DNA of 31,687 nucleotides from an uncultured Ruminococcus sp. (GTDB taxonomy: Bacteria; Bacillota; Clostridia; Oscillospirales; Acutalibacteraceae). Below are positions 1 through 31,687 of the stretch, piece by piece. The position numbers were made by a program, and so were the translations under genes. Under the pieces are notes generated by a model that was not told the origin of the DNA, searched no databases, and saw only the letters and a program-made list of their open reading frames with translations. The DNA lies in contig CACXGH010000241.1 of assembly GCA_902767175.1 (NCBI GenBank), positions 1 through 31,687 of the forward strand, in the 5' to 3' direction. How positions within the stretch are numbered: position 1 is the first letter of the stretch; every line of letters begins with the position of its first letter.

Positions 1-200
1 AGGAGCTAAAGCTCCCCGACGTCTGTTGACGGCGTCGCTCGCTCCAATCAAGCGAGCTTGTTGGAGCTTTGCTCCTTGTTTAATACTTTTTCAGCCGTAC
101 CGCTCGGAAGTGAACTTCGCCGCAATTGTAAGCTTCTGCTTTCAGCCGGTGACAGAAGTCTCTTTGCATACAGAAAATGCGGTTACTCTCTTCGTCAAAG
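1..200 (-). promoter_or_regulatory. T-box riboswitch leader (5' part; antiterminator/terminator and regulated gene lie beyond the left edge), probable Phe (UUC) specifier
   Basis: Minus strand reads GAAG-AGAGUA-ACCGCA...AGAGA...GCUGAAA...UGCGGC-GAA-G-UUC-A-CUUC. This gives stem I with the AGUA/GAA S-turn, the AG bulge, the GNUG distal loop and a specifier loop (UUC at 114-112). Further hairpins follow. The UGGNACC T-box motif is not inside the window. Confidence 0.8.
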
Positions 201-221
201 CGTTTCTGTAATATACAGTGT

Positions 222-251
222 ATTATACCATAAATGCACATATAATTGCAA
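222..251 (-). promoter_or_regulatory. sigma-A-type promoter for the T-box leader
   Basis: TTGCAA (251-246), N18, TATAAT (227-222) with an extended -10 TG, immediately upstream of stem I. Confidence 0.7.
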
Positions 252-257
252 GTGTAA

Positions 258-326
258 GAAAAGAATTACATCGAAAGAAAAGAATTACATCGAAATTACT
301 TGAAAAGAATTACATCGAAATTACTT
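258..326. repeat. Three direct copies of GAAAAGAATTACATCGAAA (copies 2 and 3 extended by TTACTT)
   Basis: Identical 19-mers at 258-276, 277-295 and 302-320; the 25-mer is exact at 277-301 and 302-326. Confidence 0.95.
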
Positions 327-485
327 CCGGGGAAAGCCATGTTCCTGAAAAACAAGCTTTATTTCAGTACTGACTCGCAGATGTTCCTTAAAATCCTGTA
401 ATTTGGAAATAGTGCTGCCATTTTATACAATAATGTATGTCAATGATTGACTGTTCTTAATTACATGATTTATAAGTGTTTCAGA

Positions 486-1508
486 TTATTCATCGTCATC
501 TTCAAGTTCTTCTTCATCATCTGAGAACTGCCATGTCTTGAAGCATTCGCTGATATCCTTTGCATTGGCGTTTCTGCTCCATGTTACATTTCGTTTTACA
601 ATTCTTGCGGGATTTCCTGCAGCTATACAATATTCGGGCAGAACACCCTTGAATGTCGAGCCTGCACCTATTATACATGAATCGCCTATTTCGGCTCTGT
701 TCAGAATAAATGAGCCTGCTCCTACCCAAACATGCTTGCCGAGGGTGATAGTTCCTTTGGGGTCATCATCAAGGTAAAAATTGGTACGCTTTCCTGTTTC
801 CATATCAAAGATAGCATGACCGTCACCGCTGAAAAGCAGGATATCATACGAGAACATACAATCATCACCTATGGTTATACTGTTGTTCTCCATTATTGAG
901 ATTTTGGTATTATCTCCGAAGCTTACACCATTGCCGATAGAAAGCACTCCGTTATCATGTACAAATATTCTGCTTGTACCGCCTGTCTTGCATTTCTTGC
1001 CTATATTTACCTTTGCACCTCCGCTTCCGAAAAGGCGGACCCGCATTTCTCCCTTGAAGCTGTCGTCTATTATGACAGTGGAGTTGCATACATATTTGCC
1101 AAGAACGACCTGACAGCCGCCAGAATGAATAAAATTGCCGTATTCGTCTTTATAATCCGGCGCACCGGGAGCTAATACAGTATTGCTTCTGTTTACGAAC
1201 AGGAAGTCCTTGAACTCACGGAAGCCGAGTCCCTTAAAAAGCTTCTTCAAAGCCGCAGCTGCTCTCAGATGAGGAATGATAATATAGTATTCCTTGGCTT
1301 TTCCTTTAATAGAATCAATGAAAATTCTTCCGCTGCCTGCTTTCTTCTCAACAGTAGTCAGAGAAAGCTCAGTTTCAATTCCGAATTCATTTTTTATAAG
1401 CTCTCTGAATTCATCATTTTCGCCATAAAAGACGATTTTTCTGTCATTACGGTATTTTTTTATCAGCTCAGCGGCAACCCTGTAGCTGTTGATTATTGTT
1501 TCATTCAT
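486..1508 (-). CDS. Hexapeptide-repeat (left-handed beta-helix) O-acyltransferase with extra N-terminal domain
   Basis: DCMFSYDI, GDGHAIFD, ITLGKHVWVG...IGDSCIIGAGS, AAGNPARIVK motifs. The start is moved to ATG at 1508 (MNETII) because of the AAAGGA RBS; the ORF-track start at 1580 has none. Confidence 0.85.
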   Translation of the reverse strand: MNETIINSYRVAAELIKKYRNDRKIVFYGENDEFRELIKNEFGIETELSLTTVEKKAGSGRIFIDSIKGKAKEYYIIIPHLRAAAALKKLFKGLGFREFKDFLFVNRSNTVLAPGAPDYKDEYGNFIHSGGCQVVLGKYVCNSTVIIDDSFKGEMRVRLFGSGGAKVNIGKKCKTGGTSRIFVHDNGVLSIGNGVSFGDNTKISIMENNSITIGDDCMFSYDILLFSGDGHAIFDMETGKRTNFYLDDDPKGTITLGKHVWVGAGSFILNRAEIGDSCIIGAGSTFKGVLPEYCIAAGNPARIVKRNVTWSRNANAKDISECFKTWQFSDDEEELEDDDE

Positions 1509-1580
1509 AATAATTGTCCTTTCGGCATAATCAGCAAATGCTGTACTGCAATTATACCATATACTGAACGTTGTTTTCAA

Positions 1581-2597
1581 TCAATTATCATCATTTTCAG
1601 TAAGTGCTATGTATTCCTCAGGTATATGGGTCATATCATTACGGAGAGATTCTGCAGACCATGTAGTGTCCTTTCTTATAATTTTTGCGGGATTTCCTGC
1701 TATGACGCAGTTGTTCGGGAAAGTACCCTTGACTATCGAGCCTGCACCGATAATTACAGAGGGACCTATTACAGACCTGTTGAGAATGACAGACCTCATT
1801 CCCGCCCATACATGGTCGCCTATGGAAATGATATTTTTCGGGTTGTTCCTGTTCTGCATATTGATGCGTTTTCTTTCTGCTACATCGTAGATAGCATGAC
1901 CGTCACCGCAGTATATTTTTATCTCACAAGAGAAAAGACAGTCTTTTCCTATGTTGAGGGTCATTCCTGCAAGCACCGTTACCTCTGTGTTTCTTACAAA
2001 TGTGGTTTTATCGCCTATACTAATACGTCCGTCACCGAATGCAGTAAATGTTACATTATCCTCGAAGGTGCATTTTCTGCCGATTTTTATTTCAGCTCCG
2101 CCGACTGTTTTTACAGTGATCGAAGTATCTTCTCCGAATGTGCAGCTTTCGTCAATATCAATGCTTGCATTGCACACATATTCATCAAGAACGACTCTGC
2201 ATGACGGAGAATTAACACGGTTGCCGTAGCCGTCGGTATAATCCTTTACGCCTTTGTCGAACACAATTTTATCGTGGTTATAGAAAAAGCAGTCCACAAA
2301 GTCTTCATATCCGTAGCTGTAAAGCCTGAGCTGCATATCAAGGGTCTTCTTGTGCTTGGGAACAATAATAAAATAACGGTCGTTCATGTTCTTTATGTCA
2401 AGAATATGTGTGAACTTATCGCCGGCTTTCTTCTTCACCGTAGTGATTATCATCGGATCGTCAATGCCGTATTCGGTTTTGAGAAACTGTCTGTAGGTTT
2501 CTGAGTCTCCCAGAAGAACAATGGTGCGGTCTCCTCTCAGCCTGTCTATTGTTTCAGCCATGCTTCTGTAGTGACTAAGGAATGCTTCTTTGTTCAT
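1581..2597 (-). CDS. Hexapeptide-repeat O-acyltransferase, paralog of 486-1508
   Basis: DCLFSCEI, GDGHAIYD, ISIGDHVWAG...IGPSVIIGAGS, IAGNPAKIIR motifs; ATG at 2597 preceded by AAAGGAG. Confidence 0.85.
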   Translation of the reverse strand: MNKEAFLSHYRSMAETIDRLRGDRTIVLLGDSETYRQFLKTEYGIDDPMIITTVKKKAGDKFTHILDIKNMNDRYFIIVPKHKKTLDMQLRLYSYGYEDFVDCFFYNHDKIVFDKGVKDYTDGYGNRVNSPSCRVVLDEYVCNASIDIDESCTFGEDTSITVKTVGGAEIKIGRKCTFEDNVTFTAFGDGRISIGDKTTFVRNTEVTVLAGMTLNIGKDCLFSCEIKIYCGDGHAIYDVAERKRINMQNRNNPKNIISIGDHVWAGMRSVILNRSVIGPSVIIGAGSIVKGTFPNNCVIAGNPAKIIRKDTTWSAESLRNDMTHIPEEYIALTENDDN

Positions 2598-2613
2598 AAA
2601 AATCTCCTTTTTT

Positions 2614-2650
2614 TTAAGCTGCACAGGGAATAAACCTCTGTGCAGCTTAA
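2614..2650. other. Intercistronic stem-loop (13-bp perfect stem), no U-tract on the sense strand
   Basis: TTAAGCTGCACAG-GGAATAAACCT-CTGTGCAGCTTAA; on the minus (sense) strand it is followed by AAAAAAGGAG, the RBS of the next gene. Confidence 0.75.
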
Positions 2651-2665
2651 TGTGTGTTAATAGAA

Positions 2666-5600
2666 TTATCTCTTGCAGGGGAAGTCAGTCTCGTGTGTAT
2701 CGAAGCATACCGAGTCGACAAGCTTTTTGTCTGCCTTGTTATAAACAACAATGTTCAGACCTCTGCTGTTTACAGAATGATCCTTGCCGTTTATCTGAAT
2801 AATAGCTTCGTTTCCGTTATTGTAGGTGCGGCTTGTTACATAGACATTGCTTGTGCCGAATGAAGCGTCATATACAACGGGTGTATCCTTTGCACCGAGT
2901 TTTTCAAAAATCACCTTGCCGCCATTAATAACTGCCGCATAGCTGTGACCGTGCTGTCCCTGCAGGTCTGTTCTGAGTCCGAGTGTCTTAAGCTCTGCTG
3001 CTGCGGCGGGACTGAGTGCAAGACCGGGAGTATCCTTGACGGCTATTGCGATTATATTTCCCTTGAAGTTCTTCTTGAGCGCTGTAATATAGCTGAATAT
3101 GTCAGTCTTGTCATTGAGTGTCTCTGAGGGAGCCGGAGAAGCCGATACAGTCTCCTGAGCGTCATCAGATGAAGCAGTGAACATACTTTCGGTCATTTCT
3201 GCAAGATTGTCTGTCATGCTCATGATAAGCTCCTTGAGGTTGTTTATCTTCTTATCCTGCTCTGCAGCAAGCTCACGGAGAATGTCATATTCTGACATAT
3301 AAGATGGTTTGGGAGCTGCAAGGGCATTTTTCAGCCAATTCAGACATCTTTCTCTCTCTTTGCCGAGTATCTCATAAACAGCATCGTAATCGACAGGTTT
3401 GTCAAATCTGCCTGATTCAAGATCTGAGATGTCATTTATGAGTCTGTCCTCAAGGTGGAGCATCTTTGCTATGGAATAGAATCTCGATGCTCCTCTCTTT
3501 TCGTTTACAATCGCAGCAAACGGCTTTTTCATCAGAATAGCAAAGCACATACCGTGGAAGGAGTCCGTTACAAAGAAGTCGCAGTTTGCAATGCTCTGCA
3601 GCCTTTCTTCGGTCTTGAGAGGACCTTTATACAGATCTCCGAGAGGCTCGTAATATGAGTCGGGGCGCTGGTACTCCGAGAATACCTCGCAGCCCGTGCC
3701 AAGCTTATCCATGAAATGACGGAGTATTTTTGTCTTATTCTCATCAGGGTCGAGAATATATGAGCTTACATACTTTTCTGGAAGCTTTCTTGTGCAGCGG
3801 TCGATAAGAGTCTGATAGTGTTTCATATCACACAGGAATACAGGGTCAAGTACCCAAACGGCACCGTCAACACCGTAGACATTTTTAGCCGTATCAACAC
3901 CACTGTCCTCTCTTACAGAGAAGTGGTCGAAGCGCTGCAGATAGAAAGCAAGCTCGCTGTGTATCTTAGGACTTCCGAGAGTCCTTCCGAATGAAGCCGA
4001 GTAAGCTATCTTTTTCTTTGTGTCGCTTACCCAATCGAGTGAGGTGTATTTGTCAAGTGCTGTATAGAGATTGAAGTTGAACAGCTTATCAGAGCCGACA
4101 ACGAACATATCGCACTTGTTGTTCAGCACGGCTCTCATTTCGTCTCTGTCCTTGAGAGTCTTTGCAACAGCATATTCAGGGAACAGGGGAGCAAGATGTA
4201 TCTTGTCGTATGATTCGAGAACTCTGTCGATATTCTTTGCTGTCTTGGGACGCTCGATCATAAGAGTAGCGTAGCCGAGGTCTTCAAGGATATGATAGAG
4301 TGCATAATGAGTCATTGCACCGCCAAAGTTTACGGCGTAGAAGTTTACTGCAAGACCCGTGTCAAAGTGCTTTTTATCCAGCATTTCAACGCTCTGTGAA
4401 AGGGTATGGTGCTTTAAAAGCTCCATAAATCTTGTGCGGTTGGGGCTTGCCGGATAGTGCGAACGGACGCGGTTTTTCTTTATCTCGTTCGTCTGTATTT
4501 TCATGAGCTTGCGCTTGGAAAGTCTGCGTTTTATCGAATCATAGAGCTGTCTGCCCTGAGAATTGTTTACGAATATTATAGATGTTCCGAGCTTGTCGGT
4601 CATGCCGGGTTCAAGCTCCTGTATTCCCCAGAAATCGCCTATAGAAAGGTCGCCCTGTCTTGGAAATGCACAGAACATACAGTCTGCACAGGACTTTCTG
4701 AGAGCTGTTTTATCATGGAAGGCTCTTTCAAAGGGGTCATTGTCTTTAAGACTGCCTTCATATACCTTGCCGTTGTCGAATTCTACTCTGATAAAAGTGC
4801 TGCTTCTCCAGCCGTGGCGCTCTTTATCACGGAAGATGACATTGACAGGTCTTGGCGGTTCGTCCTCAGTGCATACAGAGGGAAGACGGGATATTTCATC
4901 AAGATAACCCCTGAGCATTTTCTGTGAAGGAACACCGTGACAGAGAATATCTATTGCATAAAGATTGTCATAGTCTTTATTGAGATATGCCTTGAGACCT
5001 GCAACCTGACAGGGTGTACCTGTGAAGAGAACGGGTTTATCGGTGTCGAGCAGCTTCTTGACGTCACGGTAGAGCATATTTATATTGCTCTGTGCATATT
5101 TTGCCTTTCTCATAGGAGCAAGCTCTTCTTTAGATGATACTATCCTGTGTGCTATCTCAAGCTTATCGGTATCAAAAACAGCACCGCATACATAGCCGCC
5201 CATTTCGATTATTTTCTCTGCAGCTACAGTGAACATACCGCCTGAGGAGCTTTGAGACCTTATTTCATTCTGAGCCATTGCGGAATAAATTTCCGGCTGA
5301 AGTGAATTATCGGCATGAGTATTTACTGCCGGACAGGTATTGATACACTTCTTGCAGCCTATGCACTTATTCATGTCAACACCCGGCATGATAAAACCGT
5401 ATTCGTTTTCCTGCATCGTTATTGCATTGACGGGACATACATTTGCACAGGCAGAACAGCCGGTACATACGTTTTCGGGAACTCCTGCAACGGTTGAGGG
5501 ATAGATTCCCTCCATTTTAGTGCTTCTGATTATTTTGGACTGTTTTTTTGCGGAAGGGTCTGTTTTCTTTTCTGAGGAAATAGCGTTTTTCAGCCAATCA

Positions 5601-6712
5601 TATGAGAGCTTTGCGTTCTTGTCTATGATCTCCCATACCTTTTTATAGTCGATCTCCGTTGAAAGAATTTTTCTTATTCTCTTGTCTATGACCTCGGGCG
5701 TCATATCGTCCTCGTCAAGATTTATCATTCTGTCCTCAAGTCCTACTGTAGCAAGAAGGGTCCTGAAACGGGCGAGGCTCTGTCCTTTGTTTACGATACA
5801 TACAAAGGGTCTGCCGAATATGATAGAGAAACAAAGTCCATGGAAGGAGTCTCCTATATAGCACTGCGTATTCTCAAAATATTTCAGCCAATCCTCAACG
5901 CTCGGATTTTCAACGGCAGGAAGTCCTGTCTTATTGGTGAAGTTCTCGGGATTGTTAGGATTAGGCAGACAGTAATACTTACAGTTGAGTATATCAGCGA
6001 TTTTCAGTATAAAATCTGCCTTTTCCTTGCCGGGACCAAGAAAATAACTCGAAACATATTTTTCGTCAATTTTAACCTGTGAATTAGCTGCTAAGTCGTG
6101 ATAAACCTTTCTGTCGCAGAGGAAAACAGGATCCATGATCTTATCTGCTTTAGAATGGAATACATCATTGCAGATTTTTACTGCTTCGTCTTCACGCACA
6201 CCGATAAAGTCAAACTTTTTCATAAAATGCTCCGACCATATCCTGTCCTCCTCAGGACCGTCATATCCCGAGCCGAATGAGCTTGCCATAGCTATCTTCT
6301 TCTTTTCATCATTGACGAAATCAAGGAAGAAGAACTGACCTGCTTCTCTGCCGCATATCTGATAATGCCATACGACATCAGAGCCGACAATAAAGGTGTC
6401 GCATGTCTTGTTCAGCACCTTGTAATCCATAGAGCTGTGGTAACACTGCGTTACATTGTTGTCGCAGTATTTATAGATGAACTTGTTTGCAATAGTGTCC
6501 TTATCGGCATATCTCGGTCTCCACAGTACCTCAGGCTTATTTACCATGACAGCACTGTAGCCCATGCTCCTGACTACGTCATAAAGAGCATAATAGGTGA
6601 GAACGGATCCGTAATTGAGTCCGAACCAGAGTCCTACGATACCTACATCGTGGTGAGTATCCTCAGCCTTTACGGTCATTTCACGGCTTTCGGTTTTCAA
6701 TGTATCGCTCAT
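2666..6712 (-). CDS. Multidomain fusion: polysaccharide pyruvyltransferase-family domain + 2x[4Fe-4S] ferredoxin + FrhB/FdhB (F420 hydrogenase beta)-like domain + second pyruvyltransferase-family domain + C-terminal ILEI/PANDER-like domain
   Basis: Two copies of N(Y/F)G..(L/M)T.YALY / VGSD / KKKIA..SFG / DSFHG.CF. Ferredoxin motifs CTGCSACANVCP and CIGCKKCINTCP. FrhB-like motifs SSSGGMF, KYAQS, GTPCQVAGL, CHGVPS, RKSCADC, GDLSIGDFWG. C-terminal GHSYAAVI...RGLNIVVY...VDSVCFDTH. Confidence 0.85.
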   Translation of the reverse strand: MSDTLKTESREMTVKAEDTHHDVGIVGLWFGLNYGSVLTYYALYDVVRSMGYSAVMVNKPEVLWRPRYADKDTIANKFIYKYCDNNVTQCYHSSMDYKVLNKTCDTFIVGSDVVWHYQICGREAGQFFFLDFVNDEKKKIAMASSFGSGYDGPEEDRIWSEHFMKKFDFIGVREDEAVKICNDVFHSKADKIMDPVFLCDRKVYHDLAANSQVKIDEKYVSSYFLGPGKEKADFILKIADILNCKYYCLPNPNNPENFTNKTGLPAVENPSVEDWLKYFENTQCYIGDSFHGLCFSIIFGRPFVCIVNKGQSLARFRTLLATVGLEDRMINLDEDDMTPEVIDKRIRKILSTEIDYKKVWEIIDKNAKLSYDWLKNAISSEKKTDPSAKKQSKIIRSTKMEGIYPSTVAGVPENVCTGCSACANVCPVNAITMQENEYGFIMPGVDMNKCIGCKKCINTCPAVNTHADNSLQPEIYSAMAQNEIRSQSSSGGMFTVAAEKIIEMGGYVCGAVFDTDKLEIAHRIVSSKEELAPMRKAKYAQSNINMLYRDVKKLLDTDKPVLFTGTPCQVAGLKAYLNKDYDNLYAIDILCHGVPSQKMLRGYLDEISRLPSVCTEDEPPRPVNVIFRDKERHGWRSSTFIRVEFDNGKVYEGSLKDNDPFERAFHDKTALRKSCADCMFCAFPRQGDLSIGDFWGIQELEPGMTDKLGTSIIFVNNSQGRQLYDSIKRRLSKRKLMKIQTNEIKKNRVRSHYPASPNRTRFMELLKHHTLSQSVEMLDKKHFDTGLAVNFYAVNFGGAMTHYALYHILEDLGYATLMIERPKTAKNIDRVLESYDKIHLAPLFPEYAVAKTLKDRDEMRAVLNNKCDMFVVGSDKLFNFNLYTALDKYTSLDWVSDTKKKIAYSASFGRTLGSPKIHSELAFYLQRFDHFSVREDSGVDTAKNVYGVDGAVWVLDPVFLCDMKHYQTLIDRCTRKLPEKYVSSYILDPDENKTKILRHFMDKLGTGCEVFSEYQRPDSYYEPLGDLYKGPLKTEERLQSIANCDFFVTDSFHGMCFAILMKKPFAAIVNEKRGASRFYSIAKMLHLEDRLINDISDLESGRFDKPVDYDAVYEILGKERERCLNWLKNALAAPKPSYMSEYDILRELAAEQDKKINNLKELIMSMTDNLAEMTESMFTASSDDAQETVSASPAPSETLNDKTDIFSYITALKKNFKGNIIAIAVKDTPGLALSPAAAAELKTLGLRTDLQGQHGHSYAAVINGGKVIFEKLGAKDTPVVYDASFGTSNVYVTSRTYNNGNEAIIQINGKDHSVNSRGLNIVVYNKADKKLVDSVCFDTHETDFPCKR

Positions 6713-6746
6713 TAGTACAACTCCTTCATTATATTATGGCTTGATA

Positions 6747-8564
6747 TCAGATATCAAGATACTTCTTCCAGAAGTCAAGCTCCATAAGCTCTTTTCCTCT
6801 GTTGAGATAAGCCTTAACGGTCTTTTTATACTTCCACCTTGATTTGAGCTGTATCTTCCACAGCATAAACATAAGGCGCATTGTCTCCTTTATGCTCTTT
6901 TCGGTAATAAATGCCTTTCTGCTGCTGTAGTCATAATTGAGTACCTTCTTAACACGGTAGAAGTTAACAGGTCTTGCAGTATATGTGGGTGCTACGATAG
7001 GCATTTCCTTGTCATCATTCTTCTTTGCAGGGAGCATAAGTCCGTTTGCTGTGAGTTTCCTCCATATCCTTGTCCTTTTGGGTGGCTCCGGAGTACGGCA
7101 GGCTTTTTCGTATGACGGATAGCTGAAAGGTATAGGCAGGTCGTTTATGTCCTGCATCTTATATCCTCTGCCCATAACATTCTTGTGGAGTGCTTCACCG
7201 TCCTGAGCCATGAGCCAGTCTATTCCGTTATAGAAGTCATTAACGCCGTTCATGAGAAGCTCGGCATTTTTATATCTGTAGAAAACTATCTCACGCTTGA
7301 CCTGAGATTCAAGATCCTTTACGAATTCTTTTCTCTTATAATTAAGAGCGTGGATAGAGTTGTCTAAAAGTCTGTTTCTGAAAATATAATAATAGAGTGA
7401 TGAAGAATATTTGTTTTCAAACGGTTCGTGCCATACACAGATACCGTTCATAAGAATAATATGCTTGAGGTTTCTCAGCCCGTATTCGACATCATCGCCT
7501 CTTATGAAGATAGGCAGGGGGAGGTTGTCCTCCTGTATTACAGATGCGGGGAACGCACAGTACCACCATGCATTGAATTCTGTCTTTTCCTCGAACTCAT
7601 TATATACACAGCTTTCCGTATCCAAAAGATTAAGACCTGATTTGTGGGAAATGAGATAACCCTTGTTCCATCTTGCGCCTGCTTCAGTCTGAATAAACTG
7701 ATTATCAAGTCTGAGCATAGCTCCGCCGACAAATGCGTCCTTGTACTGTTCCTTCAGGAGTGAAAGTATCACGAAGGTGCGGTATACTGATTCGGGGTTT
7801 ATGATAACATCGTCGTCCATAACGAGAACGTGGGTAATGCCCCTTTCCTCACGGCACTTCATTATTTCTATCATGCCTCTTGTGAATCCGCCTGCGCCGC
7901 CTGTGTTCTTGTTGAGGAACACATGGATCTTATCGTTAAGTACGATCTTTGACTGATCAAGTGTTTTAGCGTTGTCAGAAATAAATATCTCAAGCTTATC
8001 CTTCATTTCGGATTTAGGGTCGTTCAGGAAGTTGTCATAAAGCTCCCTTACATTCTTTTCGACAAAGACCTCACGCTTGAAGGTGCATATATCAAGAGCG
8101 ATCTTTACAGGTCTGATATTTTCCTCTTCAACATCACCCTCATAGTATCCGCCGTAAAACTCTCCTTTTTCGCTCAGACAGCATATCTGGAAACAGAACA
8201 TACCGTTATTTGATTCGGTATCAAAAGGGAAGGAGTATGCTCCGATAATATTAGGCTTGCCGAAGGTCTCTTCAAGAAGGAACTTGGTATTTACTCCGTC
8301 AAGGCTTTTTTCCTTTCTCATAAGAGTAATTCTGAACTTGCCTTTTACACGGACATGGATATTGATTTTCTTAACATTAGTATATTTAAACCATTTTTCG
8401 GCGGAACAGCCGTTGAAATAAGTATCGAACTCAACGAGTGCATCCTCGGTCAATTCGAGATGATCCATATCCCATGTGAATTTGACCGAGCCGTGTCTGC
8501 GGAAATACATCTGTTCTTCGGTGCATATTCCGGTTCTTGGGAAAAGAAGGGTTTGAAGTTTCAT
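6747..8564 (-). CDS. GT2 glycosyltransferase, galactofuranosyltransferase GlfT2-like (N-terminal beta-sandwich + GT-A)
   Basis: NTGGAGGFTRG, LVMDDD, NAWWYCAF, PLPIFIRGDDVEYGLR and GICVWHEPF motifs typical of the GlfT2 family. Confidence 0.8.
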   Translation of the reverse strand: MKLQTLLFPRTGICTEEQMYFRRHGSVKFTWDMDHLELTEDALVEFDTYFNGCSAEKWFKYTNVKKINIHVRVKGKFRITLMRKEKSLDGVNTKFLLEETFGKPNIIGAYSFPFDTESNNGMFCFQICCLSEKGEFYGGYYEGDVEEENIRPVKIALDICTFKREVFVEKNVRELYDNFLNDPKSEMKDKLEIFISDNAKTLDQSKIVLNDKIHVFLNKNTGGAGGFTRGMIEIMKCREERGITHVLVMDDDVIINPESVYRTFVILSLLKEQYKDAFVGGAMLRLDNQFIQTEAGARWNKGYLISHKSGLNLLDTESCVYNEFEEKTEFNAWWYCAFPASVIQEDNLPLPIFIRGDDVEYGLRNLKHIILMNGICVWHEPFENKYSSSLYYYIFRNRLLDNSIHALNYKRKEFVKDLESQVKREIVFYRYKNAELLMNGVNDFYNGIDWLMAQDGEALHKNVMGRGYKMQDINDLPIPFSYPSYEKACRTPEPPKRTRIWRKLTANGLMLPAKKNDDKEMPIVAPTYTARPVNFYRVKKVLNYDYSSRKAFITEKSIKETMRLMFMLWKIQLKSRWKYKKTVKAYLNRGKELMELDFWKKYLDI

Positions 8565-8618
8565 ATTATTTTACACTCCTAAATCATATACTTCTGACTT
8601 TATAACCTCTGACATCTT

Positions 8619-8647
8619 ATTGTAACATTTAAGCATAATTAAATCAA
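8619..8647 (-). promoter_or_regulatory. sigma-A-type promoter of the glycan-modification operon
   Basis: TTGATT-N17-TACAAT with extended TG. Confidence 0.65.
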
Positions 8648-8744
8648 GTTTTTGCACAAAAAACAGAAAGGGCAATTATTAGAAAAATAGCATATTTCAG
8701 GTGTTTTTTTGTGGCTTTGTACTATTTGATGTATTGTAAATATT

Positions 8745-10076
8745 TCACTTTACACAGCATATGGTCTGCTGTCCGTATGCCCTGAGGAGCTTTATTGTGT
8801 ATTTGTCTATCTGCTCTCCCGGCATTATCAGCGGTACTCCGGGCGGACATGGACATGAGCTGTCGGCAGATATTCTTCCATCAGCTTTGTCAAGCTCTAC
8901 AGTCTCCGTTTCTCCGAGCATTGCTTGTCTCGGACTTATTACATATTCAGGCAGTGATATTTTGTCCGGTCTGTCAGAAACGGGCTTGCCGTTCAGTGAT
9001 GAAATAAGTTTTTCAAGTCTCTGAAAATCCTGTTCGCTGTTGAATGGCGTACAAATCATGACTGCGTTTCTCCCGTCACAGAATTCAGGCTCTATTCCGA
9101 AGCCGTGCATAAGCTCCATTTGTTCTTTTTCGGAAACACCTGCACAGAAGGTGTTTATACAAACCCTCAGCGGGTCGCACAGTCCTTCCGGCTGAATTAG
9201 TCCGTGAACCTCTGCAAGAGCTTTTATCTCTGCAATTCTTTTTTCAAGTCTTCTGTATTCATTAATACCGCCGTTTTCAAGATAATCCCTGCACAGATCT
9301 ATAGATGCCATGATAGGATAAGAGGGGCTTGTCGAGCCGAAAAGCGCCATCGCCTGCTTTCCTTCATCTGCAAGCACGGCATTTCCGATGTTCAGTACGG
9401 CTCCGCCCGTCAGTACGGGAAGAGTTTTATGCAGAGAGCAGGCACTCATATCTGCACCGAGTGCGACAGGGTGAAGATTATGCTCCATAAAGGCAAGATG
9501 CGAGCCGTGTGCGTTGTCTACGAGCAGAAGTACACCTTTTTCATGGCATACCTCTGCGATCTTATGTATGTCGGATATTTCACCGTAATAATCGGGGCTT
9601 GTCAGATAGCAGGCTGAAATATCGGGATTTTCCGCTATAGCCCTGCTTATATCGTCGGGGTCGGCTCTGCCTGTAAATGATCCGCTTTCCGAGTGCGGAA
9701 GAACCCATACAGGCTCAATGCCGAGCAGTGCTGCCGCATTGACAGCACTGCGGTGGATATTTCGTGCGAACAGTATTTTTCTGCCCCTTTTCGATGCGAT
9801 TCTCAGCATTGCCTGAATAGCTAAGGTACATCCGCCGGATGAAATAAGCGTTCGCTTTGTTCCGAAAAGCTTTGAAAGGCAATCCTCGGCTTTAAGAATA
9901 GCTCCGTTCGCTTCATAAAGAGCGTCTGTATCAGGCAGTTCCGTCAGGTCAAGACTCATCAGTCCGTCAAGAAAATTACCCGAGCATTTATGCCCGGGTG
10001 TATGGAACGGCGACAGCCCTTTCCGTTTGTGTTCTTTAAGCTGTGTATACAGCGGTGTATAAGACATCTTTGTCAC
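8745..10076 (-). CDS. Orn/Lys/Arg decarboxylase family PLP enzyme
   Basis: FHTPGHK, DLTEL...D.L, RNIHRSA, TSPDYYG, VDNAHGSH, SLHKTLP (PLP lysine), STSPSYPIMASID, PCPPGVPLIMPGE. The start is GTG at 10076 (overlapping the upstream stop) or ATG at 10067 with a GGAG RBS. Confidence 0.9.
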   Translation of the reverse strand: MTKMSYTPLYTQLKEHKRKGLSPFHTPGHKCSGNFLDGLMSLDLTELPDTDALYEANGAILKAEDCLSKLFGTKRTLISSGGCTLAIQAMLRIASKRGRKILFARNIHRSAVNAAALLGIEPVWVLPHSESGSFTGRADPDDISRAIAENPDISACYLTSPDYYGEISDIHKIAEVCHEKGVLLLVDNAHGSHLAFMEHNLHPVALGADMSACSLHKTLPVLTGGAVLNIGNAVLADEGKQAMALFGSTSPSYPIMASIDLCRDYLENGGINEYRRLEKRIAEIKALAEVHGLIQPEGLCDPLRVCINTFCAGVSEKEQMELMHGFGIEPEFCDGRNAVMICTPFNSEQDFQRLEKLISSLNGKPVSDRPDKISLPEYVISPRQAMLGETETVELDKADGRISADSSCPCPPGVPLIMPGEQIDKYTIKLLRAYGQQTICCVK

Positions 10077-11329
10077 TCCGTTTGTTTTGTTGATTGTTCT
10101 TTCATATGCTCTTTGTTTTTATTGCGGACACTCATGAGATGTATCCTTAGCTTTCTCAGATACATGATATAGATGAAGATATTTACTGCGGAAAGAACAG
10201 ATATCGGTACAAAATAGCAATCCGACAGAAAATGAATATAGGTTATAAGCGTTACTGTGTACATCATGCATAAAAGATATATCGTTTTTCTGTCGATAAA
10301 TGCGATCAACAGGGCGAGTATCTCATAAACAAATCCGTAGCGCTCATGCATACTCGGAAGGAAAAGCACACAGGTGTATGAAAGAATGAATGCCATTAAT
10401 ATTATGCTCTTAAGGTCTGTATGGACTTTCTTTTTCAGGCAGAGCAGCATTATTGTTCCGAGAGCTGCTGCAGTGATGATAATTGCAGGATATTTCAGTA
10501 TATTATAAAGCTGTTCGGAGCTTATTACCTCTTTTCCTGCAAAATATGAAGCAGCATGAACGGTGTCGGCTGCTAATCCCCATACGGAGGGATAATTCAG
10601 TGCGACCGATTTATATATTGAGGTCTGAGAAAAATAAATTGTAAATACATCTGTAATACTTCTGCCGGAAATTATTCCCGGAAGGCTCAGAACGACCATC
10701 ACGACAGGAATGAAAAGCAGATAAAGTAAATGAGGTTTTTTCCTTATGAACAGAACAAGCACTATAACGGGCAGAAGGAATACTGCCTGCAGCTTGAAGG
10801 TGAAGGCGACACCGTATACTATCAGAGCCGCCATATCTTTCTTCTTTGACAGAAGAAAGAGGGAAGCAAGCCCGAAGAACGTATAAATTGCATCGCACTG
10901 AGCCCACCATGAGGAGTTAAGTATTACGATAGGGGAGAGAAAGACAAGCCCGAATGCTGTAAAAGCACGGGCATGTCTGTTTTTATCGGAAAGCCGGAAG
11001 ACGATATATCCGCTCATGACGGCTAAAAAAACATCGAATATACATGAAAACAGCTTATAGGCATAAAGTGCTTTTATCGGTATATATGTGAAGAAGGCTA
11101 TTATTGTCTGATAGAGAATATTGTAGTCCCCGACCTGCGTACCGAGATTGGAAAAACCGCCTGCTGATTTAATTTCATCAAACCAAGGAACAAGAAACAT
11201 ATCGGAATCGCCTGATGTCATATCACGCAGTGCAATTCTGATTATTGTGCCTGTTATAAAGAATAATATTCCTGCAATGAGAAGCTTCTTATTGAAAGAT
11301 TGTGCCGCAGTATTTTTTTCTTCCTTCAT
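10073..11329 (-). CDS. Polytopic GT-C-fold membrane glycosyltransferase (GT87/mannosyltransferase-like)
   Basis: About ten hydrophobic segments; GDYNILY, YKLFSCIFD, SWWAQCDAIY, KLQAVF and PSMHERY motifs. Confidence 0.65.
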   Translation of the reverse strand: MKEEKNTAAQSFNKKLLIAGILFFITGTIIRIALRDMTSGDSDMFLVPWFDEIKSAGGFSNLGTQVGDYNILYQTIIAFFTYIPIKALYAYKLFSCIFDVFLAVMSGYIVFRLSDKNRHARAFTAFGLVFLSPIVILNSSWWAQCDAIYTFFGLASLFLLSKKKDMAALIVYGVAFTFKLQAVFLLPVIVLVLFIRKKPHLLYLLFIPVVMVVLSLPGIISGRSITDVFTIYFSQTSIYKSVALNYPSVWGLAADTVHAASYFAGKEVISSEQLYNILKYPAIIITAAALGTIMLLCLKKKVHTDLKSIILMAFILSYTCVLFLPSMHERYGFVYEILALLIAFIDRKTIYLLCMMYTVTLITYIHFLSDCYFVPISVLSAVNIFIYIMYLRKLRIHLMSVRNKNKEHMKEQSTKQTE

Positions 11330-11361
11330 TTTGACCTCCTGATTGTTTTATTTGCTCCGTT

Positions 11362-11390
11362 ATTGTATCATACTATCCCCGTTTTGTCTA
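11362..11390 (-). promoter_or_regulatory. sigma-A-type promoter of the GT-C/decarboxylase pair
   Basis: TAGACA-N17-TACAAT with extended TG. Confidence 0.65.
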
Positions 11391-11463
11391 CCGACATAAC
11401 GTAATATTCACTGAATACTTATTTTCGGTATCTTATATTAGACTCCGACGCACTAAGCGGAGC

Positions 11464-11499
11464 ATTTCTGATTAAAAGTGTCAACTACTAATCAGAAAT
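11464..11499. terminator. Inverted repeat downstream of pdaA, possible terminator
   Basis: ATTTCTGATTA-N14-TAATCAGAAAT just after the stop; the U-tract is weak. Confidence 0.4.
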
Positions 11500-11504
11500 C
11501 AGTA

Positions 11505-12317
11505 TTACTGAGTCTTTGTCAGGTCGCTGATTTCTCCGAAGGTGTAGCCCATATCCTCCCATTTGGTGAGAAGCTCATCAAGTATTTCACTGTTTGTCTT
11601 TGAGGTGCTGTGCAACAGTACTACAGCTCCGTTATGAATTCTCGGGATAAGCTTATCAAACGCTTCCTCCCTTGTCGGCTGTGAATCATTGTTCCAATCG
11701 GCATAAGCAAGACTCCAGAATATAGTATTGTAGCCAAGCTTCTGTGCTGCTTTCAGGTTATCTGTGCTGTAGATTCCCTGAGGCGGTCGGTAGAACTTTT
11801 TAAGCTGCTGTCCTGTTGTTTCGTAATAAAGCTCCTCAAGTGCTTCAAGCTCCTTTTTGAAATCATCAAAGTTTGCTATACCCGACATATCGGGGTGTGT
11901 CATTGTATGGTTTCCTACCGTGTGTCCTTCACTGAGCATTCTTTTGACAAGGTCGGGTGAGGTCTTGATATAGTTTCCCACAAGAAAGAATGTTGCCTTG
12001 ACATTGTGCTTTTTTAGTGTATCGAGTATTTTTTCCGTATAGCCGTTCTCATAGCCTGCGTCAAAGGTCAGATAGATCTTTCTTTCGTTTGTGTCTCCGA
12101 GATAATAAGCGTCATATTTTTTCAGTTCCTCAGACGAAGCACTTCCTGTAGGTATACCGTTGTCCGTGCGGAAACTGAGTCCCCATGATACCGAGCCTGA
12201 AAGCGTCTGTAATGCGTCATGGTTTGAAATACCCGAGCCTATTACGGTGATGAGACATAAAACCATAATGCCTGAGATAATGCCGATAAGAGTTTTTCTT
12301 TTTAAGATCAGATACAA
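11505..12317 (-). CDS. pdaA: Polysaccharide deacetylase, PdaA-type spore cortex muramic-delta-lactam N-deacetylase
   Basis: IYLTFDAGYENGYT, ATFF, VGNHTMTHPDM, YRPPQG, FWSLAYADW and LLHSTS NodB-homology motifs; N-terminal membrane anchor; TTG start. Confidence 0.8.
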   Translation of the reverse strand: MYLILKRKTLIGIISGIMVLCLITVIGSGISNHDALQTLSGSVSWGLSFRTDNGIPTGSASSEELKKYDAYYLGDTNERKIYLTFDAGYENGYTEKILDTLKKHNVKATFFLVGNYIKTSPDLVKRMLSEGHTVGNHTMTHPDMSGIANFDDFKKELEALEELYYETTGQQLKKFYRPPQGIYSTDNLKAAQKLGYNTIFWSLAYADWNNDSQPTREEAFDKLIPRIHNGAVVLLHSTSKTNSEILDELLTKWEDMGYTFGEISDLTKTQ

Positions 12318-12368
12318 AAAACACCGCCCCTTATTTTACCGTTTATGGTAAATAAGTATGCGGTGTTT
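12316..12368 (-). terminator. Long hairpin plus U6 tract after the YbjN-like gene, overlapping the pdaA RBS and start codon
   Basis: Minus strand AAACACCGC-ATA-CTTATTTACC-ATAAAC-GGTAAAATAAG-GG-GCGGTGTTT-TTTG(TAT). Confidence 0.6.
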
Positions 12369-12374
12369 GTTTTT

Positions 12375-12812
12375 TTATGACACGAAGCAGCCCATAAGCC
12401 TCCGGAGCTTTGGTCTGTATTCGTCAACGGTATCAGCGGCTGCCGACAGCATATATTCAAAGATAAAGTCGGTAGGGCCGCTGTTATAAAAGCTTGATGT
12501 CATTCTGAAATAGATAAGCCTGTTTGTGATATCATAGCAGAATGCGCCGTCAGAAACACTGTTGTTTATCATACACAGTGCAAGCGAGATATCTCCGGCG
12601 CCCGAATAGGGTACAAGTCCTCCGAGCGGAGAATAAAGCGTGACAAGCATTTTTGAGGTGTCGATATTGAACATCAGTTTTATATCACCGTCATGCCCGT
12701 TTACAAGACAGGTGACAGTATTTCCGTTTATCTCATATTTTATTTCGTTTCGCTCAAGTACATCGCAAAGCATAGAATATACCCTTCCCGAGCGTGCTGC
12801 TGTAATTGCCAA
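12375..12812 (-). CDS. YbjN-like (type III secretion chaperone-fold) hypothetical protein
   Basis: 145 aa; the pattern ...LALCMINNSVSDGAFCYD...IYFRMTSSF... resembles YbjN-family proteins; TTG start with GGAGGAGG RBS. Confidence 0.5.
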   Translation of the reverse strand: MAITAARSGRVYSMLCDVLERNEIKYEINGNTVTCLVNGHDGDIKLMFNIDTSKMLVTLYSPLGGLVPYSGAGDISLALCMINNSVSDGAFCYDITNRLIYFRMTSSFYNSGPTDFIFEYMLSAAADTVDEYRPKLRRLMGCFVS

Positions 12813-12905
12813 AATAATTCCTCCTCCGTAAATATGATATTCAGTTCATTTTGGTTATATCACAACAGCAGTGCATAATGAAACGAAATTTGTAGCTGCA
12901 GCTAA

Positions 12906-14219
12906 TTATTTTTCCGACAGAATTATCCTTCTCATGTCGGACGCAAGATACAGTGAGCCGAAAACGACAACGGCATTTTTGTCACTGCCATTCATGGCAA
13001 GCGTTCTTGCTTTTCTATATGCTTTTCTAAGGTCGTTTTCGTACCCGACAGGCACTCCGAATTCAGAAACCATTGTTGACAGATCCTCTGCACTCATGGC
13101 TCTGGGATTGTCGGGCGTTACGGTTATTACTTCGTCAAACAGAGGAATAAGCATTGACAGAGCGGTTCTGATATCCTTATCGGCAAGCATTCCCGTTACA
13201 GCGACCTTGTAATACCCGTCAAGGTGTGATTTTATCAGCGAAGAAAGCGCTTTTGCTCCGCCGGGATTATGCGCTCCGTCAAGCAGTACAACAGGGTTGC
13301 TTTTCAGAAGCTCGGCTCTCGCAGGAAAAACTGTCTCTGCAAGACCGTTTATTATGGCATTGTCGGAAATATTCAGGCCTTTTTCTATAAGTGCGGCAAC
13401 AGTATATAGAGCTGCTGCTGCATTTTTGAGCTGATGATCGCCTATCAGCGGTATAGAAAGCTCTTTTTCCTCACCATTAAACAGAATGTCATTTCTGAAA
13501 GTAAACACAGAGCCTTCAAGTCCCGATGAAATGCACTTTACGGAAGAAATATCAGCAACAATAAGCTTATTATTTCTTTCGTCAGCGGCATTTTTGACGA
13601 CTTCATAAACACCGTCCGGCTGTTCACCATAAAGAACGGTAATGCCGTCGGGTTTGATTATACCGCATTTTTCAAAAGCTATTTTCTCACAGGTGTCTCC
13701 TAAAATTGCCGTATGGTCAAGTGATATCGACATTATTACGGAGGAAAGGGGAGTGCTGATGATATTTGTAGCGTCAAAACGGCCGCCGAGTCCTGTCTCA
13801 AGAACAACGACATCGCATTTTTCCCTTTCGTACCATTTAAGAGCGGCGGCAAAAACAAGCTCAAATTCGGTGATGATTTTACCTTCATTTTTCATTTCAA
13901 GAACAACTCTCCATATTTGTTCTATAATATCGGCAAGGTCCTGTTCAGGTATCATTTCACCGTTTATCTGAAATCTCTCACGGAATTCAAGTACAAAGGG
14001 GGAGATAAAAAGCCCTGTTTTATAGCCTGCCGCCCTGAGAATACTTGACAGATAAGCGCAAACCGAGCCTTTTCCGTTAGTTCCTGCAACATGAACAAAC
14101 CGAAGTTTTTTATCGGGTGAGCCTATTCTTTCTACAAGCTCTTGTACTCTTTCAAGCCCGGGCTTGCTCCCGAACACAAGCAGCGAATTTATCTTTTCTA
14201 CAGCTTCATTATATGTCAT
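12906..14219 (-). CDS. folC: Bifunctional folylpolyglutamate synthase/dihydrofolate synthase
   Basis: HVAGTNGKGS, FISP...ERFQING, VLETGLGGRFDATN, ISLDHTAILG, IAFEKCGIIK, LLDGAHNP, FGSLYL. Confidence 0.95.
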   Translation of the reverse strand: MTYNEAVEKINSLLVFGSKPGLERVQELVERIGSPDKKLRFVHVAGTNGKGSVCAYLSSILRAAGYKTGLFISPFVLEFRERFQINGEMIPEQDLADIIEQIWRVVLEMKNEGKIITEFELVFAAALKWYEREKCDVVVLETGLGGRFDATNIISTPLSSVIMSISLDHTAILGDTCEKIAFEKCGIIKPDGITVLYGEQPDGVYEVVKNAADERNNKLIVADISSVKCISSGLEGSVFTFRNDILFNGEEKELSIPLIGDHQLKNAAAALYTVAALIEKGLNISDNAIINGLAETVFPARAELLKSNPVVLLDGAHNPGGAKALSSLIKSHLDGYYKVAVTGMLADKDIRTALSMLIPLFDEVITVTPDNPRAMSAEDLSTMVSEFGVPVGYENDLRKAYRKARTLAMNGSDKNAVVVFGSLYLASDMRRIILSEK

Positions 14220-14298
14220 TCTTGTCTATCCTTTCATCATAATATACATTATAACAGGCATGGTAAACTGTAATTGAATACCATGCCTGAGATTGTAA

Positions 14299-14928
14299 TT
14301 AATTCTGTTCTTTGCGCTGCTTCTGAGCTTTGATTACCTTAAGTCGGGAGAATTCTTCTCTTTCCTTCTCTTCAAGAGCGTCAGAGATAAACTTCACCGT
14401 CTCCTCGAACTTGGGAATCATAATGTTCTTTAATGCATTGGCACGCTTCTGCGTTTTCTTTATCGCATCTGCAAGTCTGTATACACTGTTCTCGATCTCC
14501 GCTAAGTGGGCTGTTAGCCTCTTAACCTCACTAAAGCATACATAAGCTTCGTCAAATGCGGAGTTTGTAACTCCGAGACCGTAAAACAGATTGTTCTCAT
14601 GCTCGCTTTCGTCTATCGTTACAATAGGTATTTCAACGCCCATGACGCTTCTGTAGCTTAACTGCAGAGTATCGTCCTCGGGAACTGATTTCGCTATCGC
14701 ATCAATATAACCCATGGTGATATTTGCCCTCTGCAGTGCAAGATATGCCTTGCTGTAGGTGATATCTATTTTTGTTTGTATCTCTGCTGCTTTATCAATA
14801 AGCGTCATCATCTCTCTTACGAGAATATTGCGCTTTTTGTCAAGCAGCTCGTAGCCTGTCCGGGCAAGCGAAAGAGACTTTTTTGATGTCATAAGATTGC
14901 CCTTTGTAGGTACAGCCTGTACTGCCAT
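14299..14928 (-). CDS. ntpD: V/A-type ATPase subunit D
   Basis: PTKGNL, LARTGYELLDKKR, VMGVEIP, KTQKRANAL, DALEEKEREEFSRLK. Confidence 0.95.
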   Translation of the reverse strand: MAVQAVPTKGNLMTSKKSLSLARTGYELLDKKRNILVREMMTLIDKAAEIQTKIDITYSKAYLALQRANITMGYIDAIAKSVPEDDTLQLSYRSVMGVEIPIVTIDESEHENNLFYGLGVTNSAFDEAYVCFSEVKRLTAHLAEIENSVYRLADAIKKTQKRANALKNIMIPKFEETVKFISDALEEKEREEFSRLKVIKAQKQRKEQN

Positions 14929-14948
14929 TTATTATCACCCCATTGTCA

Positions 14949-16397
14949 TTATGCGTCATCGTCTGCGTCTTTTGCCGAAGAGCCGTCATCGGCAAAGGTA
15001 TGAAAGCTGAGATTGTCCGTGTCCTCAATATAGTATTTGTCAAGAAGTGTATCGTCTACACGGTCAAGCTCTGCTCTCGGAAGTGTTGAGAGCAGCTTCC
15101 AGCCAAGGTCAAGGCTCTGTTCGATAGTTCTGTTCTCATGGAATCCCTGATTTACAAAATACTGCTCGAAAAGCTTTCCGAACTGCATATACTTCTTGTC
15201 AACAGGAGACAGTTCCTCTTCACCGATAACCGATGCGAGAGAACGGGCGTCCTGTACACGGGCGTATGAAGCAAAAAGCTGGTTTGCAAGTGCCTGATGG
15301 TCGGCTCTTGTGTAGCCTTCACCGATACCGTCTTTCATAAGTCTAGAGAGAGAGGGAAGGACCGATACCGGAGGATAGAAGCCTGAGCCTTCAAGCTGTC
15401 TGTCAAGAACTATCTGACCTTCTGTGATATAGCCTGTAAGGTCAGGTACAGGGTGGGTAATATCATCGTTGGGCATTGTGAGTATCGGTATCTGTGTTAC
15501 CGAACCTTTGCTGCCCTTTATCATTCCTGCACGCTCATATAATGAGGCAAGGTCAGAGTAGAGATAGCCGGGGAAGCCCTTTCTTCCCGGAATTTCTCCC
15601 TTTGAGGAGGAGAACTCACGGAGAGCCTCTGCGTACGATGTCATGTCTGTCATAATTACGAGAACGTGCATATTGCATTCAAAAGCGAGATACTCCGCTG
15701 CAGTGAGTGCGCATCTCGGAGTAAGTGTTCTTTCAATGATAGGATCATTTGCAAGGTTAAGGAACATTACAACTCGTGAAAGAACGCCGCTCTCGTCAAA
15801 GCTTCTGCGGAAATAATCAGCGACATCGTTCTTAACGCCCATTGCGGCAAATACTATACCGAATTTATTGTCTCCGTCAGTATCTGATATCTTAGCCTGT
15901 CTGACTATCTGTACTGCAAGCTCATTGTGCTTCATACCTGAGCCTGAGAAGATAGGGAGCTTCTGACCTCTGATAAGAGTCATAAGAGTATCTATTGTGG
16001 AAATACCTGTATTTATATAGTTTCTCGGATAAACACGGGAAACAGGATTCATCGGTGTGCCGTTGACATTTGCTCTTTTAACGGGGTATATCTCACCAAG
16101 ACCGTCAATAGGTCTGCCGGCTCCGCTGAATACTCTTCCCATTATTTCAGGAGAGAGCGGAAGCTCCATTGGTCTTGCCTTTAGTCTTGTTCTTGTATTG
16201 TCGAGGGAAATTGACTTTGTTCCTTCGAAAACCTGAACGACAATGCGCTTGCCGTCTATCTGAACAATTCTTCCGTGACGGTAAGTTCCGTTTTCAAGTC
16301 TGATATCTACCATTTCCTCGTATGAGGCATTATCAACATTATCAAGCACTATAAGAGAACCGTTTATCTCTTTTACACCGACATAATCGAGAATCAT
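14949..16397 (-). CDS. ntpB: V/A-type ATPase subunit B
   Basis: [72 protein letters not shown]. Confidence 0.97.
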
Positions 16398-16479
16398 TTA
16401 ATTCACATCCTTGTATTCCGAAAGGGTGACTGCTCACCCTTGCAGTCGGTTATTGTCAGACTGCGGAGTCTTTAAAGGC

Positions 16480-18237
16480 TCAGGCAGTCAGTTGGGCGAG
16501 AGCATTGTCGATGTCTGAAATAAGCTCATCGAAAAGCTCGGGCTTGTTATTGGGAATGTCGTACTTCATCTTTGCAAGGCGCTCAAACAGTCCTAACTCC
16601 ATAATGCGTGAGATCGGGATAGCGGCGGCTATTATCTTTTTGGCTTTAGAATAAAGGTGAAGTATGGCCTTCATCATGAGCTTCTGCTTCTCAAGCGGAA
16701 CGAAGGTATCGTCTGCATGGAAGGCATTCTGCTGCAGGAAGCCAACACGGACAGCCTTTGCTATCTCTATTACAAGCTTCTGGTCATCGGGCAGAACATC
16801 TGAGCCGATGAGCTTGACTATTTCCATAAGGGAGCTTTCCTCGTGGAGAATAGCCGTAATTTTATTCCTGTATTTTATGAAATCATCACCGAGATTTTCC
16901 CTGAACCACGGGTCAAGGTCGGTGAAGTATTCGCTGTAGCTGTCCATCCAATTTATCGCAGGATAATGTCTTGCATAGGCAAGTGACTTATCAAGAGCCC
17001 AGAAGCAGCGAGTAAAACGCTTTGTGTTCTGTGTAACAGGCTCAGAGAAGTCTGAACCCTGAGGAGATACAGCTCCGATAATAGTTACGGAGCCTTCGCT
17101 GCCGCAGAGGGTATCAACACGGCCTGCTCTTTCATAGAATTCAGAAAGTCTTGACGGCAGGTAAGCAGGGAAGCCTTCTTCTGCAGGCATTTCCTCGAGT
17201 CGTCCGGAGATCTCTCTCAATGCCTCAGCCCATCTTGATGTAGAGTCAGCCATTATTGCTACATGGTAGCCCATGTCACGGTAATACTCTGCAAGGGTAA
17301 GACCTGTATAAATAGATGCCTCACGGGCAGCAACAGGCATATTTGAGGTATTTGCGATAAGCACTGTTCTGTCCGTCATAGGTCTGCCTGATTTCGGGTC
17401 GATAAGCTCGGAAAACTCATCAAGTACCTGACTCATCTCATTTCCTCTCTCACCGCAGCCTACATAGACTATGATATCCGCATCGCACCATTTAGCAAGC
17501 TGGTGCTGCGTCATTGTCTTTCCTGTGCCGAAGCCTCCGGGTATTGCAGCAGTTCCGCCCTTTGAGATAGGGAACATCGTGTCAATGACACGCTGACCCG
17601 TGATAAGCGGTACAGTTGCAGGAAGTCTCTGCTTACAGGGGCGGGCGCTTCTTATCGGCCATTTCTGACAAAGTGTAAGCTCATGCTCATTGCCGCTGTC
17701 GTCCTTTATAGTGACAATGGTATCATTGAGCTTATATTTTCCGTTTGCGGCAGCTTTAATAACCGTTCCGCTGAGCAGCGGAGGTACTATAAAGCGGTGC
17801 TCGATAATAGCTGTTTCAGGGCAGACTGCATATATCTGACCGCCCGTCAGCTTATCGCCCTTTTTGACCTTTACGGTGACATCCCATTCCTTATCAAGGT
17901 CGAGGGAGGATACTGCAGCACCTCTTGATATGAAGGAGCCGCTTGTTTCCTCGATAGCCTTAAGGGGACGCTCAATTCCGTCGAATATATTGTCGATAAT
18001 ACCCGGACCTAACAGAACGTTCATAGGTGCGCCCGTTCCGTAAATCGGGTCACCGGGTTTAAGACCTGTTGTTTCCTCATAGACCTGAACGGTCGTAAAT
18101 TTGTCGTTTATGCCGATTATCTCTCCTACAAGACGGGCTTCACCGACATAGACCATTTCCATCATGGAAAAGTTTCTTGTATTTCTGACGGTAACAACAG
18201 GGCCGTTTATTCCGTAAATAACATCATTTGTTGCCAT
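16480..18237 (-). CDS. ntpA: V/A-type ATPase subunit A (catalytic)
   Basis: P-loop [58 protein letters not shown]; no intein. Confidence 0.97.
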
Positions 18238-18260
18238 TTAATAAACCATCCCATCTTTTT

Positions 18261-18860
18261 TTATTCGGTGACGGAAAGGCCGGAGTGCTCATAGAACCAT
18301 TCCTTCTGATACATCAGCTTGGTGTCAAGCGTCTCGTCAGCAATAAGTCCCATGCTGCGGCTCAATCCCGTGATACCGCCTATTTTGATATCATCAGAGA
18401 TCATGATCTCGCATTTTCCCGAGAATGCAGCCTTGAGCTTCTTCTCGTATTTCATATCGCTCTCTCTGACATAAAGTATAACATCGTCCGCTTTAAGAGC
18501 CTTGCCGATTTCCTTTGCGCTTTTCTCAAGGAGAGAAGAGTATTTTTCCGTTTTTGTAAATTCAAGCAGCTTTTTCTCTGCCTTGACAAATACTTCGTCC
18601 TCTATCTCACGGCGTTTTGCAAATATCCTGTTCCTGCTTTCGCCTTCTGCCTTTGAAAGCTCGCTGGATATCTTATTGTTGATATCAGCCATTTTCTTCT
18701 GTATAAGGTCGTATGCTTCTTTCAGACCTTCTTCTTCGGCATTATTCAGCTCGCGCTCTCTGAATTCCTCTGCCTCGGACTGCAGGCGTCCGCGCTGCTC
18801 CTCGGCATATTTTTCAATAGCCTTCAAAAAGTTATCTGTTTTGCTAACCGTATCGGGCAT
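18261..18860 (-). CDS. ntpE: V/A-type ATPase subunit E
   Basis: N-terminal coiled coil, C-terminal IGGI...ADETLD motif, operon position. Confidence 0.85.
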   Translation of the reverse strand: MPDTVSKTDNFLKAIEKYAEEQRGRLQSEAEEFRERELNNAEEEGLKEAYDLIQKKMADINNKISSELSKAEGESRNRIFAKRREIEDEVFVKAEKKLLEFTKTEKYSSLLEKSAKEIGKALKADDVILYVRESDMKYEKKLKAAFSGKCEIMISDDIKIGGITGLSRSMGLIADETLDTKLMYQKEWFYEHSGLSVTE

Positions 18861-18879
18861 GATTTCACCTCCGCACAGT

Positions 18880-19188
18880 TTATATTTTAACTCCTATCGC
18901 TTCTCTGACATAACGGGTTATGGAATCCTTAGCACGACCGCTTCCGTGTCTGTCAGGTATCTCAACAATGAGGGGCTGCTTTCTCTTGAGCTTAAGATCA
19001 TATACAAGCTCAGGACAAAGGCTTACGAGTCTTTCCGTCATAAGTATAACGGCGACATCCTCCATTTCCATGGCTTCCTCGAGAGCGTCACGGACTTCCT
19101 TGTCTTCATGTACAACAACGCCGTTTATCCCTGCAAGGTGCATACCCATTAATGTATCCACATTATCGCTTATTAAATAGAATTTCAT
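18880..19188 (-). CDS. V/A-type ATPase subunit F
   Basis: DTLMGMHLAGI, VILMTE, PLIVEIPD, VREAIGVKI. Confidence 0.9.
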   Translation of the reverse strand: MKFYLISDNVDTLMGMHLAGINGVVVHEDKEVRDALEEAMEMEDVAVILMTERLVSLCPELVYDLKLKRKQPLIVEIPDRHGSGRAKDSITRYVREAIGVKI

Positions 19189-19223
19189 AAGCTCACCAAC
19201 CTTGAGACTGTTTTTCTGATCTA

Positions 19224-19676
19224 TCAGACCTTAGCGATGATAAGAATTGAAACAAGAAGACCGTACAGAGCAACACCTTCGCCGAGTGCAACGAATATAA
19301 GTGCCTTACCAAATGCCTTGGGATCTTCGCTTGTAGCACCTATAGCTGCAGGAGCAGCGTTGCCTACGGCAATACCGCCGCCGATGCCGGAAATGCCTGT
19401 TGCGAGTGCTGCACCGATCATAGCCAGACCGAAAGCCGAGCCGTCTTTGGTTGCGTTTGCAGCAGCCTCTGCGGCTGCATTTGCATCACCCTCTGCTGCA
19501 AATGCAGTAATGGCTGCAACGGTAAGACAAACTGCACCTACTGCAGCAAATGCTGCTATCTGAGAGAGAACTGCTCTTCTTTTTGTGTGTCTGCCTGCGG
19601 TAACACTCTTGTAAGCATAGATAACAGAGCCTACAAGAAAAATAACGGGTACTGCCAATAAAATATATTCTAACAT
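19224..19676 (-). CDS. ntpK: V/A-type ATPase proteolipid subunit K/c (single hairpin with long N-terminal leader)
   Basis: GISGIGGGIAVG glycine motif, EDPKAFGK loop and ALGEGVALYG carboxylate helix; ~60-aa hydrophobic N-terminal extension ending AFA-AE. Confidence 0.92.
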   Translation of the reverse strand: MLEYILLAVPVIFLVGSVIYAYKSVTAGRHTKRRAVLSQIAAFAAVGAVCLTVAAITAFAAEGDANAAAEAAANATKDGSAFGLAMIGAALATGISGIGGGIAVGNAAPAAIGATSEDPKAFGKALIFVALGEGVALYGLLVSILIIAKV

Positions 19677-19720
19677 AGTAAAATCCTCCGTTTTCTTTTT
19701 GTTTTTCCTTTATAAAAGGA

Positions 19721-21661
19721 TCATTTCAGCTTCTTTGCCGTGACCGGTATAAAGGGGCGGCCTTCTCCGATGTAGAAACGGCTGAATATCTCATAGTAGT
19801 CAAGTCTCAGTACCTGAATTGCAACGAGCAGGGCTTCAAGCGCCATTACAATACCGTTGCCTATTATGAGTATCAGTGTGTAGCCTACAGGCCCGCCTAC
19901 CATTTCGGCAAGTGTGAATACAACGAGCATCATGCCTGCGTGTACAAGGATATATGCACCAACACGAAGGAAGGACATAGTGTTCGTAACATAGCTCAGG
20001 CATATTTCAAATACTTCAAAGAAGCTCTGCATACAATATTCGCCCCAGCTTTCCGGCTTCCAGTTCTTCTTGCCCTCTGCGAGCTTTCCAAGCGGCTCTC
20101 TGAGGAAAATAAGAATAAGGGGAAGAACTATCAGGCAGAGTATATATGCGACATTCATTATTTCAATGCCGAGCATCATCTGACAGATGAGACCAGCCAC
20201 AAGAGACACATAGAATACAAAGCCTGAAACTCCGTTCGCTCCGAAAAAGGCGCTTTCATAGTCACGCCGTTTAAGCGACGAGACAATATTTACAAGCATC
20301 GCTATGGCTATTGTAACAATGCCGATAGCAACAGAGCCGTAAATGATAAGGTTGATACTGTCAGGCTCCATTACTTCAATGAGCTTTCCCTGTGTTCCGA
20401 ACAGCTTCTGATGCACGGGAGTGAGCAGCTCCTCAAAGCCGAATACCGAACCGTACAGGAAACCGAATATCATACCCATTATTCCGCAGGGAACGAGTAT
20501 CTTGCCGATTTCCACCTTCTTGAATTTATACATCAATGCGCCGATAAGGGCAACAACGAGACCTTGACCGGCGTCTCCGAACATAATTCCGAAAAACAGT
20601 GTATAAGTGAACGCTACGAAGGCAGTAGGGTCTATCTCATTATGGCAGGGCAGACCGTACATCTTCACATAGAATTCATACCGTCTGATAAACGGCGGGT
20701 TTTTGAGAATGACGGGCGGAGTCTGATTTCTTACATCTTTTGAGTCGATCAGAGAGTATTCTACGCTGTTTATGGTGTCAAGCTTTTCTGTAAAGAGCTT
20801 TTCCTTGTCGGCTGGTATCCAGCCTACAAGAATGAAGCTCTTATGATAACGGTAAGCGAAACGCTTGATCTCGTTATAAGAATCCATCTCTTCAAGCTTG
20901 GTGTAGTAGGCAAGGCATTTCTGCCTTTCCGTTTTCCAGAACTCATCTATCATGTTCTGTTCATTTTTAAGCTTTTCATCAAGCTCCTTGAGCTTTGTCT
21001 GCAGTGTTCTCATATAGTCATCGGGCTTGCCTGCAATAGGCGGCACCTCGAGACGCTCGAAGAATAGTGACGAGAAAATCCTGTCAATTTCGTTCTTCTG
21101 CTCAGGGATAGTAAAATACGCACCCCAATAATGAGTTTCGTCATTGGTAAACGGGAAGAAAATAGCATATTGGTTAGATGAAAACTCCGAGAGCTTTTCG
21201 TAGCTTTCCTTCGGCAGTCTGCCGAAATTCGGAGTAATATATTTACAGTCGGATATCTCGGTGAAGTCGATATCGCAGCCTGTAAAGTGCTCCACCTGTT
21301 CGATAGAACGCTTACATTCATCTGTTTCCTGTTCGATCAGAAGCTTTCTGCTGATCATTTTATCCGTTTCGTCAACGAATTTCATTAAATAAGCCAGCAC
21401 ATCGCTTTCGCTGTCCTTTACCTGATCCGCTTTCGTATATTCCAGCTTGAAGCCTGCAAGCTCACATGTATTCTTGAGCTGCTGTATAGGCTGTGAATAC
21501 GGGTTTTTGTCATTCAGCGGAACAAAGTTCTTTGTGTCCGAATAGAACGACATTGCATCGTCAGGCTGAAAGGAGCATGAATCTCCGCAGAACTTGATTA
21601 CTTCGTCAAGCTGCGGCATCAAGCCGATGATACTGATAGCCTTTACGGGTTTTACAGACAA
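19721..21661 (-). CDS. ntpI: V/A-type ATPase subunit I (a)
   Basis: EIDPT, FGIMFGDAGQG, NTMSFLRVGA (essential Arg), QVLRLDYYE.FSRFY.G.GRPF; TTG start. Confidence 0.95.
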   Translation of the reverse strand: MSVKPVKAISIIGLMPQLDEVIKFCGDSCSFQPDDAMSFYSDTKNFVPLNDKNPYSQPIQQLKNTCELAGFKLEYTKADQVKDSESDVLAYLMKFVDETDKMISRKLLIEQETDECKRSIEQVEHFTGCDIDFTEISDCKYITPNFGRLPKESYEKLSEFSSNQYAIFFPFTNDETHYWGAYFTIPEQKNEIDRIFSSLFFERLEVPPIAGKPDDYMRTLQTKLKELDEKLKNEQNMIDEFWKTERQKCLAYYTKLEEMDSYNEIKRFAYRYHKSFILVGWIPADKEKLFTEKLDTINSVEYSLIDSKDVRNQTPPVILKNPPFIRRYEFYVKMYGLPCHNEIDPTAFVAFTYTLFFGIMFGDAGQGLVVALIGALMYKFKKVEIGKILVPCGIMGMIFGFLYGSVFGFEELLTPVHQKLFGTQGKLIEVMEPDSINLIIYGSVAIGIVTIAIAMLVNIVSSLKRRDYESAFFGANGVSGFVFYVSLVAGLICQMMLGIEIMNVAYILCLIVLPLILIFLREPLGKLAEGKKNWKPESWGEYCMQSFFEVFEICLSYVTNTMSFLRVGAYILVHAGMMLVVFTLAEMVGGPVGYTLILIIGNGIVMALEALLVAIQVLRLDYYEIFSRFYIGEGRPFIPVTAKKLK

Positions 21662-21680
21662 AGTATCACCTCCTTTAGTT

Positions 21681-22715
21681 TTATCTTACGGGTAGCTTGA
21701 GTTTTTCTTCCGGAGGCATTCCGTAACGGGTAGCCTCTATAAGATTGATAATATTTCTGACCTCTATCTGCTTTAAGTAGATATAGGAGATCATGACTAT
21801 AGTCGGGTTCGGAGATAATCTCAGATGATGTCTGCAATAAACATTGATGAGCGCATAGGAGATCTGTGTGTTATCATAGTATTGCAGTTTTGAGAGATGT
21901 GCTCCGAGATAAGTCGAGCGTGCAAGTTCATATACATCTTTTATATCATCGGCGGCACAGAATTCATCAATGGTTTTCTTTGACAGCTTGCCGTATGGGA
22001 TAAGCATTGATTTTACTGTTTCTGCCGTAAAGCGGTGATATTTTTTCAGACGCAGTATGCGTTCCAGGTTTTCAAAATCGAACACTGAATGGAACAGATC
22101 TCTCAGTTCCTTCTGTTCGGTCTTGTTTTTCAGCTTTGAGATCGCTTCCATTGCCATGCTGTAGTTTTTATTGTTAAGAGCAATCTCTATTTCGGCAATT
22201 TTAAGTTCTTCGCCCTCTTTAGGACGGAATGAACTCATCACCTGGTAGTATTTTGTGTGCTGCAGCGCACTTAACAGATCGTCATACGATCTTGCCGCCG
22301 CCAATTTTTTAAAGCTTACCGCAGTAAAATGGTCGAGCGACAGCGGCATTGATAATGCATATTCCTCCGGTTTTCCGATGTTGAGCATCATCAGGCACCG
22401 TACTATCTGTTCGATATCGAGCTTTGAGGTGACAAAGTCCGAAACGGCAAGTGCGTTGTCGGTCGTGTACCTTGACAAAGCAAAGATATCAAGATAAATA
22501 TCCTGCCTGAGCAGCGGCTCTAACTGTCCTCTGTGGATATCAGTCTCTACAAGTCCCGTAAGCGCTTTTGAATAACAGGTACGGGTCTTAAGGTATGAAG
22601 CTACCTCGGGTACTGTACGGCACTCAACGAGCTGCTTGTAATCCTGATCCTTAAGGCACTTTCCGTACATGGCACGGGATTTTGCGAGGACTGCATTACA
22701 GGCTTTTGAAGACAT
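21681..22715 (-). CDS. ntpC: V/A-type ATPase subunit C (d/AC39)
   Basis: 344 aa helical protein with N-terminal AKSRAMYGKCL and C-terminal YIYLKQIEVRNI..IEA.RY; operon position. Confidence 0.85.
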   Translation of the reverse strand: MSSKACNAVLAKSRAMYGKCLKDQDYKQLVECRTVPEVASYLKTRTCYSKALTGLVETDIHRGQLEPLLRQDIYLDIFALSRYTTDNALAVSDFVTSKLDIEQIVRCLMMLNIGKPEEYALSMPLSLDHFTAVSFKKLAAARSYDDLLSALQHTKYYQVMSSFRPKEGEELKIAEIEIALNNKNYSMAMEAISKLKNKTEQKELRDLFHSVFDFENLERILRLKKYHRFTAETVKSMLIPYGKLSKKTIDEFCAADDIKDVYELARSTYLGAHLSKLQYYDNTQISYALINVYCRHHLRLSPNPTIVMISYIYLKQIEVRNIINLIEATRYGMPPEEKLKLPVR

Positions 22716-22743
22716 TTTGTTTCTCAGCTCCTTTCATGCGTGT

Positions 22744-23055
22744 CTATCCGTCTATGACACGGGCGACTATTTCGTCTACCCATTTGTCACAGTTTGTCTC
22801 ATAGACACTGTCAAGCCGTCTGATAACAGCGCTGTCACGCTCTTCGATCAGCTTTAAGGATGCGTCAGCCTTTTTCTGCGCAGACTCCTGATTTATTGCT
22901 ATTCTTTTTTTTGCTCTTTCGAGAAAGTCATTTTTTATGCTTTCACGCTTTGCAATGACCTGATTTTCATAATCAAGCTTGTTTCTCTGAGCCTCAGCCG
23001 TCATATCACGAGCCTTTTTGTCCATTTCGACAATTTTGGCAATCATATCTTCCAA
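22744..23055 (-). CDS. Probable V/A-type ATPase peripheral stalk subunit G/H
   Basis: 103-aa charged coiled coil, first gene of the operon; TTG start. Confidence 0.65.
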   Translation of the reverse strand: MEDMIAKIVEMDKKARDMTAEAQRNKLDYENQVIAKRESIKNDFLERAKKRIAINQESAQKKADASLKLIEERDSAVIRRLDSVYETNCDKWVDEIVARVIDG

Positions 23056-23139
23056 GGATAAAACACCCCCTTACAAAAACATAGGTATAGATAAGGACCG
23101 AGGGGAGCCTGAGCCTTCCTACACCTGCTTTACAGATAA

Positions 23140-23168
23140 ATTATACTCCCCGATTTTTTTATTTACAA
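23140..23168 (-). promoter_or_regulatory. sigma-A-type promoter of the V-ATPase operon
   Basis: TTGTAA-N17-TATAAT. Confidence 0.65.
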
Positions 23169-23225
23169 GCGACAAATCAAAAAATATGTATAAACCTGAA
23201 CGACGTTTTTGAGCATATTTAACAA

Positions 23226-23251
23226 TATATAATTACCTTATATAATTACCT
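23226..23251. repeat. 13-bp tandem duplication spanning the pheA stop codon
   Basis: TATATAATTACCT at 23226-23238 and 23239-23251. Confidence 0.9.
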
Positions 23252-24376
23252 TTCAGAATAGTTGCCGAGGAAGGAAAAATCAGTCAGCTCATCGGATAAA
23301 GCTCTCATAAGAGCGAGAGTTCTTTTTTCTTTGATATTGCCGCTGAAGTCGAGATAAAACAGGTACTCAAACGATGTTCCTGTCTTGGGGCGTGATTCTA
23401 TTTTTGTGAGATTCAGCCCGTCGGCGGCAAAGCGGCATAAAATATTGTGCAGTGAGCCTGTTCTGTGGGGAAGAGAGAAGCAAAGGCTTATTTTATCGGC
23501 TGTTTCATCAATATACAGCTCCTTGGAAATAACAATGAAGCGTGTAGTATTTGCAGGATTATTCTGAAAGCCTCTGAGCAGTATTTCAAGTCCGTATTCC
23601 TCCGCAGCCTCCTCCGAACATATAGCTGCGATGCTGCTGTCATTGCTCTGTGATACCATTTCTGCTGCGGCTGCCGTGCTTATATACTCATGCTTTTCCA
23701 TATTCCTTGAACGGATATAGTCCGAGCATTGAGCGAGAGCCTGCTGATGAGAGTAGACTGTGCGTATGCTTTCGGCAGATGTGCCTTTTACCGCAGCGAG
23801 GCAATGGTCTATCGGAATGTCTATAGCCGCAGCAATATAGAAGCGGTATTTCAGCATAAGGTCATACACATCAGTGACTGAGCCTGCAGAGCTGTTTTCT
23901 ATAGGCACTATTCCGAAATCAGCGTTTCCGTTGCGAAGGGCTGCGAATACATCATGGAACGATGAACAGAAGGTCGGTATTGTTCCGGGAAAGAGAGTTC
24001 TTTCGGCTCTGTGTGCGTATGAGCCGGGAATACCGAAGCACGCTATCATAGTTGTTTTATCGTCAAAGGGGATAGTATCCTTCGCACAGAGCACTGCACT
24101 GTTAAGTGCCTCTCCGCTGCCGAGCATATCGTGCTGTAATGCACGGCTAAGTTCCATAATATTTGCATAAAGCTGTCTTGCACTTGATCCGTATTCTCCT
24201 GCCTTTTCTGCTGCTTTATCCATTACCTGCTGCTCTCTTGCAGGGTCAAAGACAGGTATACCGTTAGCAAGCTTATATTCGGCGACTCTTTTTGAACAGT
24301 CCATTCTCTTTGTGAATGCCTCGATAAGCTGCGTGTCGGCTTCGTCTATTTCGGCTCTTATTTCTTTAAGATTCAA
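23246..24376 (-). CDS. pheA: Chorismate mutase / prephenate dehydratase (P-protein) with ACT domain
   Basis: N-terminal AroQ domain (R.EID..D..L...R), VPIENSSAG, VYSHQQALAQC, NTTRFIVI, NLTKIESRP; TTG start overlaps the aroC stop (TTGA). Confidence 0.92.
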   Translation of the reverse strand: MNLKEIRAEIDEADTQLIEAFTKRMDCSKRVAEYKLANGIPVFDPAREQQVMDKAAEKAGEYGSSARQLYANIMELSRALQHDMLGSGEALNSAVLCAKDTIPFDDKTTMIACFGIPGSYAHRAERTLFPGTIPTFCSSFHDVFAALRNGNADFGIVPIENSSAGSVTDVYDLMLKYRFYIAAAIDIPIDHCLAAVKGTSAESIRTVYSHQQALAQCSDYIRSRNMEKHEYISTAAAAEMVSQSNDSSIAAICSEEAAEEYGLEILLRGFQNNPANTTRFIVISKELYIDETADKISLCFSLPHRTGSLHNILCRFAADGLNLTKIESRPKTGTSFEYLFYLDFSGNIKEKRTLALMRALSDELTDFSFLGNYSER

Positions 24377-25458
24377 AGCTTGTTTACCTCCTTCAGTATA
24401 TTTATTACGGCTATAGCTGCCGCCGATTCAATTACGGGTACAGCTCTTACAACAATACAGGGGTCATGCCTGCCGTGTATCTCCAGAACGGTGTCCTTTT
24501 TCTCATTTATATCCACCGTGTTCTGCTGTCTTGAAATAGACGGAGTGGGTTTTATTGCTGTCCGGAATATAATAGGCATTCCTGTGCTTATTCCTCCGAG
24601 TATGCCTCCGTGATTGTTGGTTCTTGTCTTAACCGTATCGCCGTCATAGTAGAACTCGTCATTATTCTGACTGCCCCTGAGTCGGGAGCCTTCAAACCCG
24701 GAGCCGAATTCTATTCCCTTTACGGCAGGAATTCCAAAGACGATAGATGAAATGACATTCTCAATTCCGTCAAACATAGGGGATCCTGCACCGGCAGGCA
24801 TACCTGTTACAGCACATTCCACCGTTCCGCCTATACTGTCCTGAGACATTCTGCATTCCTCTATCAACGCTCTCATCGGTTCTTCCATTTTTGTGTCAAT
24901 AAGCCCGAAAACAGCCTTTGACAGCCTGTCAGTCAGTTCGGTCGGAATATCTGTTCCGTCAAAGCGTTTATCTTCAATATCTCCTATTGAGGAGATATGA
25001 GCCGCTATGTTTATTCCTCTGCGGCTGAGTATCTGCCTGCATACGGCTCCTGCAAATACTATAGGAGCTGTAAGTCTGCCGGAGAAATGTCCTCCTCCTC
25101 GGATATCGTTAAAGCCGCTGTAGCGTATATATCCGGTCAGATCAGCATGAGCGGGCCGGGGACAGGTGAGGATATTGCCGTAATCCTGAGAACGGGTGTT
25201 TGTGTTTCTGATGACTGCACAAAGCGGAGCACCCGTTGTCGTTCCGTTCAGCATACCTGAGAGTATTTCGGGAAAATCTCCCTCAAGTCTCGGAGTTGCG
25301 GCTTTATCTTTTCCCGGAGCACGCCTTCCCATCTGCAGGAGAAGCTCCTCATTGTCTATTTTTTCTCCGGAGGGCAGACCGTCTATTACAACGCCTATGC
25401 CTGTTCCGTGGCTTTCTCCGAATACGGAGATCTTTATTCCGTTACCCCATGATGACAT
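24373..25458 (-). CDS. aroC: Chorismate synthase
   Basis: GESHG, RRAPG, RPAHAD, GGGHFSGRLTA, NNHGGILGGIST, KPTPSI, RHDPCIV. The start is moved to ATG at 25458 (GGAGG RBS). Confidence 0.96.
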   Translation of the reverse strand: MSSWGNGIKISVFGESHGTGIGVVIDGLPSGEKIDNEELLLQMGRRAPGKDKAATPRLEGDFPEILSGMLNGTTTGAPLCAVIRNTNTRSQDYGNILTCPRPAHADLTGYIRYSGFNDIRGGGHFSGRLTAPIVFAGAVCRQILSRRGINIAAHISSIGDIEDKRFDGTDIPTELTDRLSKAVFGLIDTKMEEPMRALIEECRMSQDSIGGTVECAVTGMPAGAGSPMFDGIENVISSIVFGIPAVKGIEFGSGFEGSRLRGSQNNDEFYYDGDTVKTRTNNHGGILGGISTGMPIIFRTAIKPTPSISRQQNTVDINEKKDTVLEIHGRHDPCIVVRAVPVIESAAAIAVINILKEVNKL

Positions 25459-26713
25459 CTGTTTTGCCTCCAAGCGTCTTAATATCCTCAAAAAACGAAG
25501 GATATGATTTATTTATACTTTCCATATCGGATATGATAATGTCACCGCTGCACCTTACAGACGCAACTGCTAACGACATTACTATCCTGTGGTCATTATA
25601 TCCTTCAACCTTTGCACCATGCAGAGACCCTACACCGTTTATTATCAGTCCGTCCTCTGTTTCGGTTATATCTGCCCCAAGTCTGGAAAGTCCGTCTGTC
25701 ATTGCGACGAGACGGTCACATTCTTTTATCCGCAGTCTTGACGCTCCCTTTATTACGGTCGTACCTTTGCAAAGTGCCGCTGTAACGCTGAGTGCAGGCA
25801 CCATGTCGGGAATGTTCTCTGCGTTTATCTCAATACCGTGCAAGTCCTTGCACTTTACAGTGATTCTTCCGTTTGTATCTGTTGTTACCTCAGCTCCGAA
25901 ACGGGAGTATATCTCCATACATTCCTTATCTCCCTGTGTTGAGCAGGGGTTGAGGTTATCAATGGTTATTTCCCCTCCAAGCGCCGCTGCTGTCATGAAA
26001 AATGCCGCCTGAGACCAATCACCTTCTACTGTAAAGCTGTGCGGCTTGTATTTCTGACCGCCTTTTATAAACCAGCCGTTTTCCGTTTTTTGGATTTCAA
26101 CACCAAAGGCTTTCATTGTATCGGCCGTCATATCAATATAACCTACAGACTGTGCAGGTGAGGTGAGTCGTATTTCGCTGTCACCCTCTAAAAGCGGAAG
26201 GGCAAGAAGAAGTCCTGTAATAAACTGAGAGCTTATATCTCCGGGTATGTAAAAAACACCGCTTGTCAGCTGTCCTCTTATTGTAAGCGGCAGCCCCTGA
26301 GAGGTAATACATTCCGTTCCATGCTCCGGCAGACAATCGGTATATACTCCGATAGGTCGCTGCGGCAGTCTGCCGTGACCTGTAAAGCAGGTCTGCCTGC
26401 CGCCTGCTGCGGCAACAGGAATGAGAAATCTGAGGGTAGAGCCGCTTTCACCGCAGTCGAGAGAGGCACTTTCGTAATTAAAAATATCTGAACCGTCAAC
26501 GGTCAGAGTGTTGCCATCAATACTGATACTTGCACCTAATTGTTTCATGCAGCTGATCGTAGCAGAAATATCATTTGACAAGTCAACAGGTCTGATTATG
26601 CTTTTTCCTTTTGCAAGGGCAGCACAAATAATTGCACGATGAGCTGCGCTTTTTGAAGGAGGTACGGAAACCGTACCCGAAAGCCGGCATGGAGATACTT
26701 TAACGCTATTCAA
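25442..26713 (-). CDS. aroA: 3-phosphoshikimate 1-carboxyvinyltransferase (EPSP synthase)
   Basis: PPSKSAAHRA, GESGSTLRF, GDISSQF, EGDWSQA, PDMVP, LRIKECDR, DHRIVM, KSYPSF; TTG start. Confidence 0.96.
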   Translation of the reverse strand: MNSVKVSPCRLSGTVSVPPSKSAAHRAIICAALAKGKSIIRPVDLSNDISATISCMKQLGASISIDGNTLTVDGSDIFNYESASLDCGESGSTLRFLIPVAAAGGRQTCFTGHGRLPQRPIGVYTDCLPEHGTECITSQGLPLTIRGQLTSGVFYIPGDISSQFITGLLLALPLLEGDSEIRLTSPAQSVGYIDMTADTMKAFGVEIQKTENGWFIKGGQKYKPHSFTVEGDWSQAAFFMTAAALGGEITIDNLNPCSTQGDKECMEIYSRFGAEVTTDTNGRITVKCKDLHGIEINAENIPDMVPALSVTAALCKGTTVIKGASRLRIKECDRLVAMTDGLSRLGADITETEDGLIINGVGSLHGAKVEGYNDHRIVMSLAVASVRCSGDIIISDMESINKSYPSFFEDIKTLGGKTDVIMG

Positions 26714-26855
26714 ACAACAACACTTCCAATGCAGAAATAAGATAATTATAAGTCATAGAATATCTGATGCGCTTTAAAAAGCGCTGTGCTATACACTGAC
26801 AGTATACCATAAAAAAGCACAAAAGTAAAACATTATATCTTACAGAAAGAACAAA

Positions 26856-26893
26856 AATTCCGCAGAAAAACATAAAAATGCTTTTCTGCGGAA
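26856..26893. terminator. Inverted repeat after the DUF3592 operon, probable terminator
   Basis: TTCCGCAGAAAA...TTTTCTGCGGAA immediately after the stop at 26896, followed on the minus strand by a T-rich tract. Confidence 0.6.
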
Positions 26894-26895
26894 AG

Positions 26896-27570
26896 TCATT
26901 CGTTTTCATCAGAATTGTTATTTGCATTTTGCGAAAGCTTATACCTGATAAAATCTATTATTGATATAATTCCTGTCAGCACTGCAGTAACGCCCAAGAA
27001 AAATATTATTATTCCGAGTACGGAATGTTCCATTATCCAATACATTATACCCGTTACGGTCAGCGGCAAACCGGATGCTAAGGGAATAAAGCCGGAGGAA
27101 AGCTTGAATTTTTCCTGTCCGCTGATATCCATGTCGGTCTCATTTTTCTTTTTCAGCATTCTGAACTGCAGCAGCTTATATATGGCTACAAGCAGGAAAG
27201 AAGCAGAGAACAGAATATAGAAGATACCTCTGTACTGCATGGTTCTTGTCCATATATGTTTGTGGTCGTCTTTATTGCAGCATATTTCAACGGTATCACC
27301 GACTCTCCATGAGCCTTCATACTGCCCGAGAGGAATATCTGTATATGTTGTTCCGTTTACCTCATAGCTTACAAGAGTATATGTTGTCTGCATAGATGAA
27401 TCAGGGTCGTTCTTAAAGGCGGTTATAGTAGCTGTGCATTCAATAGCATCACCCGGCAGGTTGTTTGTCCTTACCTGCAGGTAAATGCCAAAGGCAAGAC
27501 AGGCTATGCCTACTATGAGAAGTACGACACTGCTCCGTGTGCCTATTCTGTCGATTGACAGCTTTTTCAT
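26896..27570 (-). CDS. DUF3592-like membrane protein (about 4 TM segments)
   Basis: TM - CTATIT...VSYEVNG..Y...GDTVEICCNKDD - TM, then two further hydrophobic helices. Confidence 0.65.
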   Translation of the reverse strand: MKKLSIDRIGTRSSVVLLIVGIACLAFGIYLQVRTNNLPGDAIECTATITAFKNDPDSSMQTTYTLVSYEVNGTTYTDIPLGQYEGSWRVGDTVEICCNKDDHKHIWTRTMQYRGIFYILFSASFLLVAIYKLLQFRMLKKKNETDMDISGQEKFKLSSGFIPLASGLPLTVTGIMYWIMEHSVLGIIIFFLGVTAVLTGIISIIDFIRYKLSQNANNNSDENE

Positions 27571-27585
27571 AAAGGCTTCCCTCCT

Positions 27586-29208
27586 CTACTGCGGTACGGT
27601 ATGTATTATTGCTGTAAGACCTACATTATTGCAGAAGAATTCATGACTGCAGCTATATCCCTTTTCTTCAAGGAATTCATTCAGCCATTCTTCCCAATTT
27701 GTAATAAAGCTATTATATGCTTCCTCATTTTCAAACCGTAAAGACAGGGTATTTGAAACACCGTCTGAATATTTTTTTTCGAGTATTTCCCTGCAGACTG
27801 TCTCAGTGTCCTGTTCTGCCGGTATAAAAAGACCGTTCATAATATGATAGTTGAGCTTTTCGGAGCTGCATTCAGGCACACCAAGGTCTAAAAAAACATC
27901 ATATACAGTTCTTGTTTTATATATCACGCTGTCACATTCATTGAAAAAACTGTACAGCGGAAGAACAAACTGTGACGGATAGCTTTTCAGATTGTCTGCA
28001 GCAAGGTCTACATGATAATATTCACCGTCAAGCTTGATTATGTTCCATGAATGGCTTGAATACATTGCATTATTATCCCACAGCGGCTGACCTGCCAATG
28101 TAATGCATTCTATTCCAAGCTCATTCATGCACCATGCGAAGGACTTGCTGATACCCTCACATCTGCCTTCATGCTCTATCAGTACTCCGTAAACCGATCC
28201 TGCCATTTTAGTCTGCTCGTTGAAAACCGTCTCAGTAAACAGCTTATCAAATACATATTTTTCCTTCTCGAGATCACTCAGACCAATGACTTCGCTTTTC
28301 AGCTCCGTTATATATTCTTCTATTTTATTAAAGCATTCCTTATATTCGGAGTTGTCCATATTATAATAAAGTCCTACTCCGCTTATATTGCCTTCACTGT
28401 CATATTCAGGCATATAGTCACCCGTTACATGGATAAGTTCCGGGCAGTCATAATTCAGCAGCCACATAAGCCTTTCAAGCTCAAAAGATGGGATAGGCTT
28501 TGTAAACTCCGCTTTTTTTTCAAATGCCGCTGCAGCAGTGTATAATTCCGCAAAGTCATCCTTTTCCTGATCTGTCAGCCTCGGATAGAAAAATTTATAT
28601 TCGGTTTTCATTATGTTTTTCTTCTTATCCGTCTGGTTGCTGCTTTCATCATTATGAGAGCTTTCTTCAGAGGATTCCGGTGCGGACGGCTCACCTGCGG
28701 AGTTGTCTGACGAGCTTTCAGCCGGACCCGGTTCTGACTCCTCAGTCTGCATAGAAGTTGTCAGAATTTTTGTATAATCATTCCGGCTGCAGGTTATCAT
28801 TATGGTGTCTCCGCCTCTGTAGATGCTGCTGAAATATCCTTGTATAGAACTGCTGTACTCTTCGCCGTCGATCCGGTAACTGACTGATACCGTACGCAGT
28901 CCTGTTGTACTGTTAATATCAATAGCGGTTATTGTGGCCATGCAGTCTATTGAAGAAGGCTCAGCATCAGAAGAAGAAGAATCCTGTATAGAGGTTTCAT
29001 GCGAAGAAGCTTCGTCTTCTGATGACTGCTCATTACTTTCGGCACGGCTGACCGATGTTGTCTCTGATACGGGAGCGCTTGTTATGTCCGGGCTTTGTGA
29101 GACATCAAATATTTTGCTGCTGTTTGTTTTGCCTGTGCATCCGCCTGCTATTAAAGAAACCGCAAGAACGGACACGAGAAATAATGCGGTTTTATTGATT
29201 TTTTTCAT
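27586..29208 (-). CDS. Lipoprotein with DUF3592-like module, Ser/Glu-rich linkers and transglutaminase-like domain
   Basis: ATG at 29208 (GAGGA/AAGG upstream), signal peptide with lipobox IAGG-C, triad GRCEGISK / HSWN / YHVD. The longer ORF-track start (29634) lies inside the upstream gene. Confidence 0.8.
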   Translation of the reverse strand: MKKINKTALFLVSVLAVSLIAGGCTGKTNSSKIFDVSQSPDITSAPVSETTSVSRAESNEQSSEDEASSHETSIQDSSSSDAEPSSIDCMATITAIDINSTTGLRTVSVSYRIDGEEYSSSIQGYFSSIYRGGDTIMITCSRNDYTKILTTSMQTEESEPGPAESSSDNSAGEPSAPESSEESSHNDESSNQTDKKKNIMKTEYKFFYPRLTDQEKDDFAELYTAAAAFEKKAEFTKPIPSFELERLMWLLNYDCPELIHVTGDYMPEYDSEGNISGVGLYYNMDNSEYKECFNKIEEYITELKSEVIGLSDLEKEKYVFDKLFTETVFNEQTKMAGSVYGVLIEHEGRCEGISKSFAWCMNELGIECITLAGQPLWDNNAMYSSHSWNIIKLDGEYYHVDLAADNLKSYPSQFVLPLYSFFNECDSVIYKTRTVYDVFLDLGVPECSSEKLNYHIMNGLFIPAEQDTETVCREILEKKYSDGVSNTLSLRFENEEAYNSFITNWEEWLNEFLEEKGYSCSHEFFCNNVGLTAIIHTVPQ

Positions 29209-29227
29209 CCTTTTATCCTCAGTTAAA

Positions 29228-30391
29228 TTAGTAGCCTTTATACGGTGCATTCGGGTCGAAGGGAGCGTCCATTGAAGCATTGGGGGCACCGTAGCCTGAG
29301 TAGGGAGCATTAGGGTCAAATGGAGCGCCCATAGAAGCGTTTGGAGCACCATAACCCGAATACGGAGCGTTCGGGTCGAAGGGAGCACCCATAGAAGCGT
29401 TTGGAGCACCATAACCTGAATACGGAGCGTTCGGGTCGAAGGGGGCGTCCATAGAAGCATCAGGAGCGCCGTAGCCTGAATACGGAGCATTCGGGTCATA
29501 GGGAGTGTCCATAGAGCCGTCAGGGGCACCGTAACCTGAGTATGTCTGTTGGTTAGTATACGGAGAGCCAAAGGGCGCTGACGGTGATCTTGTATCGGTC
29601 TGAGAATTGCCGTAAGGTGAGTCTGCCGGAGCACCGGGAGATCTCATGTCTGTGTTCTCATTCACGTCAGATTCATATCCTGTAAAGGGAGCGTTGGGAT
29701 CATACTGAGGCTGTCCGGAGCCGTAGCCTGAATATGTGCTGTCGGCACTATATGAAGCATCGTTCAGTATCTGATCCTGCTGATACATAGAATTGTAATC
29801 TATACCTCTGTCAAATACATCAACACCGTCAGATGAATTGTCAAAGCCGCCGTTAACTTCATTCTGCTCCATGACTCGTCTGATATTCTCTTCCATTACT
29901 TCTTTATGAGTCTTTGCGGCAGCCGCTTTTGAGGAATAAATCATTCCGCCGATAGAGCCTATAATAAGCAGGGAATAGAGAACATAGAGGAAAACTCTCT
30001 GCTGTCCCTTGGGGTCGTTCGCAAAATAAAATGTCGAATGATCGTCCTCGCTGTATTTGACCTTTATGTATTTTCCATAGTCAAGCTCGCCTGCCTCACT
30101 TTTTAAGACCTGTCCGAACAGGGGGCAGGTATAAGTTTCATTTTCATTTATAGTTACCTGTATCTGAATGTTGGCGTACACAACCTTGGATTCACCGTTT
30201 TCTTCTATTGTATACATATCGGGTGAGTTGACAACCTTAGCCTGTGCTCTTGGCATATCATCAAGCGGCCGAGAGCTTTTTTTATCGTTTTCTATAGTGA
30301 AATGAAGTGCAAAGCAAAATACCAATATCAGTATAAAGGAAAGGACAACAAAAAAGTATTTTCTCTTGGTTAACTTTTTTATAAATTCCAA
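29228..30391 (-). CDS. Two-TM membrane protein with DUF3592-like loop and C-terminal tandem 20-aa repeats
   Basis: Two hydrophobic helices flanking AQAKV...TY...GKYIKVKYSEDD; low-complexity Y/G/S/P/D/N tail; TTG start with GGGGG RBS. Confidence 0.7.
   Translation of the reverse strand: MEFIKKLTKRKYFFVVLSFILILVFCFALHFTIENDKKSSRPLDDMPRAQAKVVNSPDMYTIEENGESKVVYANIQIQVTINENETYTCPLFGQVLKSEAGELDYGKYIKVKYSEDDHSTFYFANDPKGQQRVFLYVLYSLLIIGSIGGMIYSSKAAAAKTHKEVMEENIRRVMEQNEVNGGFDNSSDGVDVFDRGIDYNSMYQQDQILNDASYSADSTYSGYGSGQPQYDPNAPFTGYESDVNENTDMRSPGAPADSPYGNSQTDTRSPSAPFGSPYTNQQTYSGYGAPDGSMDTPYDPNAPYSGYGAPDASMDAPFDPNAPYSGYGAPNASMGAPFDPNAPYSGYGAPNASMGAPFDPNAPYSGYGAPNASMDAPFDPNAPYKGY
29243..29542 (-). repeat. 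Five in-frame 60-bp tandem repeats (YSGYGAP[D/N]xSMxxP[F/Y]DPNAP)
   Basis: Read directly from the translation; the copies differ at synonymous sites; a degenerate sixth copy lies upstream (YSGYGSGQPQYDPNAP). Confidence 0.95.
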
Positions 30392-30432
30392 GGTAAAACC
30401 CCCAATTACGTCAATATAATATCTTACCCTAT

Positions 30433-30461
30433 ATAATAATATAATATCGGAAAAAATTCAA
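30433..30461 (-). promoter_or_regulatory. sigma-A-type promoter of the DUF3592/transglutaminase operon
   Basis: TTGAAT-N17-TATTAT. Confidence 0.55.
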
Positions 30462-30598
30462 GGATAAAATACTGTCAAAATGATATCATAACAGTCATAA
30501 TGATACGGTATTGACTCCGGTAAGAAAAACGTGAGCTTTTTGCAGATGAATTGTTTTAAAAATACTTTTTTGTGAGATTACAGATGATACTAAACTCT

Positions 30599-30629
30599 AA
30601 TTAAAAGTAGACAAGGTCTACTTTTAATT
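30599..30629. promoter_or_regulatory. Perfect 14-3-14 palindrome, candidate operator
   Basis: AATTAAAAGTAGAC-AAG-GTCTACTTTTAATT. Confidence 0.55.
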
Positions 30630-30672
30630 GCAGTATGACTTGTAATAAATATAGTATAGATTTGGTCATAGT

Positions 30673-30709
30673 AAAAAAACTCCGGACTGAAGATCAGCCC
30701 GGAGTTTTT
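30673..30709 (-). terminator. Rho-independent terminator of the CAP gene
   Basis: Minus strand AAAAACTCCGGGCTGA-TCT-TCAGTCCGGAGTTTTTTT directly after the stop at 30711. Confidence 0.85.
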
Positions 30710-30710
30710 A

Positions 30711-31484
30711 TCAAATAAACAACTGTGTCCAATAGGATCCGTAACCGTCATTATATACGGCATAGCCTACACCGATTTTCTTGAAGTTTTTGTTCAGAAT
30801 ATTGCTTCTGTGTCCCGAGGAATTCATCCAACTGTCAACAACAGCCTTAGGAGTAGCATATCCGGCGGCAATATTTTCAGCTGCTGCGCCGTGAGAAATA
30901 TTATATTCCTTGAAAATGGAATCCCACTGCTTTCCGTTAGGACGGGTATGTGAGAACTTGGTATGTGTTTCAGTAGCTCTCTTGTTTGCAGCCTTACCGA
31001 GTGCGGTTGTAGTTGTCAGCTTGCTGAGTCCTCTTTTAGTTCTCTCTGCATTGACAAGTCTTATAACCTCGTTGATATATGCCTGCTTCTGAGTAATTAC
31101 GGTAACCTTGCAGGTTGCTTTTTTTCCGTTAGCGGTTTTGACCGTGATAGTTGCTGTGCCTGCTTTTACTCCCTTGACCTTTCCGGAGGAATCAACAGTA
31201 GCGATCTTTTTGTTGCTGCTTGTCCATGTGAGCTTTGAGGTGGCTTTTTTGGGAGAGAGGGTTGCCTTAAGCGTCATGGTTTTTCCGACAGTCAAAGTAG
31301 CTGAGGTCTTGTTCAGTGTAACTTTTGTGGGGTTAGTAGCAGTTTCAGATACACTGATACTTACTGTCTGCTCCTGTGTTGCTGCCGCATTGGCAGGTAT
31401 GTAAGCTGTCATAGCAATAGCATTAGCCATAGCAAGTGTCATGGCAACACAGATACCCTTCTTAAAAATGTTCAAATCAAACAC
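30711..31484 (-). CDS. Secreted CAP/SCP-domain protein with bacterial Ig-like (Big_2) domain
   Basis: Signal peptide; Big_2 (VTLNKTSATL.VG...WTSSNKKIATVD..G.V.G.KAG.ATITV); CAP domain (LVNAER...HTRPNG...AENIA...WMNSSGHRSNIL...GVGY). The exact start is uncertain (GTG at 31484 or TTG at 31475). Confidence 0.9.
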   Translation of the reverse strand: MFDLNIFKKGICVAMTLAMANAIAMTAYIPANAAATQEQTVSISVSETATNPTKVTLNKTSATLTVGKTMTLKATLSPKKATSKLTWTSSNKKIATVDSSGKVKGVKAGTATITVKTANGKKATCKVTVITQKQAYINEVIRLVNAERTKRGLSKLTTTTALGKAANKRATETHTKFSHTRPNGKQWDSIFKEYNISHGAAAENIAAGYATPKAVVDSWMNSSGHRSNILNKNFKKIGVGYAVYNDGYGSYWTQLFI

Positions 31485-31513
31485 GTCCTTTCAATGTTTA
31501 TGTTATTATTTAT

Positions 31514-31542
31514 ATAATATCATTAATTTGAAAGAAAAACAA
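31514..31542 (-). promoter_or_regulatory. sigma-A-type promoter of the CAP gene
   Basis: TTGTTT-N17-TATTAT with extended TG. Confidence 0.5.
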
Positions 31543-31610
31543 TATTTTTACATAAAAATATGTGACAAATAAGAGATATATTAGGAATATTACTGAATTT
31601 TTTATAACAA

Positions 31611-31687
31611 GCGTCGATGTCCCCCGCCTCTAAAGGCGGCGGGTGCCATACGTCCGTCGGTGGCGGGTTAAAATCCCCCACCGACGC
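31611..31687. mobile_element. GC-rich double hairpin at the window edge; possible IS200/IS605-type end, REP-like element or structured RNA
   Basis: CCC-CCGCCT-CTAA-AGGCGG-C-GGG and CGTCGGTGG-C-GGG-TTAAAAT-CCC-CCACCGACG, abruptly GC-rich next to an AT-rich intergenic region; no transposase inside the window. Confidence 0.35.

Follow-up and report, generated by a model that had tools for sequence, protein, structure and literature searches.

In the mycobacterial galactan pathway, soluble, cytoplasmic enzymes that include GlfT1 and GlfT2 operate together with Glf and a Wzm/Wzt-type (ABC-2) exporter. Pyruvate ketals, by comparison, are formed by pyruvyltransferases of family PF04230 (CsaB, WcaK, WbbZ, WcfO, Pvg1p). 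Those characterised as to substrate (CsaB, WbbZ and Pvg1p) act on lipid-linked or finished glycans. In CsaB, an Arg and a His are needed for PEP binding, and the Asp of the NxGD motif is D106 in Pvg1p, where the D106A mutant is nearly inactive. The wbbY-wbbZ genes of Klebsiella pneumoniae O1 combine a glycan-extending enzyme with a pyruvyltransferase and work in trans with a main locus bearing glf, wzm and wzt. Within this ABC-transporter-dependent pathway, WbbZ places a pyruvate at the end of the O1 polysaccharide backbone, and the two genes share their distribution (PMC10629545).

Lactyl ethers are known from the MurA/MurB reactions, in which PEP donates an enolpyruvyl group to a hydroxyl of a sugar and a flavin-dependent reduction follows. 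Outside that pathway, Escherichia coli O124 (wfeP) and Klebsiella K66 are putative genetic precedents. According to a review, E. coli O164 differs from O124 in having lost glucolactilic acid through a frameshift in wfeP. Among 79 K types, K66 alone has an F420-hydrogenase-like gene in its cps locus, where this gene is listed beside a K66-specific pyruvyltransferase gene (wcqF). Lastly, the polysialic-acid O-acetyltransferases OatWY and NeuO are cytoplasmic, polymer-level accessory enzymes of ABC-dependent capsules.

The window analysed here, a 31.7-kb stretch of DNA, is one whole contig of a fragmented MAG (247 contigs, completeness 87.6%). The single public run containing the stretch yielded only short contigs of low depth. 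ORF calling delimited four co-oriented minus-strand frames, two as given in Table 1 and two longer than the genes assigned to them (1581-2624 and 486-1580); Pfam and NCBIfam matches agree with the description of these four genes in a first-pass annotation. The start of gene 3 is most likely ATG 2597, which has a GGAG ribosome-binding site ahead of it, while gene 4 starts at ATG 1508, a start that agrees with the 340-aa protein called from a longer contig of this species. Intergenic gaps are 34, 68 and 72 bp. All four proteins are free of hydrophobic or membrane segments, which points to action in the cytoplasm, ahead of export by an ABC transporter. In the rest of the window, Pfam scans of every large ORF revealed a V-type ATPase operon, an envelope operon, aromatic amino-acid genes, and FolC-like, deacetylase, GT87-like and PLP-decarboxylase-like genes. 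The same scans bore out the claimed absence from the window of a flippase, an ABC exporter, a priming transferase and glf (UDP-galactopyranose mutase).

Table 1. Features of the gene cluster (nucleotide positions in the window; residue numbers where marked aa).
Feature	Position	Strand	Basis or description
Sigma-70-type promoter of module	8619..8647	-	-35 TTGATT, 17-nt spacer, TG-extended -10 TACAAT; consensus scan and conservation
Gene 1, GlfT2-like galactofuranosyltransferase P0001, 605 aa	6747..8564	-	PF17994 match above cut-off; paralogue clade B
Gene 2, tailoring fusion P0002, 1348 aa	2666..6712	-	Pfam on whole protein and pieces
P0002, pyruvyltransferase (PvT) domain 1	aa 33-309
P0002, 2x[4Fe-4S]	aa 406-463
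P0002, FrhB-like flavoprotein	aa 476-730
P0002, PvT domain 2	aa 795-1070
P0002, C-terminal part	aa ~1207-1341 (tail)		Short helical linker, then ILEI-like tail
Hairpin, 15-bp stem	2614..2650		Between fusion gene and first acetyltransferase gene, directly ahead of the latter's ribosome-binding site
Gene 3, LbH O-acetyltransferase 1, 338 aa from ATG 2597	1581..2597	-	Hexapep and WbbJ-like NCBIfam matches
Strong promoter-like site	1551..1580	-	TTGAAA, 18 nt, TATAAT, with TG; 11/12 positions; in 72-bp gap before acetyltransferase gene 2
Gene 4, LbH O-acetyltransferase 2, 340 aa from ATG 1508	486..1508	-	Pfam, NCBIfam

The promoter claimed for the module matches 9 of 12 consensus positions. Promoter-like sites are common in this AT-rich region, where a consensus scan returned 36 against 25 +/- 6 expected. 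However, 8/9 aligned upstream regions of other species keep the -35 box, the spacing and the extended -10 while their flanks diverge, and the site is therefore predicted to be a genuine promoter, as had been proposed. An 11/12 site at 6757-6728, within the end of gene 1, is not conserved. Because the TG-bearing site at 1580-1551 directly precedes gene 4, this gene may also have its own transcription. The hairpin has no T-run after it on either strand and may serve in mRNA processing or stability.

The cluster has been described as a self-contained four-gene operon, but comparison of related loci shows that the co-conserved unit is the GlfT2-like gene plus the fusion gene only. Among 14 related loci having upstream sequence, the pair lies in one predicted operon in 14/14 and is adjacent in 13/14. 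In those 13 loci (the window, L030-L038, L041, L123 and L125), a clade-B GlfT2-like gene stands directly upstream of an ILEI-tailed fusion; in L124 it lies two genes further upstream. Loci with the pair reach down to 36-42% identity. The acetyltransferase slot, by contrast, holds zero, one or two LbH genes of different clades. The gene-neighbourhood check thus upheld co-conservation for the pair and not for the LbH genes. Among the best 120 homologue clusters of each protein, at least 19 shared a longest contig of equal size, and all three that were looked up proved to be single loci. Other GlfT2 paralogues adjoin FrhB-PvT fusions in G133, G183 and G083.

Assignment of gene 1 to the GlfT2 family was confirmed. 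Residues 36-454 of P0001 match PDB structures of GlfT2 (9DTP, 2e-27; 4FIX, E=6e-25), and 25 relatives show no change in the catalytic motifs DDD 250-252, WW 333-334, DD 357-358 and H379. The likeness to the mycobacterial enzyme thus spans about 420 of 605 residues, at low identity. There are three GlfT2 paralogues per genome, falling in distinct clades of a paralogue tree, and P0001 belongs to clade B, which always accompanies the ILEI-tailed fusion. The setting also differs from the mycobacterial pathway in that no match reached the GlfT1 cut-off, DUF4422 proteins accompany glf, the polymer is proposed to be tailored further by PvT/FrhB and LbH enzymes, and the host is a Firmicute without arabinogalactan.

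Further predicted parts of a Galf pathway are encoded outside the window. The first-pass annotation had the module working in trans with a locus elsewhere; partner genes do lie outside the window, but not far away. The genome contains glf. A 72.9-kb contig from the same species carries it, together with a second GlfT2-like gene, some 5-8 kb downstream of the module, on the far side of pheST. A DUF4422-glf-GlfT2-like group is found within 10 kb of the pair in five loci (L031, L036, L037, L039, L041), and on contig C200 of this genome. Relatives have the pair in a single locus with glf, a second GlfT2-like gene, DUF4422 and a Wzm/Wzt exporter. Wzm/Wzt is inside the locus in L041 and L124, and Bac_transf and EpsG are inside that of G133. 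The best matches of Bac_transf, EpsG, Wzm and Wzt in this genome all fall on contig C29. By such locus comparison, the module is tied to a Galf pathway primed and exported by genes elsewhere in the genome, with the C29 genes the best candidate partners on best-match reasoning in a fragmented MAG.

The fusion carries two strong PF04230 matches, which share 32% identity. The model of PvT domain 2 (pLDDT 93.5) has a GT-B-like fold, with Pvg1p (5AX7) among its top PDB matches, while at the sequence level the PvT profile reaches no solved pyruvyltransferase. Across 21 orthologues there is no change in any Fe-S cysteine or in the Arg and His of either PvT domain, leaving the predicted cofactor and PEP-binding sites intact. 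In contrast to the ketal enzymes, and at the level of a motif alignment in which that to WcaK is of low probability, the fusion has NYGS and NFGG in place of NxGD and SFH in place of RxH; the Asp is Ser or Gly, and the Arg is Ser, in 21/21 orthologues. The loss of both residues fits a lactyl-ether product, without proving it. Moreover, roughly one in four sampled family genomes has a PvT fused or adjacent to an FrhB-like reductase, a recurrence that argues for coupled chemistry. Klebsiella K66 similarly pairs a pyruvyltransferase with an F420-hydrogenase-like gene, although both lactyl-ether precedents are Wzx/Wzy-type systems of Gram-negative bacteria and have no GlfT2-like partner. An F420 route for the reductase part is not indicated, as no cofH match exceeded the cut-off. 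Pfam gave no EPSP-synthase-like or MurB match in P0002, so the likeness to MurA/MurB is one of proposed chemistry between unrelated folds. WbbZ, for its part, is a ketal enzyme that stands alone, has NxGD and lacks a reductase, whereas the PvT domains here are duplicated, are without the NxGD Asp, and share one polypeptide with an Fe-S flavoprotein and an ILEI tail.

Both LbH proteins resemble polymer O-acetyltransferases, in line with their proposed role as sugar O-acylating enzymes. In the first, some 140 N-terminal residues form an alpha/beta domain ahead of a left-handed beta-helix, and 33 relatives keep D232-G233-H234 and W264 without exception. Its model (pLDDT 90.7) finds its best PDB matches in OatWY and NeuO, with E values around 5e-8 and target-based TM scores of at most 0.70. 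The second is a paralogue, 39% identical, from a different clade. Sequence identity to OatWY/NeuO is only 22-25%, the extra N-terminal domain has no Pfam match, and the substrate here is presumably a Galf glycan.

On balance, and with somewhat better than even confidence, we read the cluster as the tailoring part of a pathway that depends on an ABC transporter and makes a Galf-containing cell-wall (or capsule) polysaccharide in a rumen Acutalibacteraceae bacterium. The four soluble proteins would act in the cytoplasm on a lipid-linked glycan. The GlfT2-like enzyme, distinct from the paralogue adjoining glf, would add or extend Galf residues using UDP-Galf from Glf, although clade B could use another donor. 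The fusion would attach three-carbon carboxylate groups from PEP through its two PvT domains, and its ferredoxin and FrhB-like part would most likely reduce an enolpyruvyl intermediate to a lactyl (1-carboxyethyl) ether, while the ILEI-like tail probably holds the glycan. The two LbH enzymes would then O-acetylate the polymer from acetyl-CoA, as a variable, lineage-specific extra. Priming, further Galf transfer and export would be supplied from C200 and C29.

The pairing of P0001 with the fusion admits another explanation, which we consider unlikely: the fusion could act at the nucleotide-sugar stage, making for instance a lactyl- or pyruvyl-hexose linked to UDP in the way that MurA/MurB convert UDP-GlcNAc, with the partnered paralogue as the dedicated transferase for the modified sugar. 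The constant company of a separate paralogue would then be explained. The E. coli O-antigen review makes wfeP responsible for UDP-D-GlcpLA synthesis, and the LbH N-terminal domain resembles domains of nucleotide-sugar acyltransferases. However, the characterised PF04230 enzymes use other substrates, the nearest LbH structures are polymer-specific, and the ILEI fold of the tail serves as a glycan-binding module in POMGnT1.

It is still less probable that both PvT domains make ordinary pyruvate ketals, with the Fe-S/FrhB part serving redox sensing or an unrelated reduction. The CsaB-type Arg and His are kept, and 5,6-pyruvylated Galf is known in nature (Klebsiella K12), but the uniform loss of the NxGD Asp and RxH Arg and the recurrence of the PvT-FrhB association both speak against it. 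Least probable is that the fusion caps the non-reducing end of a galactofuranan as WbbZ does in O1, setting chain length or a terminal epitope rather than modifying every repeat: the ABC-dependent wbbY-wbbZ precedent, in which a polymerase and a pyruvyltransferase jointly yield a terminally pyruvylated glycoform, and the short helical linker ahead of the tail favour it. However, the Wzt proteins linked to the system are short, with 256 (L041), 245 (L124) and 338 (C29) residues, direct scans of the L041 and C29 proteins found an ABC ATPase domain and no carbohydrate-binding extension to read a cap (L124 has only ATPase families on record), and the doubled PvT domain, together with additional PvT genes in related loci, points to more than one substitution.

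The arrangement had been presented as an unfamiliar one, but it is no rarity: among Clostridia of gut and rumen, relatives of the GlfT2-like protein and of the fusion each number from hundreds into the thousands. The pair is widespread, and the new point is the fixed pairing of the fusion with a GlfT2 paralogue.

As predicted from sequence, two conserved genes form the functional core, which optional acetyltransferases supplement, and this unit is set inside a larger galactofuranose (Galf), ABC-exporter pathway. The first-pass annotation had treated the four minus-strand genes as a self-contained operon. That description fails: only the two-gene core is conserved, acetyltransferases vary from none to two by locus, and a cluster containing glf, the UDP-galactopyranose mutase gene, lies nearby. 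The source MAG comprises 1.92 Mb in 247 contigs and is 87.6% complete, and the window is one entire contig of it (C241, 31,687 bp). Elsewhere the window carries a V-type ATPase operon, FolC-like, deacetylase, GT87-like and PLP-decarboxylase-like genes, aromatic amino-acid genes, and an envelope operon. Pfam scans of large ORFs detected no exporter, priming enzyme, or glf within the 31.7-kb window.

Positions of the genes and other features in the window
Feature	Position	Strand	Basis or remark
GlfT2-like gene 1 (P0001, 605 aa)	6747-8564	minus	ORF call, Pfam
Fusion gene 2 (P0002, 1348 aa)	2666-6712	minus	ORF call, Pfam
Left-handed beta-helix (LbH) gene 3	ORF 1581-2624, likely start ATG 2597	minus	
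LbH gene 4	ORF 486-1580, likely start ATG 1508	minus	
Promoter site before gene 1	8647-8619		9/12 consensus match
Internal promoter candidate before the fusion gene	6757-6728		11/12 match, dropped
Hairpin before gene 3	2614-2650		15 bp, ruled out as terminator
PLP-dependent Orn/Lys/Arg-decarboxylase-like gene	8745-10076		
GT87-like polytopic membrane glycosyltransferase gene	10073-11329		
Perfect tandem repeats	256-326		19-nt unit x2.1, 25-nt unit x2.0
TG-extended promoter-like site before T-box leader	251-222		
T-box leader before pheS-pheT	1-251	minus	cut by contig end

The product of gene 1 is, judging from its sequence, a member of the GlfT2 family. The N-terminal beta-sandwich domain Glft2_N (PF17994) matches residues 3-87 (E 1.5e-7, 31.8 bits against a cut-off of 26.1; 34.9 bits for the piece alone), and the Pfam GT2 match is weak. 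Searching PDB sequences with phmmer aligned residues 36-454 with a galactofuranosyltransferase (9DTP, 2e-27) and with Mycobacterium tuberculosis GlfT2 (4FIX, 6e-25). The motifs MDDDV, WW, GDDVEYGLR, and VWH lie opposite the same motifs in both structures and are invariant in 25 relatives. Wheatley et al., in 2012, reportedly assigned to the GT-A core of M. tuberculosis GlfT2 a metal-binding DDD, a catalytic pair DD(x)E, and a His. P0001 itself has no match to the C-terminal helical domain 3 (PF19320), and the 4FIX alignment stops at residue 454 of 605; PF19320 is recorded for homologues that are 48-53% identical to P0001. GlfT2-type enzymes polymerise processively, alternating beta-1,5 and beta-1,6 linkages, and use UDP-Galf supplied by Glf as the donor, properties that are putative for P0001. 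The genome encodes three GlfT2-like paralogues, on contigs C241, C26, and C200, and these fall into three groups in a tree: a glf-adjacent group (C200 type), a fusion-adjacent group (P0001 type, 'clade B'), and a third (C26 type). The P0001 clade is thus distinct from the glf-adjacent one. Full-text literature searches turned up no description of a GlfT2-like enzyme in Clostridia.

The association between the GlfT2-like gene and the fusion gene can be followed through 14 loci in which the region upstream of the fusion is available (the window, L030-L038, L041, and L123-L125, with L031 and L035 possibly from one species). The close relatives, which are rumen MAGs, carry the labels Acutalibacteraceae, uncultured Ruminococcus, or Clostridiales. 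A clade-B GlfT2-like gene lies directly upstream of the fusion in 13 of the 14; the exception is L124, whose clade-B gene shares the operon with the fusion but lies two genes further upstream. The pair is maintained down to 36-42% identity (L041), and it also occurs with a commoner class of fusion, of about 910 aa, which has no N-terminal pyruvyltransferase (PvT) domain. Acetyltransferase genes are far less constant. Two LbH genes follow the fusion in the window and L125, one in L031, L039, and L041, and at least one in L040, where the contig ends; none is present in L030, L032, L034, L036, or L037, in which pheS or the glf cluster comes next. LbH genes of different loci also belong to different clades. 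Since both number and clade differ by locus, genes 1 and 2 alone are co-conserved, and the stretch between the fusion gene and pheST behaves as a variable tailoring slot.

Among 200 sampled species of the same GTDB family, FrhB/PvT homologues were found in 49 and GlfT2-like proteins in 8, side by side in three of the latter (G133, G183, and G083). The full five-domain fusion was not found in these 200 other species, but occurs in about 20 metagenome clusters and eight rumen MAG species. More distant FrhB-PvT loci (L042-L045) have no GlfT2-like neighbour, which limits the link to the subfamily with an ILEI-like tail rather than extending it to all FrhB-PvT pairs.

The promoter site before gene 1 is just a 9/12 consensus match in AT-rich DNA, and it is taken as real because TTGATT, a fixed spacer, and TG-n-TACAAT are kept upstream of the GlfT2-like gene in eight of nine aligned species, while the surroundings diverge. 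In the 34-bp gap before the fusion gene, conservation is limited to the ribosome-binding site; an internal promoter candidate there was dropped, as its -10 box is not conserved. This pattern fits co-transcription of genes 1 and 2. The hairpin before gene 3 has no T-run after it on either strand and was ruled out as a terminator. A promoter-like site (11/12 match, TG-extended) precedes gene 4. Contigs from a public read run of unknown type (21% of sampled words) were 150-465 nt long at depth 1-4, and bridged no gene junction.

Several features flank the module. The GT87-like gene and the PLP-decarboxylase-like gene overlap by 4 bp, and the latter lies just upstream of the module in seven related loci, where a functional link is not evident. 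Both were rejected as module parts: they are frequent neighbours, but their strand and distance change between loci. Downstream, a T-box leader precedes pheS-pheT. Roughly the first 207 nt of the leader are left in the window; on a longer contig (L002, 16462-16897) it scores 92.5 bits against a gathering score of 93 (E 8e-21). The tandem repeats lie between the last acetyltransferase gene and the promoter of the pheS leader.

Partners for the core can be located both in this genome and in its relatives. In the window's own genome, glf is on C200, between a DUF4422 protein gene and a GlfT2-like gene. On a 72.9-kb contig of the same species, the order is PLP-decarboxylase-like, GlfT2-like, fusion, LbH, LbH, and T-box-pheS-pheT-ireB, followed on the opposite strand by a second GlfT2-like gene and then glf. 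This gene order places the start of the partner cluster about 5 kb past gene 4, with glf some 7-8 kb off. DUF4422-glf-GlfT2-like clusters lie within 10 kb of the pair in L031, L036, L037, L039, and L041, the last with Wzm/Wzt between the pair and glf. The fullest version of the system seen is L124, an ENA metagenome contig of 118.7 kb, where a single same-strand locus (415-18573) encodes Wzm, Wzt, glf, GT2, GlfT2-like, PvT, GlfT2-like, a 909-aa fusion, PvT, and a 1430-aa fusion with PvT, Fe-S, FrhB, Hexapep, and Epimerase matches. One of the sampled species, G133, has glf, GlfT2-like, fusion, PvT, DUF4422, and GT2, then a gap, then Bac_transf and EpsG.

The own-genome best matches to such locus-embedded Wzt (45% identity), Wzm (32%), Bac_transf (45%), and EpsG (38%) are all on C29 (L120). 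This contig carries, on one strand, Wzm (259 aa), Wzt (338 aa), a GT4-family transferase, a Big_2 protein, and an IspD-like cytidylyltransferase; the genes for Bac_transf, a priming enzyme of 482 aa, and for EpsG run divergently. The C29 genes likely supply the Galf pathway with its priming and export functions. Together with the partner loci of relatives, these matches support an ABC-transporter-dependent pathway whose parts would be scattered in this species. The core of the earlier inference, that the module would extend a Galf glycan and add pyruvate-derived and acyl decoration in cooperation with genes elsewhere, holds.

Two other contigs of the genome carry further tailoring modules. On C26 (L017 398-7231, minus), a 916-aa fusion of PvT with a thiamine-diphosphate enzyme N-domain accompanies a zinc alcohol dehydrogenase, a 369-aa pyruvyltransferase, and the third GlfT2-like protein (640 aa), which points to another kind of PEP-derived substituent, such as one that undergoes decarboxylation and reduction. 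C228 (L018 5275-11194, minus) encodes a 1037-aa GT2-GT1 double glycosyltransferase and then an 890-aa PvT-2x[4Fe-4S]-FrhB fusion, the third pyruvyltransferase-reductase module of this small genome.

The acetyltransferases encoded by genes 3 and 4 are paralogues (39% identity). In each, an N-terminal domain of about 140 aa, which matches nothing in Pfam, leads into a left-handed beta-helix that is WbbJ/WcaF-like. Hexapep matches are at or above cut-off, and WbbJ, WcaF, and Maa models match at E 1e-13 to 1e-20, below equivalog cut-offs. The N-terminal domain resembles C2185-like_N and CatB-related proteins by predicted structure only. For the gene 3 model (pLDDT 90.7), the closest structures are OatWY and NeuO (E about 5e-8), both polysialic-acid O-acetyltransferases. 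These two enzymes belong to ABC-dependent capsule systems and act on finished polymer in the cytoplasm; the NeuO gene, too, is accessory and variable. All four proteins of the module are taken to be soluble and cytoplasmic because none has a 19-residue window above 1.6 on the Kyte-Doolittle scale; the GT87-like membrane protein has 64.

The fusion P0002 consists of PS_pyruv_trans (33-309), 2x[4Fe-4S] (406-463), FrhB_FdhB N and C domains (476-730), a second PS_pyruv_trans (795-1070), and an ILEI-like tail. Its redox portion has the domain makeup of FrhB/FpoF-type F420-dependent flavoproteins: PF04422 and PF04432 score above cut-offs, and across 21 orthologues there is no change in the eight ferredoxin cysteines (two CxxCxxCxxxC) or in FrhB residues C568, C591, C675, and C678. 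Among solved structures, the FrhB-like part of Fsr (7NP8, E 3.5e-12) is the closest relative. In the search of this genome for F420 biosynthesis, cofH reached 52 bits at best against a cut-off of 374, and is recorded as not found rather than absent because the genome is just 87.6% complete. As no F420 biosynthesis gene was found, flavin and ferredoxin are the probable redox partners of the FrhB-like part.

The two PvT domains match PF04230 at E 9e-34 and 4e-33 and are 32% identical to each other; neither phmmer nor a 28-sequence profile reached solved pyruvyltransferases from them. The model of domain 2 (pLDDT 93.5) has a two-Rossmann, GT-B-like fold, and its top structural matches are Pvg1p (5AX7, E 9e-6, TM 0.52-0.55) and UDP-sugar 2-epimerases, the same pattern as reported for WbbZ (PMC10629545). 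That the fusion modifies a nucleotide sugar instead of the polymer is a reading that we consider unlikely. Plain ketal formation by the PvT domains appears quite improbable. Ketal enzymes of proven activity have NxGD, Rxxx(S/T), and a His in common (PMC10629545); the NxGD Asp is D106 of Pvg1p, where the D106A mutant is nearly inactive. CsaB requires R148 and H308, and its R306 is predicted to lie at the PEP site (PMC10435577). P0002 orthologues keep the PEP-site Arg (R173 and R934, both in VRE) and the His (H291 and H1053, in SFHG) in 20-21 of 21. The NxGD position reads LNYGS (33-36) and VNFGG (795-798), invariant in 21 orthologues, by a motif-level rather than structure-based correspondence, and the Arg of RxH (CsaB R306, Pvg1p R337) is Ser in both domains (S289 and S1051) in 21/21. 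Escherichia coli WcaK has a canonical NRGD, at the matching N-terminal position, and TRLH, opposite which hhalign places DSFH of P0002 at low probability.

PEP-dependent enolpyruvyl transfer by the fusion, followed by reduction, would yield a lactyl ether, a route that the sequence facts fit and do not prove. Possible precedents come from capsule and O-antigen loci. According to a review, a wfeP frameshift accounts for the loss of glucolactilic acid in E. coli O164 as compared with O124. Of 79 Klebsiella K types, K66 alone has a 'coenzyme F420 hydrogenase' gene in its cps locus, listed beside the K66-specific pyruvyltransferase wcqF (supplement of PMC4616057). Full-text literature searches turned up no function assigned to FrhB-PvT fusions.

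By our reading, the nearest described analogue of the pair is wbbY-wbbZ of Klebsiella O1. That pair combines a glycan-extending enzyme with a pyruvyltransferase, in trans to the main glf/wzm/wzt locus. Capping of the glycan terminus by the fusion is the least probable of the readings weighed here. The lactyl-ether reading is itself tentative: the GlfT2 paralogue and the ILEI-tailed PvT-FrhB fusion may form a two-enzyme machine for a lactyl-ether (1-carboxyethyl) galactofuranan, an anionic wall polymer class not known to have been described in Clostridia. Using protein folds unrelated to those of MurA and MurB, the fusion would perform MurA/MurB-type chemistry on a polymer, and strain-level surface variation would come from interchangeable acetyltransferases.

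The system is common in uncultured rumen and gut Clostridia, and no description of it was found in the searchable literature. To our knowledge, these bacteria are abundant and their wall polysaccharides are almost unknown. Nor do we know of any Galf in mammals, and such polymers are thus candidate immune, lectin, and phage-receptor epitopes. Variation at the acetyltransferase slot resembles the way in which serotypes diversify. This type of locus pairs a galactofuranan polymerase family like that of mycobacteria with a pyruvyltransferase-reductase fusion that is very common and uncharacterised, and makes Galf a concrete acceptor candidate for asking if the fusion is a missing lactyl-ether synthase. 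The main value of the finding is that it names a testable acceptor and a partner for a very widespread fusion enzyme.

Follow-up and report, generated by a model that had tools for sequence, protein, structure and literature searches.

We propose that a 1348-aa fusion protein encoded by an uncultured Ruminococcus sp. is probably a self-contained cytoplasmic enzyme that makes lactyl ethers (1-carboxyethyl groups) on a glycopolymer of the wall or cell surface, as judged from sequence comparisons. Each of its two PS_pyruv_trans domains would use PEP to place an enolpyruvyl (carboxyvinyl) group on one sugar hydroxyl with release of phosphate; the intermediate would not close to a ketal, and the FrhB-like flavin/[4Fe-4S] domain would reduce its C=C bond to a lactyl ether, taking electrons from reduced ferredoxin via the protein's own 2x[4Fe-4S] domain. 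One reductase would serve both transferase domains, leading to lactylation of two different positions or residues, and a C-terminal ILEI-type domain would hold the glycan. A MurA/MurB-like route had been suggested in an earlier note on this DNA, and comparisons with E. coli O146, Klebsiella K22, E. coli O149 and MurB-paralogue partners make it the best-supported reading. To our knowledge, the lactyl-ether reaction is known from genetics and has never been shown with purified enzymes.

The ORF list and translation gave an ATG-to-stop ORF of 1348 aa that occupies exactly positions 2666-6712, minus strand, of the window, the whole 31,687-nucleotide stretch of DNA analysed. The modules of its product follow in the order PT1, 2x[4Fe-4S], FrhB-like, PT2, linker and ILEI-like domain:

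2666..6712, minus strand: fusion gene, 1348 aa (ORF list, translation, Pfam, 20 further same-architecture homologues)
5558..6655, minus strand: PT1, first PS_pyruv_trans domain, aa ~20-385, GSDVVW (Pfam PF04230; family-conserved residues)
5318..5488, minus strand: 2x[4Fe-4S] ferredoxin-like domain, aa ~409-465, CxxCxxCxxxCP twice (Fer4_7 and related Pfam models)
4508..5287, minus strand: FrhB-like flavin/[4Fe-4S] domain, aa ~476-735 (PF04422 and PF04432, invariant columns, AF2 model)
3302..4360, minus strand: PT2, second PS_pyruv_trans domain, aa ~785-1137, GSDKLF (Pfam; genome search; orthology to the ~915-aa family)
3104..3301, minus strand: linker, aa ~1138-1203, partly helical, then low-complexity and Ser/Ala/Glu-rich (translation)
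2669..3103, minus strand: ILEI/PANDER-type domain, aa 1204-1348 (PF15711, AF2, structural matches)

The earlier note had described two PS_pyruv_trans domains flanking a 2x[4Fe-4S] and an FrhB-like domain in one chain, and had proposed domain mapping as a check; Pfam agreed with this layout and found all the named domains, plus the C-terminal ILEI/PANDER domain. A Kyte-Doolittle scan found no membrane-like segment, the top 19-residue mean (1.59) lying within the conserved DSFHG core, in keeping with the lack of a signal peptide recorded before. The fusion product is a cytoplasmic protein.

The source genome is a fragmented metagenome-type assembly (247 contigs, 87.6% complete), which is the one ground for suspecting that faulty assembly or a frameshift has run separate genes together into the long ORF. 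However, the identical protein was found on three contigs, and 20 further full-length homologues of 1309-1351 aa, 56-85% identical and with the same four-module order, were drawn from four independent sources (NCBI, ENA, JGI and Logan assemblies), including some whose contigs are 217 kb and 60 kb long. With the whole architecture common to 21 independently assembled proteins, the fusion can be taken as genuine, and the chance of an artefact is negligible. Moreover, ~90 proteins of a shorter FrhB-PT2-ILEI form (~915 aa) share the gene neighbourhood, more than 1000 fused homologues exist, and (FrhB-PT)x2 and PT-PT-FrhB-PT chains also occur.

PF04230 scored 222.9 bits (cut-off 25.3) on the whole protein, matching twice with E 1e-65; the best stretch covers aa 33-309 and the second copy ~aa 785-1137. 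In a PF04230 search of the whole genome the domains scored 118.9 and 116.6 bits, with the PT2 match at positions 3503-4330. PT1 and PT2 are paralogues over their full length (31% identity, E 2e-59), and both keep GSD, SFG, VRE, DPVF, DSFHG and two Arg. Among the family-conserved positions only the residue after GSD departs, the usual Q being replaced by V in PT1 (motif GSDVVW at aa 110) and by K in PT2 (motif GSDKLF at aa 873). These deviations from GSDQxW, pointed out in the earlier note, are real, but they fail as function markers: since GSDQIW stands in the O146 enzyme as well as in the contig C228 paralogue that is fused to an FrhB-like domain, the variants are, by this comparison, clade markers. 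Both domains look reductase-coupled because close relatives of each occur in FrhB fusions of their own. PT1 shares 53-55% identity with the transferase part of three 760-aa FrhB-PT fusions (P0100, P0107 and P0117), its closest relatives outside the full-length clade, and PT2 has its orthologue in the transferase of the ~915-aa FrhB-PT-ILEI proteins.

These relationships also bear on a mixed function, in which one transferase domain, most likely PT2, would feed the reductase to give a lactyl ether and the other would make a pyruvate ketal. Within the 915-aa family PT2 is the ancestral partner, and because that FrhB-PT2-ILEI form holds the same locus in relatives, PT1 is a later addition; the limited identity between PT1 and PT2 fits such a division of labour as well. 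Contig C26 has a stand-alone PT1-like gene with GSDVVW that lacks an FrhB-like neighbour, and this too agrees with a mixed function. On the other hand, the closest outside relatives of PT1 are themselves FrhB-fused, and the comparison of family residues found no pattern that splits ketal-forming from ether-forming PF04230 members. We consider a mixed function unlikely.

The reductase part retains 12/12 cluster cysteines and the SSSGG motif. Pfam placed an Fer4 dicluster at aa 413-462, FrhB_FdhB_N (PF04422) at aa 476-544 (29 bits, cut-off 22) and FrhB_FdhB_C (PF04432) at aa 560-730 (63.7 bits, cut-off 23.3). Across 35 homologues, the eight cysteines of the ferredoxin domain were invariant, as were SSSGG 488-492 and Cys 568, 591, 675 and 678 of the FrhB-like domain. 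All significant PDB matches (20/20) of the AF2 model of the FrhB-like domain (pLDDT 92.6) were FrhB-family subunits, including the ferredoxin-dependent HCAR, and FrhB, FdhB, Fsr and HCAR were matched at E 1e-10 to 1e-17. The domain is a predicted flavin/[4Fe-4S] reductase of the FrhB/FdhB fold family. Membership of this fold family is not expected to make it an F420 enzyme: no F420 biosynthesis gene scored above cut-off in the 87.6% complete genome (the top scores were 21.7 bits for CofE, with a cut-off of 25, and 52 bits for CofH, with a cut-off of 374), as anticipated for the lineage in the earlier note. That note had left the electron donor as ferredoxin or NAD(P)H; the ferredoxin-like domain points to ferredoxin, and NAD(P)H gained no support. 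A precedent is BciB, an FrhB-family FAD/Fe-S enzyme for which ferredoxin is the reductant of a vinyl group (PMC4836224). BciB and HCAR, from organisms without F420, share with the domain the FrhB fold and, as predicted for it, FAD and Fe-S clusters and a ferredoxin donor, and BciB acts on a vinyl C=C bond. In contrast, their substrates are tetrapyrroles, they have neither such an N-terminal 2x[4Fe-4S] domain nor a fused transferase, and the similarity is at fold level (~17% identity).

Whether the two families act together, as had been argued from the fusion itself, can be judged from 150 Clostridia genomes. Since 29 of the 42 FrhB-like genes in this sample were fused to a PF04230 gene or lay within 6 kb of one (8/42 had no transferase gene nearby), the pairing is, by gene position, non-random. 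We further compared reference loci that carry a transferase and a flavoreductase, namely E. coli O146, K. quasipneumoniae, V. parahaemolyticus and Proteus terrae. The gene cluster for O146 contains a nitroreductase-family gene, wzx and a PF04230 transferase; lactyl-glucose is part of this antigen, which is absent from the list of pyruvylated antigens (PMC7685785). In E. coli O149, whose antigen bears a pyruvate ketal, the cluster encodes the transferase but lacks a reductase. Klebsiella K22, K37 and K66 have transferase genes yet unpyruvylated capsules, and exactly K22 and K37 also carry a nitroreductase gene, and K66 a 'coenzyme F420 hydrogenase' gene (PMC4616057). According to a title cited in PMC3857182, K22 contains 4-O-(1-carboxyethyl)-GlcA. 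A related case is O164, which differs from O124 in having no lactyl group owing to a wfeP frameshift (PMC7685785). The Klebsiella pairs are wclZ with HG127 in K22 and K37, and wcqF with HG203 in K66. The K66 capsule is, we presume, of lactyl-rhamnose structure. The enterobacterial correlations checked directly concern nitroreductase-type and MurB-type partners, and the FrhB-type link leans on K66 and O124. Co-occurrence with characterised glycans supports the view that lactyl ethers accompany a PF04230 transferase paired with a flavoreductase, as in E. coli O146 and Klebsiella K22/K37, and that ketals accompany a transferase alone, as in O149.

The O146, K22/K37 and K66 systems, and putatively that of E. 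coli O124/Shigella wfeP, resemble the fusion in combining a flavoreductase with a PF04230-family transferase at a glycan locus, with 1-carboxyethyl ethers and not ketals as the known products, and K66 also shares its FrhB-type partner. Unlike the fusion, these enterobacterial pairs are separate genes, one transferase per reductase, in Gram-negative Wzx/Wzy-type clusters, whereas the fusion joins two transferases, a reductase and a lectin-like domain beside a GlfT2-like gene in a Clostridia-type genome; sequence identity with the O146 transferase is only ~23%. No biochemical study of the enterobacterial lactyl-ether gene pairs was found in the searchable literature.

The same comparisons weigh on the view that both domains are ordinary ketal pyruvyltransferases, with the FrhB-like module performing another sugar redox step or an electron-dependent control of activity. 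The biochemically studied PF04230 enzymes all form ketals, a review names no lactyl-forming member (PMC6801904), and FrhB-family domains serve many different redox reactions. PT1 and PT2 belong by profile score and conserved residues to the same family as the ketal enzymes CsaB, WcaK, Pvg1p, GumL, ExoV and that of E. coli O149; however, the latter work without a reductase and yield cyclic ketals, whereas PT1 and PT2 are permanently tied to one. Clusters with a transferase plus a flavoreductase go with ketal-free, lactyl-ether glycans, the ketal-type O149 cluster is free of any reductase, and three unrelated flavoreductase families, one of them MurB-like, fill the partner position. An all-ketal function is quite unlikely on this evidence.

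The MurB-like partner was found beside the V. parahaemolyticus and Proteus terrae transferases, which are 47-48% identical to the O146 enzyme and lie in the same gene order as in O146 (reductase-flippase-transferase-GT). This MurB paralogue has an FAD_binding_4 and a sub-threshold MurB_C match (NF010480, E 5.8e-45). With a MurB paralogue in the partner position of a related transferase, the MurA/MurB parallel goes beyond analogy. Like MurA/MurB, the fusion would form an enolpyruvyl ether with PEP and then reduce it with a flavin to the lactyl ether. They differ in that MurA is of the EPSP-synthase family and MurB consists of FAD_binding_4/MurB_C with NADPH as donor, whereas the fusion has PF04230 and FrhB-like folds with three Fe-S clusters; and the acceptor of MurA/MurB is UDP-GlcNAc, whereas that of the fusion is probably a polymer or lipid-linked glycan. 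Pfam found no EPSP-synthase-fold or FAD_binding_4/MurB_C match in the fusion protein, and the sole EPSP_synthase match in the window is aroA (25442-26713). The fusion may work like MurA/MurB, as a member of neither family.

Some relatives of the O146 transferase (Aeromonas and Pseudoalteromonas loci) pair with a TPP enzyme and a dehydrogenase instead of a flavoreductase, and PF04230 genes are found paired with or fused to enzymes of this kind on contig C26 of this genome too. Therefore, the partner gene does not always stand for a simple reduction, and PF04230 chemistry may be wider than assumed, which would suit domains that use a donor other than PEP, with the reductase finishing a non-lactyl product. 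We regard this as improbable: the family has no known alternative donor, the Arg, His and Asp residues conserved in the family are intact in PT1 and PT2, and a MurB paralogue as partner is a specific pointer to reduction of an enolpyruvyl group.

The neighbouring genes suggest an acceptor for the proposed lactyl-ether synthase:

6747..8564, minus strand: GlfT2-like glycosyltransferase, 605 aa (Pfam Glft2_N; weak Glycos_transf_2 below cut-off)
8745..10076, minus strand: PLP-dependent Orn/Lys/Arg-decarboxylase-family gene, 443 aa (Pfam OKR_DC_1)
1581..2624, minus strand: hexapeptide-repeat O-acetyltransferase-like gene, 347 aa, downstream (Pfam Hexapep; NCBIfam WbbJ/WcaF-like below cut-off)
486..1580, minus strand: second hexapeptide-repeat O-acetyltransferase-like gene, 364 aa (Pfam Hexapep; NCBIfam WbbJ/WcaF-like below cut-off)

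The GlfT2-like gene lies upstream, 35 bp from the fusion gene, and directly precedes it in four other loci (L007, L009, L011 and L012), where the decarboxylase-family gene also keeps its position despite differing outer flanks. A glf gene was found in this genome and within locus L009. From this arrangement the GlfT2-like transferase likely makes the acceptor, probably a lipid-linked galactofuranose-containing polymer, which the two downstream acetyltransferases would probably decorate further.

The ILEI/PANDER-type domain had been overlooked in the earlier note. It follows a linker whose length varies among homologues by BLAST coordinates. PF15711 matched aa 1204-1348 at 33.7 bits (cut-off 27) and was also matched by 55/55 aligned homologue tails. 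Using its AF2 model (pLDDT 96.2), VIA-align matched the TMEM2 ectodomain (Z 7.1), the POMGnT1 stem (Z 4.8), FAM3A (Z 4.2) and FAM3B (Z 4.0), and Foldseek found nothing in the PDB, so model-based support for the ILEI fold is modest. The same type of domain is also found on TagF-like, GP-PDE, sulfatase and SGNH enzymes. ILEI/PANDER (FAM3) proteins and the POMGnT1 stem, which binds carbohydrate, resemble it through the PF15711 score and as its best fold matches; unlike them, the bacterial domain is cytoplasmic and occurs on wall-polymer enzymes, and the Z values are modest (7.1, 4.8). The domain is likely glycan-binding.

In its most specific form, which we put forward only tentatively and hold to be less likely than not, the FrhB-type reductase would serve two transferase sites in the one chain, which would lactylate a GlfT2-made galactofuranan at two positions, on the cytoplasmic side and during polymer assembly, with the ILEI-type domain as the polymer clamp. 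If true, this would be an independently arisen MurA/MurB-like route, driven by ferredoxin and acting on a polymer instead of a nucleotide sugar. PF04230 enzymes would then fall into ketal formers and ether formers, and the partner reductase would decide between these two classes of product.

We found that the fusion is encoded by a single uninterrupted reading frame, which lies among the following genes.

Features of the window around the fusion gene
486-1580 (-), second hexapeptide acetyltransferase-like gene
1581-2624 (-), first hexapeptide acetyltransferase-like gene downstream of the fusion
2666-6712 (-), fusion ORF, uninterrupted, 1348 codons
6747-8564 (-), GlfT2-like transferase
8745-10076 (-), PLP-dependent Orn/Lys/Arg-decarboxylase-family gene
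10073-11329 (-), GT87-like membrane protein

Pfam analysis placed two PS_pyruv_trans (PF04230) stretches, a 4Fe-4S dicluster (Fer, aa 413-462) and both FrhB/FdhB halves in the protein, all above cut-off. The two transferases, PT1 (aa ~20-385) and PT2 (aa ~785-1137), are full-length paralogues with 31% identity; the quoted motifs were located in PT1 (GSDVVW, aa 110) and PT2 (GSDKLF, aa 873), and no membrane-like segment was seen in the whole 1348-aa chain. The domain fusion described in the earlier note was thus borne out, with the ORF, the Pfam matches and the quoted motifs all present, and it was extended by a C-terminal domain of 145 residues that the first reading had overlooked. An assembly error joining separate genes, which that note had raised, was rejected: the identical protein was found on three contigs, and the PT1-Fer/FrhB-PT2-tail order recurs in 20 proteins (1309-1351 aa long, 56-85% identical) that come from four sources (NCBI, ENA, JGI and Logan), two of them encoded on contigs of 217 kb and 60 kb.

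With the whole protein as query, more than 1000 significant fused homologues were returned, and with the reductase part only, 3724 homologues, mostly stand-alone proteins of ~385 aa. The retrieved proteins were sorted by their modules.

Module census
Fer/FrhB-PT2-tail, ~915 aa, n=90
Full four-module form, n=21
Fer/FrhB-PT, 760 aa, transferase 53-55% identical to the fusion's PT1, n=3
(Fer/FrhB-PT)x2 chain, n=1
PT-epimerase-PT-Fer/FrhB-PT chains, n=2
Fer/FrhB-tail without transferase, n=2

The 915-aa form sits in the same neighbourhood as the fusion of the window (PLP-dependent decarboxylase-family gene, GlfT2-like glycosyltransferase, fusion), indicating that the 1348-aa form is that locus with PT1 added at the N-terminus. 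Since relatives of PT1 and of PT2 each occur in reductase fusions of their own, both look like reductase-coupled transferases. A second fusion, collinear with aa 20-727 at 32% identity, was identified on another contig of the same genome (C228).

Features of the C228 locus
5275-7947 (-), 890-aa transferase-Fer/FrhB fusion
8081-11194 (-), 1037-aa GT2-GT1 double glycosyltransferase, adjoining the 890-aa fusion

For the C-terminal tail of the 890-aa protein (~200 residues), Pfam gave no match, and the tail does not resemble the ILEI-type one. For proteins of this fusion family, database names such as 'F420 hydrogenase beta subunit' or 'pyruvyl transferase' are probably misleading.

The mechanism proposed in the earlier note is that the transferases would add enolpyruvyl groups and the FrhB-like domain would reduce them to lactyl (1-carboxyethyl) ethers, in a MurA/MurB-like manner. 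In the reductase module, the eight Cys of the two ferredoxin-type clusters, C568, C591, C675, C678 and an SSSGG motif were invariant across 35 homologues. The AlphaFold model of aa 405-775 reached a pLDDT of 92.6 and a pTM of 0.92, and all 20 of its significant PDB matches were FrhB-family flavo-iron-sulfur subunits, among them F420-reducing Fmd and CODH subunits, Fsr, FrhB, FdhB and plant HCAR. A PDB sequence search with the whole fusion found no solved relative of the transferase domains. FrhB-family enzymes occur in organisms without F420; as had been anticipated for this lineage, CofE and CofH were not found above cut-off in this genome, which is 87.6% complete. BciB, a FAD-containing Fe-S protein, uses ferredoxin electrons to convert a vinyl to an ethyl group (PMC4836224), and so directly exemplifies how the FrhB fold can reduce a C=C bond.

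All 55 aligned C-terminal pieces matched ILEI (PF15711) in Pfam, and the fusion's own tail scored above the cut-off. The tail was modelled with a pLDDT of 96.2; Foldseek against the PDB returned nothing (best E-value 0.3), and the domain was placed solely by the exhaustive aligner and the Pfam profile. Exhaustive alignment gave modest scores, with the TMEM2 ectodomain at Z 7.1, the carbohydrate-binding stem of POMGnT1 at Z 4.8, and FAM3A and FAM3B near the top. In the AlphaFold DB, the tail domain (TM up to 0.94) was attached to TagF-like glycerophosphotransferase, glycerophosphodiesterase, sulfatase and SGNH esterases, and the enzymes bearing it build or trim wall polymers. We read the tail as a putative glycan-holding module, which would make a nucleotide sugar less likely as the acceptor than a polymer or a lipid-linked glycan. 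Moreover, two retrieved Fer/FrhB-like reductases of 521-540 aa (P0125 and P0126) carry the ILEI-type tail without a transferase domain, indicating that the tail accompanies the reductase, too, and not the transferase alone.

Lactyl ethers have been known for decades from O antigens, capsules and exopolysaccharides. Our literature search found no characterised enzyme for them outside MurNAc, and no paper showing the proposed chemistry. In the RefSeq annotation of E. coli ATCC 8739, the O146 cluster holds a nitroreductase-family gene, wzx and a PF04230 transferase; O146 is listed with lactyl-substituted glucose, and pyruvate ketals are listed only for O112ac, O149 and O156 (PMC7685785). As a control, the O149 cluster of E. 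coli UMNK88 was inspected, and the transferase was present and the reductase absent between galF and gnd. The Klebsiella K66 capsule, for which the literature search found no published structure, presumably contains lactyl-rhamnose. A Klebsiella survey reported pyruvyl-transferase genes in K8, K22, K37 and K66 despite their unpyruvylated capsules (PMC4616057), and its supplement gives transferase plus nitroreductase for K22 and K37, and transferase plus 'coenzyme F420 hydrogenase' only for K66. According to a title cited in PMC3857182, K22 contains 4-O-[(S)-1-carboxyethyl]-glucuronic acid. According to PMC7685785, a frameshift in wfeP sets O164 apart from O124, and the lactyl group is absent in O164. 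The protein search from the O146 transferase returned nothing named WfeP, and a search for distant DNA matches to the O146 module gave 17 genomes, all of them O146.

The neighbourhoods of five homologues of the O146 transferase, retrieved by the protein search, were read. In K. quasipneumoniae, the nitroreductase-flippase-transferase-GT1 order was repeated. In V. parahaemolyticus and Proteus terrae, the O146 gene order was kept, with a 362-aa MurB paralogue at the reductase position.

MurB paralogues in surface-glycan loci
V. parahaemolyticus (L014), 2421-3509
Proteus terrae (L015), 2415-3503

Each of them lies two genes ahead of a PF04230 transferase sharing 47-48% identity with that of E. 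coli O146. Their products carry FAD_binding_4, match MurB_C below its threshold (22.7 bits, cut-off 27), and matched the MurB model NF010480 at E 5.8e-45, below the equivalog cut-off. To our knowledge, MurB has one known reaction, in which an enolpyruvyl ether is reduced to the lactyl ether. With nitroreductase-like, MurB-like and FrhB-like proteins all found at the partner position, three unrelated flavoreductase families appear in one role beside PF04230, which is what one would expect if the product leaving the transferase is an enolpyruvyl ether in need of reduction. However, the partners of the Aeromonas and Pseudoalteromonas homologues were a TPP-dependent enzyme and a short-chain dehydrogenase, indicating that the partner chemistry of the PF04230 family is not uniform.

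Contig C26 of the Ruminococcus genome carries a 916-aa fusion of a pyruvyl-transferase domain with a thiamine-diphosphate enzyme (4481-7231, (-)), followed by a Zn alcohol dehydrogenase (3445-4455, (-)), a stand-alone transferase (2290-3399, (-)) and a second GlfT2-like gene (398-2320, (-)). In the Aeromonas caviae and Pseudoalteromonas loci just mentioned (L016, 3236-6098, and L017, 2210-6092), separate TPP-enzyme and dehydrogenase genes directly precede the PF04230 transferases. This recurrent module suggests further chemistry on transferred pyruvate-derived groups.

To see whether the pairing exceeds chance, 150 Clostridia genomes were searched for FrhB_C and PF04230, with the present genome left out of the counts. 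About a quarter of the genomes carried an FrhB-like gene. Among the 42 strong FrhB_C matches, 29 were fused to a PF04230 match or lay within 6 kb of one on the same contig, against a chance proximity of ~1% when a genome of 2-4 Mb holds one to three transferase genes. One further match lay 12.5 kb from PF04230, four had transferases without listed coordinates, and eight, some on short contigs, had no PF04230 nearby. Most PF04230 genes of the sample lacked an FrhB neighbour, so that two transferase classes exist.

The deviations from GSDQxW follow clades. GSDVVW (Q-to-V) was kept throughout the PT1 clade. GSDKLF (Q-to-K) was restricted to the PT2 domains of the full-length clade (1309-1351 aa), one member of which, P0021, has GSEKMF; the 915-aa orthologues retain the Q as GSDQLF. 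The deviations pointed out in the earlier note are therefore real but clade-bound, and were rejected as a functional marker, since both the FrhB-fused C228 paralogue and the lactyl-linked O146 enzyme have GSDQIW. No signature separating ether-formers from ketal-formers was found in the sequences compared.

The GlfT2-like gene lies 35 bp upstream of the fusion and holds the same position in four other loci, one of which (L009) has glf, DUF4422 and another GT2 downstream; the present genome carries glf on contig C200. That the acceptor is a polymer containing galactofuranose is a reasonable guess, and no more. In five loci with differing outer flanks, the PLP-dependent decarboxylase-family gene immediately precedes the pair formed by the GlfT2-like gene and the fusion, and it may be part of the module (e.g. 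for amine supply) or merely syntenic.

PLP-dependent decarboxylase-family gene in loci of relatives
L007, 6648-7988
L009, 6641-7966
L011, 4637-5968
L012, 4431-5894

A FolC-like gene of the window (12906-14219) has a Mur-ligase fold and was rejected as a module part, as it scores as FolC proper (365 bits, cut-off 163). Between the fusion stop and the first acetyltransferase start, and overlapping that start, a near-perfect palindromic hairpin with a 15-bp stem (2614-2650) could be a terminator or attenuator between these genes. No ORF of at least 100 aa lies on either strand in positions 1-485, the ~480 bp beyond the last acetyltransferase gene, and the glycan gene string appears to end there. 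A complete V/A-type ATPase operon (14299-22715, (-); subunits C/AC39, I, K/c, F, E, A, B and D) and, upstream of it, pheA, aroC and aroA (23246-26713, (-)) are ordinary housekeeping genes unrelated to the fusion.

Taken together, the lactyl-ether mechanism is the best-supported explanation of the fusion, and we consider it moderately likely, on a basis made up wholly of comparative genomics and of genetics published for other bacteria. In its general form the idea is not new and is already implicit in the enterobacterial O-antigen literature. Particular to this work are the two transferases around one reductase with a lectin-like tail, the evidence placing both transferases in reductase-coupled clades, and the MurB-paralogue observation, which ties the lactyl-ether model to known chemistry. 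One soluble polypeptide with every catalytic part is also a convenient object for a first biochemical proof. The fusion family is large: its reductase homologues number more than 1000 in fused and more than 3700 in stand-alone form. If confirmed, the mechanism would mean that a pyruvyl-transferase fold is able to halt the reaction at the enolpyruvyl intermediate, and would make the acidic lactyl decorations of gut and rumen bacterial surfaces predictable from sequence.
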